Shown: one piece after another, positions 1-64,000 of the stretch
Layout: each line of letters begins with the position of its first letter
How positions within the stretch are numbered: position 1 is the first letter of the stretch
From: Oculina patagonica
Lineage: Eukaryota
Assembly (NCBI RefSeq): GCF_052425735.1
Contig: NC_135759.1
Coordinates: 28,024,001-28,088,000, forward strand
Length of the DNA: 64,000 nt
Reading direction: 5' to 3'
The notes under the pieces: generated by a model
Told to the model about the DNA's origin: nothing
Database searches by the model: none
Seen by the model: the letters and a program-made list of their open reading frames with translations, nothing else
Position numbers and translations under genes: made by a program

Positions 1-763
1 CAGGAATACTGAATGCTGGCTGAAGCTAGATGTCTGAAGTGTTATTACCCATTAAAACACTTAGTTTTAAAAAGGTTTATTACCTGTATTGTAGTCGAGG
101 AAGGTAAAACTGTATAAAACTCAAGGAGCTAAATCCATTGATCACCTGCACCATCTTATTGACTTTAATTTTTCTGTATAAATTTTACATTATTTCATGT
201 TTATAAAGCTTTTTTCGGAATAAACAGCTGAGATAGATTTTATGCCCATGGCGTGTATGATAGATTACAAGAATGAAAACAACAGTAAAGATCATTTCAA
301 TCCTTCGCAAACGACAATAGCAACCTACATGTATATATATGCAGAGCTCTCTATTAATTCAAACATTGCAGACATTTTATCCTAACTATTCAATGTCGTT
401 CTCATCATACCATGTATTCAAACGTATGTAGTCCATGAATCGCCGTTCCTCTTCGTTCTTCGAGGCTTCTTCGATCGGTGCTTCGATTGGACAAGAAGAC
501 GGCAGCTTCGTTGTAGGCATACAGCGCCAAAACCTCATCGAATGAAATAAATATTGAAGTATTTGCATACAAACATTGCCCTTTAGACCGACGTCAAACG
601 GCTTTAAATTCTCATTATAAGAAACGATACCGCTAAATTGCAATGTCTCTTCGTTGCGGCTCTCTTGGGTTTCGCCACCGGGCAAACTAGACGAAGAATT
701 TGTCGAAGAAATATCTTTTATAACCCTGTTAATTCTCAGTATATTCTCTCTTGGAACACTCGA

Positions 764-1240
764 TAAGGATGGGCCGATCCTCGATACCAAATATTCGATA
801 CATCGATATTTTGACAATTTTGAAAAGTATCGATACTTTCGAAAAATATCGCACTTTCGATACGTTTTCGATACTGCACACGTGACCTGAGCCTGCGGTC
901 TCCTGGCCAGCACCTGAGGTTTAAAAATGCAATTTTGCTCAAACAAATATTGTTGTTCTTGTCAATATTTGAATTTTTCTTGCCTTGACTTGATGTTCAC
1001 ACCAGGGTCCACACATTGCTGATGCACCAGTGAATCAATAAGTCCAAAACTCAACATTCGTGGCTAACGTCTATAATGACAGGACTGTCTTTTGAATTCA
1101 TAGACAAATCACGTGACATACCAATGACGTCAGGACGGAAATGACGTCATAATATCGATATCGATATCGATATCGAGAAAAAAGGCAAATATCGTATCGA
1201 TATCGTATCGTTTTGAAAAACCTGTATCGGCCCATCCTTA
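764..1240. mobile_element. Non-autonomous hAT-type MITE (477 bp)
   Basis: Perfect 15-bp TIRs TAAGGATGGGCCGAT (764-778) / ATCGGCCCATCCTTA (1226-1240); 8-bp target-site duplication ACACTCGA at 756-763 and 1241-1248; subterminal (T)ATCGAT repeats. An 8-bp TSD is typical of hAT. Confidence 0.9.
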
Positions 1241-1793
1241 ACACTCGAAGCTCGAAGCGACGATGCGCATATGACTTCACGGACCAACTCATGCGTAAAT
1301 CCGCTTTTCAGTACAGTCGCTGGCTCACTTTAGACGTCCGAGTAATGGCGGACGGGTTTTCCACGATTTTCGGCAAGCTATTTCAAGGCTTTTATTGCTC
1401 GCAACGTTATAAATTCTAGCGCGCTAGTTAAATATAGACTTATTGAACAAATTGACTTTAGAAAAAGACGAAAAGAAAAACAAAAATTTTGGTCATAGTA
1501 GCACTTTAAGTAAATGGCCTCAACTGGCTTTTAAGATTATTAAACAACTGAAAGAGTGCCCTTTTTACCACCACATTGTTCATTGTTTTTGTGTTTGGTA
1601 AATCTAACGGTCTTCCTTTAACCGATCTGTAACAGTGTGAATCAGGAAAGTGGAACACTTTAATGTTTTTTGGATATAAATGCTTCAAGCAAAAAAATTA
1701 CACTGTCGAACGACAGCTCAAACTGCAAAAAATATGAAAAATGAAAAGTGATAAACTGGACAATAGGATATTTTTGCAAGTAACTTGTATTAC

Positions 1794-2384
1794 TGGTTTT
1801 CACTGTCACGCAATCAAAAAATAAATTCGAAACCATTCAACTACAGAAGCTATGAATTTCAAATATTATAGACGATAAATAGATAAACAATTTCTCCAAG
1901 TTTCAGGTCTGTGCGGTGTACCGTTCGCGAGTTATTTTCCGAACCTTTCCACGCAAATTTATAAAGTTTAGTATGGAGCCGCCATCACTGTGTCCTGCTG
2001 AGGGACACAGTAATGGCCGCCGTGATGTAAGAGAAACCATCTGGAACTCAATTCTGTTTACAACAGCGGCCATCCTTGGCTTAAGAGCTAGTACACTTTC
2101 ACATAAACACCACTTATTATATCTGAAATGTCCATTCTGCACAAAATGGAAAGGAAAGGCCTTTTTTTCAAACAAAACAGCTTTGTCACGGCACTCAGCT
2201 TGATGTCACATACGACGGAGAACTCAAATATTCAAAATACTCTGTTTTAATAACGAATGACACTATCGATCTGGAAATGTGCAAAAATATATATTTTTAG
2301 TTTATCTTTCGCCTAATGACAACGAAAATTTAGCAGGCCTAGTGAATTTTGATTTCAGAATTTTATGACGTAACATGAAAACCA
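1794..2384. mobile_element. Probable degenerate MITE
   Basis: Short terminal inverted repeats TGGTTTTCA ... TGAAAACCA with degenerate GACGT/TCACG subterminal motifs; no clear TSD. Confidence 0.45.
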
Positions 2385-2636
2385 CGTTTTCTTTTAAATG
2401 TGATAAAATTAATGTGTTCGCAAATTTCGTATTCCCACTGCAAAGTAAATTAACAGACTCTTTCGACGTACCTTTAATAGGCGTCTATTGTGTTTGGTGA
2501 CAGATTAACCTGTTGGAATAACAATGCAAATGCTTTTGACCTGACTTATTCCGGAAATTGTCTGAAGAAGGGTTTCTCTTATCTATCAAATCTGAGAAAA
2601 ATAAGGGACTAAAATATCTAAAAAAAGGGGAGGAAG

Positions 2637-3212
2637 ATGCCGTTTTTTATGCGAAAATGGTCTGGCAAGGAAATAATTCCACTGACAGTGTTATGGTGTA
2701 TTGGAATTGTTTTGAATCTTCATTGTGACTGCTTAGCATCCAAGTCGTTCAATAGCCTTTACCGTGCACGTGGAAAAAAATACGTCTTCAGTGTACAAGC
2801 TAACGTAAAATCTTCAAACAAAACTTTTAATTTTCATGAACACAGGAAGCGGGTGAGGATGTTAGCGACCCAAAGCAACAATCTTTCTCGTGGCAATGGC
2901 ATCACAAGAACACTTAACTCAGCTAAATTAAAAAAGGTTGGAAGACTTTTAGAAAAGGCTTTGGATGGTCTGAAGGAATGCAGTCAAAGTGTTCCAGAAG
3001 GAGGTATCCTTAAACTGAAGGACAAGTCTCCCAAGCAGAAGCCATCTCTGTGTTGCATCCCTTGTGGCTGCGGTGGATGCTGTCTCATGCGCCCAATGAT
3101 AATGTACAAGGTCAAATACACTCCACCTAAATTTAAGATGAAGCCACTTAAATCGAAGACAAAATGTGGCTGTCCACAATATGGTATTCATCTTGGTAAA
3201 AAAAGGAGATAG
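2637..3212 (+). CDS. Secreted basic protein with Cys cluster (cluster gene 1, 191 aa)
   Basis: Single ORF; N-terminal hydrophobic stretch IIPLTVLWCIGIVLNL; RKR site; SLCCIPCGCGGCC motif; Lys-rich tail; motifs shared with the neighbouring gene at 3919. Confidence 0.7.
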   Translation: MPFFMRKWSGKEIIPLTVLWCIGIVLNLHCDCLASKSFNSLYRARGKKYVFSVQANVKSSNKTFNFHEHRKRVRMLATQSNNLSRGNGITRTLNSAKLKKVGRLLEKALDGLKECSQSVPEGGILKLKDKSPKQKPSLCCIPCGCGGCCLMRPMIMYKVKYTPPKFKMKPLKSKTKCGCPQYGIHLGKKRR

Positions 3213-3918
3213 CTACCAATAAGTCATTTGATATCTGGTTCTGTGTTTTACTAAAAGGGTTGCAAAAATCAGTTTCCGGTTGAGGACGTACTGACTTGCC
3301 AAAGCTAATTTCACGGCATGTTAGTACAATAGCAACCAAATAATCGGGAATTGTGTTTTAAAGGCACTCAAAGTTTAGGAAACTTCAACGCATTTCGCAA
3401 AAAGCAGATAAAATCTAAGCGTTGCAATTGATATGTTTTGTTCAGAACGATTCCTAATTTAAAGCTAAAGCACAACAAGTGAAAAAGACATTTTAATTCC
3501 GATTTTCAATATTATAAGCATTAACATTTTCACAATAAATGTACATACCAAGAAATGTCATATTAGATTTCGTATTGGTGTTATTGAATTTAACTTCCTG
3601 AATCATCAAGATGAGTAGAAACCCGTAGTGAAAATCAGTTCAAATAAACACTCTAAAAAACAATATGGATAAATATTTGATAGCCCTATGGTCTTAAACA
3701 ATAAAGTGACCTGCTATTTTATGTGTTCAATAGGGCTGAGTATCAAGGTGGCAGTAGCTTTTGACATTTTTTTAACCCATTGTTGACCCACTTTATGAAG
3801 ATGGAAAATCTTTGAGTTGCTAGGAACAGAAAATATGGTATTCCAAGAAAAAGTTGCTGGTTGACAGCTAAAAGATGCGGTCGCAATTTAGAGCAAATGG
3901 AAAGGAAAATGGACCGAA

Positions 3919-6477
3919 ATGTATGAAGTATTCAAGCCTTTTGTACTATTGACATTAATTTCTTTCGCGGTGGCTGGAGGATACAATAGCAAATCACGTC
4001 AAGATGATTATCTTGCCTTTTACAGATTGTTAGAGCAAATTAACGATTTTAATGGCCTAGTCGTTAAAACGCCCAATACTTCAATGCCTGTCTCAAATTC
4101 CGTATTGTTGATTCAAAGAAATGGTCATGGCTTTACAGTTACCAAGCGAATGAAAGAAGAGAAGCCCGATGGGCCGATTCATGAGATTTCACGGGAAGAT
4201 TTCAATAAATTATACAGAATTTTAGAAAATGCATTGAAAACGATAAACGAAAAAGAAAACGACGAAGAAATGGAGGATAGTTCAAGAACAGACTCAGATA
4301 GCGAAGGTGATGACAACAACATGGGAAGCATGCGTAAAGACAAGCAAAATAACAAAGATAAAGGAAGTCAGAAGGAAAAAATAAACGAGGATAAGTCAGG
4401 TGGTTCTCCAGAACAAGATGGATCCATATGTTTTATGCCTTGCGGAGGAGGCGGAGGGCCTTGTTTTAATCCCTCGGCATGTGGCTGTTCATGCTCTGAT
4501 TGCTTGCCATGTCAACCACAATCATGCATGATGCCTCCATGTTGTCCTTGTTGTTGTAACCCTGAAGGTAAAAAACTTGAAGACGTCTGGACGATACCAA
4601 CACTGATTGTAGCTAAGCCTGTTCCAGCTCCACTACCACCCGGAGAAGGGCCAAAGCTCTGGCTACCATCTTGGTTAACTGATAAACTTGGACTTCCTCC
4701 CTCTGCAGGAGTTGGGGAAGGTGGTGCAGCTGGTGGGAAAGCAGGAGGCGGTAAAGAAGGCGGAGGTGGGGGAGCCGCTGGTGGAGGAGAAGCTGGCGGA
4801 GGAGCCGCTGGGGGAGAAGCAGGTGGTGGGGGGACCGCAGGTGGCGGAGCAGCTGGTGGAGGAGAAGCTGGCGGTGGAGCCGCTGGGGGAGGAGCTGCAG
4901 GTGGAGGAGCAGCTGGTGGAGGAGCCGCTGGTGGAGGCGCTGCTGGTGGAGGAGCCGCTGGTGGAGGAGCAGCTGGTGGTGGAGGAGCCGCTGGTGGAGG
5001 AGCAGCTGGTGGAGGAGCCGCTGGTGGAGGCGCTGCTGGTGGAGGAGCCGCTGGTGGAGGAGCAGCTGGTGGTGGAGGAGCGGGTGGTGGAGGAGCGGGT
5101 GGTGGAGGAGCGGGTGGTGGAGGAGCCGCTGGTGGAGGAGCTGCTGGTGGAGGAGCGGGTGGTGGAGGAGCTGCTGGTGGAGGAGCAGGTGGTGGGGGAG
5201 CGGTTGGTGGAGAGGCTGCTGGGGGAGGAGCCGCTGGTGGAGGAGCTGCTGGTGGAGGAGCTGCCGGTGGAGGAGCAGGTGGTGGAGGAGCTGCAGGTGG
5301 AGGAGCGGGTGGTGGAGGAGCCGCTGGTGGAGGAGCTGCTGGTGGAGGAGCTGCTGGTGGAGGAGCCGCTGGTGGAGGAGCTGCTGGTGGAGGAGCTGCC
5401 GGTGGAGGAGCAGGTGGTGGAGGGGCTGCTGGTGGAGGAGCGGGTGGTGGAGGAGCGGGTGGTGGAGGAGCTGCTGGTGGAGGAGCAGGTGGTGGAGGAG
5501 CTGCTGGTGGAGGAGCTGCTGGTGGAGGAGCAGGTGGTGGAGGAGCTGCTGGTGGAGGAGCGGGTGGTGGAAGAGCGGCTGGTGGAGGAGCTGCAGGTGG
5601 TGGAGCTGCTGGTGGAGGAGCGGCTGGCGGAGGAGCAGCTGGTGGTGGAGGAGCGGCTGGTGGTGGAGGAGCCGCTGGTGGAGGAGCTGCAGGTGGTGGA
5701 GCTGCTGGTGGAGGAGCGGCTGGTGGAGGAGCAGCTGGTGGTGGAGGAGCGGCTGGTGGAGGAGCGGCTGGTGGAGGAGCGGCTGGTGGTGGAGGAGCCG
5801 CTGGTGGAGGAGCAGGTGGTGGAGGAGCTGCAGGTGGTGGAGCTGCTGGTGGAGGAGCGGCTGGTGGAGGAGCAGCTGGTGGTGGAGGAGCGGCTGGTGG
5901 AGGAGCAGCTGGTGGTGGAGGAGCCGCTGGTGGAGGAGCAGGTGGTGGAGGCGCCGCTGGTGGAGGAGCAGGTGGTGGAGGAACGGGCGGTGGAGGAGCC
6001 GCTGGGGGAGGAGCCGCTGGTGGGGGAGCGGTTGGTGGAGGAGCGGCTGGTGGAGGAGCAGCTGGTGGAGGCGCAGGTGGTGGAGGAGCAGGCGGTGGAG
6101 GTTCTTGGAGTTGGAAAGTAGGCGGAAAAGTAAGTGGTGGAGGAGGGCGTTCTGGATCAGAAGGTGATGGAGCGGCAGGCAGTGGAGCAGATGCTGGAGA
6201 TGAAGGTGGTGGAGGATCAGGGGGCGGAGGAGCAATTGGCAGTGCAGCCAGAGGTTCGTCAAGTTGGAACATAGGTGGAAAATCAGCTAGTCGAGGAGAG
6301 GGTTCCGCAAGTAGTAAAATTCTAGGTAAAATAGGTTCAAAAGACGCTGAGAATAGAGAAGTTGCTGCGTCCATTGACGACGAGTCAGCTAGAAAACCTA
6401 ATATGTATGAGACCAAGTCATATAAAACAGATTCTCCGTTTGAAATTTTGGGTTCAATTTCAAAGTCAACAAGTTAA
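3919..6477 (+). CDS. Secreted Gly-Ala repeat (silk-like) protein with Cys-rich linker (cluster gene 2, 852 aa)
   Basis: Intact ORF; signal peptide MYEVFKPFVLLTLISFAVAG; charged region; Cys-rich segment CFMPC...CCPCCC; Pro-rich linker; ~460 aa of GGGAA/GGGAG repeats; two SW-x-(V/I)GGK-like motifs near the C-terminus. Confidence 0.9.
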   Translation: MYEVFKPFVLLTLISFAVAGGYNSKSRQDDYLAFYRLLEQINDFNGLVVKTPNTSMPVSNSVLLIQRNGHGFTVTKRMKEEKPDGPIHEISREDFNKLYRILENALKTINEKENDEEMEDSSRTDSDSEGDDNNMGSMRKDKQNNKDKGSQKEKINEDKSGGSPEQDGSICFMPCGGGGGPCFNPSACGCSCSDCLPCQPQSCMMPPCCPCCCNPEGKKLEDVWTIPTLIVAKPVPAPLPPGEGPKLWLPSWLTDKLGLPPSAGVGEGGAAGGKAGGGKEGGGGGAAGGGEAGGGAAGGEAGGGGTAGGGAAGGGEAGGGAAGGGAAGGGAAGGGAAGGGAAGGGAAGGGAAGGGGAAGGGAAGGGAAGGGAAGGGAAGGGAAGGGGAGGGGAGGGGAGGGGAAGGGAAGGGAGGGGAAGGGAGGGGAVGGEAAGGGAAGGGAAGGGAAGGGAGGGGAAGGGAGGGGAAGGGAAGGGAAGGGAAGGGAAGGGAAGGGAGGGGAAGGGAGGGGAGGGGAAGGGAGGGGAAGGGAAGGGAGGGGAAGGGAGGGRAAGGGAAGGGAAGGGAAGGGAAGGGGAAGGGGAAGGGAAGGGAAGGGAAGGGAAGGGGAAGGGAAGGGAAGGGGAAGGGAGGGGAAGGGAAGGGAAGGGAAGGGGAAGGGAAGGGGAAGGGAGGGGAAGGGAGGGGTGGGGAAGGGAAGGGAVGGGAAGGGAAGGGAGGGGAGGGGSWSWKVGGKVSGGGGRSGSEGDGAAGSGADAGDEGGGGSGGGGAIGSAARGSSSWNIGGKSASRGEGSASSKILGKIGSKDAENREVAASIDDESARKPNMYETKSYKTDSPFEILGSISKSTS
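4720..6105 (+). repeat. Coding minisatellite (~15-nt GCTGGTGGAGGAGCN units)
   Basis: Tandem 15/18-nt units, with length variants in multiples of 3, encoding GGGAA. Confidence 0.9.
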
Positions 6478-7524
6478 GACAGAATCTACCAATGTCGACC
6501 TCGCCTATATTTATATTGTTTTATGGTAGACATATATTCAAACAGCAATGGATATTTTGTTTAGTTTTGAGTAACGTTTTAGTGATTATGATGTTTTTAG
6601 TCAGCACGAAAAATGGGCTCCACGCAATCCGTAACATTTGTTTTAGTTTGATCACGAAATACGGATATCACACGAATTGCGAAGCGATTAGTTAGATATT
6701 AGTTTTTATCAAATCAGTCCTAGAATTAATATTCTCAGAGGTATGTGATTCTATACAAAGCAGATGATTGTAGGTCACTAACGTAGTCTAGGATTAAAAG
6801 ACTGTTTCTCTCACAGGCATCATGGCTTTTGTTAAGGTGTGCGCTTTTGAAGACATAAAGGGAAATAAGGATCCTGTTCACACACTAGATAAGTGATTTG
6901 CAATTACGTCAAGATATTGAATTTTGTAAATAAAGGCTTTTGGTACGTCTATTTAATTTATCCATGATTTAACTACTAATATTTGTAACACAAATTGTAA
7001 CACAAACTTTAATTCAATTTTCACGTCATGAGCAATAAATATTTTGATAAACACTTCCCTTGCGTTGTCACAGCTTAGACACTCTTGAAGGTTAATGCCG
7101 CATGCATCTCAATTCTCTCCCCGGAACTCGAAGACTATCTCACCACCACTTTGTTCATGAACCTGCTATGTTTTGTTTTCGGTTCAGGTCACGTGACTTT
7201 GTAAGCGAACATCGTTTAGCTCCTGGTTTTGAATTTTGCTTGTGATTTCTTATCGAGTTTGGGCGACGTATTGGCGATTCGTTTGCATTTAATAAGATTC
7301 GTTTGAATAAGTTCGTCGTTTAAAACCCTTTTGAAAGACATAAGAAAGTTCATATGCACTTGTAGATGAAGGACTCTATACATTCACCCCTCCAGTTATA
7401 TTTAAAACGTAGACAAAAAAGAAGAGAGAAGGTGAACAAATCGACCACATTCTCGTGATATATACTTTTTTATCCTTCATGCCTTGAAGAGTACAGCCAA
7501 TCAGGAGCCTAGAAAACCGTTGCC

Positions 7525-8790
7525 TATTATAATAATAATAATATATAATAATAAAAGATTTATATAGCGCCATATCCATGGCTCATGGCGCTTTACAGTA
7601 AAAATATTATTAAAAAATGAAAAACTTACTTAAAAAAATTTACATCGATGATTAAAGGAAATACTAACAAATAAAATAGCTGAGCTGTAAAAATGGAAAT
7701 AAAAACTAAGAATCATTAAAATCTTTGAATGAAAAACTAACTCATTAACTAACTTAACTAATTAACTAAGTGATTAATTAATTGTCTAACTGAACTATCT
7801 ACTACTGGTTAACTGACTAACTAAAAGTCTAATTATAAAATTTGTTAAAAAGGTATGTCTTTATACAAGTCTTAAAATCTGATAGCGAGCCGCTCTCTCT
7901 TATATAGTCCGGGAGAGAGTTCCATAGGCTAGGTGCTACAAAAGAAAAGCACCTTTGGCCATAGCTTACTAACTTCACAGATGGTATTTTTAGTAAGTTT
8001 TTAGACGAGGATCGTAAACTCCTGGTTGTAGTATAGGGCTCTAGCATCTCAGTAATATAACCAGGGGCCTGGCCGTTAAGCGCTTTGTAGGTAGCCTGCG
8101 AACAGGCTCCCGAGTGGGGTTTCCGCGAGCGAAGCTCTTCCGCTCGCTTCGCTCGCGTATTTCCACTCGCTTCGCTCGCGGAAACCCCACTCGGGAGCCT
8201 GTTCGCAGGCTACTTTGTAGGTTAAAAGCAGTATCTTGTAGTTAATGCGCTGATTTATTGGGAGCCAGTGAAGCTGCCTCAGGACGGGCTTGATATGATC
8301 GTATTTCTTTGTGCGAGTAATAACGCGAGCCGCAGCATTCTGGACATTTTGTAGGCGATCTATTAGAAATTTAGGTAGTCCACATAATAGCGAGTTGGCG
8401 TTATCTAGCTTGGATGTGATGAATGCGTGTACCAACTTTTCAGTGTCTGCTAGAGATAGACAGTCTCTTATCTTGCTTATGTTTCTAAGGTGGAAAAAAC
8501 AGGCCTTGCAGGTACTGGTAACATGCTTTTCTAGTGACATGTGCTCATCGAAGATAACTCCAATGTTCCTTGCAGAAGGAGATGGCTCAATCTGTTCACC
8601 AGACACATCGACGTACTCTATCGATGGGGGTGGACGGTGTCGTGCGCTCAAAATCAAAAGCTCCGTCTTTCCTCTCTTTAGTTTCAGCTTATTGCTCACC
8701 ATCCACGAGTCGATCTCAGAAACGCATGCTTCTATTTTAGCTATAGAACCAGGTTGTTCAGCGTGGGTTGGCTTAAAAGAGAGATAAAGC
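7525..8790 (-). mobile_element. 5'-truncated LINE (L2/CR1-group) RT C-terminal part with 3' UTR and (TTA)n tail
   Basis: Translation KTELL...ARNIGVIFD...LVHAFITSKLD...LQNVQNAAAR...LHWLP...YKILLLTYK, continuing as ALNGQAPGYITEMLEPY...LWNSLP once the 8092-8212 insertion is removed; TAA-repeat tail at ~7525-7553. Confidence 0.9.
8092..8212. mobile_element. Palindromic MITE (TAGCC...GGCTA) inserted in the LINE
   Basis: ~43-bp perfect inverted arms TAGCCTGCGAACAGGCTCCCGAGTGGGGTTTCCGCGAGCGAAG; 9-bp TSD CTTTGTAGG at 8083-8091 and 8213-8221; removal restores the LINE frame. Confidence 0.9.
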
Positions 8791-9715
8791 TGAGTGTCAT
8801 CCCACGAGTCGTACTCAACGAAAGCATTTTATGGTTAAGTCTTCGGCTAAAACTGATATTTGAGACGGAAAAGTTTATGCAGACGTCGACTGGCAAGACG
8901 TTTATGCAAAACAGGTTTTCTGAAACAAGAATTCTTAATGAAGCTCAGTGACTCACAACCGCCGGAACAACGCCAGGATAACCCATTTGCGCTGCATTCT
9001 GTTGCATGGCTTTCAAAAATCATACGGAAAATCGAAACCGGATGTACCATATTTACTCGTATAAGCGCCGCGGCGCTTATTATATTTTTCCCGCCTCAAA
9101 TGCGGCGCTTATTGAAAAATTGGACGCAAGAAAGAAATATTTTCTTTAAATTTAACGGTAAAATATTTTATCTGTACGAAAATTTTACAATAACTAACAG
9201 AAACGTCTTTTGATTGTCACTATTCGTCTCTTCCGGTCTCTTAAACAAAATGTCACTAAAATCGTAAGCAAGAAACAGAATGAAGTGCTAGGTCTCCTTG
9301 GTTAAAATATTGTTTCAGCCAAACAAGACGCGTTTACACGGGGTGTTTGAATGGTTTCACTTTTTTATGCTAGCTTGACACCGTCGAGTTCGTCAGTTAT
9401 TTGACCTAATATTTAGCCCTAATATCCAGTGTACGTTTTTTAGAAAGACGCGTAGCCTTCAAAATGACGTAGACTGGCATGCTACGTAATTTTCATGGTC
9501 CATACTCTCAACGACCATAGCTGTCGACAAATGAGCGCGCGAGAATTCTGCCATTTATTGTAAAAATGTGAAACACACTGCGACGAGAGTAAGGCAAAAA
9601 GTACCAGAATAACAAACTTGTGCAAACATATTTTTCACTTTAAAAAACTGCTCAGTGGTGAAATTAAGCTCTTGTACAGTACTGCATAACATATGCGGGA
9701 CAAATTATTTATAAA

Positions 9716-10185
9716 GTAAAACCCCGGTAACTCAAATTCTGAAGGGAAACGAAACACAGTTCGAGTTAGCGGCTTCGAGTTTTCGAAGTCGATTTTACTG
9801 ATTTTTTTCGAGGTCAATTTTACTGATTTTTTCAGTATTCCAGTATACAGTACAGTGCAAATTAAACTTATCTTGTCAGAAACTCTAATAACATGATCAA
9901 AAATTGTAATGATAAGAGTGAAAAATTGCTGTCAAATACGTGATCTGTTCGTTGCTCTAATCAATGGGCATCCGTGGCGAGTTGCAAGAACCGGAATTCG
10001 AGTTATCGGGGTAAATTTGACCCAAATTTTGATCAAGGGAAACGACATTTAGTTCGAGTTAGCGGGGTTTTCGAGTTTTCCGAGTTCAAGTTAACCGAGT
10101 AAAAATGACTGAAAAGTGGGGTCAAATCCAAGGGAAGTGGAAGTTAGTTCGAGTTAGCGGGTTTGTTCGAGTTATCCGAGTTGTG
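9716..10185. mobile_element. Degenerate Tc1/mariner(pogo)-type MITE, longer relative of 32376-32551
   Basis: Shares AAACCCCGGTAACTCAAA-TCTGAAGGG-AACGAAA-ACAGTTCGAGTTAGC and TTCGAGTT subrepeats with the 32376 element. Confidence 0.65.
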
Positions 10186-13100
10186 AACTCTTTGGCAACA
10201 AAAACATCAACACTCACGTTTGTTTATTTATTTGTCTTCAAAATGTACCGAACTTAGCTTGCAGGTGAGAAATATACATGAAACATAATCTTATTGACCA
10301 GCTGAAGTTGTTATGTACCTTTTACATGATTCTTATCATTGAAACGCACTTAAGTTTTTTGGGTTACATTACTGTTTTAAAATAAAAACGTGCTATATAT
10401 CGCGATGGTTGATATATAAACCAAGACAATAGTTCACCTCAGTGTCGCTGTGCGCTGACCAGAGGGAAGCATCTACCTCGCCGCGTCTTTTTTAAAAATA
10501 TAGTATCTAATACATCTCTCTGACGATTGTGTTGTGATACAGTATCTATTGAAATCTGAAAAGTAGTATATGCTGAAAAGTTTTGCATTGAAACTCGACT
10601 ACAGACGAACTTATAACTCAACGCATTTTCACTGACACAGGCTTAGTCCTTTCCAACCTAAAGTTTATATTGTGCGATTTCCTTAGCCAATCGATCAACA
10701 TCCTCCATGGACAACCCTCCCTTGTCTGTTATGACCTGCAGGCTATTCATCGCAGAACTCGCCTTATCGATTGCTGACACGCTGAGAATGCCATCTTTAT
10801 CCACGTCAACAGTTGCCTCGATCTGAGGCACACCACGCGGAGCCGGTGCGATGCCCTCGAGATTGAAGCAGCCAAGGAGAAGGTTATCTTTAGCAAAACT
10901 TCTTTCGCCCTGGTAGACCTTTACTCCAAAATAAAGTAATTAACATTTGATGACTGCTCCCAAGGAAAACAGTTAATTTTGTTTGTCACCTCGGGAAACA
11001 TTGAGATTCGAGGGAAATAAAATTAACTGGTTTCCCGAGGGATCAGACATAAGTGATTTGTTATGTAGCACAACGAATACATTACAAGATTCACTTGCAA
11101 CAGGGATCGTCGGTCAGCATTCGCGTGTAACAATGTTCGTTAAATTTCGGCTTTTAAGACTTTCCTCCAAAAAGGTAGAAACTAATTTAAGATGCTCGTT
11201 TTTTAAATGGGCGCGCGGAAGAAAATTTAGTGGTGAACAATAAAAAATCTCGGAACTATCGGTCTGATAGTTGCCCCTTGGAAATTTGATGTTCTTAAAA
11301 CTAGCATATTAGTCCGAGAAGCGAAGCTTAACTGTAGAATCCCGGTACCCCGTATGGGCGAATTGTGCAACTTACCGGGATTTTAAAATATTTCAATCGC
11401 AAGTCCTGCAAGTAACATTTGTGTTTGTTAATAAAACAAAACTTACCTGGATTTTAATACCGGGCTGGTTGTCAGCGTAAGTGGTAAAAATTTGAGTTTC
11501 TTTTTTTTGGTATAGTAGAATTGCGCTTGATTAATGACGTCATCACTCCTCCGTCCGTTCAAATTCCTATCGACAGTGGAGCGACGTCCAACAGAAGGAG
11601 GTCTTGGATGGTAGCGCTTCCTTCCTTGCTTACTATGGCAGCATTAACAGCAGCTCAACCCACCACAGCTTCTTCTGGATTGAGTCTTTTGTTCAGTTGC
11701 TTGCCATTAAAAAAGTCAATCAGCAGCTTTTGGATCTTTGGGATGTGAGTAGACCAACCAATCAACAGTATCTCATTTATCTGTTGCTTTGAGAATTTCG
11801 AATCCCTCAGCGCTTTCTCAACTGGCTCTAAAGTGCTTCTAAATAAGTCACCATTTAACTCTTCAAACCTGTTAAATAATAATAATAAAAAAACGTTCGA
11901 TGTGTTGGAGATAGAGTCGGTGACGCTTTACAGAGGTCTTCAAAGCCCGCTACTAATACCCTGCTCTAATGATTTTAAACGCCTCTTGTGAAAAGAGTTG
12001 CCTATTAAGTATTTACCTTTAAATATCATATGCTTGTCTATCAAAAGTTTGGATCTTCATTTAAAACCAGTCTTACGTAAAAGTATTTTTATTAGAGCTC
12101 TAAGAGTTCAAAGAGACGATCAAGAACGAAACTCAGTCCATTCTCCCTGATAACCCTGGTCATTTAAATAATTGCTTCATCCTATAATTATTATTTGAAG
12201 ATAATTTTAAAATCCAAGTTTAAAAACGTTTTTAGGCTCTATTGTATAAATATAACAGTAAAAATCAAGTAGTTCATTATTCACTGAGTATGAGTTCCTT
12301 GAATGAAACATCTGAATTAGAAAGCAAGGCTGCCAATGCCTCCAAAACATCCCTTTCGCAGTCTTCACTTTTTGTATCTGAAAATATCAAAAAATATTTT
12401 CTGTGTTCCAAAAACAATCAAACAAACCTTGCGCGTGTGATAGATGTCTCCAAGTCAAAACTTTCCAAGAGAGCTTTAGCAGAAACGTCAGATTGACCAT
12501 TCGAAGAGAGGATACGCTTGGCCTGTTCAGCTGCAATTCTTAATCGATGATATGCTGGTTCTTTGGTGGAGATTTCTTTTTGGCGTTCCTTCTTTAACAT
12601 TTCCTTTCTTAAGTATTCTGCCACTCGTACGTCGAAGTCTCTTCCACCTAAATGCGTGTCTCCAGAGGTGGACTTGACTTCATAGATTCCTTCCTCTGTC
12701 TGAAGAAAGGAAACGTCAAAAGTGCCACCACCGAGATCAAAGACGAGAACGTTGCTTTCAGCCCCATCGGATTTTCTTTCGAGTCCAAAGGCGACTGCAG
12801 CAGCGGTTGGTTCATTCATGATGTTCAAAACATTGAGGCCAGCAATTATGCCTGTAGGAAAACAAGATTATGTACCTTGATTCCAGAACTAGAGATAAGA
12901 TATATTTTTTCTGCGAGGCCCAACTTAATACGTCGCATTTCAGTCGCTTCGAATGTAGTTTAAGTCCAGAAAAGCTGAAATCGCATTAGTCAAAGCACAG
13001 TAAAACAAGTTATTTCAATGTATAGTATTAATATTTAACAATTATTGGCCGAAGGCGAAGTGAATATTCGCCGAGATTCACTGAGCCTGAGTCGAATAAT

Positions 13101-13229
13101 TGTTTTAGTATACTTTTCAGAGGTGAATATCAAGAACTACAAAATAACGATTGAAAACACAGGAACAACAAACAGAAGTGCGCGCTTGCATACGGCGTGG
13201 TAAAGGGTTAAGCGTGCTGTCAAACCAAG

Positions 13230-13503
13230 TGGTTCGGCATGAGGTCGGATAGGATAGTTTCTGTAGCATTAAGCAGGTAGGAGTATTTTTACCCCCCCCC
13301 CCCCGGATGGGATGCTAGTCCATCGCAGGGTTAACCCCAGCAGTAAATTTGCCGGAGCTGATTATTACACCTGGGTGGAGAAAGGTACTATGAGAGTAAA
13401 AGTGTCTTGCCTATGAACACAACGCAGTGCCCCAGCCAGGTCTAAAACCCAAACCGCTCGATCCGGAGTCCGGCGCACTAACCATTAGGCCACCGCGCCT
13501 CCC
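13230..13503 (-). mobile_element. tRNA-derived SINE
   Basis: 5' tRNA-like head GGGAGGCGCGGTGGCCTAATGGTTAGTGCGCCGGACTCCGGATCGAG; body aligns with the copies at 14007-14277 and 60955-61260. Confidence 0.8.
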
Positions 13504-14006
13504 ACGCCAGTTTACTTGATTGCTGCGTATAAAATGGTCGAAACAGTAGAAGTTGCTTTCTAAAGAATTAGGAAGGCTTACTAAAGTACTTCTCGTGGTA
13601 GAAACAGCTCAGTACCAGCAGAAACCACCCCAGTTAAGCGGAAGCGATCACTTTATTGCAGTTACTGAAAGAACGCGACAGTTCCCAGTCAGCTGAATCT
13701 TATAACTTCATGTTCTTCTATCAAGTTAGTTTCCCTTCATTCGATTTACCACTCGTAATGGGAACCCTGCTAAATTAATTGAACGGATCGCATTTTATTG
13801 AGTCTAGTCATCGACTATTACCCAAACATTCAGAACTAACGAACTAACGCTCGATTTTCAAACATGACAATATTCATATGCCGTTCAAAGGAAGTCAAAA
13901 AACAAAACTGGGGCGACTTTCAGCATCATTTATGACACAGAATGAATAGCGTGCGTAGTATTTGATAGGATGGAATGTAAGTTTTATCAGTGCTGTTCGT
14001 AATGTT

Positions 14007-14277
14007 AAGGTCTGCGTCGAACCTAGTGGCCCATACAGGTCGGAGCCGGTTTCTGTAGCATGAAGCGACTAGGAGTGTTTCTATAGGATGTTAGTCGGTC
14101 GCAGGGTTACTCCCAGCATTAGTTCGCCGGTACCCATTTATGCACCTGGGTGGAGATAGGAACTATGAGAGTAAAGTGTCTTGCCTAAAAACAGAATACA
14201 GTGACCCCGGCCAGGATCGAACCCGGACCGCTCGATCCGGAGTCCAGCGTGCTAACCATTAAGCCACCGCGCCTACC
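14007..14277 (-). mobile_element. tRNA-derived SINE (same family)
   Basis: A-box GGTGGCTTAATGG and B-box GGTTCGATCC in the head; body homologous to the other copies. Confidence 0.8.
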
Positions 14278-14335
14278 AGTGCGGCTCGTGTTGTCATGTT
14301 AAAATGCTCGCCTCCTATTTAAATTAACCTCAATT

Positions 14336-14484
14336 GCCCCAGTTATTCAAAGGGTGGCTAACACTATCCACCGGATAAATCACCATCCAGTTGATAAGCG
14401 TTAAAAAATAACATATTACGGTATCCACCGGATAGTGACTTATCCGGTGGATAACGTTATCCATCCTTCGAACAACTGGGGCCT
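14336..14484. mobile_element. Short MITE
   Basis: TIRs GCCCCAGTTATTCAAAGG / CCTTCGAACAACTGGGGC; internal TATCCACCGGATA repeats. Confidence 0.7.
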
Positions 14485-15014
14485 GAACTATGGCAGTACA
14501 AGATACGACTTTAGCTTTGCTACTACGTTATCTATTAAATATTACTAATATTACAAATATTATTATTACTAATATGACTATAGATATTACTAGTTTCAAC
14601 TAAAAAAATCTATATAGAAAAATAGCAAACGTACCTGCGTGTCTCATAGCTTGGCGTTGCGAGTCATTGTAAAAAGCAGGGACGGTAATGACAGCACTAG
14701 TAACATCTGTACCGAGATACGACTCTGCCATCTCTTTCATCTTCTTTAAAATAATGGCGGTAACCTGTAAAAGTCGATTGACGGGAATTCAGCTAGTCAA
14801 AGGCATAAAATTCAACTCGTAAAGGCATAAAATATCCTTGCTTCTGCCGTCATTATTTCCATTGATTAGAACTAATGAAAACAAAGTATGTCATCGTATG
14901 GAATTTTGATCCTCTCGAATAAAATAATGCAAAATAGTGTTATTTTTAAATTTGAGACAAATATGACTAATATGAGCCCATCCTTTGCATTGACCAACGC
15001 ATTGACCATTGACC

Positions 15015-15308
15015 NNNNNNNNNNNNNNNNNNNNNNNNNNNNNNNNNNNNNNNNNNNNNNNNNNNNNNNNNNNNNNNNNNNNNNNNNNNNNNNNNNNNNN
15101 NNNNNNNNNNNNNNNNNNNNNNNNNNNNNNNNNNNNNNNNNNNNNNNNNNNNNNNNNNNNNNNNNNNNNNNNNNNNNNNNNNNNNNNNNNNNNNNNNNNN
15201 NNNNNNNNNNNNNNNNNNNNNNNNNNNNNNNNNNNNNNNNNNNNNNNNNNNNNNNNNNNNNNNNNNNNNNNNNNNNNNNNNNNNNNNNNNNNNNNNNNNN
15301 NNNNNNNN
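15015..15308. other. Assembly gap
   Basis: Run of N. Confidence 1.
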
Positions 15309-15309
15309 C

Positions 15310-17243
15310 AGTAAATCTTTATTGTGCCTTACACTCCAAAAGGAGGTATTGGTCTAGTTACAATAAAGGTGTTATAGCAACTATGCTAACAAATTACTTA
15401 ATAACAAACAATGAAATTACAATGCAAACGTTTACGGTAATTATTGGACTATTAATTATACAACTATTTATTGATATAACTTTCAATTTAAAATTTCTTT
15501 TCTTTTTTGAAACATTAGGAAGATATATTTAGCTATGATTCTAGAGGTAGCATAATTATCTAGTTTAAGAAGGTACTTTATTTTTTCATGATCAGTTAAA
15601 TCTACAAAGCGAGGATCAGTTTGTGACACGATTGAATGAAGCTCTTTTCTAATATCATTATACCCTTTGCAATACATCAAAAAATGCTGTTCGTCCTCTA
15701 TGTGGTTATCCTTACATACCAAGCACTTTCTTTCTTCAACTGGTATGGATGCTCCTGCATTTTCATATTTTCCAGTCTGTATGCGTAGGGAATGTACCCC
15801 TAATCTTAGTTTAGTTATTTTTATTCGATGCGCTGGATTTTTAACTGTAGTGAGATACTCTTCTAATTGGTAATCTTTTTTAACTTCTTTGTGAGTGAAT
15901 TTTTCTCTAGAGCTAACTGACACGCAATTTCGGACCTTTGACCAATTTTGGAAATAATTTTTTCTTAACCTATGTTTAATTTTAGAGCAAGAATTCGTTG
16001 AAAGTTGTGGGGCTGATGTGTCATTATCGGAGAGAATTCCTAATGCTTCATCATCATTTAATAAACTAACAGATTTAGTATGTTTTTTGGCGTAAAGAAA
16101 TGCATCATTTAATATGGGATTGGTTATCTTATGTTCTAATCTTTGAAAATAGCATAAGATAGATGCTTTAATGTCTATTGCTAAAGGGTATCGACCTAGT
16201 TCTGCTCTACATGCTACGTTTTCTGCATACCATGGTACATTTAATGCTTGTTTGCAAAACCGGATGTGAACTTGTTCAATTGTACTTTTATCGAAATGTG
16301 TTTTGTATGATAAAAGTTCGGGTCCCCATATTTCACAACCATACAAAAGTATGGGTTTAACTAAAGCATCAAAAAGTTTATTTCGTATCACAATTGTTGA
16401 TGAATCAATGTTGGATAGAAATCGTTTAATGATGGAAATAACTTTGGTAGCCTTTTTGCTAATTATTTCTCTTGCATAGGTGTAACGACCAGAAGATGTC
16501 ATTTCTATGCCTAGATATGTTTGTTTGTCGACAATATTTAAAGTTTCATTGTCGTATTTAAAATCTTTTTTGTGTTTGTTCTGACCGTTACCACTAAATA
16601 CAATGATGTTTGATTTTTTGGTGTTTACTTTTAGCTTCCATTCTTGAGCGTGCTTATGAATAACGTCAAGTGATTGTTGCAATCCTTCTGGAGAATCGCT
16701 TAATACTAATAGATCATCTGCGTACATTAGGCAATTAAGTAATTGATTGTTTAATACTACCCCTTTGCATTTGTTGACTCTAAAGTAATCTGGTAAATCA
16801 TTCATAAACAAAGAAAACAGAACTGGACTTAATCCATCACCTTGCCTTATGCCTTTATTGCATGAAAACAGATCCGTTGTTGTGTTTTTATTTATGCGAA
16901 CACAACTCTTAATCGAGGAATACATGGACTTAATGACATTTAGGAATTTGCCTCGATACCGTAACGTTGCAACTTATAAATCAACCCAGACTGCCATACG
17001 CTATCAAAAGCTTTCTCATAATCAATAAAACCAACATAAAGCTTCTTATGTTGTTTAGTGTACTTATGAATGAGTTGTTGCAAAATAAAAAGACTATCTG
17101 TTGTTCTCGCATTTGGTCTAAATCCAAATTGTTCTGGGTTGAGAATGTTGTGAGTTTCGATGAATTTATTTAATCTTGATTGTAAAATTGATGTGAATAA
17201 TTTTCCTAAACAACTTGTTAGAGTAATTCCCCTGTAGTTGTAC
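15310..17243 (-). mobile_element. Non-LTR retrotransposon (RT plus C-terminal CxxC..HxxxxC; RTEX-like), 5'-truncated, inside an HSP70 intron
   Basis: NYRGITL, QFGFR, FIDYEKAFDSV (ORF 16940-17317), then a 1-bp frameshift at ~16955 and GIRQGDGLSPVLF, LMYADD, YLG, LLYGCEIWG, ERKCLVC...EDEQHFLMYC (ORF 15483-16925). The clade label is an inference. Confidence 0.92.
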
Positions 17244-17315
17244 TGACTGACTGACTGGCTGGCTGACTGACTGACTGACTGACTGACTGACGGACTGACT
17301 GACTGAGTGACTGAC
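17243..17315. repeat. (CTGA)n microsatellite
   Basis: About 18 CTGA/CTGG units between the retrotransposon 5' end and the HSP70 exon donor. Confidence 0.9.
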
Positions 17316-17460
17316 AAAGCATCAAGTTTACCTCTTCAGGAAAGAACCATTTCATTTCTCCTTTAAATTGCACTTGAAATTTTGGTCTTCCCGAGTCATC
17401 TATAACCTTTATAACGTAAAATAGAGTTAACGAAACATATGTAACACAGAAAGGAAACAT

Positions 17461-18590
17461 TTAACAATTGGTTCATGCTTTAGCGTGCTCCATCGAGTTA
17501 TGGAGCACGCGGAAAGTTTGGAGAGCACGAAAGAAGCTTCTTGAGTGCTCTCCAAACTTCCCAAGTGCTCCATAACTGGATGAAGCACAGCTAAAAGCAT
17601 GAACCAATTGTTTTATAACATTGCCGGTGAAATTGTGCTTAAAACCGGCTGCGGGAAAAAAAAACTGTGTTTATTGTGTACAGTGTGAGAACATATTAAA
17701 ACTTAGCGGTCGAGCAATAAATTACACATGTACAAGTTTACACGATTGGAGCAGTTTATGTCAAGTGGCTGATAAATTGACTAAGTTTATACGGTGGCAG
17801 AGCGAAGGAAAGAAATGACGAAAACAGCAAATGCTGCTGTTGATTCTGAGGTTAGTTTTTTGCTGAATTAAAATTAAAATATTTACTCCCGAGTGGAAGA
17901 AAATTAAAACAAAGCAACCTCGAACAGCCGAACAGATTCCAAGGGTTAAAAGAGTAAAAAAAATCGGTTCCATGCTTAGTTTTAAGTATTTTTGTGGTCC
18001 GATTTTATTTATAATTGATGTAAATAAACATTTATGTTTGAAAACGGTAGTTGAATGAAGCGCCCGATGAAGTAATTTTTTCCCGAGCGGCAAAATCACA
18101 ACAGAGCCGTAATCGCTTTGGTGTAATGCTTAAAACGCGAAGACTTTCGTCAGGCAGCTAGTTTTTAGCGCCATCGAGCTGTTGTCATTCATGGTTTGCC
18201 CATTCTTCCACGTAAGGGCCGTGAAAAAATGGTTTTTGTCCTTCGAGACTCGCACGTTAGTTGTTGTTGTTTGAATGAAGAAAAGCACACAAACAATTAC
18301 TTTGACGGCAAAATCGAATTTATTTTCTCTTTTGCTTTCCGTCTCGTAATAAGAAACAGCTTACCTTGTAGTTCGTATCCTTGGAAAAATCTTGAAAGGA
18401 TTTACTTTTCATATTCCGAAGATAATATGTCATCGCTTTCGCAAAACACAGCGTATGAGCTTTACTCAGTGAGATTTTCACTAGTCGATTACGTCATCAG
18501 CGTGCTCCATCGGGATTTTGAGCACGCTTACGTATACTGAATTTGATTGCGCGGCTCTGCTAGCTATGTTACAATGAGTCATATAAAACT
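17461..18590. mobile_element. Non-autonomous repeat with a long terminal hairpin
   Basis: Imperfect palindrome 17461-17612 (AACAATTGGTTCATGC...GCATGAACCAATTGTT); AGCGTGCTCCATCG recurs at ~18499; layout resembles the 37227 element. Confidence 0.45.
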
Positions 18591-19279
18591 TGTTCATGGC
18601 GTATAAAATCACCTTTAAATAAAATGAAGTTTAACATCTAAATAATAGTATTTTTTTTAAAAAAAGCGTAAAGGTAAAGCAACACCAAAGGGGCATTTAT
18701 AAAGCAAAAAGGAGCAAGGGTGGTTATACGTGAGGAAGATATATACGCCACACCCTTTTTGTAATTAGACTTTAAGAAGAAATGATGTACTACAATTGCT
18801 GCATTCAGTAAGTCTCCGTTGTTGTGTATGAGTAACAGCAGGGGCTATTTGGAGGAGGGTGAGTGAGGGCGAAGACGCGCAAAAAGAGAAAATCTTATGT
18901 TATTCTGGCGTCTCAGGCAAGTTAGTTCAAATATTGTAAATCTGAAGGAATACTTCTTATATAATTATAATGATGCTTTCAATCAGTCTCTCGTCATGTT
19001 TAAAGGCGAAGTTCTAACTTTCTAACCAGGATCTATAACCCCCCTTTTTTTCTTAAATCAAAAGCACCATGCACAGAATCACCACGTTTCAACATCAATC
19101 CAGTTGAAGATTTTAAATAAACAATTCTCATGCACTTATCACCTGAAACGGCCAGTACTTCATGTCTTCCACCACAGTAGGTGCATCGAAACTGTGACCA
19201 AGAAGGCGCTTGATGTCTAACATAAAATGACACGTGTTAATAACAAGTTCAAAGGTAAAGATCGGTAAAGCAATAATGC

Positions 19280-19740
19280 ATACATGCATACATACTTTAT
19301 TCGTCCCAAAAGAGGTTTTCAGATTAAACAGATAAATAAGTAACTTAAAAATTAATCAAATACTAATATGTAATTAAAATGAATAAAACAAAATAACAAA
19401 GGTAAAACAATTAAGTCTCAAAATAGGTTGAGAATAGGCTCCTCTTTAGGCAACGTTTGAAGTACTTTAGTGTTGGTTTCAAATTAAGAGTAGAGTCCAA
19501 TGAGCTCAAGAGTTTAACTGTCATGAAATAGAAAGTTCTTTGTCCTGTGGCGGTTTTATACAAAGGAAAAAAAATTGTTGGCTCGACGCGTGGCTGGAAT
19601 ATGGTATTTTATAAATGTGTGAAGAGTTTAACTATCATGAAATAGAAAGTTCTTTGTCTTGTGGCGGTTTTATACAAAGGAAAAAAAAAATAGTTGGCTC
19701 GACGCGTGGCTGGAATATGGTATTTATATAAATGTGTGAA
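19280..19740 (-). mobile_element. LINE (CR1-like) 3' fragment with a local ~115-bp tandem duplication
   Basis: Minus strand reads TGQRTFYFMTVKLLSSLD...LKYFKRCLK, resembling a LINE ORF2 end, with a (CATA)n tail at ~19280; ~19508-19621 is repeated at ~19622-19738. Confidence 0.55.
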
Positions 19741-20150
19741 ATAGAGAGCTGAGGTCCTGTTTGGCATTTTAGGTATAAGGGATAATATAACTCACAAAAT
19801 TATTTTAAGGATAAGGCATACAAGTTTAAATAATTACCGTAATGATTCGATTTAGCGCCCTCCTTCCAATAAGCGCCCCCTTCCGAATAAGCGCCCCCCT
19901 TCGAATGTGTTTTTGTAAATAAGCGCCCCTATTCCAATAAGCGCCCCCATTCTTATTAGCGCCCCCATTCTTATGAGCACTCCTATCTAATAACAAGTAA
20001 TAAGCGCCCCTATTGTGGATAACTGGACCTACTGAAATCACTGACGTCAACTAGATAAACTCCTGACCGTTCACCGTACAGTTCATGTATATATTTACTG
20101 TTAAAATGAAGAATTATTTTAAAAGTAACTGAACATTTAACAATTTCTAA

Positions 20151-20650
20151 NNNNNNNNNNNNNNNNNNNNNNNNNNNNNNNNNNNNNNNNNNNNNNNNNN
20201 NNNNNNNNNNNNNNNNNNNNNNNNNNNNNNNNNNNNNNNNNNNNNNNNNNNNNNNNNNNNNNNNNNNNNNNNNNNNNNNNNNNNNNNNNNNNNNNNNNNN
20301 NNNNNNNNNNNNNNNNNNNNNNNNNNNNNNNNNNNNNNNNNNNNNNNNNNNNNNNNNNNNNNNNNNNNNNNNNNNNNNNNNNNNNNNNNNNNNNNNNNNN
20401 NNNNNNNNNNNNNNNNNNNNNNNNNNNNNNNNNNNNNNNNNNNNNNNNNNNNNNNNNNNNNNNNNNNNNNNNNNNNNNNNNNNNNNNNNNNNNNNNNNNN
20501 NNNNNNNNNNNNNNNNNNNNNNNNNNNNNNNNNNNNNNNNNNNNNNNNNNNNNNNNNNNNNNNNNNNNNNNNNNNNNNNNNNNNNNNNNNNNNNNNNNNN
20601 NNNNNNNNNNNNNNNNNNNNNNNNNNNNNNNNNNNNNNNNNNNNNNNNNN
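20151..20650. other. Assembly gap
   Basis: 500 N. Confidence 1.
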
Positions 20651-20949
20651 AGGCATTACGTATCGAGAAATGATCTATTGTTGTGTTTCAACTTTTTGGA
20701 TTAAGCACTAAACAATAGTCCCTTTGTTCTTGGTTGCGCTAAGGGATTTTGGTCGAAGCTAACCGGAAAAGCTCGTGGCTAATCGGAAGATTGTCGGTAT
20801 GACAATTTAGCTACATTGGGGGAGTAGGTAGCGTCATATTTGTACTCGTCAGGACAGGTTTCCGCGCCTGAAACTAACCAACGCTTTGAACGTGAAATTA
20901 AACCACGCATAACTTATTATTCATACTTATAAAGACGCAAACCAACGAT

Positions 20950-22040
20950 TCAAAATGAGACCTTATTAAACGTTTTATTCATACTTATGAAGAGACGAAC
21001 CGACGCTTTCATGAACTCTCGCTTTACTTTTTGTTTATACTTGTGAAGACACAAACCGACGTTTGAACTCAAACTCTTGTTACGATTTTTTTTACACTTG
21101 TGAAGAAACAAACCGACGCTTTGAACTCGAAACTTTTAGTCGCACTTGCGAAGACGCGAACTCACGCTATGAACTCAAACTCTTGTTAAGATTTTATTCA
21201 CACTTGTGAAGAAACAAACCGACGCTTAGAACTCGAAGCCTTGCTTGAATCTTTTAGTCGCGCTTGCGAAGACGCGAACTCGCGCTATGAACTCAAACTC
21301 TTGTTAAGATTTTATTCACACTTGTGAAGAAACAAACCGACGCTTAGAACTCGAAGCCTTGCTTGAATCTTTTAGTCATACTTGCAAAGACGCGAACTCG
21401 CGCTTTGAACTCAAACTCTTGTTAAGATTTTTTTCACACTTGTGAAGAAACAAACCGACGCTTTGAACTCGAAACTTTTAGTCGCACTTGCGAGGACGCG
21501 AACTCACGCTTTGAACTCAAACTCCTGTTAAGATTTTATTCACACTTGTGAAGAAACGAACCGACGCTTAGAACTCGAAGCCTTGCTTGAATCTTTTAGT
21601 CGCGCTTGCGAAGACGCGAACTCGCGCTATGAACTCAAACTCTTGTAAAGATTTTATTCACACTTGTGAAGAAACAAACCGACGCTTAGAACTCGAAGCC
21701 TTGCTTGAATCTTTTAGTCGCGCTTGCGAAGACGCGAACTCGCGCTATGAACTCAAACTCTTGTAAAGATTTTATTCACACTTGTGAAGAAACAAACCGA
21801 CGCTTAGAACTCGAAGCCTTGCTTGAATCTTTTAGTCGCGCTTGCGAAGACGCGAACTCGCGCTATGAACTCAAACTCTTGTAAAGATTTTATTCACACT
21901 TGTGAAGAAACAAACCGACGCTTAGAACTCGAAGCCTTGCTTGAATCTTTTAGTCGCGCTTGCGAAGACGCGAACTCGCGCTATGAACTCAAACTCTTGT
22001 TAAGATTTTATTCACACTTGTGAAGAAACAAACCGACGCT
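20950..22040. repeat. Tandem satellite, 118-bp period made of two ~59-bp related subunits
   Basis: CTTGTGAAGAAACAAACCGACGC recurs at 21545, 21663, 21781 and 21899 (118-bp spacing), alternating with CTTGCGAAGACGCGAACTCGCGC; copies degenerate toward the left end. Confidence 0.92.
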
Positions 22041-22093
22041 TAGCCTGCGAGTAAGCTTTCCGCGAGGAAGAAAAAATCGAAGCTCGCAGGCTA
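22041..22093. mobile_element. Mini-MITE TAGCC...GGCTA capping the satellite
   Basis: TAGCCTGCGAG ... CTCGCAGGCTA inverted ends; no TSD visible. Confidence 0.6.
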
Positions 22094-22440
22094 CATAGGA
22101 ATTTAATTGTGTAATAATATGCGATGCATGCTTAGTTCATCATCAAAGAACCAACTTCTGACAGATTTTCTAGGAGTGACCCATCCTAGTTTCAGAGAAG
22201 CCTGCTATTTAGCTGCCACACATCTGCAATTCTATCTACCTTGTCTAAAAATCTGGACTGGAAAATATAGGAACTTTAACTCAGAGAGAGGTTAAGGTTA
22301 TAAAATACACCACTCGAGTTCAACAGGCAAAAACAAAAAAGTTGTAATTTTTATTCTTTATTGTGCTTAACATCAGCGATTGCACTGTTCACCGTTTGGC
22401 AGGTGTGGCCTCAGCAAAACTTGCATAAGCAAGGAAAATG

Positions 22441-22497
22441 TAGCCTGTGTACATACGTCTTCTATTTCCGTACTGAGAGGCGTCTGCACTCAGGCTA
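22441..22497. mobile_element. Mini-MITE TAGCC...GGCTA
   Basis: TAGCCTG...CAGGCTA ends with 8-bp TSD GGAAAATG (22433-22440, 22498-22505). Confidence 0.75.
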
Positions 22498-22987
22498 GGA
22501 AAATGTAATTTTTTAAATATCTTTTCTCGTATGGTAAACACTAATAAAAGTGCCTTAATAAAACGAACAGAAATTCTCGTAGATCGTGACGATGCTTACT
22601 GAATGCTAAAATAAAGCACTGATGCTTACAAACATCGTCACCTGCTTGCATACTAGATACGCTTTTTTGTTATGAAATTTCATCCAAGCGCCTAGTGGTT
22701 CACGGTAATCTCAACACATCGCGCTATTTTCGCGTTCGCTCTACAAGGAGCTTTATGACTGCTCGCAGTCTAAATTCGTAATTGTTTTCACGTTTATATC
22801 AGACGGACAACAGTCCACTTTTAAACGCTTTAACGTTTTAACCTTAGTACTGTTCACATGGCTTTAGTTCTCTTTGCAAAAACAAGTCTATATAAACATG
22901 TATGCAAAAATTAAACAAAACGAGAACAAAAGTCGTGGTGTTAAAATTAGCTTAAATCATTTCAAAGGTAGGGACAGTAACTTCGCT

Positions 22988-25269
22988 TCAGTGGTGTGCC
23001 GGGCGGGAAGCGGCAGCCGCGGCGGCAGCAACCAAAGCAGCAGAGTTGAGTTGTGCCTTTGACTTCTTACAGCATCCACAGCAGCATGGGCAGTGGTGGC
23101 AACAGTGGCAACAATGGCAGCAGCATGGTTCACAGCAGTGTTCACAGCAGTGGCAGCAGCAGCATGGCTCACAGCAGTGTTCACAGCAGTGGCAGCAACA
23201 GCAAGGCTCGCAGCAGCAGTGGCAGCAGCCACAGTCGTGGCAACAGTCGTGGCAACAGCAATCGTGACAGCAATCGTGGCAGCAATCGTGACAGCAGTCA
23301 CAGCAGCAGTCATGGCAACAATCACCGCAACCACAACAGCAGTCGTGGCCGCAATCACAGCAGCATTTCTTGCTGGAATTTATCTTTTTTCCGATGCCAT
23401 GCTGGGCCGATAAAGCAGCCACAGGTTTCACAGCGCCAGAAACAGCAGCACCTGGTTTGGGGATTGCTTGCCTGGCTTCACCTTCTTTGCACTTACAGTT
23501 GCATTTCTTTTCGCCCTCAGATGTTTCAACACTTTTGCACTTCTTTTCTTGATCCGCTTGAGACTTGGGTGGACATTTCTTCAGTTGATCTTTGTTTTTG
23601 CATTTCTTGTTATCTTTACATGGGCTACATTTTTCAGAGCATTTAGATTTCTTTGACGCCTCTTTGCAATCCTTTTTAGCTGTTTTGGTACAAACGCAGG
23701 GATCTTTAACTTTTTGCTCTAAAACAAGTTGTCGAATACGATTTTAGTAAGCATATCCCCATAATAGTATTATTTATGATAACAATGGCATCTTCAAAAT
23801 AACAGTACTTAATATTGAAATTATAATACTGTTATGGAAACATGACACACTTGCGGGCGAGGTCTTTTTATTGAGTTGGATTTATTAAAATGTGGAAAAA
23901 CATTTGAAAAATTTCTAAAAGGCTTTTTTTTAAAAATACGGGTCATAAGCAACGAAAAAAAATAATTTACTTACCCAAATACAATTTAATAACAATCATG
24001 ATCAAAACGTAGTTGACCAAATTGGGCAATTCAACCTCCATGAGGACATGCCGAACGTCATCATATGATTTTTTTTTCCGTGAAATTTGTCTACCATTTT
24101 TCTGAGAATTCCTAAGAAATTATCCTACTTTCGTGAGTTAAAGATTGTTAAAGTGGTGGCAAGTATATCAAAATGTATTCATGTTCCTACCGTTTTCTGA
24201 TTGACTTTCTTCGTTCGGTGATTCTGAGTCAACAACCATCTTGTTATGTTTCTCTTCTTCTAACTCTTCTTTTGGTGTTATGTTTTTTGATTCATCTGTA
24301 AAGAGGAGCAGATCAACATGTATCATTCTCCCTGTCTGTGTATACTCTTTTGACACATATGACAGCCATCTTTTACTTTGCACTAGTCTATCTAGAAGTG
24401 GCTATTGTGAAAAGGAAATATATATTCTTGCAGTACTGAATACAGTAGGTGTCCTTTGATGTCAACAATCAACTGATTTTTCTTTTTGATTTCCACCCAA
24501 AATGGTTGATACATAGAACTAAAAAGCCACTTTTAGGAGCTTCTCGACAGTTTTGTGCCGTTTATTATTTTCTAGCAGGCCACAGAACAGACTATTATTT
24601 TTAAGGTGATAAAATACACACAAATCTCACAATAAACATCACTCCTTTGTTTAGACAAAACTAACCATTTTCCGATTCGCTGTTTTCATTTGTGGATTCT
24701 AATTCAACCATCTTGTTGTGTTTTTCTTCTTCTAGCTCCTCCTTTGGCTTAACTTTGAATTCGTCTGAAAAACAAGAAACTACCGTTTAATCGATGGCTA
24801 CACAATTCTAAAATGTATTCAAAGGTCAATGATACCATTTTCTTTGCTTATGGATTTTCCCTCCACCAAAGTCACTTTTAGGAGCTTTTCGACAGTTTTG
24901 TTTGTTTATTATTTTCTTGCAAGCCACAGGACAGACTATTATTTTTAAGATAATACAATGCACGCAAATCTCACAATAAACAATACATCACTCCTTTGTT
25001 TAGACAAAACTAACCATTTTCCGATTCGCTGTTTTCATTTGTGGATTCTAATTCAACCATCTTGTTGTGTTTTTCTTCTTCTAGCTCCTCCTTTGGTTTA
25101 ACTTTGAATTCGTCTGAAAAACAAGAAACTGCCGTTTAATCGATGGCTTCACAATTCTAAAATGTATTCAAAGGTCAACGATACCATTTTCTTTGCTTAT
25201 GGATTTTCCCTCCACCAAAGCCAAGGCGCTAAGAGCGATGCACAAAACGGTTACAAGTTTCACACGCAT
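22988..25269 (-). CDS. Secreted ultra-Cys/His-rich protein (cluster gene 3, ~372 aa)
   Basis: Exons 25269-25185 (signal MRVKLVTVLCIALSALALVEG), 25113-25015, 24764-24666 and 24295-24191 (three copies of a Glu-rich exon), and 23718-22988; all introns phase-1 GT-AG and the frame is open. The last exon has a Lys/Cys region, then 59 Cys in 99 residues (CCHD, EPCCCCH repeats) and a poly-Ala tail. Confidence 0.85.
24527..25221. repeat. Recent ~348-bp tandem duplication containing a coding exon
   Basis: 24527-24872 and 24873-25221 are near-identical, each carrying the 99-nt DEFKVKPKEELEEEKHNK exon. Confidence 0.88.
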
Positions 25270-28200
25270 ATTGCTGTATCAATTGAAACAAACAACGTAA
25301 AGACAAAAGGCTAATAGTAAGTGTTTGATATCCGAGGAAAATGAGAACGTATTACATCACAGGGAGGCGGCGGTGGACAGATGGTTCAGAGCACGTATAT
25401 GTCATTTGCTGCTGGTAAACTTTCCCCCTTGTTTAGCGCTTGTGTAAATCACGCCTACAAGCTTGCTTGCTATTGGTGAAAAAACGCGATACCTGATAGT
25501 CACTTGAGCACCACTTATCTTACAGCATGCAGGTCGTTTTATCTCGCTAAGTTTCACTTTCGCTTAATTATTCACGCTTAAAAGAATTGTCGGAACAATT
25601 GTAAAACGAATTCGACGGCGAATTGCTCCCTTCCACTCGATGCCCGCATTAGAATTCCCTACATGTACAGTTTACAAAGATCTTCTGACATGATTGCTAT
25701 AGGAATATACGGTTCATATGCTTTTAGGTACTATTGATCAAATAAAAAAGAGTTGAAAATTTCTGGAATGGAATATGGAAAACGTATTAGGTTCTGACTC
25801 GTAAGTACAAATTGAATAAATTTGGATAAATTAAAACGAGAGGGTATTCTTTGTAAACAGTAAATTGTACTTAAAATGAAAAGGAACAACTTCGTTATTT
25901 AGTTTTCGGGTTTGTTTTGTTTGCTTGATGACGCTATTAACAACGATAATGAGAAACACGTGAAATTTTGAAATGCATATCAATGGTTACTCTAGTGCTC
26001 TCCAAGCATAAGTGGAAAGTAACTGAAATTAATGTATAATCTGATAAAATGCCTAGCCGAAGTAGAAGGCATCACAGCTGTGCATTTTTGCACTCGTTAA
26101 TGCAAAAACTTAAACAATCTTGACACATATGAAAGACACATAAAAACACTTGACTGTTATTGTTTCAGTAAACGACCTTTCTAATACAATCAAATTCATA
26201 CAAGGCGAACGAAAAACGGAGTACTGAGGCATAAACTAATAACCACACTACGACCATTACAGCATTGCAAACTGGCTTTTATTCCATGGTTCAAGGTAAT
26301 GAAATATCCCAAGCTTTAAGTATCTAAAGATGAAAATAAACAGGTTTAAAAATGGCGTGGGGTGAATTAATATTTACACCTCTAGCCAAAACATTTAGCT
26401 CCACCTCGACTCCTCCTTAAAGTAGTAATTAAACGTCTTCGGTGATGCATGAAGAAAAATAAAAAGTAGATCAAATTTATTGATTTACCGCTGACTTTTT
26501 TGGCGAAAGAATGAGTCTGTTTCTTATGGAACTTTGGAAAAATAGTGTCTGTGTCGACCTAAATTTTGTAAACTGCATGGTATGTCGGTGTTGCAAAAGT
26601 TTTAGTTTTCACTTTTGCTGTGTGAATTAACCAGTTTAGTTAATAGGATTGCTCTTCGAAAACATTTTTCATTTTGATAAACACTTGTTCGCCTTATAAC
26701 TTCTCTGATAAGTGTTCTTTAGGAATTTATGCTAAACAGTAGCTTGTTCGTTTCCAAAAAGGAAATACAAAATGATTTAAATGCATGCTAATATCTTCTT
26801 AAAAAAGTTTTTTCCCATCTTATACTAAATTCACGATCATTTTAAGGCCGCCATTTAAAAAGCTCCCTCGTTTTGCTAGTGACATGGGATGAACGTAGAC
26901 AAGAGATCGGCCCAGTTTCTGGGCAGTTTGCATTATTTTTTTGGTATCCGCCATTACCAACAAGTCTGTCGCTTTTTCTTCGCATGTTAAAAAAGTAGCC
27001 GCCGTAGTTCCTTTAACGACATCAGCTTGTTCCACAATGAAATCAGTCATATTCTTGTTTCAACCTGCGGTAATTATACCTTTCTTTACTTTTGACCGCT
27101 TTTGGGGTGTTCCGTAAGAGACCTCTGCGATTTGGTTGCACAAATCAACACTTTTAGTAATATACTGTTGTCTAAGTTCATTTAGAGCTCTTTCTATAGC
27201 TCAATGCCGCCTTAAAAATGTCTATCTGATGAAAACAAAATTTGATGACTCCTGAAAAAGAAAATTAAAATCGTTTTGAGTAGACGGTTTTTTCTCGCTG
27301 TCTTTTGCTTGCGAACGGAGATGGAAAAATTGGTCAAATGAAAGTCAAGCTCACTGTCAGGTATGTTTTTAATTTGTCTAGCCTCTTTCATCGACTGACA
27401 AAATATTCTTACAGGCGTTTGAGTCGGTTTTAGATGTGTTGAGTACTCTCTGGCTTCTGGCCTTGCAGTTGACTTCGCAATTTCGTCTCCAGCTGGTGTT
27501 TTGACTGCATACCTGAGCTGACGATAAATTTGCTCGTTCTCGTTTTCCTTAGCTCTACCATTTTAGTATTTTTAGCAAAAGCAATTCTCTGATAAAAATG
27601 AAATGTTCACGAGCGCGGGACAAACAAGAAAATCCGAGTCCCCACCACGAACCCATGGCCTCCCAGATACCGGTTGGGCGTTCTAACCACTGAGCTACAA
27701 GGGACTATGAAGGTCTATGCTTTTGTATTTTTCGGTTGACAATTTTCCCGCCGCAAATTTAACAGCTATAGACCGGTCTAAATGAAAAAGAAAACCTATA
27801 CCATGGTTAATATTGATTTTAGGCATCAAAATTTACGAATTCGGTAGTTCCCAGTCCTTGTGAGACGCGCCCATGATTATAACAATTTCAGTTGTAACCG
27901 TTGGCCAATCATGGAGGCCAATGATCAAGAATTTCTAATGTTAATGGAATTGATGATTGTTGTCGCGGAAAGGTGACTGGGACATATAACACTTTGGCAT
28001 TCTCTGAAGATTAAGTCCATGGCTCGTTTTGTGTTTTTTTATTTTTTGGGAGGGAGAGGGGGGGGGGGGGGGGGGGCCTAAATCCGGGGCTGAGACAACA
28101 GCTTCTTAAAGGCTGCCAAAGTTTTGTCCGAATAACCTGCCTTAGGAGTTTAGTAAGATCCAAGCAAAGAGAAATGAATATAATGCGATGTTACAGCTCT

Positions 28201-28576
28201 CTATTTGTATTCCGGGTGCAATACATGAAATTTAATCAGTATCATTTGACCAAGAAGCAACCAATGAGAGCGTGTAAATTCAATTAAAGAGTTCATCTTA
28301 TTTGTCCTTATAAAGGTGTCTTCTATTAAATGTATATTATTTCTGAATGCCTGATTTAAAATAACAACGAAATATCGAATAAAATCATATTCCTATTCAC
28401 TGCTAGTGTGTAAATAAAACGGGTACAAGACTCCACTGCGACACCTTACACTCCACACCTCAACTCTTAAAAATGTTGTATTTTAAGAAATAAATTATAT
28501 GCTTTTACACAAAATAGGCAGTGAACGGTCAACCAAACTTAAGTACAACAAGAGAAAACACTTTAAATCACTTGAA

Positions 28577-29327
28577 ATGAAGAGCATTGCTGTCGCTATC
28601 GTCTTAAATGTTCTGCTCGCTTTGATTGCATTTGGGGAAGACACGAACGAGCTGAGAATACAGTCTCTATTTCTCACGAAAATTAAAGATATGGTATTAA
28701 GCAGTGAATCTGTTAAGTCAGGATCGGGAAAGGCTCCAACAAATTCAGGGTAAGTTAAGAATTTTATGTTAAGAGACGAGCGTAACTAAGATGAAAAGAA
28801 ATGAGAAAACATTTTTTGTTTAAGAAGTAAAATATCTCCAATTTAGAATTCATGATAAAAAACGTTCGTTCCAAATATTATGCTCTGGTGAATAATGCAG
28901 GAATCGTGTGCAACTTGTGCCCTTAAGCTTGGCAAAGGGAAAATTTTCACGTTTGTAAAGCTAGCTTGTAGCCACGTTATTGCTTTCAACCGTCTCTAAT
29001 TCGTTATCACACGGTTTAGAAGCAACCTAAAAAAGAATGGTTCTTACAGAAAAGAACCTGAATCTCGTTTGGAAGGTTTGTTTTATCTGGGCATTTTATA
29101 TATGTTAAGTTAAAGTTAACTTGAAAAAGTTTGATTAAATTTTCCTTTATTACAGGATAACAACCCCTCAAAAGGGAAAACAGTACGCGAAGAGCAACGT
29201 GGTAAAAAGGTACGCTAGTCCACAATGGACGTATGGGTATCCATGGCCGTGGCCACGTCAAAACGATCAGCCACAACAGTCGCGCATGTCGTCAAGGGCC
29301 CCAGGATCCAAAGGGAGACAGCATTAA
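28577..29327 (+). CDS. Small secreted prepropeptide (cluster gene 4, 114 aa)
   Basis: Exon 28577-28749 (signal MKSIAVAIVLNVLLALIAFG; donor GG/GTAAG) and exon 29156-29327 (polypyrimidine-TACAG acceptor, phase 2) give ...NVVKR-YASPQWTYGYPWPWPR-QNDQ...; AATAAA at ~29474. Confidence 0.7.
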
Positions 29328-30029
29328 TTACTCATTCTACTCGAAATTTAATGAACCTGTCGTTGTCTCGGGGATGCACACTATCATCAGTTATCTAAAT
29401 TACCACAACACGGTGTCAAGGAGAATTTGAAATGCTACTACCCCTGACTTAAGCTTAGTGTCTTGATGTGAGCAATAAAGCAAGCAATGACATCTGAAGA
29501 AGTACTTCTCACAGGTTTTTGCACTTTTTAATGAAACTTCTGTTTTCTCTTATACCTATATTTTATTCTTCTTCGAAACTAAAACATATAAGAAAACATC
29601 TGTCACACTGTGCAACATGCATGTCATGTGCTGGATGCTTACCATAAAACCTACAAAATAATCCTCCGTGAAAACCAGTTCCTTTGTTTGCACGCGTCGC
29701 CTTAAAAGGCAATAAACACTGTGGTCTCAAGCGTCAATTTATTTCTTGGGATTTTAATTTGTGTTCTTTCAATATACAACTTAGCCTTCTGGGGTTAGAG
29801 CAAACCAGTCATCGAGGCCAAAATAAAAATGGCCTTTACTTTATTATCTTACTGGCTAGCCGTCTTTGCATCCTAAAAGGTAATATATGTAGGTGATGGA
29901 CTCATGTTTTCGTTTCTGTGTCTGTGAGCAATTGTCTTTAAAAATGTGGCGGAAAGGATGTTCAAGGCGATGAGGCATACTCTACCATTCAAATTAATAA
30001 TTGAAATGTCAAATCAAAACTTTGATATC

Positions 30030-33000
30030 TTAGTGCACCCTTAATGGTCCTTCTCGTAACGGTGAGTAACCATGGCCACTGTATGGTCTACTGAAATAAG
30101 GGTGCGGAGTGACCATGTAAAGGTAGAGCGGCCCACTGAATAATGAAGGTGACAAGGGTCCTTGAGATCGCTTACAGTGACAGCAGTGACAACAGCATGG
30201 GCAACAGTGGCAACAATGGCAACAGTGGCAGCAGTGGCAGCAAGGACAGCAATGATGATGGTGATGATGAACATGATGACAGCACTGATGGCAGCACGGA
30301 GTAGGACAACATGGACAACAGCAAGGACAGCAGCATGGCTCCTCTGGTTTCTTCTTCGGCGCTTCCTCTGCACCGGGTATCGGACACCAACAACCTAAAG
30401 GATACAGGAATTAATAGATAAGACAGTTGGCGTAAGAATCCATTTGAAAGATGAAAAGGATTTGCCTTTTAAACGAAACACAACCAGGTGCATTTTAGTG
30501 TAATTAAAAAAATTACATGCAACGTAGGGAGCCTTGGTTGCATAGATTTTATTGCGGTTTCCATAAAGGTTTTTCAATGCTGTCTTACCTTCATCCCAAC
30601 GATGTCAGTTCTTTAAGGATTAAATTTTTTTATTTTGTAAACGCTAACTATTTAACAATAACCCAGGATTCAACGTGCGTCGAGGGTTAAATTTCTCTTG
30701 TATGCAAGTGCTTTTTAGTGCTTGTGTATTGTGGTGTTTGAGATTAGTCGACATCAAAAGTTGAGGACAGAAACTCTAACTTAACTTAACTGAAAAGGTA
30801 AATACTAAAATTAAAATTCAAGCTAATCCTAGATAAGCTTAATCTTGGCTGAACAACTCGGCTCTCGCCTTGGACAGTGTTAGCCCAGCGGAATACTTTA
30901 TTTATTTTCCTATCAGCCAATTAAGTGCTTCCACCTTGTTCTTCGCTTGATTAAATTAATTCAATATCACTGTGACAAGTCACAGACTAGGGAACCCATG
31001 GTTAAATCTCCCTAACACGTGTCCTTATCCTAACTAAGGGCCTATCAATTTCATGCCGCATGCATTAAGTTCGCTGTTAAAGCTTGGTTTACACGTAGGA
31101 CGCACGCGGGCATAAGCATAAACACAAGCACAAGGGTATTCACACTTACGATAAGCATAAGCACAAGGCGACAGTATTCATTAAGTGGTTCAACATTGGG
31201 CTTATGCTTATGCTTGCGTCGTAGGTGCAAACCAGCTATAATAGACACCCAAGAGGCATGATACAGGACCGCCTGTGCTTGCATCATTCTGGTTTACTCA
31301 AGCAAAGCAAGCCCAAGTGCAAACAAGGAGAGACTCCTTTTCTTATGAATACACTTATGCTTGCTGTAGTGCTTGTGTCATACCCAGTTTACTTACACGT
31401 GCTTATGCGTATTATTGCGTTGTACGTGTAACCTAGCATTAACAGTTGTACTCGGTGTTGAAATCGTCATGATCGTTCTACATCATGGTCATGCGGATAG
31501 AAATTGACAAACCTTCATCGCATTCATGGTGACAACAGTCACATTCGCAATGCGGCATGCAGCCACCAACACATGGCTGACAACTATGGCAAATGTGGCA
31601 TCCTGAAAAACAAATTTATACTTCAACATGGTTTACAGCCAACGTCTATGGAGACATGCGTGGCCTAGTGGCTAGGGCACTGGACTTGTAATCCGAAGGT
31701 CCTTGGTTCAAATCCTCCTCCCTGGAATGACTTTATGGATTTGTGTTCGGTGCTCCCAACAAAGTCAACTGGTCTGCCCCCCGCCAGTTGAGATTTTGAT
31801 TTTATTTATTTGTTAATTAAAGCGCCACAATCTAAACATTAGCCAATAAAGTTGTTAATAAGCCAATTAAGTCAGTAATTTAATTAAAAAATTATTTTTT
31901 TAAGGAAACATTTGTATAGGGCGGGACATGTAATTGAACAGTCAAGGCTAATACGCATTTCAAACTCTTTGGCATAAAACTCCGAATAAAGTTTCAAATA
32001 ATAAGGTAATACAGTACTGAAATGGAGACAGACAATCGGATCAGAAGAAACTATATATCTAAAGCATACCATTTCGTTTTCCCTTAGCTCTTCCTACATC
32101 ACTGCTTGGTCCTTTAGTGAAGGACTCGGGTCTGCAAATAGAAAGCATGAAGTACTTCAGTACAGCACAGTACAGACAGCACATCACAGATAAAAAATCA
32201 TATCACTGAAAACTAGTTCTGATTACAAAAGAAGTATGACAGTGGTAGCTTTTGAACTCTATAGTAGAAGTAGAAGTAGAAATTAATAAACGAATATCCC
32301 CCCCCCCCTGGATTTTCCACATTTACACCTAAAGCCTGTAGCATACAAAACGTATACTGTTGATGAGACTGCATACAGTTAAACCCCGGTAACTCAAACT
32401 CTGAAGGGTAACGAAAAACAGTTCGAGTTAGCGAGGTTTTCGAGTTAACCGAGTAAAAAAGACTGAAAAGTGGGTCCAAGGGAAATAGAAGTTAGTTCGA
32501 GTTAGCGGGGTTGTTCGAGTTATCCGAGTTCGAGTTACCGGGGTTCTACTGTATTTTGTTTACTCGTGCTAAAGATACAACTTGTTCTTTAGTAACGTAA
32601 CAATGAAAAATAGTTCAAGTATAAGCTAGATTTCCAACTAATTTAGAAATATTCAGATATGCTCATCATTTACTTCATTTCGTTTACAATTTATTTACCC
32701 AATCTGTAAACCTTTCTTGCAAGGAGGAAAACCCTCTCCTTTTTCCACAGGTCAGTGATTTTTGTGTCTTTAAATTAAAATGGTCGATGGTCTCTTGACA
32801 TTTTTCGTTATTTCACAACCAACCTGAAAGCGGCTTCTCTTTGGTCGCGTTTTTTAAATCCATTTTTCACTGTTTAAATTTATTTTTATTATTTCTGTCT
32901 TAATTTATATCAACTACCTTTAAAATATCATCAAAGTTTTACAATATATACAATGTAGGAACGCAAAACGCATAAACAAACTATGAGAGAATGAAATCAT

Positions 33001-33220
33001 CCTACCTTATTACACTCGTTGCTGTTTGTAGCTTCCCAGATGTCCTCCTTGTAGAAAATCCTTCGTTAGTTTTCAAGTTACCATCTTTCCGTCCAATCGC
33101 GATTATTTTTGGGAAAACCGAGGGTCTTTTGTTACTCCTGTGAAAAACTCCTTCAGAAACGACGGCGGCATAGAATATGACAGTCGAAAATAAAACATTT
33201 ACGAGGATTTTCGGTTTCAT
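30030..33220 (-). CDS. Secreted Cys/His-rich protein (cluster gene 5, ~243 aa)
   Basis: Exons 33220-33006 (signal MKPKILVNVLFSTVIFYAAVVSEG), 32131-32070 (...GKRN), 31602-31513 (CHICHSCQPCVGGCMPHCECDCCHHECDE) and 30394-30030 (CWCP...EPCCCPCCCPCC...CCHHVHHHHHHCCPCCHCCHCCH...CKR-SQGPL...). Phases are compatible. The coding frame of the last exon is absent from the ORF track. Extra or degenerate exons (~32700-32870, ~30590) are possible. Confidence 0.72.
31077..31442. mobile_element. MITE with (GCATAA)n subterminal repeats
   Basis: Imperfect TIRs TTAAAGCTTGGTTTACACGTA / TACGTGTAACCTAGCATTAA; CATAAG/CTTATG repeats in opposite orientations. Confidence 0.6.
32376..32551. mobile_element. Tc1/mariner(pogo)-type MITE
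   Basis: TA-CAGTTAAACCCCGGTAACTC ... GAGTTACCGGGGTTCTACTG-TA: TIRs plus TA duplication. Confidence 0.85.
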
Positions 33221-34874
33221 TTCCTTCTAGATAAGTCCCATGTTTTCTTAAAACTGGGTCCTATTGGAAAAATTGCATGGTCGAAATTATATTTTTACCT
33301 ATGGATCAATTCAATTTCGTTTCCATACGAGTAAATTATAAATCTTACATCACAGCTCCATTCAATGCCCGTCCCTCCTCTTTTATTTTTAACGCTTCAA
33401 GTAAACCAGGTCATGGGAATCACACTAGAGTGAATATCATTGGGTTAACATGGCATGTCTATTTCTGGTACCAGCGAAGGAAAGTTTGCTGGTCGTTTTC
33501 TTCTCCGTGAAAAGAAACAAACGCCAGCATTCATAGACACACAAACGTGTGATTAAACCAAATTAAAATCTACAAACAGCTTTAAACTTTCGCCTAATTT
33601 ATCAATTGAAGGTCACTGAAAAGCATTTAGCGAAGAGACGACGACTTGTTTTTTGAAGCTGGTAGAAAGTGATACAATTTCACGCTGCTTTGCGTTTTGG
33701 AATGTAATAATCACGTGCACCTCACGATATATTTGTCTATGGCCTGGGAGGATCCGTAGTCTCCAGTAAATTCATAGTATTTTTTTTTTAAACCGGAGTC
33801 ATCGCCGGTCAAAACTGTTTAAAACTATTTCAACAGGTGCAGTAATACCATTCTTCTTTTCATCACTGCAATAATTGATCCGGACACTTCTTGCCAGAGA
33901 ATTCCAAGTAACGTATTTGAAAATTACAAAACATATATAGCAAACATATAGAAAGAAAAGTGGACTATTCTCTTGTGAAAAAAGCGAAATAAATTACTAT
34001 AGCGACAGACAGAAGGAACAAATAGAAGAAAGTATCTGATTTGGGGCATGCGCAGCAAGCCAACTAATCTTTGTAGACCGACTTTTACTCCACTGAAGAT
34101 TTGTGTTTTTATTTGCGTGTTACAATGTACGAATTGAAATTACCCAGAAATAAACGCGAAGCATATATTAAAGCACATAGTTATCTTTTATGACCTAACG
34201 TTTACTCCACTTGAAGGAAATGTAAATAGAAGAAACCTTTCTCACATTTAATCAACGATAAATATAAAGCATCCGTCTGGTTAAGATTCAGACCGAGTAC
34301 AATTTTTAAGTCATGACTGTACTTTTTTCTTTGACTTTCTTCGCTTAATTTTTGTTTTTATACACATCTGATCTTAAAACTAACAGGTTGCTTGCAACTT
34401 CTTGTCTTTTAGACACTTCAAATGCGGTTCTTTAATATCAGTGTAATTAATTTCCTATATTTACACTTGGGTAATCAATCTCCACTGAGAAAAGCGAAAC
34501 ATGGCAAACACAAACACCTGACAAATTTCAACTGTTCACAGGGTATTTTCTTGGAACATACCAAGTTATACTATTAGTATTTACTATTATTACAGTCTAG
34601 ACATCTTATATCAATTTCCTCGCACATCTGAGCCAATTCATTCTACAGCTTCTTAGTAGTGATACCATAACTGAAACGGTGTCACGTGACGACGCAGGTG
34701 TGCCATATGCTGGTAAAATCGTTTAGAATATGGAACCTTGGTCCTGTTGGTTTAAAATAAATACAACAACCATTACTGAATTATTTTTACTGTGAAGTCA
34801 TTTTTGCCGTTACTGGTAAAAATGAGTTATTCTATTAGGATCTTCCTTTTTCTTCAGATTTTACTTTACTTACT

Positions 34875-34997
34875 TGTCTGTTTGTTTGTTCGGTTAGTTG
34901 TTTGGTAAGTTGGTTGGTGGGTTGGTGGGTTGGATTGTTGGTGTTTGTTTGTTTGTTTGTTTGTTTGTTTGGTTGGTTGGTTGGTTGGTTGGTTGGC
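34875..34997. repeat. (TTTG)n/(TTGG)n microsatellite
   Basis: Direct reading. Confidence 0.85.
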
Positions 34998-35114
34998 TAT
35001 TTTATGCACTCTGAATTTTTAGGTGAATATAAACTTCAGGTTTGCTTGGACATATTGTTAAAACGTAGCTGCATTAAAAAGTAGGTTGAAACCATTTATC
35101 TTGGGCACCCTAAA

Positions 35115-36383
35115 TTATTTTTGTTTAACATGGTTGCACCTTCAAAAAGGCGGCAGAAATATGTTGATACCGATTGAGACCCTTGGGAACTCTTTTCCAG
35201 TTACAGTACAATTCAACATAAACTTACCTCTTGAGGAAAGTTTCGGCACGTCGATAGGCCGGGAAAAGATACCCTGGTGGAAGTATAAGCTGGCGCCGAT
35301 CTCCTTTCTCTTCCTTTTTGCTTTTACTTGCTTCTTTACCTGCCTCTGTGTATACAAGCATTAAAACTGACTTTACTTTAAATTCACTTAAAATGATCAA
35401 GTTCATAGACTGTGAGAAATGAACGATGCATTACCTTCATTGTCAATTGCAAAAATATCATAGTGATAATCACCGCATTCGGTGGTGTATCCACAGCAAC
35501 AGCAAGGCGTAACCTGACAAGGACATCCACATCCCGCTAATCCACAGCCACATGGTGTAGCGCAGCCACAGGATCCAACACAGCCGTTGCAGAGAGGATC
35601 CGAAAATCCACATCCACAACTGCAACCGCCTCCACAACCGCAGCCGCAGCTGCAAGGCTGAGCACATCCGCAGCCACACATCTGCTGACATCCACAGCAA
35701 CAGGGCTGTGCACAGGTGCAAGGGCATTCATGAGTGACGTGATGAACGTGATGCACACAACAATCGTGATGCACGCAACAGTCGTGATCGTGTTCGTGGT
35801 GATGACAGACGTCTTGATGACAACAACAGCAAGGCTGACAGCAGCAACATGGCTGACAACAACAGCAAGGCTGGCAGCAACAGCAGCAGCCACAGCAGTT
35901 GTTGTTTCCGGAATTTTTGTCACCGTTTTTATTATTATTATTATTTGTTCCACAGCAACAGCCACACCCACAACAATTATTGTTATTATTGTTGTTGTTT
36001 TCGTCCTCGTTCTTGGCAGCTGGTTTGTTCTGATCGGCCTGTGTCGTCTGCCGGGCAGGCGGTATAGCAGTCTGACTGGGTTGCTGACTTTGATTTAGCT
36101 TCTCGGGCTTATTTTGAGGTAAATGTTGCTGTGCCGCCGGTTTGATTACATCATGAACACTCTGTTGGTTTGGCAAAGACGGAGCTGAGTTAAAATTTTG
36201 AGAAGGCGCATTCTTTACCATTGGAGGTCCAAGTCGTAGACTCGGATTTCTCAAAACCTGGTTACCACGAGACTGAACACGGGGTTGTTGATTATTTCCA
36301 TACACCGGATTAGGAGCAATTGCATTGTCAGTTGTCAAAACGGCACTTAAGATAGCCAACATCCATATAGACAGAAATGCCAT
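35115..36383 (-). CDS. Secreted Gln/Pro-, poly-Asn-, Cys/His-rich protein (cluster gene 6, ~363 aa)
   Basis: Exon 36383-35435 (signal MAFLSIWMLAILSAVLT; Q/P-rich region; N-runs; CCCCQP x3; HHHEHDHDCCVHHDCCVHHVHH; CGCGC), exon 35345-35228 (DRR-QLILPPGYLFPAY-RR) and a probable last exon 35139-35115 (less certain). Confidence 0.82.
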
Positions 36384-37226
36384 TTCTGAGGATCTCAAAT
36401 GAATCGTGTGAAAAGTAGGATGTGCCAAATCACTTAAGTCAAATTGAAAAGGTGGGTAATAGCGCATTACCTCATAAAACAACCTGTTTAATCACTTCAA
36501 AAATCGCTTTAGCTCGTTGACATGTACTATTAGACAATAGAAACCTGACAGATCTACAAATCGAAAACAATACGATTTGTGGTTTTGTCAACACTAAGTC
36601 AATAAAAACGTTTAGAATTTGGTAGTTAATATATTGTAAGAAACGATGCAGGTACTAGAAGATCGTACGGTGGTGAGATGGTAAATCACTGCAGTTAAAA
36701 CATGTTTCAAAATTTTCAGTAGCCTTTACCTCTAGCAGGTCATGAGAACGAAAGGTTGTAACAGTGTAGAACTAAGAGATAAATCACACTCAGGAATTAA
36801 TTCCTTCGCGGTGAATTATCACGATATATGAAAACTAAGGAAAAAATTTTATACAGATCACTAAAAGGAAAGGTTTATTCTGCCACAAGTTAATTATCAA
36901 AAGGGAGTTAGCCTTTTGTTGGAAGAAGAACGCCAGTAAGCGATTAGCTAAATAGTTCTAACGTTACAATGTATGCCGCTGCACGATCAAACGAATATTG
37001 GAGTCCATTGAGATAACAGTGAAACTCTCGTTCTCCAGGTAAAATTTCCGTGCATGATAAATGAAGTACATCGTACGGCAGGTCTGACTGTTTTCATAAA
37101 ACAACGCCTGTTTGTAACCTAAAATACTGAACTGTTTTTAAGAAATTGACTTTTTATATAATTTTAGTTTCATCTACAAACTGTGATTTTCTAAAAAACC
37201 TCAGATTTTTCAAAGTAGGTAACCAC

Positions 37227-38190
37227 TTAACAATTATTCTTTGAAATCGAGGTGAATAGTGGTAGAATATTCACCGAGCCGCGGAGCGGCGAGTTGAATA
37301 TTCTGCCGCTATTCACCTCGATTTCAAAAAATAATTGTTTTAGTATATACACACGAAGTGATCTCAACAGCAAGCGATTTTTAGAAGGAAACCATTTAAA
37401 GTCGATTTAATTGACCTCTCAATTCATGCGTGGAAAACGTACATACAAGCGGCACTAACCGACATGCGCGAAACAGTTTACAGAATCTTCAAACATGGCA
37501 AATCTAGTTAATCTTCGATAAAATCCTCGTCACAATCTAGCAAAATGGTCCTTTAACACCACTCAAACCTGCAATCTGAATCAAAAACCTGCTTGCAAAA
37601 CATTTTGACCGTTGAATCAAAGCTTTTGAAGTTCACTTGAATTGAAAATTGAAAGAGCAGTTGGCGAAGGATCCACCTGAAAGTTTGGATTATACTGAAT
37701 GTGTGCAGAACTGTGGTGAAAACTGGATGTTTTCTTGCACAAAGACGTTTTCCTGAATATTTGTGGAGGATCTTGGTTGAATAACACTTGATGTTGCTGC
37801 CGATAAATCTGCGGTATTCATTTCTCTGATTTCTGCCGATGCCGGGCGAAGAGCGCGACTTGACGGTAAGCAATTGTTTATCGTTTTAGTACTCGAGTTG
37901 TGTGGACATTGTGCTGCAAATTGCGAAATATGTAGTCGTCTTTTACTTTGAAAACCATCAGGCCAAATTTCTTAGCCTTTTTTTGTCTTTTCTGGTTCAG
38001 CATCTTCTTGTATTCTTAGTATTTGCGATTCAGAAACGCCGGCGAAACGCAGGTTTACGCCGGCCATTTTGTTTCAGTTTGGATCAAGCATTATTCACTC
38101 CCTACGGAGTGAATAATGCTCATTAGCCCGAGATAGCGAACCAATCAGATTGCTTGAAACACCAAGATCACTGAGTGTGTTTATACTAAT
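37227..38190 (-). mobile_element. Non-autonomous element with terminal hairpin and a Crypton-like N-terminal peptide relic
   Basis: Large palindrome ~37227-37340 followed by TAGTATA, whose complement TATACTA is at ~38183; minus strand from 38067 reads MAGVNLRFAGVSESQILRIQEDAEPEKTKKAKKFGLMVFK. A similar hairpin lies at ~13035-13112. Confidence 0.5.
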
Positions 38191-38204
38191 TACTAATAGA
38201 CCTA

Positions 38205-38381
38205 ATAGAGCGTTTACATATGACGTCACGGCAGCCATATTGGTGTTCCGAAACAAAGGAACGGCGGCCATGTTGGTGTATCAAGCCATTCCTCCGGGAA
38301 TTAAACTCTATTTTTATGCAAAAAGATGTTTTTTTTAGTAAACCAATATGGCCACTGGTCACGTCACTGAAAACGCTCTAT
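38205..38381. mobile_element. Short MITE
   Basis: TIRs ATAGAGCGTTTACA-TGACGTCAC / GTCACGTCACTGAAAACGCTCTAT. Confidence 0.75.
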
Positions 38382-38669
38382 CTTTCATCTTCGTACTTTT
38401 TGTCCTTTCGATATCTCACTCGTCCAAATCCAGATATCTTGGGGATATCATAATTTAAAAAAAATTCCCTGACGAGCATTCTTTTAATGGAAAACTAGAC
38501 ATTTTGGAATCTATGCCTCTGATTTTTTTTTTTTGTGGCATTTCTGTTTTGCGATTGAACTGTCTTTTTGGATGAAACTATGCACTTGTTAGAACCGGTA
38601 ACCGCCTTATCTCCTTTTACATACAGAATCGTGTTTAGAGAGATTCTCTTGTTATCAAACCTGTTACAG

Positions 38670-38701
<32 letters not shown>

Positions 38702-39762
38702 GGGGCGACGATCTTTGCTGACGTCGTTGTTTTTTTATTTTGGGTCATTAGCATACGGCTTTGCGTAGATCATGCTACATACAAATTGACTCCAGATGTT
38801 AAAAGAGCTTGTGAAACATAGTAACCGGCCATATTTTTTTAGCTCTTTGCCTGTAATATGAGGGAGATAAAAGCCTTGAAAAACTGAAAAATTTCTTGGT
38901 GGCGAAAGCGCTAATGAGCCCATGCATTCTTTGTTAAACTATGACTTTTCAAGCCCGCGACACAGAAAAAGTATTTGATATAATTTATATCGGGCTCAAA
39001 TTTTTAGCGAAAGTTAATCGTGTCCTGTTCGTTTAATAATCAAAATTGATATTTTTGTAGCCCGATCAGAAATTGATGAGCTCATGCTAATGAGGCAAAT
39101 ATTGTTAAGGAAGATTCCCCTAAAAGAAACCAAAGTTTGTAACTATGCTGATACGTCTTGTTGCTTAGCAACGTCTGAACAGAACCACGGGTTCAGCCAG
39201 TTAATTCGATCAGAGACCTTTTTGTTACCCAAGTTGACATCTACTCTCGCAAAGGTTACAAATATGGCAGACGAAATAATACACTAGTCTGAATGCTCTG
39301 CCGTTAGAATATCAAACCATTCTTGGCAATACAACTACAAATAAATTACAGCTTTAGAGCACAGTGGAGCAAGTAAAAGAAAGCCTTTCACCATGTACCA
39401 GCTATGTGGGAGGAGCCATGTAAACAAATTTGAACAGCGTCAAATTTATGACAAATACAAACCATAAATTTGCTAAACTAAACTGATTCAATTTTATAAT
39501 GTTAGTGAATAAAAAAAGAGTTTTTCGTTAGGTGCATCTAACAGTATGCAGGAAATGATTTTCTTGAAAATGGATTTATTCAAACATGGAAGTTTTTGAC
39601 AAGAGCCCAACATTTTGTGTCATGTACAGTTGAGCAATTATTACCACATAAACTGTGTGATCATGATCTCACTAATCAATATTAACTACTCGAATTATAG
39701 ATACGCGAAAAGCGATCACTTTTTCTCGTGTAAAACGATTTCGTTTTCTTTTAAATTGTGTG

Positions 39763-41946
39763 ATGAGGTTTTTACAACTTAAAGCGCAAGTTGCTGTCTA
39801 TCTTTCGCTTGTGCTATTTAATTTAGGCGTGGTTGAGAATCGTCAGGCTGCTCCCAGCACCCTTCTAGAGGCATTGAATATCACGAAGAACGAAGAAAAC
39901 AAAAAGAGTGGTCCATCTTCCAACCATGGCTTTCGAAACCGACGATTTCCTTCCAGCTTTTCATATTTCTCTAACTGTCCTTTAAAACAGGGAGTCGTAT
40001 TTCTTGGAGGACCCTGTGGTCCTATGAGAGCAACATGCTGTGGTGGGTTTGGTTGTGCTTCTGGAATTGGTTTCCCTATTTCGGCTGTGTGTTGTAAGTT
40101 ACTTTTGATTGTATTCCTTTTCTCCTAAAGCTGACAAATTAATCATCATTATACTAAATTGGTAATAGCACAATCATCATTATACTAAATTGGTAATAGC
40201 ACAATGTGTTCATGCTGTTAACGTTTATTTCAAAAACTGATATGTGTGCGATGCCAACCCAAGCCCAAGAATCCTACATCTCCAGATGCATACAAGACAA
40301 TAATACACCCGTATAGAGTAAAACGTCTCTTCAAGCGCACGTATTATGTTTATGATATGACTGAAAATATGTTTAGATTTATGAGTATTTTATTGTTTAT
40401 TGAATAAATTTGAAAATAAACTTCAAAATTTCAAGTGTTCGTGGCTACCGTAGTCTGACACAGTGTTTCGTCCCTGCCAGGCGACTCTTCAGAGACCTTT
40501 CCGCTTTCAATTTCCCGTTCGCAAGCATGTAATGATGGCAGCAATCTCGTAGAGAATTGCGCTCAAAGTCCCAACTGCACAAAATCGCGAGTGAAAATTG
40601 GCAACATTTTAACAGTGTAAATTTGAACGTGCCTTTTAATTGGAAATTCCTCATCTGGTAAGTATATGTATTAGTCAAGAATCATATCACGTTTAGCTTC
40701 ATTAGTTAATATATGACGGGAAGCGTTTTTTCTCTCCTGCCTTACATTGTCCTTAAATTTACTTTTTTGAATAGGTTCATGGACAAGTTGCAGGGTAGCA
40801 AGCCAATCAGGAAAAATAATAAACGCTGCCAAACGATTTGACATCACAAGCCTACCGGCAGCACACCCATCCGCAGTGTCCATAAAAAAACGACCAAAAC
40901 CCTCCAAAGACAAGCGCAAACATAATCGTGCAAAGCAGAAGAAAATCGACAAGGACTCGTCCAAGGAAAGCAAGGAAGGACCTAAGATAGACTTAGAGTT
41001 AAAGCTGAATGATGAGCCCAAGCCAACAGAACAAGAAGAGGTTGTTGTGGGCCAACCAATTCATCACAGACCATGGGTACCCTACATGCATAGACCCCTC
41101 TATCCGTTCCACATGCGGCATCGTCCTTATCACTTTTCTCATTATATGCCTCATAATATGAGGTTTTCACATCCCTCCTACTGGCGATTCCAGGGTTACT
41201 TTCCCCATTTTATGAGAAGGAGGGCTCCTTGGTATATGAACCCATCTGATGCAAGAAATATCCATCGCTATCCTGAATATCAGTTTGGGGATGTGCAGTT
41301 TGTACAGTCTGACCATCCTTTCAGGTCCAGACCACCTTTTAGAGATTATAATGATTTCAGCTCTGACGTTGAACTCCTAGACAAACCGGAAAAACTCCAT
41401 GAAGACTTCACGCACAGCAAAAACAAAATTAAAAGTCATAAAGAGTATAATCGGCTCCATGAACAAGACCGAAAGACGGTGGATGACTCAGAAGACGCAA
41501 AGGCAAACACATTTAGACCAGGCAGTTTAAGGCAAACAGAAGCTGGACGCATACAAGGAACAAATCCCGGAGTAATGGAAAACCAGCAGGTCTTGAATTT
41601 CAATCCCACGGAAAAGGAGGACGAAGAGACCAATTACCCTGAATACAAAAGCGAATTTAACACAGACAGATTCTGGTCTTCAGTTGATAAGAGGCAAGGA
41701 AAAGATAACAGCCAGTTTAGCTCCCATGAACCAGAAAGAGAAGAAAATGCAATATTTAGAGACTTTACGTCCGATGACCATGGATTTGATCTGGATGAAA
41801 TTTCTTCCTCCCATTCAAAAAGAAAAGAATCAACTAAGGAACGAGCGAAAACAAACAGAGTCAGCAAAGTCCGTTCTGGTGCAGGTGTTGTGAAGATAAA
41901 ATCTGATTCTCTTGACATCTCCAATGCAATAAACTCATTTTCTTAA
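39763..41946 (+). CDS. Secreted precursor with Cys domain and His/Pro/aromatic region (cluster gene 7, ~500 aa)
   Basis: Exon 39763-40093 (signal, RNRR site, Cys/Gly segment ending AVC-T/GTAAGT) spliced in phase 1 to exon 40775-41946, which is in frame with ORF 40876-41946 (Lys-rich; HHRPWVPYMHRPLYPFHMRHRPYHF...; acidic tail). Confidence 0.82.
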
Positions 41947-43002
41947 ATTAATATAATAGCACGATTAACATACAACACCAGTTTGAGTCATCACTCGATG
42001 GTGAGCATCTTACACTACTAAAACATACACGTTTATTAGTTACTCAACATGTGAGTTGTTTTGTACTTCATTCAGAGTTCTTAACTGCAAATTCGAAGAA
42101 GAGCATGTCATGGAAGTGCAAAGAGCTAAACTGCCTTGATTATATCGCCAGTGCGCTTCCATATTGTATTTGTTTGACTGAATTTAAGATCCGAGAAATC
42201 TTGGGGACGAATTTTGTAAATCAGCTGATTAAATTTCCCGCTAAAGTAAGGTTATGATTTATGATTCATTGTGTTGATGCAGTCAACGAGGGATTTCCCC
42301 CCAGATTTGAAACGTGCACACTATTACTGAGTACGCATGCAGACGTGATAATACAGAAGAGGTTTGTGTTTTCCGTTTAGTTATGTAATAGCAACTGTCT
42401 CTCAATAAAACGACAAGGGCAATTTCTGATGTACAAAGGTTGCGCTTTCTCGTATATTAGTTAATAATAATAATTATCTTTAATGAGGAGACTTTTTCGC
42501 ACATATGTGGTTTTCAAAAAGGACCTCAAAGCTTAAAACTAAAAACTAAAATTAACTTAGGACTAAAAGTAAGAATTTTATAAACACTTAAATTAAGATG
42601 TTGAGTGGTGCTTTACTTTAAAGAGAAGTGTTGCTATTCGAAACAAAGGCTATTATGGGATGTTAAACAGGCTTTAATTCCTCGCTCTAAGAACTCTAAG
42701 AAATATTATCTGATTCCATGTATAATACCTCTGCACCTTAAATTTTCCATCTACCTGAATTGTTTCCATTGGTGTTCACGCGCAAGGAAACAACAAAACT
42801 TCCTCTAAGTTTATTCTGGGCAAATAGAATTCCTTAATTTTCGCGAACTACGTAAAATATAAGACGCTTGAACAGTCTCAATAATTTGTTTTTTTATTCT
42901 TATTCTTATTCTTACTATTATTATTATTGGCGAAGATTTTATTCCTAACAAATGATATTTTAATTTAAATAATTTTAATTTGAAGCTTTGGGGCTGGATG
43001 AA

Positions 43003-44657
43003 TTATATTGTTATCACTATTGTATTTTTGTTACTCTTTCGTCGTCCAGCTTGTTTAATAAGTCTTATCTTGTGTTTTGGAGGATGAAAACGAGCGGTTG
43101 GCGGGGACGTTGTGGGTGATTGTGCTGTGACAGCTACTAAGGTAGCTAGTGTACGTGTGGTGCCATAGGTAACCCGAGATGTCGAGCTAGCTTGTGTTCC
43201 CGTGGTAGACTGGCTACCTGGAGCGGGGCTGGTTGTCCCTATGGGGCTAGACGTTGTTGGTGCTTGAGGTGTAGTAGCTGTCAAAGTGGGTTGTGTAGTT
43301 TTCCCCAGGGTGGCGACACTAGTAGCCTGAGATGTTGGAGTGGTTTGCGTCTCTGTCGTAGGCTGACCTCCACCGGTGGGGCTGGTTGCCCCAGCGGGGT
43401 TTGACGTTGTTGGTGCTTGAGTTGTGGTAGCTGACAAAGTGGGTTGAGTGGTTGGCGCTTGGGTGACGACGCTGGTTGCCTAGTGATGTTGGACTTGTTG
43501 GTGTTTCTGTCGTAGGCTGACCGGTACCTCCGCTTGTGGGGCTAGTTGCTCCTACTGGGCTAGACGTTGTCGGTGCTTGGGTTGTAGTAGCTTTCGAAGT
43601 GGGTTGAGTGGTTGGCGGTTGAGTGGTCACACTGGTAGCCTGAGATGATGGACTAGTTTGTGTTCCTGTCGTTGGCTGACCCCCACTGGAGGTTGTCTCT
43701 GAGGGGTTAGAAGTTGTTGGCGCTTGTGTGGTAGAAGCTGACGAAGTGGGTTGAGTAGTTGGTGCTTGACTTGAGCCACTAGTAGCCTGAGATGTCGGAC
43801 TAGAAGTTGGTGGTGCTTGCGTTGGCTTGGCCCCAGGAGGTTCGGACCCCGGGGTTCCTGATTCTCCTTTGCCCACTCCACTGCAACCTATTTTTATTGA
43901 GTTAACAGAAAAATACGAGGTTTGCGGTAGTAGTGATTTGTCGATAATGAGTACTAGTACTGTTCGCGCAAATTGGTCACTTAGAGTGGCAAAAATAGAT
44001 GTAAATGATGTATTTTTTAAACTTGAGCGTGGCAAATATGGAAATGAAATACACCTTGATGAATAAATAGATTCTTACAATAAGAAACCCCATGAGAAAT
44101 GTTAAGTATTAACCTGAGTTATCGAAACCAAGTTCAGTTGTGAAATAAAACAAACAGCTCTTCGAGAAATACTTACTGCACCATTTTCCGCATCGGCATG
44201 GGAAGCAGGGAACGGGTTGATGCCATGTTCCAAATCTATGCATATCATAGGAGCCTTCCAAAGGGAAACCATATCCGTCCCTCCAGCCGTATTCCGGCCA
44301 CTGAGAATCAGGAGCTGAAGGCCACCATTGACTGGGATATTGGGAAGATATGGGATTTAATCTATAACCATAGATGTCGGTGAAACACCGCTTCGATAAC
44401 CAACGAAGTTTACCGGCTTTTTTACTTTTGGGGACAAAACCTATGATTTTTCGCTTGTTTTTACGGCTCGAAGGACCAAGCATATCAAATTTGAAAGCAT
44501 GGTTTAAGTGATGGTTACTTATGTCGTCTCTTAATTCATCTATTTCACTATCCCTGTCATCCGCGTCCTCTGCATCCCGATGGAATCTTAGCAAAGCATT
44601 CGATTGAAAGAGAACTGCTTGGAAACAAATGGTTAGCAAAAGCTTGCTGGAGTTCAT
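43003..44657 (-). CDS. Secreted precursor with Trp/Pro/Cys domain and mucin-like Thr/Ser/Pro tail (cluster gene 8, ~454 aa if one frameshift is corrected)
   Basis: Exon 44657-44177 (signal MNSSKLLLTICFQAVLFQSNA; SKR-CF; ends CFPCRCGKWC-A/GTAAGT) and exon 43887-43003 (TTQAPTTSSP repeats); one extra base at ~43482 joins ORFs 43319-44035 and 43003-43437. Confidence 0.8.
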
Positions 44658-46293
44658 TTTGCCCTGAGTTTTTCCCAACACTTTGTCTTATCGTTGCGAC
44701 TTATGATAATGACATAATGTTCGGATACATTTCTAGGGGAATATATATGACATCATTTTCAAATCTAAATAGAAAAATGGGAATTAAGCTGCAATGCAGC
44801 AACTAAAACAAGGAAAACAGAGGAATCCCGATGGAAAGTAAAATGAACTGCTCTGTGCATTGTAGCTCACCGCTATAACTAAAAAAGTGCCTCGGGATAT
44901 ATGAAGAAGTGGCATTTATGTTAGCGCTGCTTACCAGCTTTAATGTCAAACATAAACAGTTACGCCCCCTCTGATAGATCGCTTAAAGAGACAAAGAGAG
45001 GACTTGCTTGTTTCCATGGAATCCTTTACACGCTTCAACGGAGTTTTGCAAACGACCAATATCAGAAGTTTTCAAATGATTAGGTAAACCAAGTGGAGTT
45101 TGAACACTGATTTCCAAAACATAATTTGCGGCTCATAGAGTGCCATTGCCGTTTTTCCTTGTACCAATACTGATTAGTATTATGGCCGGATTAACAAGTA
45201 GTAAGCTCTTAGCATCGAACAACAGACGAATGTAAGTAAAATAAGCTTGTGCAATTTTAAGAGAGTTATAAAAGTTTGGATCATCCTCGAACTGTGTTGT
45301 GAATCTTTGACTAACTTGCTTTGTATTGAACGGACGCCAAATTCCTTCTCTGCTGAATTAAAACTATCAGGTCCGAAAGGCCAACCCCCGAGAAAGAAAA
45401 TATCCCGCTTTTCTTTGGCCCCTCTCCGTTTTTGACTCCAGAGAAACTAAATTTATCTCTTGTTATTTTGTACTTTGGAAGTGAGTGAGAACGAGCGACC
45501 GAGCTACAGCTCTAGTGAGTGGGGTCTCTTTCTCTAACACTGGCTCAAGTAGCTTCGTTTCCATTGTGCAATTTTTTATTTACCAATTGAATTTCCTTTA
45601 GTTAAGATCAAGTAAAATATTAAAATCATTTAAGCTTTTGTTATATTTTATTGTTTTATGCTTGTTCGTCTGTCGTACTTTTCCTTAAGTTTCTTTAGCG
45701 TATCATAAAAACTTTAAATAAGTTCTTTTACAAGAATAACCGCAAAATGCACTAGAAAAAACATTTGCATTATCGCTACATTTGTAAGCAAACTGGCGCT
45801 TAAATCCACGTTAATTACAAAGCAATAAGGCACAGCTTCTTGTTCGTTTCTTCTTGGTACCCGAGAGAGGGCTAATGAAGCCCTGGATCGCTGTGAAGAC
45901 TGAAACGCAAACTTTATAATTATGTTTCTTACAAACCTAACGGTGGTTTAATAATTCTTGGGGCATATTTTCGTGGCCCAGACCCTTGAAGCTATTCACA
46001 TTTTTTGTAGCCTTTCTCATGACCTCGAGTTCTCACAGTGGAAAGTTAACAACATTGAGTAAGATAGCCATGCAAATGTATTAGTTTATCTGAACTTTAA
46101 CGATTTCAATCAATGCAACAACATAGGCGCATCGTGGTAGATGAAAAGGAAGAATTAACAGTAAAAGAAATTTAGCCGATTATCTACGTGAGATAAGTCA
46201 TTTCCTTTTGGTTTCATTTTCTCGATATGCTGTTGGTGCTTTGCTGGTACATGTCAGCTCGAACCAAACACTTCTCTAAGCTGCAAGAAGCAA

Positions 46294-47562
46294 TTAATTT
46301 TTTTGTTTCTGTTTCTTAGTTGGTGTATTTTGCCCCTTTAATTTCCAAAAGAATAGACTACCCACAACTTGGTCAGCGGGTGACGCTTGCTGAGGAACTT
46401 GCCAGTTACCATAGGTTGCCTGGTAAGGATCATCGTAAACAGGGGGCGCCTCCGCAACATCTGGGGAAGCGCCGTACGTGATATCTTGGCGCTTTATTCC
46501 TCGTTGAACGTTGATGTTCTTTCCTTGTTTCATTTGAACTGGACCTTTGAAATTTGCTTGTTTTCCGACGAATGGATGAAGTTGTGATGGACCACCAACC
46601 TTATTTGATGTTGGTTGGCAAGGAGCAGCATCGTTGAACTGTGAACACTGATCACTGGCACCACCTCCTCCACCTCCACCTTCTTGACCACAACCTGATT
46701 TTTAAAGAAAAGAATCAGCAAGCACAGGAAAAAATATATTATTTCACAGAAAATTTTATTATAAGCTGTAACGCTATTCAAGTTGAAGCAATCTTCTAGT
46801 AACGTTACTTAGGCAGCGCACCGAGTTTGACAGTGTACATCAGCCTGTCCTCTGATAAGAGGAAACTGCTTGCTTGTTTTATTTCCAGTAAAGCAGGTAT
46901 TATCTTTATAGAGAAGGCTAGAAAGGCAAATAATTGGGAAAAAAAAAACAGTTGTCTGTCTAGGTAAAGCCTTATTTAGTTGTTGACATCTTCAATTTGA
47001 GTTCTCGTTTTGACACGATCTTGCAAAGAAGTTAACATTTTTTTCTAAACTTGTTAAGCTAATCATCAAAGCAGTCAACCAGTTGAGCGAATGACTTACA
47101 GCACCAGCCGTGGTTGTTACAGCCACAAGAGCATCCAGGCATTCTCCACGGCCCTCCACATCCGAACTGATTACATCCAAACGGACTTCCGTGTCCTCCC
47201 CAACCTCGATGAAAATTCGGTCCGTATTCCGGGTATAATGGACCTGGCCCCCATCCCCAGGGACGAGGCCAATCTAATAGGCTGTCTTCGAGCCCTACTG
47301 GACAATCATACGGAGAACCTAAGAAGCATCTTCTATTTTGGAACTTTTTGAAGTTTTTTTGCTCGCGTCTCCTTTTGTCGTTGATCTTGGTTCCGTCCGC
47401 TGAGTCCACGATTTTTCCTGTTTTACTCGGCTCTACGTTTGGCTCATCGTCAAGTGTTTCTCTTCGACTCCTCTTTAGGATTCCCTCAGTTTCCTCGGCA
47501 AGGGTGATAGTCAAACCGAGGAGGCACAAAAGTGTCAAATGGAATAACAACGAACCCGCCAT
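46294..47562 (-). CDS. Secreted precursor, RR-CF...WCC family (cluster gene 9)
   Basis: Exon 47562-47100 (signal MAGSLLFHLTLLCLLGLTITLA; KRSRR; NRR-CFLG; ends HGWC-T/GTAAGT) and exon from 46694 (C-CGQEGGGG...GIKR-QDITYG...). The 3' end is uncertain: either a donor at 46361 with a small last exon near 46280, or read-through to 46294. Confidence 0.82.
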
Positions 47563-48256
47563 ATTCTCAACTGACTTGCTGGAGAAAAGTTTCAAATTTT
47601 TCTGTAATTTTAAGTCATCTTAAGTTTGAGGTAAGATTTGTAAAAATAAAATCATCAAAGGAATGTTTTGACGATCAGCCATCCCCTCATTAACATTTCA
47701 AGACCTCAGAAGTTTCGTCTTAAGTGTCTCATTAGAGTACCTCAAGTCTATCATAACTCGTTTTAAGATATATTCAGACATTTTTTCTTGTTGCTTTAAG
47801 GCAAAAAATTCCTTTTATAAGTTTTAACCACGGAATAGCACCAAGACTTTATTTGTCGTCGATTCTTATGACCTGAATCAAACCTGATGGCTTGCTTGTG
47901 GTACTACTATAATCGCCTTCCCGGGAAACACTTAAACACACCCATTATGACATGTTTAATTATTTAACGGTACGTAAAAGCAAACATTTCTTGAAAATGA
48001 AAAACATAGTGAAATCTGAGAAGATGTTACTGATGAAGTGCCTTGTTCTTAAATGAATAAGTTGCACGAGCAGTTCGCCAAAGAAATCACCACAAGAAAG
48101 TACTAACAATCCATGATTAACGAAAGCACCAAAATGAAAATGTTTCTAGCCAAACGTTTGTACAGCTTCATGGCTTTGTTGGCAATATTTGTTCTCCCGG
48201 TCATTTAACCAAAGCCTAAGTGAGCTTAAATAAGCAAGCTAAGTCGTTAAGATAAG

Positions 48257-49552
48257 CTATCCATTGAGTTCTTTCCGGGCAATGTTAATGATAATACGGT
48301 CATTGACCTTTTGTTTGTGTTGCTGAGCATCTCTGAGTGGTTTAACAGCGTCGGACGCTTTGTCGTTTACTTTTTCGGTCTCTCCACAACCTGTAAAACA
48401 AATAAGACTTTTATTGTTTAGGCAATATTTATGATAATACGGTCACTGTTCCTTTGTTTTTGTCGATGGTTATGAGAGTCCATGCATTTGATTTGAATTG
48501 TTTTTTTTTTCCATTAGTACAACCTACCATAAGCTTCTACGATAAGTAACCACTTAGTCTGCGTTTTAGCTTAGGTTGGAGGTGGGAGCTTATCCCGTTT
48601 TTCGATTCCCCCCCCCCCCCCCTCCGGATCGGATGTTAATTTATCTCAGAGTCATATCCAGTATATTGGATGAAGAATACAGCACAATGGCCCAGGCAGG
48701 CACAAACCTGGACCGCTATATCCGGAGTCCAGCGTCGCCGTTTGCCTCTCTTTTGAGCAAAGATTTTTTCTTGTTAAATAGACACATACAAAATATGAGA
48801 AACTGATTAAAATTGGCATGCTTGTTGCACGAGTCCACTGTTGGTCAAAATAACTAAATTTCGTCTGCTGAGTAAAAGGTATACATCCACAGCATTCTTC
48901 GATATTTAACCACTTCACAAAACGTCAACTTTAAACATTGCGCGATCTAAAACAAAAAGCCTTAAACCAAGAACAACCAGAGTTTTAATAGTGTTCTTAA
49001 TAGTGGGTAGTGGTTTGCCAGTTTCAACTTACAGCACCATCCTTGTTGACCGCATGGATATCCACCCTGCTGCGGCCCTGTCTGACTATTGTCATTAAAC
49101 CTCTCCTTCCAGTTCCAACCATATGCATTTTGCTGTAGGTCGCCATCATACCTGTCCTGTACCCAAGCCCACTCATCTCCAACGTCGTATGGTGGCCCTT
49201 CTGCTGGAAAGTGAGGAGGCACTTGCGGACCGACTAATGGATCATTCCATTGAATCTGTGTCTCCAAAAATCCATCTGGGCAACCGGCGCCTGGTGAAAG
49301 CCCACAGAAGCAACGTCTTGATCGCTTACGACTGGCTGGTTTGGTTAGATGTTCGTCTAGCCTGTTGTGGAAGTGTTGATTGTTGTGGCCGGCTTCAATT
49401 GGCCTCGCCTCATATCTCTTGAAAGCGTGCTCACCAATTTCGAGTCTTCTTTTGATTTCCTGTGAACTTTGTTTCAAAGGATTGATGTTCTTTCCTTTAA
49501 TTCCAAAAGCAAGGGGGAAAAGGATAAACAATTGAAGCAGTAACCTGTCCAT
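48257..49552 (-). CDS. Secreted precursor, RR-CF...WCC family (cluster gene 10, 217 aa)
   Basis: Exon 49552-49033 (signal MDRLLLQLFILFPLAFG; RKRSRR-CFCG; ends QQGWC-T/GTAAGT) and exon 48390-48257 (C-CGETEKV...NG*). Confidence 0.85.
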
Positions 49553-50442
49553 AATTTATTCCTGTATTGAGTAGATCCGTTTTCACCTCAAAGACTTGTA
49601 TCGCCACATGAAATGGGAGGTGCAAATTACGCAAAGCATTGTCACGAGGTAGCTAAAGTGTTACGCTCTACATGTTTTAGACTTACATTTAGGTAATTTC
49701 GACATGTACAACTTATTTTTAGGATAATATAACAAAAGGAGGACGGAATATTCTTACAGCTTTATTTTGTATTTGGATGTAGTTTATAATGAACAATAAT
49801 AATTATGACAAAGATTTGATGACTGATGAGCTGATCTATGTCTCTTTCTGGTATTTTGGACATTTTCTCCGCCCTCGTGCTGCCTAGTTTAATAATTGTG
49901 ATGAAAACACCAGACGAGAATAAGGCGAGAACTGAAACTTGGCCATTTTTAGCGGAAGCTTTGTCCGTCTCAGGTTTCTATTCCTTAGAAAAGAATGATT
50001 GAGTAAAGGTTATGTGTATTAATCAATTCTTTTAATTTCACTGACTCTTTAGAAAGAAATCAGTCTTCTAGAGCTGTTTGCGTCTGCGTAGGAAACAATG
50101 ACAGTGATGGTATCATGAGCCACTCTCTAATTCCTGAAGTGATCGTCTGATCCTACTTTATAATAAAACATTTTGGTCTAACGATAAAAAGTTTAGGAGA
50201 TATAAGTAACACGTGGAGTGACGCGGTTAATAAACATTTTAAACTTTATTGAGAGTTTCTGCATTAGGTGCAGATATATACAAATTAACGAAGCAGAAAA
50301 CGGCAATAGACAGTTTCTCGATTATTTTAAATCTTTAATCACCAGCGATGTATTTGCTTGTTCAGTGTTTTCTTTTCACATCTTTTCTATACTTGGCTTT
50401 TTGCTTGAGAAGTTTGCATTATAGACATTATCACGATATAGC

Positions 50443-51602
50443 TCAACGGAGAATATTTCGTCGAATCGTCAGTGGAGATGGGATATTTCTTCTCATTCTT
50501 CCGTCTCCTGTTGTAATGGAAAAAGATACATAACTGAGTCGCTTACATTGCTTAAGCAGTTTTATGTCTCGAAAAAGCTAAAAATCAGTTATTTTACTTC
50601 TTTAACCTGGAAACTATTGTCGCTTTCCCTAATATTGCTGACCCTTTTGAAATGAACAAAATCAGGCCAATACAAGCTAGACACCCAAATTAGTAAACAG
50701 CTAGGAACTGGAACACATCTTAACATGTAGTACCAGGGAGAGCCTCAAAATAGCAGTATTAAGTTTTAAATGTAAAATTTCGAAAACAAAGCCCTTTTCT
50801 TTATAAAATCCTTGATAGCAACCTGCTTCAATAATCGTGCTTAAAAATTATAATTCCTTTATCATATCAATTATCGAAACAAATTAATTCTCCAATTTTA
50901 TAATAAAGAAAAAATAATTGATATTTTTTTCAATTTTCAAATAAATTGTTTCCAATAGCTTTAAGAAAACAACAATTTTTTAAACTTACTCAGCCAAACG
51001 TGCTGAATATGCCCGTCGTTAAACAGACGCGGTGAACGTCGACCATAACCATTATGATGCATGAACCCGCCGCCATGAAATTTACATCCGCATCCTCCAC
51101 AACCACAGCAGCAACCTCCACCGCATCCATACTCCCCACAGCCGCACCCAGCGGCATCCAATTCATCAGCAGCGCCAACACCTCCAAAATCTCCATTACT
51201 GCCGCAATTACCACATCCACATCCACATCCACCACAACCACCAGAGTTTGAATTACCAACGTAGTCCCACGGAGACAGCCAGCCGGGAGGACATACCTGA
51301 GGATGGGAACGTTTTTTGGAATTATTTTCTCTATTTCCTTTTCTGTGGCTTTCGTTTTGATCGTCGTTACTTTCTTTCTCTTCGAATTCGCCATTTTTAG
51401 CAACATTATGAAGGTTTTCTTTATCGTGTTCAGATTTCAATGGATCCGTCTCGTCTTCGCTAACATCTTCGTGAATGCTTCGTACTGTGGATTCCATTTC
51501 TCCTTCGTAAATTGGCAGATCTATGTTTTCGCGGCCATGAGAAATCGTCATTTGGACAGAGAAAAAAATTACTAACACAGCATTTAGTGTAAAAACTTTC
51601 AT
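50443..51602 (-). CDS. Secreted Gly/Cys-rich precursor (cluster gene 11, ~225 aa)
   Basis: Exon 51602-50990 (signal MKVFTLNAVLVIFFSVQMTISHG; acidic pro-region; KKR; GCGGCGCGCG and GCCCGCGGCGC; phase-1 donor GTAAGT) and a probable last exon 50507-50443. Confidence 0.78.
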
Positions 51603-53771
51603 TTTGATAGAAAATGGCTCCTGACTTCTCCACTTCAAATAAATGTATTCGAAAATAAAACTCTCAAAAAGCAGGTGCCACTTTCATGCAGTAAGAATAT
51701 CCTCTATTGACCTCCCATTATGAAGGAGACAGATTTTGGTGATGTCACTGAGGCATGAAAAGTATCAAGGAAAACGTCTTTCTTCAATAAACCAAAACAA
51801 TTATAGCTGGTCTCCAACTCAAACTAATATTTTTGTCCTTCATAGAAAATAACAACCACTTTCTGAAGAATTTAAAGAAAATAAATCAAGTTTATCCATT
51901 TTGATAAAATCATGGGTGTGGTTTGCTTTCTGGTACCATTGCGATGCTATTGTTAAATTATAATAAGTTACCCGAGGCCGAAAGCCAATAGCCATAATAT
52001 AATTTTCGTACTTGAAACTGTGATGTCTCCAGTTCGAAAAACTTACATCGGATTTGTAAATTCTACAAGAACGAGCGCGTCTTATATCAAAAGATAAATA
52101 TGTCATATTGCGAGTTTATTTATCCGGTTCTGAAGACTTTTCGGGCTTGACAATAGCACAGTCTTTTCACTTAATATAGCCGAGATTAGCAAACGCCAAG
52201 AAATCTACTATCAGGAACAAATAGCTGAAAATTTGTATTTTTGAATCACGAGTTACTCAAGTATAATTCTCATTTTATTTTTACTGCACTGGATTCGATG
52301 CGCAAAAGTATCAGATGTACAACAAAGGACGGTTGATCAAACAAAAAAGGATCATTTCTTCGTACTGCCTATAAATTCAATTCACGGGATCTGCAAATAG
52401 GACATCGTATCTACTGCTTTAAAATATACTGTTATCGTATTATACACAGAAGTGTCTACTGAAACATGAAACAGTGCAAATACCCTTACGTCCTCCGGTT
52501 ATAAGCTATTGGCTTAATGTGTTGGTTTACTTACAGGAAAAGGGCTTCTATTTTTCGTGAGGGGTGGGGGTATAAATGCTATCAGAAAAGCCTTAGATGT
52601 GTACTGAGGAATAATAAAGATACGCAAGATACCTTGCCATTTTCCGTCTTTGATTTTACTTTGACATGAAATCGATCATTTCAGTCACTACATTTCGAAC
52701 AGTAACAAACTTCTAACTTGCAGTTAAAGATAAATCGAATATCCGGTGCATGTGATTTCTAGTAAATATTGTTCACTAGCCCAAAACAACTATACTCTAC
52801 TTGCATTATTTTTCCCACCAATTTATTAATGCAATTTATCGACAACTTTGTGTAAGGACATAAGGACAAGTGGGGCTCTTAGGCCATGGGGCTTGCAACC
52901 GAAATTATTTTTTGTAAGCTAAGCGGAAAGGTTCGAGAAAGGTGGGTTAACTGAATATCGGTTAAATGCGGGTGTTGGGGGGAAGATACAGAAAATATTT
53001 TATACGTACTAAGTAGGGTATGACGTCAGTCAAAGTAAAATAAGGGCTTGTTTAAGCCACCAAAATAGAAAAGCTTTCCATAAACAATATAACACCTTTT
53101 TGATAAGAAGACTAAATTCTCACTTGTTGAACAGTTTTAGCTAAATCAAGTTTATAAAGGATATATTAAAAAAATTGTTATTTTATTATAGGAACCTTCA
53201 AGTCGTGACTGAATCCTTCATGTGTGACATATATTTACAAAAAAGTTTCAATTATGCTCTAAGAAACATTTTCTCTGCTTGATTGGCCAATGGAAAGTGA
53301 AGACGCGTGTTCACCTTTTTGTTTTCGACATTATAGTCTTTGAGCTCAGAACAAGATGTATCGATAAAGACTTATCAATTTAAAACCATCCTGTACGTTT
53401 GGTAACTTGACCTGTTTCAAAAGTAATCGTTCGACGATCAAGTGGAATATTTCCTTTACTGAGAGCTTGTACGCAAATTATTTATCCCTTTATGCAATCA
53501 TCGTACAGGACAACAGGAAAGTGGCTTCAGTTATTTTCATACAATTCATCTTTATTTATCAAACCACGATTCTATTAATTTACATTACAGACTGGTTAAA
53601 CAGCTCGGTTATCAAGCTGAGAGAAATATATTAACACACCTGCATGGTTTTTGAATATGGATACATAGTGCTTTTATAATTGCCTTTAATTTTCGTGAGG
53701 TCGAACGCCTATGTATTCTTGTTCTGCTAAATTGAAGTCTTTTTTACAAACCTTTATACCTTTTTTTACAA

Positions 53772-55656
53772 TTAATGAATTTTTGACAGTGGCTGATGCA
53801 CTTTTGGAGATGCTTGAGGAAAAAGAGGTTTATCCTTTTGAACTTTATCTGGTTTTTGCTGTGGGAGGTCATCTTCTTTACCTTCAGCATCTTTACCGTT
53901 CTTCTTACAACCTGGTGAGAACCAAAACGCAACAATCAACAAAGAAGTAGGAACTTCGTATAGTAGCCTTCGTTTTATACTGAAGGGAAGGGTGGCGAGG
54001 GTTAACGTGAACGTATCGTTTTGTTTGGGAGTGCTCTGGATAATTCCCACTAATTTCCCTTCGCAGATCTAGTATCTATTTTCTCCACATCATCTCAGAC
54101 CAGGTGTTAAATTTGTTACACATCTAAGACCGGAAATAAATTGACATTCCAAATGCGACTAACTGAAAATATTTTAAATCTCAGGTTAAGAGAAGGAAAG
54201 TAAGTCCCCATCTCAGCCATCCTGCCCTATCCAGCAGTGAATACCCGAAAGGAAATTTGATCGTCCCCCCCTTCCGCTAGGTTCGTTGTCCTTCTCAAAG
54301 GAAACACGCTGCATGCTAGAACAGCGCGGTAGCAAACATTTCTTGTGCGATTTTGTATTTAATACCAAATAGAAACAAATAGCACAAAATTGCAAAGTTT
54401 GAAAACAACAGAAAACAGTGACAGAAAAAGCCTTCCATAGCTTCCAAAATTGTTCCGCCAGTTCTTTTTTTTTTTTTACAATGGATTTTAAATTTAAAAA
54501 TATTGAATTGTTTTTGTTTGTTTGTTTGTTGTTTGCTTGCTTGCTTGTGTGTCTATGTCTCACTTTTTTTTGTCCCTTTTGATAGTTGCCACGCCGCTTG
54601 CCGTATAATTATCAAAATTTATTCCAAATAATAATTATTTTGGACCCAGACTAATGATTGTTAGTGCTAAAGCTACCGGGTTTTGTGTTTGCATGCTTGT
54701 ATTGTGGAAGAATTTAATTATCTTATGCCTAAGTATTAAAACACGTTACTTACAGCACATCATAACAGGCGGGTATCCACAGCCCCCTCCGCAACCACAT
54801 CCACCACACCCACCACACCCACCACACCACCACATCCACCACATCCACCACATCCACCGCATCCACCAAATCCGCCAAATCCACCAAATCCACCTCCGTA
54901 TACGGGATGTCCTACTCCGTACCCACCATAACCACCCAAGCCATAAGGTGGTACCATACCACCGAAGCCTCCACATCCTAGGCCAGGCCAGCCACCACCG
55001 AAGCCACCACATGGTACGGTGTAAGGTCCACTGCAGCCGATCACCTCAAATGAGTGCGCAGGTCCGCAAGGAAATGGGCACATACATCTTCTCCTGACCT
55101 TTTTCATGCGGTTGACAGGAGGTTCAAGTGGCGTTATCTCGATATTTCCAGGCGGACTTGCAAAATCCAATGAAAATGGGTCTTGCTTTACCTTTACCTC
55201 TTTCTGGGATGGGTTCTGCGAGCCCGGGGGTTGCAATGCAGTTATAGTGAAAGGTCCTTGGATTCCCATTGCATTTTGCATCTGTAGTTCTTCCGTGTCG
55301 GAATCAGATTTCTTTTTACTTTTCGATCGGTCACGTTTTGGCGAAGACTTCTCCTCTTTTGTCTCACTATCATCTTCATCTTCGTCTTCTAAGTCATCAC
55401 CACTAGAATCCTTAATCTTTTCCTCATCTTCGAGTTCCATGTACACGTCTCTCTTTTGTCTCGTTCGCGGCTCCTCCGTGGTACTTCCATCTTCTTCGTC
55501 TTCATCATCAGTTTCACCAGAATTTTCTAACTCATCGTCAACATCAGGTTTATCTCCGTGCCTGGAAGTTGGGTCGCCTTCGTCTTCTTTGACTGGCTTA
55601 GCTGGTGTCAAAACGAACGCAAACAATAGGACAATTAACACAAAAACGGCCCTCAT
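53772..55656 (-). CDS. Secreted Gly/Cys/Tyr/Phe-rich precursor (cluster gene 12, ~347 aa if one frameshift is corrected)
   Basis: Exon 55656-54754 (signal MRAVFVLIVLLFAFVLTPA; very acidic pro-region; VRRR-CMCP; GGFGG, GGYGG and (CGG)n; ends VMMC-T/GTAAGT), with one base missing at ~54826 in the GGATGTGGT repeat; exon 53911-53772 (C-CKKNGKD...IH*). Confidence 0.8.
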
Positions 55657-55946
55657 GTTTTGTTTTTCTTTGCTTGAGGAGTCAAAATTGTTCTTTTGCC
55701 TAATGTTTTTGCATCCGTGAGTCACAGTTTCCGAGAGAACGTAATGTTACGTCATTGTTTCCCTGTTCAAGTGGCGTAAAAGGTCACCTGTAGAATTGTA
55801 TCAAGCACTCAAATAAGACCTGTTAGCCTTGCTTCTAAAAGATCGAAGATCTTCTTAATATTTTCGTAAACAAAAGCGTATTGTAGGCGCCCACTGAGGT
55901 GACAATGAACAACTACAGAAGTGTGGAATGAACCACTTGATCGTAA

Positions 55947-56090
55947 NNNNNNNNNNNNNNNNNNNNNNNNNNNNNNNNNNNNNNNNNNNNNNNNNNNNNN
56001 NNNNNNNNNNNNNNNNNNNNNNNNNNNNNNNNNNNNNNNNNNNNNNNNNNNNNNNNNNNNNNNNNNNNNNNNNNNNNNNNNNNNNNNNNN
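55947..56090. other. Assembly gap
   Basis: Run of N. Confidence 1.
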
Positions 56091-57009
56091 CTGAATTGAA
56101 TGAATTCTTATTTGACTGAATTGAGTCATTACCTTTTTGTTTCAATTCGTTCTAAGTTTAAAAAAATAGGTCGCATTCAAAAACAATAACGCAAATGAAA
56201 ACTATAAAGCCTATTTCGTTATTTGCGTGGATATTGAATTCAATCGCGTTTCTTGTAAGCCATTGAACCAAAAGTAAAACATTCTCTCCAGTTGTTAGCT
56301 TCTGTAATGAAATATTGCTTGTTGCGGAAAAACTTCTTATACGCTTCAAAGCAGGAGAGGCAACGGTTGGGTAGCTTACAAAGGGTGCATTCTCATAGAC
56401 AAAGCGTAGGACTACTGAGTCCTAAACACTCATATGGCTGTCATAAACTTCCGTTTAGTTTTCAGTTTCATTTGCTACTTTATTTCCTCTTTTATTAAAT
56501 TAACCTTTTTGTCTATATGGCTGCGTTGTGTGAATCATTTATTTCAAGGTTGCGCGAATGAAAGACCTAACAAGAATTGCTGGTTACTGACAAATTGTCA
56601 ACATGGTGGTAGAAACGGTTGGGTGAATTTGAAATCTCTTTTTACCAATATTTTTTCTTTTCGTATTGAAAATGCACAAACAAAACCTATAAAACATCTT
56701 TCCCTTACATTAAAGTGTTTTTAAGAGGAAGTTTTTAACAGAAGCCATAACAAATCAATAATTTATTGCCAATAAATCAGAAATTCTTTTAGTAAACAAG
56801 ACAGGCTGCCTTATGAACCTGCACAGGCACAAATTGACCAATAGCAGAGGCGCTAATTTTTTATTGAACAAGTGAGGCCTAATGCCACGTTAAGTTGGTT
56901 ATTCTACGCTTACCAACAAAATCCTAAAAACCGAAGGGTTTTGAAGTAGCTTCTTCATCGAGGCCTTCAATTTCAAATTGGAAGCCTCTAGAAGAAGTCT
57001 TCAGCTACA

Positions 57010-60000
57010 ATGGCGAAGGTATCATCAAAGATATTGATATTTCTCGGATTCCTTTGCGTTTACATATACGGATCAAAAGGTAGACCATACAATCTCGACG
57101 ATGTAACTGCAGCGGAAGATCAAAACAAATTTGAAGAAAGCGATCTGTTGAAAAGATCAAAGACTGGCAGTGGCGGGCAAGACAAAGGTATGGAATTCAT
57201 TCGACACTAATTCGGATAAATTGAAAAAATACTACATCGTTCACGGTTTGTTTGTCGCCTTATGAGTCTCACCTGCAAGTAATGTCTTTAATTAAGAAAC
57301 GATATAGGTCAAGAAATTGATGGCTGATATTGCTATTATATATAAAACTAGTTGTAGGTTAAATTTCCCATTATGATATATATTTTGTCAAAATTGAACC
57401 ATCTTTCATTGTTTTCGGTCAACAAAATACACTAAGGCCATTGCTTTAATTACATTCTGGAATTATTTGTGAGGTTTCTCTAGTCTGATTTTAGATGCAT
57501 CTCTCCGACAAAGCTAAAGGAATTGCTTGTTCTTTTTCATAGCAAACATAAATGATCTACTAAGACACTGATAAAAATTTGAAATGAAATTTGTCATGGC
57601 GGTAATAAAAAGAGGAGTAAAAAATACGGTTGTGTGTTTTTAGAAGCAAACCCACATAATTCAGTAGTTTTCGTGCAAAATAGATGAGATTAACTAACGA
57701 TCGATCGATATTTTTTTACGTTTAGATAAATGTTAGCAAAACCAAAACTCGGTCTAAAACGCACTATTATATTTTGATATAACTAAGGACAAGAAAAAAG
57801 ACAATCTGCGAACTGCATTGAACACAATAGCCACCTGCAATAGGTGTCTTACAATTAGCGATCAGGTTCAAAGGAGAGGGTGGCTGTTTTCAAGAAGTCA
57901 GGTTAGCTTAAACTGGTTCAATGATTTTTCGTTGGATGTTTTTGTTCGTCTAAATTACATCAGTCGCAAACTTCGCAAACCTAAGCGAAGGAAAATAAAC
58001 TAAAAATACTGACAACATAAACATATTTATAGAGCATATTTCCACCTTTCAAAATTAAGTGTCAAAACTAGTTTTTATTTAAACAGTCGATGAGATGACG
58101 TTTCCAACGTCTTATCAGAAACCACCGTAAGACCTTAATTCTCCTATTTTAAACTGCTTTTCTCAATTAATTAATTATGCCCCTATGTGTATATCAAATA
58201 AACACTGCCAGTGTTTGAAGATAATATTAAAAGTAGCACTCTTCTTATTTTCAGGCCACAAAGAATATAAGGGAAACAAAAAGCAAGTCATAGATGCCCT
58301 CCATCTTGGTCCCTACCACCACGGGCATCCATGGGGCACTATATCACAGTGGCCGGGTTTTCACTGGGGCGGCCACCCATCGCGTCACGGAGGGTGGACC
58401 GGTTATCCATCACTTGGAGGATGGCACAAATCTCACATTTCCAAAAAGAACTCTAAAAAATCTGCGCACAAAGCAGCTTTGAAGCGTCATATGCTTCCCA
58501 CGTTTGCCTTCCCGACTTATGGATTCGCCTACCCCTCCTTAGGGTTTGCTGCCGTGCCATTCACTCCCTCACCTGTTCCCTGGGGTTACGCAGCATACCG
58601 TTCCAAAGTTCCTGCAAAGTCAACAAAAGGACAAACCAGGTCTTCAGTGAAGGGCTCTGAGGCGAGCAAGAGATGGTGGCCTGGATATATGGGGGGATGG
58701 GGTGGTTGGGGATTAGGAAATGGAGGATATCCCGGATGGGGTCCTTTAGGCGACTGGGGACATGGTTACGATTTTGGTGGCTTTGGTCACGGATGGGGCA
58801 TAGGTGTTGGTAATAGCTTTCATCCTTTTTTGAGAGCTGAAATTCCTGGAAAACTAAGCAAGAAAGATAAGGCCCAGAAGCGTTGGTGGCCTGGTTACAT
58901 GGGTGGATGGGGAGGTTGGGGCTTAGGAAACGGTGGTTATCCTGGATGGGGACCTTTAGGTGATTTCGGGGGCCACGGATGGGGTGGATACGGTTACGGG
59001 CACGGACTCGGATTAGGTTATGGTTACGGGCATGGATTTGGATATGGATATGGACACGGCCACGGTTTCCGCTCCAATGTTCCTGGTACCGAAGACGGAG
59101 AGGAAGAAGGCCCAAAACGAGGATTTATAAACCAACCATTCGGAGGTGTTGGCAACCCATGGTATGACTACGCGCCATTTGCAGACTATGACTATCCTTT
59201 CTTTGGCCACAGCCAATACATTCCTTATCCAGAAGCACTGTACGGGGATTTCTTGCCATTTTATGGGTTAAGTCCGTACGCAGCAGGTCCTTTTGGATAC
59301 GGGTTCAATGGAATCAACGGTTTTCATGGAGGACATGGCTTTTTTAAATCAAAAATCCCCACAGGCAAATCTAAGAAAACACAAAAAAACAAAGAAGAAG
59401 GAGCCACCAGCCGGCACTTTGTTCACAATTTTCATCCTGGTCGAATGGGCTGGGGAGGAGCCATATACCCCGGTCACGGGTACCACGGTGTCTTTCCTTT
59501 GTTAGGCGCTCACACTTACGGCCTTTATGGTGCAGGTTTTTACGGTCCTTATGGACCTCCGCACGGGGCATTTGGTCCGTACCATAGGTCAGACGTCCCC
59601 GAACATGAAGAAGAAAGCACCCAGAGTAGACAAGTGATAAACTATAATCCTGGTTGCTGTGGATGGGGTGGATGTAATTATCCTGGTTGTGGCTATATCG
59701 GTGGGTGGACCTGGCCCTTACCATGCCATTTCCACCACTGCGGTTGTTGCCCATGCTGGACACGTTCCAAAGCCCCCAAAAAGCAAGAACTGAAAGAGGA
59801 GAAAGGAAAGTCTAGACAAGAAATTGAAAGTCCGGGAGAGGGCGAAAGCAACGAGGGCAAATCAGAGGACCCGAGAACACGTCCTCACCTTGAGGGTGCC
59901 GACTTGTTGCAATCAGAGATGCAGAATCTGGCCATGGGGTTTCCTGGGATTGAAAAACTGCACACGCCTATGGGTCTGACGAACCCTGAAGGTCAAGAAT

Positions 60001-62359
60001 CCCAGAGTTTCAGTGACCAAGAAAACCAAGAAATGGAATCTAATGAGCAAAATTCGTCACCTGAACAAGCCTTGGCTCCTGCAACTATTGCTGCTATGAC
60101 AGGAATGACCCCAGAGGAAGGAAATGGCTTCAGAGCGCCCTCACAAGGAAACATGGAGGAACAACAAGAAGGCCAACAACAATCTGCTGGTGATTTAATG
60201 TCCAGCTTCAATATGAGTCCTTCGAATGAAGGCGAAGCACAGGTTGAATCGTTTGGTGAAACAGGTGAGCTGATTGCGAAAGGCGCTTTCTTCCATGAGG
60301 GCGTGATCTAGATATTTGTTATTAACACTCTTTCACCTTCTTTTGTAAGGAAATCCAAACATGTACGCTACGGGAGCAGAAGAACAAACCACGGAGTCTG
60401 CCTCGCGCAGAGCTGATATTCCCGGCCAGACGGAGGGAGATCTAATCAAGAAACAGGCTGTCGCATATCCATATCATTACCTTTACCCTGGGTATGCAAT
60501 GGCGCACGGAATCAACCCATATTACCACTTCGCGCCCATAAATTATGTAAGGCATACATTGTGACTTAATTCCCCTTAAGCACCATAGTCTCATAACCTA
60601 GTTCGCAGTCGATCTTCCACTAAGGGTTGTTTCTTTGTACAAGGAACTTGATTACGTACACAGATTATGGACTTGTCTGTTTATTGATTGACCCTTCTAG
60701 TTCGAGTCATAGCAATACAATGTAAGACTGATTATTTCATCCAGTATAAACTATAGGACACCCGAAGGTGAAAATATCATACACGTACTGCTATTGGATT
60801 TGACGTAATCTTTCTTATCTGTTGCTGTTAATTAAATTGTGGGCATTCAGGGGGAGGGATGGTCGTGTTAAGCACCTGAGGTCGGATTTCAAGAGAGCAA
60901 TGCATCTACGTATTTCCTAGACTGTTTAAGTGGGGCTGTTCCAGGAAACTTATTGGGAGGCTCGTTGGCCTATTGGTTAGTGCGCTGGACTCCGGATCGA
61001 GCTTTCTGGGTTCGAGCCCCGGCCTGGCCGGGCACTGCGTTGTGTTCTTGAACAAGATACTTTACAACCATAGTGCCCTTCTTCACTTAGGTGTATAAAT
61101 GGGTACCGGCGAATTTACTGCTGGGGTTAACCCTCCCATGGACTAGCATCCCATCTAGGGGAGAGTAAAAATACTCCTAGTCGCTTCATGCTGCTGAAAC
61201 CGGGATAAGCGCCGCCCTGATGGGCCACTAGGCTCATATGCAGAATTTGCCTTAACCTTTTCATATTAATTACTTTTAAATGTTCTGTCTTGCTAGTTAC
61301 TTTATAATACTTCTCAAGTGGCAAGTATTTGCAGCTATTGTTGGTATTGCTGTGTTGTGTTTGTGTATGTTTTTTTTAGTACCCTTTGCCTTGAAGGATT
61401 CCACTGTGAATTTGAGCTCTTGTTTGTCTGTCTGTCTGTCTGTCTGTCTTCTGTTGTCTGTCTGTCTGTTGTCTCTGTCTCTGTGTGTCTGTCTGTTGTA
61501 AATAAAGTATCCTCACTCTGTCTGTCTGTCTGTCTGTTTGTTTGTTTGTTCGTTTGTTTGTTTGGCTGACCAAAACCTGTAGACGACAGAGTTAATAACC
61601 AGTGAATTTTACGTTTCCTTGTTTTTTAACACCCCTTTAGGCACAACACCTGATGCAGTACCCTTCAGCTTACCCACTGGCACACGCTGGGTTTGCTCCA
61701 CAAGCATTAGCAGCATACCATGATCATCCCACCCACTCCATTCACGTGGGAGCACCAAATGTCAATGTCGATGTTCACACGACACGGGAACATGTTGCTC
61801 ACCACTTTGAAAAACAGGTAGGATGTCGTTTTGCATGCAATGTGCTTTAATAATTTGTTTATTGCAAAGTACTATGATCGAGGTATTTAATCTTGTCTTG
61901 TTTCATGATCGACTCAAATAGCTGCTGCGATGTGCCCAAAAAGTGTTAGAAATTTTATCTCTTTATCGGTTTTACATATCTTACATCCCGTTCATATTAA
62001 ATAACATCGAGACCAAAGCGTTACGGAGAGTTAAATTACTTTTTTGCATCTCCCAGTAACTGAAGATTTTGGCTGTTGGCAAACTTGCAATCAGATTAAC
62101 TTAACACGGTCCTTGGAGCGCACGCACTGTTTTAATATTTACTTTCCTTATCGTCTCACTTTTTTCTCACTACCTTTTATTTCAGAAAGGAGGCAAACTA
62201 AAAGAACTGGTGGGACAGTTTTCAGAGAAGTTGAAATTCAAGAATAAACACAGGCAATCTTCCCATAAGAAGAAAGTGACGAAAAGGCAGATACCTTCGT
62301 TTATGTCTCCAGCCATGAACCGACAAATGGGATTTGCACCTGCTCTTAGGTCTATATAA
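57010..62359 (+). CDS. Secreted multi-module polyprotein precursor of Gly/Tyr/Trp/His/Pro-rich peptides (cluster gene 13, ~911 aa)
   Basis: Exons 57010-57187 (signal MAKVSSKILIFLGFLCVYIYG), 58255-60264, 60350-60546, 61641-61817 and 62186-62359; all GT-AG with matching phases (1,1,0,0) and an open 2736-nt frame. Confidence 0.87.
60955..61260 (+). mobile_element. tRNA-derived SINE (intronic)
   Basis: Head TGGCCTATTGGTTAG...GGTTCGAGCCC; body homologous to the 13230 and 14007 copies. A degenerate copy lies at ~48560-48735 (-). Confidence 0.82.
61420..61565. repeat. (TCTG)n/(TTTG)n microsatellite
   Basis: Direct reading. Confidence 0.85.
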
Positions 62360-63695
62360 CTAAACATGATGTTAAAGTAATTATTAACTTCGTTAAAACA
62401 AACACAACACCGTTGCTTGTCTTTTTTGACAAAATTGCAAATGAGCAGTTGAAAAATACTTATAATACTTGACTTAAAAAGTAAAGTAAAAACAAGAGCA
62501 TACAATCTTTTATGAGGCGTTAAAACATGTTTCTTTCAATCACGTTGATGTAATTTTATAGATAATTAAATGCCATTAAAATGCCTTCAAGACTGATATT
62601 TCTCTCAAACTGTCTTGTGCAACGCTCATAAGCAGTACGTAAACGTTTTCGATAAAAAGGCATGTGTTAGTTTGGAAAGTTTTGGCAAGCATGATGAAAA
62701 TTCAACTCATTAATATTACATGCATTTCATATCAACGTGTTAGATTATTCAATATACACAATATCTTCTTATAAAATAGTTTTAAAATTGCGAGAAAGGG
62801 AATGCCTCATGCCGCTCTCAATCGAAAACATTTACAATGTTTCCCAGTTCCAAGTGCAAGGAGAACAAAAAAATTCCCAGATCAGAATGTCCCTGGGGCC
62901 ATAAACCATTTGTTACAAGGTCTCGTCCGGCATTTCCACAAGGACACCCAAAACCAGTGCGCATGCGTCATTCCAATTCTCGCTGTAAATACGCATGCTC
63001 AATTGAGTCAAATGTTGGTGCACTTGAATATGACAATATAGTCCCACAATAAACGAACACCATCATTCAGCTTGAAAGAGACGAAGTTTCTGAATGCGAC
63101 CGAAGAAAAGGCAAATGCGGAAGAAAAATCATGAATAATATATCGCCTTGAAAAATCATAGAGTACTGTCAATTGTGCACATGCTTGTAACACGATCTTT
63201 TTTTTTTACCCAGTATGACAGTTACTCGGTGAAAACCCTTTCCATATTACTTATGCAATTCATTGGAAGCAAAGGTTTAAAGGACATGCTATTTTGAAAT
63301 TAGTTTCCACTGCAATTCAACTTTAGTTTTCTCTCAGAGAGCGATACTGAAAGAGAGCGATACTGAATGTCATGTTTCCACGGAAACAACGGATCCAATG
63401 TCAAATTACACAGTTCACCTCCATTTGACTCAACAGTATATTGGCAAATTGCTTATGTTCCTCACCCCTACCCTTTCGTTGTAGATACCCAGTCCCCAAC
63501 ACTGCAGGCCTCCTGGGAGGAAGGTAAGTTGCTGTTCAAATTTCTCATCACAATTGTCGCCAAATGTTCGTTTGTTCTTGTTTGACCTACTGATGACCTT
63601 TCATAATGCAATTGTCAGAGTTACCCACAAATGATAAAATTTGCACGGTTCTAGTTCCGGCTTTCCTTGAAAAAATATGAAACAAGAATTAGCTA

Positions 63696-63966
63696 CAATC
63701 CCGGCCAAAACGGTTGAGACACTTTGCTAATTTTCACCAATTTTGGTACTACAGCTCATTTTTGTCAATCCCCTTTCGAGCCTCCCCTATTCAATGTTGT
63801 CAATGTTGTCATTTTTATGGAAACAAAGCCTGGTGAATTGCAAAACCCATAAAACAACATTGAATTGGAGGGGAGTGGGATAACATGTTTTCAACAAGCT
63901 TGCAAGTCAAGACATTCACAAAAATATGTGAAATGCGTTTTTCTCAACTGGTTTCGTCCGGGATTG
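63696..63966. mobile_element. MITE
   Basis: Imperfect TIRs CAATCCCGGCCAAAA-CGGTTGAGA / TCTCAACTGGTTTCGTCCGGGATTG, preceded by TA. Confidence 0.65.
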
Positions 63967-64000
63967 AAGCCTTTTGGTATTTAGAAGTGTCGTTCGCATG

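Follow-up and report, generated by a model that had tools for sequence, protein, structure and literature searches.

Metallothioneins are cytosolic proteins of about 30% Cys with C-C and C-x-C motifs, which lack an aromatic or hydrophobic core and do not fold without metal; some of them add a His ligand. The ultra-high-sulfur keratin-associated proteins of mammalian hair are intracellular, repetitive, low-complexity candidates for cross-linking, with about 35–40% Cys and Ser, Pro, Gln, Gly, Lys and Val as spacers. In cnidarians, the minicollagen and NOWA domains of the cnidocyst pass through the secretory pathway and carry clustered Cys, 6 in about 20 residues, within a defined fold flanked by polyproline and Gly-X-Y segments. 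The walls of cnidocysts are hardened by disulfide exchange between the Cys-rich domains of minicollagen and NOWA. Galaxins are secreted coral proteins with repeated Cys-Cys pairs placed about 10 or more residues apart, and acidic galaxin-like proteins have been described in Acropora. A high local density is also found in the cysteine-string protein DNAJC5 (about 14 Cys in 24 residues), where the string is short, cytosolic and palmitoylated and belongs to a J-domain chaperone. Finally, SCRiPs are described as a taxonomically restricted Cys-rich coral family (PMC2652719).

Here, we describe a five-exon gene on the minus strand of a 64-kb stretch of Oculina patagonica contig NC_135759.1 (the window, in which all positions are counted). 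Its spliced product of 372 aa contains an extremely Cys-rich core. The family to which it belongs is undescribed in the literature found, as searches on names, accessions, motifs, coral metallothioneins and cell atlases returned no paper. The product resembles metallothioneins in its very high Cys content, its C-C and C-x-C motifs, the lack of an aromatic or hydrophobic core and a Lys/Cys-rich segment, and it is likewise not expected to fold without metal. In contrast to metallothioneins, the coral family reaches 60–71% Cys in its cores and carries a signal peptide, and the core of 99 residues is part of a far longer chain. A small cytosolic metallothionein was rejected, since the signal peptide is typical and the product has the length given above. 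With keratin-associated proteins it shares Cys-rich, repetitive low complexity and a candidate role in cross-linking, but not the intracellular location, the lower Cys content or the spacers; the automatic naming of the Acropora orthologs as such proteins follows composition, and database names of the kind 'keratin-associated protein 10-4-like' or 'notch homolog 1-like' are artefacts of it. Like the cnidocyst domains it is cnidarian, directed to the secretory pathway and rich in clustered Cys. Minicollagen identity was nevertheless rejected because the protein has no Gly-X-Y run and no polyproline; matches to the pattern of the minicollagen Cys-rich domain, CX3CX3CX3CX3CC, are meaningless at such a Cys density. 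Galaxins are far from 60% Cys and from the residue alphabet of the core, SCRiPs are likewise secreted coral products but small, with 8 Cys and another alphabet, and DNAJC5 differs from the coral protein, which carries a signal peptide and lacks a J domain.

A search with hmmscan against Pfam-A at E ≤ 1 returned no family for the last exon, the Acropora digitifera ortholog or two paralogs, and thus no match to metallothioneins, keratin-associated proteins (Keratin_B2, Keratin_B2_2) or galaxins. The comparison with metallothioneins and keratin-associated proteins made in the original prediction stands for Cys composition and not as a sequence-family relationship. A feature search of the ESM Atlas gave no usable match. 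The metallothionein models PF00131 and PF12749 matched nothing in the coral's own genome, a result that is silent on the absence of metallothionein because the controls also failed to match.

The gene model rests on RNA-type contigs in three runs from three studies, in which three introns are spliced out. The joints connect 23718 to 24191, 24295 to either 25015 or 24666, and 25113 to 25185. The skipped ends read CT..AC, that is GT..AG on the minus strand, which fixes the strand of the gene, and the contig depth over the introns is zero. One joint goes back by 99 nt, indicating two 99-nt exons in tandem within the mRNA; these derive from a 349-nt tandem duplication (24523–25223, 93% identity), and a contig of run X1 joins exon 4 to exon 3 at 24666. 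Exon 1 is covered by a contig spanning 25185–25369 before the joint to 25113, so that the 5′UTR reaches at least 25369, while the 3′UTR extends past 22700. The raw polyA reads of run X22, whose organism content is unproven, include none on this gene. The features of the gene and of its two neighbours are as follows, with the basis of each in brackets.

25185–25269, minus strand: coding part of exon 1, with the ATG at 25269 and the donor GTATCG (open frame; contig).
25207–25269, minus strand: signal peptide, aa 1–21, followed by KSISKEN (sequence).
25015–25113, minus strand: exon 2, 99 nt, phase-1, acidic repeat DEFKVKPKEELEEEKHNKMVELESTNENSESEN (AG/GT flanks; contigs).
24666–24764, minus strand: exon 3, nearly identical to exon 2 (the tandem duplication).
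24191–24295, minus strand: exon 4, 105 nt, phase-1, a third and more divergent acidic repeat (joints; open frame).
23462–23718, minus strand: start of the last exon, Lys/Cys-rich region, aa 130–215 (Cys positions and motifs kept in orthologs).
23366–23461, minus strand: linker, aa 216–247, IPKP...QHGIGKK.NSSKK (invariant alignment columns).
23069–23365, minus strand: ultra-Cys core, aa 248–346 (codon-position test; repeat periods).
22988–23068, minus strand: tail KKSKAQLNSAALVAAAAAAASRPAHH with the stop codon at 22990–22988 (in coral subfamilies A and B, KKSK and the final HH do not vary).
30033–30395, minus strand: last exon of the upstream neighbour, a Cys/His gene reading GCWCPIPGAEE...CCCPCCCP...HHHHHH...CCHCCHCC (same position in Acropora and Porites).
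35406–36383, minus strand: first large exon of a third secreted Cys/His-rich gene, with the signal peptide MAFLSIWMLAILSAVLT, CCCCQP repeats and an H/D/E-rich block.

The original prediction was made on the span 22988–23718, which proves to be the last exon with its stop codon and not the whole gene. The predicted signal peptide is present at the ATG at 25269, but in a separate exon 1.5 kb upstream of the last one. It reads MRVKLVTVLCIALSALALVEG/KS, with a charged start, 15 uncharged hydrophobic residues, Val at −3 and Gly at −1. Behind it, the product consists of blocks of different net charge: the acidic Glu-rich repeats (−21), the Lys/Cys-rich region (+12), the linker (+6), the core (−15) and the tail (+4). 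The Lys/Cys-rich region holds 12 Cys and 25 Lys, with the C-x-C motifs DPCVC and CNCKCK. Low-complexity regions of Cys and Lys have been reported as typical of metallothioneins (PMC11132505), and this middle region resembles them. The linker contains two conserved dibasic sites immediately ahead of the core.

Delimited by the outermost Cys of the dense stretch, the core comprises 59 Cys (59.6%), 16 His, 10 Asp, 5 Glu, 5 Gly and 4 Pro, and no other residue type. The earlier count of 59 Cys in 99 residues, about 60% Cys interleaved with His, Asp and Glu, was thus exact for the minus-strand translation of 22988–23719 and holds in the spliced product; Gly and Pro also serve as spacers. The motifs follow the order (CCHD)n, (CCEPCCCCH)n and HCCHCCHHCPCCCGCC, with the Cys in runs of 2–4 spaced by 1–2 residues. 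There is no hydrophobic residue, and 90 of the 99 side chains (Cys, His, Asp, Glu) are possible metal ligands, the other nine being Pro or Gly. Across the six frames of the 64 kb, at least 14 Cys per 40 residues occur in only four segments, which belong to three minus-strand genes. AlphaFold2, run with a 9-sequence family alignment, gave a mean pLDDT of 34.5, and the sole structure was a weak helix at the Ala run of the tail.

Such DNA might be a non-functional (TGC)n-like repeat that is open by chance, or its true reading might lie in a different frame or on the opposite strand. The core is indeed repetitive, built of 12-nt (CCHD) and 39-nt (CCEPCCCCHCCEH) units, and two other frames are open across it. 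However, the splice joints set the strand, and the Cys frame alone links to an ATG: the longest ATG-started ORF of the mRNA is the 372-aa one, compared with at most 118 aa in the other frames. All repeat periods are multiples of 3, and the length variants of the core in other samples (3, 12 and 99 nt) are in frame. Compared with A. digitifera, the core differs at 2, 2 and 39 sites in codon positions 1, 2 and 3, corresponding to 37 synonymous and 3 replacement codons. A frame-blind nucleotide alignment gave 15, 13 and 38, with all gaps multiples of 3. The orthologs swap TGC and TGT yet keep the amino acids, which is not the behaviour of a decaying microsatellite, and the amino-acid pattern persists across coral families. 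The repeat or wrong-frame explanation is therefore refuted by the splice joints, the codon-position bias and the lone ATG-linked frame, and we give it almost no chance. Both checks proposed at the outset, for a transcript and against a reading from the opposite strand or another frame, came out in favour of the Cys frame.

In the last exon outside the core, the same comparison with A. digitifera gave 20 synonymous and 69 replacement codons. The core is the most constrained portion of the protein and is under strong purifying selection. The acidic exons vary in number: Oculina has three and the Pocillopora model apparently none, and these exons are thus not the conserved part.

Orthologs were found in Acropora, Porites, Pocillopora and Oculina, all secure ones being from stony corals; they include XP_029200839.2 of A. 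millepora, XP_015752613.1 of A. digitifera and pdam_00011484 of P. damicornis. A second copy of the gene, in the 28.00–28.06 Mb region of the assembly, may be a true duplication or a retained haplotype. A family profile search retrieved 14 proteins, and the family occupies only 4 clusters among 1.84 billion representatives. Alignments showed a common layout of signal peptide, Lys/Cys C-x-C region, G-K-K..S-K-K, a C/H/D/E/P/G core and KKS. The adjoining gene is an old paralog, subfamily B, and the gene order is common to three coral genera. Across subfamilies A and B, the core motifs CCHD, CCEPCCCC and HCCH keep their order. A sea anemone protein from Actinia tenebrosa (LOC116292266) has the same layout and motif order, including the signal peptide that is also kept in the Acropora, Pocillopora and Porites proteins, the G-K-K...S-K-K ahead of the core and the K-K-S-K behind it, both common to A, B and Actinia. 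The cores contain 60–65% Cys in subfamily A, 70–71% in subfamily B and 68% in Actinia, and a single Asn is the only departure from C, H, D, E, P and G in all three. As far as the searches reached, this is the densest conserved cysteine domain, and it sits on a protein with a signal peptide. The membership of the anemone protein is probable, not proven. It is suggested by the shared layout, a 74-residue flank that is 35% identical and a profile comparison, which may be inflated by composition; composition-adjusted BLASTP of the Porites B protein against it was not significant (E = 1.7).

The two neighbouring paralogs are likewise rich in Cys and His. Around them lie further secreted low-complexity genes, encoding a (GGGAA)n silk-like protein with a Cys-rich N-terminal part, Gly/Trp/His/Tyr-rich proteins and GGC-repeat proteins, and eight neighbouring ORFs showed no match in Pfam.

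Judged from these sequence features, the family product probably binds metals or cross-links secreted material. The strict C/H/D/E/P/G alphabet in corals and anemone, together with the absence of a predicted fold, fits a metal sink as well as a disulfide hardener. That the product is secreted, binds metals and is processed by proteases, and where it acts, are inferences. We tentatively prefer to regard the core as a putative metal-thiolate/imidazole cluster domain of the secretory pathway or the extracellular space, although we would not give it even odds. The signal peptide would direct the product into the secretory pathway, and the mature protein would be a chain of blocks of alternating charge. 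Unable to fold alone, the core would be organised by metal ions, with Pro and Gly favouring turns, and its thiolates and imidazoles might hold Zn(II) and/or Cu(I) clusters. If the ratio known from metallothioneins, roughly 3 Cys per metal ion, applied here as well, about 20 ions could be bound per molecule. The core could then act as a high-capacity metal store or buffer or, alternatively, as a metal-plus-disulfide cross-linking node in secreted or vesicle-borne material. Since all non-turn residues of the core are protonatable, the pH difference between an acidic secretory vesicle and seawater (pH 8) could turn binding on or off. A single MTF-1-type metal response element (TGCRCNC) lies in the 1.5 kb upstream, compared with a background of 0.59 ± 0.78 per 1.5 kb, and the motif is thus not enriched.

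The secretory pathway is oxidising and favours disulfides over free thiolates, which counts against metal binding. The main rival, which we hold to be possible though rather doubtful, proposes that dozens of core thiols join separate molecules through disulfides and cure a secreted or vesicle-borne material, for which the cnidocyst wall, the tubule, the spirocyst thread or a matrix made of the products of the surrounding cluster are candidates. It is consistent with transit of a signal-peptide protein through that pathway, with the position of the gene within a cluster of secreted low-complexity genes without Pfam matches, and with an occurrence in corals and a sea anemone, which suits an organelle or tissue common to Hexacorallia better than the skeleton. 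These structural-looking neighbours fit a purely structural cross-linker and a metal-binding protein equally well. On the other hand, a cross-linker should tolerate Ser, Thr, Gln, Lys and Arg as spacers, as keratin-associated proteins do, whereas the spacers here are restricted to H, D, E, P and G and nearly invariant over a very long divergence. The protein also lacks the minicollagen features named above and a propeptide with KR at its end. Should its role be structural, it would point to a way of cross-linking so far unknown in a material of Hexacorallia and offer a handle on the uncharacterised cluster of low-complexity genes.

The conserved dibasic flanks (..GKK....KK/core/KKSK..) suggest that the core may be excised from a precursor. 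The same sites, G-K-K and K-K upstream and K-K-S-K downstream in A, B and Actinia, could instead release fragments of a processed peptide, toxin or antimicrobial, with the core as carrier or pro-region, and the signal peptide followed by an acidic pro-like region would suit such a precursor. We consider this improbable: constraint is highest in the core rather than in its flanks, no peptide is present in repeated copies, and no similarity to known cnidarian toxin or peptide families was found in the Pfam search.

Unlikely, too, is a skeletal organic-matrix protein secreted by calicoblasts and acting in aragonite formation, an extreme galaxin-like protein in which the acidic repeats serve to bind calcium or mineral while the Cys core builds a cross-linked framework. 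The restriction of the secure orthologs to stony corals agrees with this, and an acidic N-terminal region followed by a Cys-Cys-rich region loosely recalls the acidic galaxin-like proteins of Acropora. Tryptic skeletal proteomics would moreover be blind to the protein, because the core, devoid of Lys and Arg, offers no trypsin sites and the Lys-rich part would be cut very small. Against this stand the protein of the same layout in a non-calcifying sea anemone, the lack of any Pfam match, galaxin repeats included, and the variability of the very exons that would bind mineral. Nor did the family motifs turn up in the supplementary files searched for the study of the O. patagonica skeletal proteome (PMC9532382).

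One further point bears on the preferred metal-cluster domain: in the A. digitifera genome, a published annotation reports an activator of metallothionein expression and no metallothionein gene (PMC3750612), which suggests that corals have an unfilled metal-buffering role. In its broadest form, the proposal is that Hexacorallia possess an ancient, clustered family of secreted 'super-metallothioneins' with cores of 56–99 residues, each holding about 20 ions in vesicles or outside the cell; this is conceivable, and we would rather bet against it. A chain so dense in Cys poses the question of how it passes through the oxidising ER, and whether it ends metal-loaded or locked by disulfides. Coral metal handling is poorly understood, and metals matter for stress, symbiosis and skeleton geochemistry. 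If the proposal is true, the family would represent a previously unrecognised system of metal handling or metal curing, invisible to tryptic proteomics, and could explain the missing canonical metallothionein in coral genomes.

The last exon corresponds to the span of the original prediction and is free of stop codons when read from 23719, translating into a Lys/Cys-rich part, a short linker, the Cys-dense core and an Ala-rich tail with a final HH. A splice acceptor (ttttAG) lies immediately upstream of this exon, preceded by three short exons, each of phase 1, and a first exon with the start codon.

Exons of the gene, in order of transcription
25185-25269, minus strand: exon 1, with the ATG at 25269
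25015-25113, minus strand: exon 2, short, phase 1
24666-24764, minus strand: exon 3, short, phase 1
24191-24295, minus strand: exon 4, short, phase 1
22988-23718, minus strand: last exon, the span of the original observation

The five joined exons (1119 nt) give a 372-residue protein, and all introns have GT..AG ends. The N-terminus, MRVKLVTVLCIALSALALVEG|KS, has the form typical of a cleaved signal peptide, as had been claimed, and the same form (Val at -3, Gly at -1) is found in the Acropora and Pocillopora orthologs. When residues were counted in the spliced product, the core comprised 99 residues from first to last Cys, namely 59 Cys, 16 His, 10 Asp, 5 Glu, 5 Gly and 4 Pro, with no others and hence no hydrophobic residue; the predicted 59 Cys in 99 residues is matched exactly. 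The core DNA is built from 12-nt and 39-nt repeats, every period being divisible by three. Along the protein, the net charge by block is -21, +12, +6, -15 and +4, which makes it a chain of oppositely charged blocks. Exons 2 and 3 originate from a 349-nt tandem duplication (24523-25223, 93% identity) spanning the 3' end of exon 1 together with intron 1 and exon 2; as a result, intron 2 contains a duplicate of the exon-1 donor region that does not function. A second acidic exon was thereby gained and is included in the mRNA.

Parts of the window are present in 18 public runs from six studies, and 13 of these contain just ~0.24-0.32 of the sampled words, which equals the exonic share. Contigs of three runs and the reads of a fourth, raw run were compared with positions 22700-25400, the RNA nature of the runs being guessed. 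In the contigs, the exons were covered while the depth was zero across the introns, with joints at 23718>24191, 24295>25015 (or 24666) and 25113>25185. The skipped segments all have CT..AC ends on the plus strand, equivalent to GT..AG on the minus strand, and a joint going back 99 nt indicates that both duplicated acidic exons are in the mRNA. Such intron-less contigs with canonical splice ends, from three studies and from runs presumed to be RNA, are hard to explain in any other way. The raw polyA run had zero reads in this interval and is no test of expression. In the assembled mRNA, only one frame has a long ATG-started ORF (372 aa), compared with at most 118 aa in the others, and in other samples the core varies in length by 3, 12 and 99 nt, always in frame.

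Selection on the core was assessed from a codon alignment of the last exon with the orthologous last exons of five other contigs. Over 84 aligned core codons, the window and A. digitifera differed 2, 2 and 39 times at codon positions 1, 2 and 3, giving 37 synonymous and three replacement codons, with TGC and TGT switched in 23 of the 50 Cys-Cys pairs. Outside the core, the same exon had 20 synonymous and 69 replacement codons. The same codon pattern was observed in all ten pairwise comparisons of the five distinct sequences. Since a protein-guided alignment could bias towards this result, the test was repeated with plain nucleotide alignments, which showed 15/13/38 differences at positions 1/2/3 relative to Acropora and 17/11/43 relative to a Pocillopora-like contig; all gaps had lengths divisible by three. 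The Cys frame is thus a translated one, and no other part of the protein is as constrained as the core. Splice joints, codon-position pattern and the single long ORF together rule out transcription from the other strand, use of another frame and lack of expression, the scenarios named at the outset as refuting.

A word-indexed protein search returned five proteins, and an exhaustive phmmer search of 1.84 billion cluster representatives returned four clusters; no protein identical to the product of this gene was present in the protein collection searched. Orthologs occur in Acropora digitifera, millepora, cervicornis and muricata, annotated automatically as 'keratin-associated protein 10-4-like', 'keratin-associated protein 10-6-like', 'hypothetical protein' and 'neurogenic locus notch homolog protein 1-like'. 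For XP_015752613.1, XP_029200839.2 and XP_067038140.1, the names (KAP 10-4/10-6-like, notch 1-like) reflect Cys composition only and are misleading. The Pocillopora damicornis member is a partial protein, and a TARA metagenome contig close to Pocillopora carries a full core with the tail ...SRPIHH. In this contig (L007:3970-3995), the frame is shifted by one additional A in a homopolymer directly ahead of the core, and the Cys frame after it continues uninterrupted as far as the conserved HH stop. Another contig (protein P0011) is frameshifted at a different A-run. Both frameshifts are probably sequencing errors.

A family-profile search added the older subfamily B, including Porites harrisoni ABFA07_010807, with cores of 56-60 residues and 70-71% Cys. 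It also matched Actinia tenebrosa LOC116292266, which has the same layout as the coral family: a signal peptide, an acidic part, a Lys/Cys part with C-x-C and a hydrophobic linker, followed by G-K-K...S-K-K, a 68% Cys core with CCEPCCCC and HCC, and KKS. Because profile comparison gave 98% probability but composition-adjusted BLASTP gave no significant match, the anemone protein is considered only a probable homolog. Across coral-family divergence, and probably in anemones too, the core alphabet is limited to Cys, His, Asp, Glu, Pro and Gly.

The order of a GCWCPIPG...HHHHHH...CCHCC gene, subfamily A and subfamily B is common to Porites, Acropora and Oculina. These genera span both major stony-coral clades, and the three-gene cluster therefore predates their split. 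In the own genome, the last exon has a second copy 41 kb away that differs at 2 of 729 nt. It belongs to a 16-kb block present twice (22040-37233, matching G000:C2:28005112-28020910 on the contig) carrying the gene and the two neighbouring Cys/His genes, with 97.5% identity over the gene and 87-96% elsewhere. A 500-N gap adjoins each copy of the block; the repetition reflects either recent tandem duplication or the retention of a haplotype. Subfamily B lies beside the other gene copy only:

G000:C2:~28001700-28002400: subfamily B paralog (L013), outside the window, 4 kb downstream of the other gene copy

In this paralog, Cys makes up about 69% of a 64-residue core and the sequence ends in ...KPQHH; its orthologs are A. 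digitifera L003:16520-17179 and the P. harrisoni protein.

Elsewhere in the window, ten or more additional ORFs whose low-complexity products look secreted are clustered at 2637-6477 and 39760-60311. They include a (GGGAA)n silk-like protein whose N-part is rich in Cys, proteins rich in His/Arg/Pro/Tyr or in Gly/Trp/His/Tyr, and acidic proteins bearing RRRC and GGC repeats; a Pfam scan of eight of them gave no match. The ORF at 54763-55656 is 100% identical to O. patagonica ACROYT_G006686 and has relatives in Montipora. The silk-like gene region (2384-7528) has an inverted copy at G000:C2:27974242-27979440, ~50 kb upstream of the window, with 93-94% identity. By eye, reverse-transcriptase-like ORFs, an Hsp70-like fragment ORF and a tRNA-like SINE were seen in intergenic sequence (8076-8702, 12418-12828, 15483-16925, ~27640-27700).

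At E<=1, Pfam matched neither the last exon nor its Acropora ortholog, nor either of the paralogs next to the gene, and membership of the metallothionein, keratin-associated protein and galaxin families was therefore rejected. Collagen and polyproline segments are absent from the protein, which rules out a minicollagen as well, and matches to the minicollagen Cys-pattern regex are a trivial outcome of Cys density. AlphaFold2 with the family alignment predicted no structure (mean pLDDT 34.5), apart from a weak helix over the Ala run, and the ESM Atlas gave no usable hit. No description of the family was found in the literature searched or in one paper's supplement.

As the spacers are limited to metal ligands and turn-forming residues, we favour a reading of the core as a metal-thiolate/imidazole cluster domain that would bind Zn and/or Cu in the secretory compartment or extracellularly, either storing or buffering metal or acting as a metal-plus-disulfide curing node. 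Both neighbouring paralogs are also rich in Cys plus His, which counts towards metal binding. Against it, the secretory pathway is oxidising, metal-response elements are not enriched upstream of the gene, and the genomic neighbourhood has a structural character, containing silk-like and Gly/Trp/His/Tyr-rich secreted proteins that match nothing in Pfam. The same neighbourhood would suit a pure disulfide cross-linker; however, such a protein should tolerate Ser, Thr, Gln, Lys and Arg spacers, as keratin-associated proteins do, whereas the coral core admits none, its spacers being confined to H/D/E/P/G. A skeleton-specific role is weakened by the sea-anemone protein of the same layout, although the protein would go undetected in tryptic skeletal proteomics, so that a skeletal function is still conceivable. 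For the favoured metal cluster, a pH-dependent switch between vesicle and seawater is plausible, since all ligand residues can gain or lose protons. In addition, conserved dibasic sites on either side suggest that the core may be cut out of the precursor.

Combined, the Cys-dense observation is confirmed, and its interpretation as metal-binding or cross-linking appears plausible. Databases already contain the family's proteins as automatic predictions, misleadingly named, and the kind is known, that of Cys-rich metal-binding or cross-linking low-complexity proteins. This version, with no family match, lies well outside the known examples, being predicted as secreted, 60-71% Cys, written in a six-letter alphabet and part of an ancient cluster.

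Follow-up and report, generated by a model that had tools for sequence, protein, structure and literature searches.

Precursors and block proteins of related design

Previous studies showed that cleavage of Drosophila Baramicin A at basic sites releases several peptides that begin with pyroglutamate (pGlu), including the Gly-rich IM24 of 96 aa (PMC8423362). Peptides of cnidarians are typically protected at the N-terminus by pGlu or X-Pro, and a single Arg can serve as a convertase site in their precursors (PMC7523074). Squid histidine-rich beak proteins, which undergo phase separation, contain GHGLY/GHGxY repeats and are recognized by GHGxY repeats, either four in a row or two with a spacer between (PMC6884462). 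In Hydra spinalin, a Gly/His-rich part is paired with an acidic part (as cited in PMC9205923), and Nematostella v1g243188 is spinalin-like (PMC9205923).

We analyzed 64,000 nucleotides of the stony coral Oculina patagonica (assembly GCF_052425735.1, contig NC_135759.1, positions 28,024,001 to 28,088,000, forward strand; hereafter the window), which contain a gene for a putative multi-peptide precursor whose closest known design appears to be that of insect Baramicin. As in Baramicin A and apidaecin-type precursors, one secreted precursor would hold several peptides with basic sites between them. Baramicin has RXRR sites with almost no spacer, whereas in the coral protein KR, KK or SR closes a Lys-rich spacer of 16-25 aa and a second motif is present. 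The two share no sequence similarity, the coral modules are neutral and much more conserved, and the processing and immune function of Baramicin have been demonstrated, whereas processing of the coral protein is predicted. The coral protein resembles squid beak proteins in its Gly/His/aromatic composition and in being predicted to be disordered and secreted (PMC6884462); those proteins lack the polyprotein design with basic spacers, and homology was not detected. GHGxY was not found in the full coral ORF, in which the units of module 4 are GHGxG. The likeness to Hydra spinalin lies in the presence of Gly/His-rich and acidic parts, compared by description only.

A spliced gene that extends beyond the window

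The sequence-only reading had placed a polyprotein at 57010-62359, and RNA contigs confirmed a spliced gene there. Exons 57010-57187, 58255-60264, 60350-60546, 61641-61817 and 62186-62359 have GT..AG borders and yield an ORF of 911 aa, and all four introns of this model were seen in RNA contigs from two runs. At the third joint the RNA alignment was displaced 4 bases leftward with one mismatch, which is compatible with the canonical GT..AG position. The features of the transcript are as follows.

56917..57009, + strand: 5' untranslated region, minimum extent; RNA contig starts at 56917 and 56931
57010..57187, + strand: exon 1, with start codon, hydrophobic signal-like N-terminus and acidic pro-region ending in LLKR; joint 57187/58255 in RNA contigs; kept in orthologues
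58255..60264, + strand: exon 2, 670 codons, modules M1-M8 with spacers; RNA contig coverage; 15 orthologues at 51-83% identity
60350..60546, + strand: exon 3, end of the acidic module, boundary motif 8 (RADIP, 60409-60423), KK and start of M9; ORF and RNA contigs
61641..61817, + strand: exon 4, remainder of M9 including the conserved HSIHVGAPNVNVDVHTTR stretch, and REHVA; RNA contigs and orthologues
62186..62349, + strand: exon 5 to the long-form donor, Lys-rich spacer, KR and start of M10; both RNA runs show the 61817/62186 joint and have loose ends at 62349
62350..62359, + strand: short-form read-through codons (SI) and stop; RNA depth continues to ~62600, and orthologue transcript P0013 has the same ending
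63485..63523, + strand: exon 6 of the long form; RNA contig loose ends map here, with AG/GT borders; matches the RYPxxN stretch of orthologues of 1260-1294 aa

The proposed gene end at 62359 did not hold, because RNA also joins the donor at 62349, which is followed by GT, to the exon at 63485-63523 and continues past the window edge. The gene is thus longer than first modeled and extends beyond the window. Full-length orthologues have ~1260-1290 aa and more modules than the 911-aa ORF, and the precursor transcript is present in many coral data sets.

Pfam returned no families for any exon, for the full-length orthologue P0084 or for P0027, the best hit of a PDB sequence search was not significant (E = 2.1), and word-index protein searches gave no further named relatives. 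AlphaFold2 modeling with 16 orthologues gave a pLDDT of 28.5, zero confident residues and no fold. Literature searches on peptide strings, accessions, coral antimicrobial precursors, spirocyte/spinalin, anemone adhesion and coral peptidomics found the family unreported; it is a previously undescribed family of putative precursors without name, domain or literature. The ESM Atlas and language-model neighbours were enamelin (0.75), cuticle protein (0.61), casein and fibroin, with scores of 0.5-0.75. Kinship with enamelin or cuticle proteins was dropped, since these scores lie below kinship level, and the matches were kept as a hint of a secreted, matrix-like protein.

Modules, spacers and boundary motif

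Residues 8-20 form a hydrophobic stretch ahead of GRP that is common to corals and the anemone. Downstream, Gly/Trp/Tyr/His/Pro-rich modules alternate with short Lys-rich spacers. Each spacer begins with aromatic-[RK]-[SA]-x-[VI]-P and ends with KR, KK or SR, after which Gln, Trp or His follows. KR, KK or SR precedes every module, and the module starts lie where the sequence-only reading had listed them. It had described most modules as low in charge; those of 37-75 aa have 0-1 K/R each (up to 8 in the 16-25-aa spacers), but module 8 (QEIESP...), with 169 aa and a net charge of -26, is not low in charge. Across 19 orthologues, K/R made up 2% of the 25 aa before the motif vs 26% of the 15 aa after it. 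One module, ahead of boundary motif 7, is Cys-rich, module 4 ends in GYGYGHG-type repeats, and the long form has Arg in its C-terminal modules.

The strict alternation of hydrophobic/Gly-rich with Lys-rich blocks would also suit a modular extracellular matrix or hardening protein that remains uncut or is only trimmed at its ends, with Gly/aromatic blocks that self-associate and Lys/Gln-rich blocks that act as cross-link sites (lysyl oxidase or transglutaminase) or cation-pi partners. Tropoelastin and loricrin also alternate two kinds of domain, Gly-rich or hydrophobic ones that self-associate and short ones rich in Lys (and Gln), and their Lys domains cross-link. This block alternation is the same as in the coral precursor, but tropoelastin and loricrin are without position-fixed Arg followed by Gln or Trp, without a motif of RSxVP type and without homology to it. 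We regard the matrix protein as the main alternative, possible though not probable. Gln is common within and beside the spacers, the spacer cores are partially conserved, no fold is predicted and the language-model neighbours listed above, at 0.5-0.75, are leads in this direction. The explanation gives no role, however, to the five-residue motif at the other end of the spacer, the instances of which in exon 2 are listed here.

58428..58442, + strand: boundary motif 1, degenerate (KSHIS); ORF; RSHIP/KSHIP in orthologues P0007 and P0015
58599..58613, + strand: boundary motif 2 (RSKVP); ORF, orthologues, window scan
58833..58847, + strand: boundary motif 3 (RAEIP); ORF, orthologues, window scan
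59070..59084, + strand: boundary motif 4 (RSNVP); ORF, orthologues, window scan
59346..59360, + strand: boundary motif 5 (KSKIP); ORF, orthologues, window scan
59586..59600, + strand: boundary motif 6 (RSDVP); ORF, orthologues, window scan
59763..59777, + strand: boundary motif 7, variant (RSKAP), behind the Cys-rich module; R, S and P invariant in corals

The strict form [RK][SA].[VI]P occurs 6 times in the protein, compared with a mean of 0.05 and a maximum of 2 in 20,000 shuffles. When a preceding aromatic residue or Leu was required, the six-frame translation of the window (128,000 residues) contained 5 instances, and 5/5 lay in exon 2, so that this form is confined within the window to the precursor gene. 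Most of the end motifs named from the letters alone were retained, with KSHIS and REHVA as degenerate copies; 'RSI' was removed because it is read-through of the splice donor at 62349.

Four readings of the motif as a known site were rejected. The predicted secretion of the protein speaks against EB1 binding through SxIP, and Val or Ile at position +2 does not fit the FAM20C site S-x-E. For a site-1 protease RxLx site the register is off, and a furin RxxR site would need the P4 Arg, which is missing. Nor does the boundary motif look like a classical monobasic convertase site; under monobasic-site rules, an aromatic P2 and a missing upstream basic residue argue against a convertase. With Pro at its +3 position, the Ser would be a suitable site for mucin-type O-glycosylation, which could gate the cut.

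At the other end of the spacer, the first residue after the basic pair was Gln in 43/113 boundaries (background 3.8%), Trp in 32/113 and His in 15/113. The excess of Gln fits cleavage followed by pGlu capping. Cross-linking in a matrix protein would need no position-fixed Arg with Gln, Trp or His behind it across the coral-anemone distance.

Some features would also be expected if the protein were a preprohormone whose products act as signals (neuropeptides or hormones): the N-terminus is signal-like, basic sites recur, units beginning with Gln occur and some modules are very strongly conserved. The coral precursor, with this signal-like N-terminus and many units, would share with cnidarian multi-copy neuropeptide preprohormones a signal peptide, cleavage at KR/RR/single R and pGlu/X-Pro protection (PMC7523074). 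However, those precursors contain short near-identical copies, always with Gly before the basic site and with no basic residues on the N-terminal side (PMC7523074), whereas the coral units are long, all different and without the Gly signal, and the dibasic site stands ahead of the unit, the reverse arrangement (PMC7523074). As had been noted from the ORF, the G[KR] amidation signal is absent at every module end in the whole protein, where an aromatic residue is followed by [RK]-S. Three or more near-identical short peptide copies were not found; only two modules, beginning with WWPGY, are alike, and the others are distinct, of low complexity and 37-170 aa long. We consider a signalling role very improbable.

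Conservation and proposed processing of the precursor

Orthologues were found in Acropora (LOC114965354 in A. millepora), Porites, other corals, among them Stylophora, and the anemone Actinostola, with module order, basic pairs and motif all kept, and the family so far appears in stony corals and sea anemones only. Loss of the motif in orthologues, an outcome that the sequence-only reading had set against itself, was the opposite of what we observed: the motif is present at every boundary in all lineages sampled. Mean pairwise identity fell from 0.92 in basic pairs to 0.71 in the motif, 0.69 in modules and 0.57 in spacer cores. No feature is better conserved than the basic pair that closes the spacer: four KR sites have an identity of 1.00, and the Arg of the pair is retained in the anemone and in distant contigs. 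The predicted contrast between conserved modules and motif and unconserved spacers was therefore seen weakly, the spacer cores being moderately conserved.

Conservation was strongest in the two WWPGY modules:

58668..58754, + strand: WWPGY peptide copy 1, 29 residues including KR; protein identical to copy 2
58878..58964, + strand: WWPGY peptide copy 2, 29 residues including KR; mean pairwise identity 0.92 among corals, nearly unchanged in anemone P0017

The two old copies differ in 13 codons, with 13 silent and 0 replacement changes (pS 0.74), and keep the same protein sequence at saturated silent divergence. Such a near-invariant 27-residue Gly/Trp peptide would be unusual for the sticker-and-spacer domains of a material. 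Coral P0015 has one fused WWPGY module instead of two, so module number changes in whole units.

Our best reading, somewhat more likely than not, is that of a secreted polyprotein processed by a convertase, with pGlu-capped products. It draws support from the spliced transcript, the near restriction of K/R to spacers, the conservation of the basic pair and the Gln, Trp or His behind it, the motif at every boundary, the protein identity of the WWPGY copies, the whole-unit module change and the lack of a fold or family match. The Baramicin A precedent, the pGlu/X-Pro protection of cnidarian peptides and the similar layout of neighbouring genes also point to it. The intrinsically disordered precursor, ~1260 aa in its long form, would lose its signal peptide and be cut behind KR/KK/SR by a convertase-type protease, creating the N-termini of at least 10-12 distinct modules, and Gln N-termini would cyclise to pGlu. 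A second cut, between [RK] and [SA] of aromatic-[RK]-[SA]-x-[VI]-P, would take out the Lys-rich spacer, and carboxypeptidase trimming would leave Lys/Arg-free modules; the spacer may be cut back to a protective X-Pro end in cnidarian fashion. Before cleavage the charged spacers might keep the modules soluble, as the sequence-only reading had proposed. The products would be neutral Gly/Trp/Tyr/His/Pro-rich peptides, one Cys-rich and one strongly acidic peptide and cationic spacer peptides, most likely acting extracellularly as self-associating material or as a host-defence mixture.

Several observations count against processing. Cleavage between SR and Gln and between aromatic-[RK] and Ser would occur at sites that are not classical dibasic ones, released peptides would be unusually long at 37-170 aa per module, and no Gly amidation signal is present. 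The moderate conservation of spacer cores, one of which contains an invariant TRSSV stretch, and the Arg in the C-terminal modules of the long form also appear to speak against it.

The products of adjoining genes likewise combine a signal peptide and a charged pro-region with a multibasic site and a Cys/Gly/Trp-rich end. One neighbouring gene lies head-to-head with the precursor gene. When nine neighbouring ORFs were compared with the polyprotein by BLASTP, no significant match appeared, and the resemblance is one of composition only. These secreted neighbours, Cys-rich and Gly/aromatic-rich, form a mix recalling keratin-associated proteins, as the matrix explanation would have it. Clustered, and encoding secreted Cys-rich peptides with pro-regions, these genes also suit a processed precursor whose products form an antimicrobial host-defence mixture, like Baramicin, apidaecin and the Gly/Tyr/Trp-rich NLP/CNC peptides of nematodes. 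Such a precursor would share the Baramicin design, in which basic sites are combined with pGlu termini and one long product is rich in Gly; Gly/aromatic/His-rich composition occurs among antimicrobial peptides, and the spacers would come free as cationic peptides. Nevertheless, the modules are neutral rather than cationic, and several of them have hardly changed since the coral-anemone split, although rapid evolution is usual for defence peptides. We consider a defence role unlikely. A more speculative proposal, to which we give still less credence, treats the spacers as two-protease excision cassettes, cut by a convertase behind KR/SR and by a new endoprotease between [RK] and Ser of aromatic-[RK]-S-x-[VI]-P. 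The Lys/Arg-free peptides, the acidic piece and the cationic spacers would then assemble into a material specific to stony corals and sea anemones, perhaps an extracellular coat or part of a stinging or adhesive capsule, to which the conserved Cys/Gly-rich secreted neighbours would contribute.

If cut, the precursor would be one of the largest 'protein operons' in an early-branching animal and one of the most varied, with one gene giving a dozen peptides in fixed ratio. Its two-sided processing code, dibasic on one side and RSxVP on the other, would be invisible to current cnidarian peptide-finding scripts because these require Gly-basic sites (PMC7523074). The near identity of the 27-residue Gly/Trp peptide between corals and the anemone suggests a precise molecular function, and its composition makes it a candidate natural phase-separating or surface-active peptide.

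A spliced gene with a long and a probable short form

The polyprotein gene, which encodes a candidate secreted multi-peptide precursor, is real, spliced and transcribed. Its five exons from 57010 to 62359 join into a reading frame of 911 residues, and the contigs assembled from two RNA runs of this organism covered the exons, not the introns, and contained all four joints. At the third joint, the RNA alignment shifted the boundary left by 4 bases and left one mismatch, as expected of an aligner where 'tta' fits both sides; the GT..AG placement has equal skip length.

Exons of the polyprotein gene
57010-57187, +, exon, canonical borders
58255-60264, +, exon, canonical borders
60350-60546, +, exon, canonical borders
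61641-61817, +, exon, canonical borders
62186-62359, +, exon of the probable short form, canonical borders
63485-63523, +, exon of the long form, 39 bases, joined from donor 62349 (GT)

The gene end at 62359 proposed by the sequence-only reading needs correction. In both runs an RNA contig departs from the genome at 62349, immediately 5' of GT, and its continuation aligns to 63485-63523, bordered by AG and GT. The contigs contain ~580 more bases beyond this exon, outside the window, and the long transcript runs past 64000. Records of orthologues confirm this long form, as they extend past the same Arg with 'YPxxN...' for ~350 further residues, rich in Pro/Ser/Met/Ala/Gln. They include Acropora millepora LOC114965354 (1294 and 1127 aa), Acropora palmata, Acropora muricata, Porites lobata (1281 aa) and transcript contigs of 1262-1266 aa. 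The long C-terminus carries a spacer 'RKKRS...TKR' ahead of 'QFLA', a last motif 'KKSSVP' and then a basic tail. The short form, ending 'RSI' and stop, probably coexists with the long form, since RNA depth in one run extends beyond the 62359 stop to ~62600. A related transcript, P0013 (919 aa), terminates by read-through, as the short form does.

In intron 3, a tRNA-Arg(CCG)-like head (60959-61030) precedes a repeat body, the whole reaching to 61240. RNA word depth at 60959-61240 is 380-1000, versus 10-40 on the polyprotein exons, and this element is probably a SINE of tRNA origin with high abundance in the transcriptome. The same intron contains a (CTGT)n-type microsatellite at 61415-61573.

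Modules, spacers and their conservation

The multi-module architecture that had been read from the sequence was upheld by splicing in RNA, motif statistics and orthologues.

Modules M1-M10 of the polyprotein
M1, residues 70-117, 48 aa, 0-1 Lys/Arg
M2, residues 138-174, 37 aa, 0-1 Lys/Arg
M3, residues 200-252, 53 aa, 0-1 Lys/Arg
M4, residues 270-331, 62 aa, 0-1 Lys/Arg
M5, residues 349-423, 75 aa, 0-1 Lys/Arg
M6, residues 447-503, 57 aa, 0-1 Lys/Arg
M7, residues 519-562, 44 aa, nine Cys
M8, residues 581-749, 169 aa, acidic, net charge -26
M9, residues about 765-843, about 79 aa, His/Tyr/Pro-rich
M10, from residue 889

Gly makes up 20-48% of M1-M6, with the exception of M2 (8%), and Trp/Tyr/Phe/His 30-37%. 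The spacers between modules have 16-25 residues with up to 8 Lys/Arg; each opens with the boundary motif [RK]-[SA]-x-[VI]-P, or a close variant of it, and closes with KR, KK or SR. Six strict motifs are present, where 20,000 shuffles give an expectation of 0.05 and a maximum of 2. When a preceding aromatic residue or Leu is included, translation of the 64-kb window in six frames yields 5 matches, all of them in the 58255-60264 exon.

Among 5.8 billion clustered proteins, 15 coral orthologues were found at 51-83% identity, along with weaker matches, one of which is a protein of 992 aa from Actinostola, a sea anemone. An exhaustive profile search found only 11 proteins among 1.84 billion representatives, which indicates that the family is narrow. 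Module order is the same in the Actinostola protein and in the related contigs P0016, P0018, L001 and L003. They retain the motif, in forms including YKSKIP, LRSGIP, YRSSIP, YRSEIP and CRSNTP, as well as the KR-WWPGY, SR-Q, RR-Q and KK-Q junctions. Among corals, the conservation profile expected by the sequence-only reading was weakly borne out, with basic pairs, motif and modules above the spacer cores.

Mean pairwise identity among corals
Closing basic pairs, all: 0.92
Closing basic pairs, four KR sites: 1.00
Boundary motif: 0.71
Modules, all: 0.69
WWPGY modules, first 27 residues: 0.87-0.92
M1: 0.84
M7: 0.83
Spacer cores: 0.57

In a set of 19 sequences, Lys/Arg account for 2% of the 25 residues preceding the motif versus 26% of the 15 following it, and 70 of the 92 residues directly preceding it are Tyr, Phe, Leu or His. 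Modules begin, right after the spacer, with Gln in 43, Trp in 32 and His in 15 of 113 cases (Gln background 3.8%).

Within the window, both WWPGY copies (58668-58754 and 58878-58964) are identical over 29 residues and differ in 13 codons, all 13 silently (pS 0.74), which excludes recent gene conversion and shows strong selection on the peptide right after KR. The RNA contigs differ from the window by 20 silent and 14 replacement changes; in this small sample, all 8 changes in M6 and M7 are silent, whereas 5 of 6 in the acidic module are replacements.

Coral P0015 has one fused WWPGY module in place of two. In the Actinostola protein (P0017), the Cys-rich module is expanded to a long CGG/CGGG repeat run ahead of the conserved 'CRSKTP' boundary. 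A distant relative, P0025 (171 aa, transcript contig L002), contains 'FFRSNVP...SKR', then W and a Gly/His/Trp module; it continues 'KRGRAKR', 'QLLPAQF...' and terminates 'AQGRK', a possible amidation signal that is absent from the coral genes.

Proposed processing and possible nature of the products

The polyprotein is most likely a precursor cut at basic sites, because an invariant Arg/Lys stands at one exact position ahead of each module, Gln is the commonest next residue, modules exclude Lys/Arg, and a second position-fixed motif lies at the opposite spacer end. The closest described design is Drosophila Baramicin A, a 'protein operon' from which cleavage at basic sites yields several peptides, with N-terminal Gln as pyroglutamate and one 96-residue Gly-rich product (PMC8423362). 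Cnidarian peptides are cut at KR, RR or single R, and their N-termini are protected by pGlu or X-Pro (PMC7523074). By analogy with this processing, the boundary motif suggests a cut after its [RK], with the two residues S-x then trimmed off the spacer and trimming halting at the [VI]-Pro end. The module would be capped by pGlu and the spacer by X-Pro. Under classical monobasic convertase rules, an aromatic residue adjoining Arg, with no basic residue upstream, favours a different protease at the motif. Architecture and conservation fit the polyprotein interpretation of the sequence-only reading, which is partly supported, with cleavage, the role of the spacers and product functions putative.

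An amidated neuropeptide precursor of the cnidarian type was considered and rejected on two defining tests: no Gly precedes the basic sites, and the long units are mutually dissimilar.

Pfam gave no family for any polyprotein exon or full-length orthologue, a PDB sequence search with the polyprotein gave no match, and no publication describing the family turned up in literature searches. Run on the orthologue alignment, AlphaFold2 gave a mean pLDDT of 28.5, with 0 residues above 50 and a single short helix, in the acidic module; such low confidence reflects either disorder or insufficient alignment depth. Language-model neighbours (scores 0.5-0.75) were enamelin, kappa-casein, cuticle proteins and fibroin, all secreted matrix-type proteins, and serve as leads only. 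These matrix-like neighbours and the moderate conservation of the spacer cores would fit an uncut protein in which self-associating blocks alternate with Lys/Gln-rich blocks, as in tropoelastin or loricrin. We consider this less likely than cutting, as it accounts neither for the fixed Arg and the following Gln or Trp nor for the boundary motif.

If the precursor is cut, its products could form a material that self-assembles or serve as a defence mixture. The end of M4 has Gly-His-aromatic repeats reminiscent of phase-separating squid beak proteins, but lacks their defining GHGxY unit (PMC6884462). Several modules are extremely conserved, which speaks against fast-evolving defence peptides, and neutral, which speaks against classical cationic ones.

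Neighbouring genes

The upstream 35 kb holds a cluster of secreted-protein genes with a signal peptide, charged pro-region, multibasic site and Cys/Gly/Trp/aromatic-rich end. Genes of extreme composition span 22988-55725, and five share the full signal/pro-region/multibasic/Cys-Gly-Trp layout. No sequence similarity was found between the cluster genes and the polyprotein.

Features upstream of the polyprotein gene
22988-23431, -, CC(H/D) repeat gene (extreme Cys/His)
35403-36482, -, CCCCQP-repeat plus His gene (extreme Cys/His)
40876-41946, +, His/Pro/Tyr/Arg-rich ORF
43003-44035, -, mucin-like Thr/Ser/Pro ORF
44109-44681, -, layout gene
47059-47595, -, layout gene
48962-49552, -, layout gene
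50961-51638, -, layout gene
54760-55725, -, layout gene, head-to-head neighbour of the polyprotein gene (54760-55656 in the homology comparison)

In this neighbour, the mature part follows a basic site and starts CMC(P/S)FPCG...EFEVIG. The gene has a homologue (E = 2e-14), L001:2824-3765 (-), which occupies the matching head-to-head place on the contig of a distant relative. Therefore, the pairing is old and its microsynteny conserved, which may reflect shared regulation.

Follow-up and report, generated by a model that had tools for sequence, protein, structure and literature searches.

Two copies of a Trp/Gly-rich peptide in an uncharacterised coral protein have kept their residues while their silent sites diverged

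A protein of the coral Oculina patagonica contains the same 29-residue Trp/Gly-rich peptide (KRWWPGY...GPLGD) twice, and we are highly confident that since the duplication, which took place before the stony corals sampled here split, silent sites have diverged freely while about 25 of the 29 residues have stayed fixed in each copy. The two copies lie in one exon of a gene in a window of 64,000 nucleotides (contig NC_135759.1, positions 28,024,001 to 28,088,000 of the forward strand), to which all coordinates below refer. The gene itself was already known as a RefSeq model, labelled "uncharacterized"; the twin-peptide signature, the block architecture of the protein, and the depth and pattern of its conservation are new. 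Literature searches with accessions, locus names and peptide strings returned nothing relevant to the gene (matches to "GGWGGWG" were degenerate primers), nor did a keyword search for Gly/Trp-rich cnidocyte proteins.

Results

The twin peptides in Oculina patagonica

That the same 29-codon peptide is encoded at two nearby places (Table 1) had been reported from a sequence-only reading, and it is confirmed both by translation of the two 87-nt stretches and by a separate repeat search, which recovers the pair as 86 nt at 85% identity with a spacing of 210 nt (70 codons, in frame). That reading's count of 13 synonymous codon differences without a replacement also holds: 13 of the 29 codons differ, by 14 bases in all, with a two-base difference in the Arg codon (AGA in one copy, CGT in the other). 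A silent change is possible at just 26 of the 87 sites, and each of the 14 differences is at one of these; as about 21% of random single-base changes are silent, the probability of 14 out of 14 is about 4e-10. The flanks are unrelated, as had been noted. In frame, 2 residues are common to the 20 codons upstream, the downstream residues differ at once, and the separator does not resemble the sequence after copy 2.

The twins use the same codon at 10 of 23 degenerate positions, against 7.7 expected if the peptide is back-translated twice at random with the codon usage of exon 2, so the silent sites of the pair are close to saturation (Nei-Gojobori pS 0.69). The longest run of bases identical between the copies is 11 nt. 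The region is single-copy in its own genome (529 Mb), and no paralogue was found there.

Table 1. Features of the twin-peptide gene, in window coordinates
Feature	Position	Strand	Content and basis
Exon 1	57010..57187	+	Start codon, hydrophobic signal-peptide-like N-terminus, acidic propart ending Lys-Arg; tblastn and splice joint
Exon 2	58255..60264	+	670 codons; seven modules, seven linkers, acidic Glu/Gln/Ser-rich stretch; both twins inside
Twin peptide, copy 1	58668..58754	+	Residues 198-226 of XP_078359408.1; Lys-Arg site and Trp/Gly-rich head of module 3
Twin separator	58755..58877	+	Module 3 tail (Gly/His/aromatic), then linker 3
Twin peptide, copy 2	58878..58964	+	Residues 268-296 of XP_078359408.1; Lys-Arg site and identical head of module 4
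Exon 3	60350..60546	+	Joint 60262/60348; RefSeq protein uses the 3' end
Exon 4	61641..61817	+	Splice joints, sequence, RefSeq protein mapping
Exon 5	62186..62349	+	Joint 61814/62183; loose transcript end at 62349
Further exons past the window end	65221-65469, 66397-66900, 68355-68531, 71822-71908 (window-equivalent)		tblastn on extended locus

The gene and the architecture of its protein

The twins belong to LOC144643893, whose product XP_078359408.1 has 1285 aa; the gene comprises nine exons or more and extends about 8 kb beyond the window end. Transcript contigs from two public runs, whose RNA origin is only presumed, are joined at 57185/58253, 60262/60348, 60542/61637 and 61814/62183, with zero depth in the introns. 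Three of these four joints become GT..AG after a shift (+2 for 57185/58253). For 60542/61637 the RefSeq protein uses a canonical GT..AG intron of equal length (1094), 4 nt further to the right. Exon 1 was mapped by tblastn with full-length orthologues and with XP_078359408.1; it and three of the four exons beyond the window match that protein at 100% identity, the other exons at 92-99% in alignments that overrun the splice sites. Two poly-A raw-read runs contribute just 3 and 8 reads. The spliced contigs, the RefSeq match and the 15 orthologues described below bear out the earlier suggestion that the gene is real. A minus-strand open reading frame at 58561-59115 was rejected as a gene, the splicing supporting the plus strand. 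The neighbours of LOC144643893 are small secreted Cys/Gly-rich genes with basic processing-like sites, likewise uncharacterised. Pfam searches with pieces of the exon, with the Acropora orthologue at full length and with nine open reading frames nearby gave no match.

The hydrophobic leader in exon 1, read from the sequence, is also kept in Acropora and Montipora, and the acidic propart that follows ends in Lys-Arg in O. patagonica, Arg-Arg in Acropora and Lys-Arg in Montipora. In exon 2, seven uncharged aromatic/Gly modules alternate strictly with seven charged linkers. The modules are 37-75 residues long, with 0-1 Lys/Arg, 17-31% Trp/Tyr/Phe and up to 48% Gly, a proportion reached in module 4 with its Gly-Tyr-Gly-His repeats. 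The linkers, of 15-25 residues and 0% aromatic, are mostly Lys-rich (two of the seven are acidic), and every one opens with the motif [RK]-[SA]-x-[VI]-P; the last residue of each is an Arg, invariant among 11-16 orthologues. Linker 3, for example, which separates the twins' modules, runs from Arg-Ala-Glu-Ile-Pro to Lys-Arg. Four of the seven linkers end in Lys-Arg, including those before both twins, and the other three in Ser/Gly-Arg. Repeated peptides each preceded by a dibasic site, the pattern looked for in peptide precursors, are thus present in the twins; the Lys-Arg ahead of both is invariant in 15 orthologues, and the identical stretch starts exactly at Lys-Arg in three lineages. Five modules carry a looser form of the head, x-Pro-Gly-x-x-Gly-Trp-Gly-Gly ... 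Tyr-Pro-Gly-x-Gly, so the twins represent the best-kept pair in an older array of modules.

After the modules come an acidic stretch and then further exons, which encode some 550 more residues with a high content of Pro, Ser, Ala, Gln, Met and Phe. An AlphaFold model of the whole of exon 2, built with 16 sequences, has a pLDDT of 31 throughout and no fold, and the protein is predicted to be disordered from end to end. A PDB sequence search found no relative and an ESM Atlas feature search no usable match.

Conservation in stony corals

Fifteen orthologues were found, at 51-83% identity. Those named come from Acropora cervicornis, A. millepora, A. palmata, A. muricata, Montipora foliosa, Porites lobata and Desmophyllum pertusum, which span both major stony-coral clades ("complex" and "robust"), and their annotations read uncharacterised or hypothetical throughout. 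All aligned sequences but one carry both twins. In a divergent relative (P0015, locus L003) a single copy is joined to the module 4 tail, by what looks like an in-frame loss of 70 codons.

Among 15-16 stony-coral sequences, 21 of the 29 columns are invariant in copy 1 and 24 of 29 in copy 2, and when the 29-residue windows of exon 2 are ranked by conservation, the twin stretches come first and third. In comparisons with five corals, pN is 0.02-0.065 for the peptide and 0.09-0.22 for the whole exon. The exon as a whole is also constrained (exon-wide omega 0.09-0.17 against five corals), so the twin peptide marks the highest point of conservation in a protein that is conserved more widely, and does not stand alone as an island. 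These figures support the strong purifying selection on the peptide that had been proposed from the sequence, and the free substitution in orthologues that had been named as evidence against it is not seen. The further claim that the exact sequence is constrained stands for about 25 of the 29 positions and not for all 29. In six other corals the twins have different residues at 1-3 of the four positions that tolerate change (16, 19, 26 and 29); the full 29/29 identity in Oculina lies at the far end of this range, and the core that stays fixed is about 25 residues.

We compared the codons of the copies using DNA of eight relatives, with orthology grouping across seven corals; loci L010 and L012 stood in for the exact DNA of the Acropora cervicornis and P0016 proteins. 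Degenerate codons for the same residue differ at 49% between orthologous copies and at 71% between copy 1 and copy 2 (Mann-Whitney p = 1e-12); within species, 55-85% of degenerate codons differ between copy 1 and copy 2. The two copies therefore form separate orthology groups without recent gene conversion. Because silent sites group them by copy, the duplication preceded the stony corals sampled, with no exchange between copies since.

Relatives outside stony corals

As far as our searches reach, the family is detected in Hexacorallia only. A phmmer search of 1.84 billion representatives gave nine matches, all of them members of this family; word-indexed searches returned corals and Actinostola only, and the full-length protein as query added no relatives. 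No RefSeq protein of an anemone other than Actinostola was among the matches, a result in which low-complexity filters and length limits may hide relatives. Outside stony corals the family includes a protein of the sea anemone Actinostola (P0017) and proteins of two further assemblies (P0016/P0053 and P0018), each with two copies of the head.

The twins of another hexacoral, L010, are identical over 31 residues, with 8 silent and no replacement differences, and are the less diverged pair (8 of 22 degenerate codons differ). Those of Actinostola agree at 25 of 27 residues, with 16 silent and 2 replacement differences, and 15 of their 20 degenerate codons differ. In both, the flanks are unrelated. 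Each lineage has residues of its own that are common to both copies: Met8 and Pro-Leu-Gly at 26-28 in stony corals, Ser8 and Ser-Gly in Actinostola, and Asn7, Trp16, Trp19 and a Trp-Gly-Val-Gly-His-Gly end in L010. For the lineage-specific Ser8 of Actinostola the two copies use different codons, AGT and TCT, which belong to two unconnected serine codon families. From these shared residues it follows that the two heads change together over very long times, which could reflect conversion that was old and rare, or else parallel selection.

Discussion

Sequences of low complexity are usually assumed to evolve by composition only. Here the saturation of silent sites between the twins acts as a built-in control, and it shows that a low-complexity, predicted-disordered peptide can keep its sequence, residue for residue, over the whole existence of stony corals. 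The finding alone resolves no long-standing question. It does bring forward an uncharacterised family, detected in hexacorals only and of a clean block design, amid a cluster of unclassified secreted genes, and makes of it a concrete, testable candidate for a coral/anemone structural material or peptide system.

If recurrent gene conversion between the copies, and not selection on each, kept the peptides identical, one would expect the silent differences to be erased along with the rest, so the 14 silent and zero replacement changes are not explicable by conversion. Silent sites near random in the window, a longest identical run of so few bases, and the separate orthology groups across seven corals all speak against it, and for stony corals ongoing conversion is excluded. 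In its favour are the replacements common to both copies in each non-scleractinian lineage, which imply some homogenisation or parallel change in deep time, and the lower divergence of the L010 pair; we consider it very improbable as the general explanation. The joint residues also admit another reading, in which the heads are a matched pair that needs mutual identity, replacements being fixed in both by protein-level selection without homogenisation of the DNA. Matched heads might pair together, or might feed one assembly or modifying enzyme. The lineage-specific residues common to both copies, together with the two serine codon families behind Ser8 of Actinostola, would be consistent with such a pair, although we think it improbable.

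The twins are the heads of adjacent modules in a block protein that is predicted to be secreted and disordered, and we propose, with an even chance of being right, that this protein is a polyprotein-like precursor of a structural material that is cleaved into its parts. The protein would enter the secretory pathway and lose its acidic propart at Lys-Arg, and the charged linkers would keep the sticky, uncharged aromatic/Gly peptides soluble during secretion. Proteases specific for basic residues might then cut at the invariant Arg that ends each linker and free uncharged peptides rich in Trp, Tyr, Phe, His and Gly, two of which would begin with the same head. Deprived of their solubilising linkers, these peptides could self-assemble into a structural material. 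The head would in that case be a specific assembly or modification motif and not just a composition, which would account for the conservation of its exact sequence. The proposal draws on the start of conservation at Lys-Arg in three lineages, on the basic boundaries at both ends of the linkers and on the propart ending in Lys-Arg. Cleavage is harder to reconcile with the three linkers whose Ser/Gly-Arg ends fall outside the classical dibasic sites, and with the lack in every linker of an Arg at P4, furin's preference; the conserved start motif of the linkers also exceeds what a cleavage signal needs.

The function of such a precursor, possibly in stinging capsules, is suggested by sequence features. 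We lean weakly towards a component of the cnidocyst, with extracellular matrix or an adhesive nearly as likely. Nematocyst proteins and toxins typically have a propart that ends in Lys-Arg. If the protein were a core component of the capsule, the lack of any RefSeq protein of another anemone among the matches would be odd; that the neighbouring secreted Cys/Gly-rich genes are just as uncharacterised weakens the capsule reading too. A role in the skeleton only is argued against by the anemone homologue. The supplementary files of two skeletal-proteome sources (PMC9532382 and a Desmophyllum preprint), which hold few sequences, contain neither the peptide strings nor the accessions; Lys/Arg-free modules of 37-75 residues would escape tryptic proteomics.

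In the main alternative, which we hold to be unlikely, the protein is never cut and would act as a block copolymer with the logic of elastin, whereby aromatic/Gly modules serve as sticky or elastic blocks and Lys-rich linkers as spacers for solubility or cross-linking. Basic and aromatic residues stand next to each other at both ends of all modules, and on this account such neighbours (KR-WW, Tyr-Arg, Phe-Lys) would be cation-pi contacts that drive coacervation and not cleavage sites. The strict alternation of uncharged aromatic blocks with aromatic-free Lys-rich linkers, the disorder predicted throughout and a linker start, [RK]-S-x-[VI]-P, conserved beyond the needs of a cleavage site would all suit a copolymer, and the PG/GG-rich heads resemble beta-turn motifs of elastomeric proteins. 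Against it, convertases usually cut Lys-Arg where it lies exposed in a disordered protein of the secretory pathway, conservation begins exactly at Lys-Arg in three lineages, and two of the seven linkers are acidic instead of Lys-rich. A precursor of multiple bioactive peptides, whether antimicrobial, toxin-like or signalling, in which the twins double the dose of one Trp/Gly-rich peptide, seems to us quite improbable, even though Trp-rich and Gly/His-rich antimicrobial peptides exist and the layout (a signal-peptide-like leader, a propart, peptides between basic residues and two identical copies) is that of such precursors; the processing-like sites of the neighbouring genes would be in keeping with it as well. 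The peptides released would have 37-75 residues, a neutral to acidic character and an extreme tendency to aggregate, and no Gly stands ahead of the basic residue as an amidation signal. Some 700 more residues of Pro/Ser/Gln/Met-rich protein downstream would be unusual for a peptide precursor, and defence peptides usually evolve fast, whereas the twin peptide is near-frozen in stony corals and still recognisable in an anemone.

By analogy, the protein works most like Gly/aromatic-rich secreted materials or multi-copy peptide precursors, although it is a member of none of the systems we compared. Convertase-processed multi-copy precursors include the nematode NLP/CNC Gly/Tyr/Trp-rich antimicrobial precursors and the plant shepherin precursor. 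They have a signal peptide, where the coral protein has a signal-peptide-like leader, and share with it repeated Gly/aromatic peptides between basic residues and identical copies within one precursor. The coral peptides differ in being long, uncharged and extremely conserved, in a precursor of 1285 aa with a long non-repetitive tail, and cleavage here is putative. Cys-rich domains of the minicollagen/cnidoin type have a regular three-residue spacing of Cys. The sole Cys-rich block in the coral protein, in module 7, is irregular (spacings 0, 4, 4, 11, 4, 1, 0, 1) and has no Pfam match. With tropoelastin-type architecture and with cnidoin, the nematocyst elastomer (PMC4321713), the protein shares the alternation of hydrophobic Gly/Pro-rich blocks with Lys-rich hydrophilic ones and a predicted disorder that would suit coacervation and elastic materials. 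Set beside these, it has no homology and no minicollagen-type Cys-rich end domains, and its blocks are aromatic (Trp/Tyr/Phe/His) and not Val/Ala or Gln/Met-rich. Spinalin is a Gly/His-rich protein of Hydra nematocyst spines (Koch et al. 1998, via PMC9205923), and according to PMC9205923 direct orthologues have not been identified in Nematostella. Like spinalin, the coral protein comes from a cnidarian, would be secreted and is dominated by Gly, alongside His and aromatic residues; unlike it, the coral protein is rich in Trp, built of modules with charged linkers between them, and strongly conserved. The phmmer search, which returned only the protein's own family, gave no similarity to Hydra spinalin. 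Squid beak His-rich proteins and the adhesive proteins of sandcastle worms and mussels are secreted, of low complexity and rich in Gly, His and Tyr (Trp), with Lys-rich parts and assembly through aromatic and cation-pi contacts. The coral protein resembles them in this composition and in its Lys-rich parts. Those proteins, which belong to other phyla, evolve by composition and loose repeats, whereas in the coral protein a sequence of 25-29 residues is frozen across stony corals.

Base differences along exon 2 and the single-head orthologue

Both copies of the identical 29-residue Trp/Gly-rich head peptide of LOC144643893 lie in a part of exon 2 over which the transcript contigs of X1, a public run presumed to be RNA, carry no base differences at all (58253-58684 and 58731-59245), whereas 18 differences fall in the following kilobase (59247-60262). 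Contigs from a second such run, X2, have a similar pattern along 58253-60262. The contrast between 58253-59245 and 59247-60262 could reflect haplotype structure, but it could also reflect stronger constraint. The most divergent coral-like orthologue, P0015, has a single head that is joined directly to the tail of module 4, an arrangement consistent with an in-frame deletion of 70 codons between the twin heads.

Neighboring open reading frames and repeats

The seven ORFs of the Cys/Gly-rich cluster have pro-regions that are either acidic or basic, and ends that are extremely rich in Cys and Gly. No Pfam family was found for the ORFs of this cluster. In a tblastn search with the Actinostola homologue, a sea anemone protein that also has two heads, the Cys-Gly-Gly tract of the query matched three of the cluster ORFs, as low-complexity matches. 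Pfam searches with the 852-codon and 356-codon ORFs likewise gave no match. The first of these, with a local GC content of 0.60 and a GC skew of 0.48, encodes an (Ala-Ala-Gly-Gly-Gly)n tract that looks silk- or fibroin-like; in Nematostella, a 'fibroin-like' thread protein is nematocyte-specific (PMC9205923).

Features of the window and the single-head orthologue
Feature	Position	Strand	Remarks
852-codon ORF	3919-6477	+	signal-like start, dense Cys/Pro block, ~500 residues of (Ala-Ala-Gly-Gly-Gly)n
Reverse-transcriptase-like ORFs (non-LTR retrotransposons) and Hsp70-like fragment	15483-16925, 8076-8702, 12418-12828	-	identity judged by translations alone
Secreted-looking protein ORF	22988-23431	-	Cys/Gly-rich cluster
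Secreted-looking protein ORF	35403-36482	-	Cys/Gly-rich cluster
356-codon ORF	40876-41946	+	many His, Pro, Arg, Tyr, Met and Phe residues; Lys-rich start
Secreted-looking protein ORF	44109-44681	-	Cys/Gly-rich cluster
Secreted-looking protein ORF	47059-47595	-	Cys/Gly-rich cluster
Secreted-looking protein ORF	48962-49552	-	Cys/Gly-rich cluster
Secreted-looking protein ORF	50961-51638	-	Cys/Gly-rich cluster
Secreted-looking protein ORF	54760-55725	-	Cys/Gly-rich cluster
tRNA-derived SINE-like repeat	60959-61240		intron 3 of LOC144643893; tRNA-like head and 251-nt body
(CAGA/GTCT)n-type microsatellite	61415-61573		intron 3 of LOC144643893
P0015	L003:1001-2818		most divergent coral-like orthologue

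The head of the SINE-like repeat in intron 3 scores 26.5 bits against the Rfam tRNA model, slightly below the threshold of 29. Searched against the whole genome, its body gave more than 3,500 first-look candidates, and the 40 scored copies are 82-88% identical to it. Transcript-contig depth over the repeat reaches 800-1500 because it is multi-copy across the genome. The microsatellite in the same intron, excluded as a repeat from the read mapping, yields artificial ORFs of Cys, Leu and Ser.
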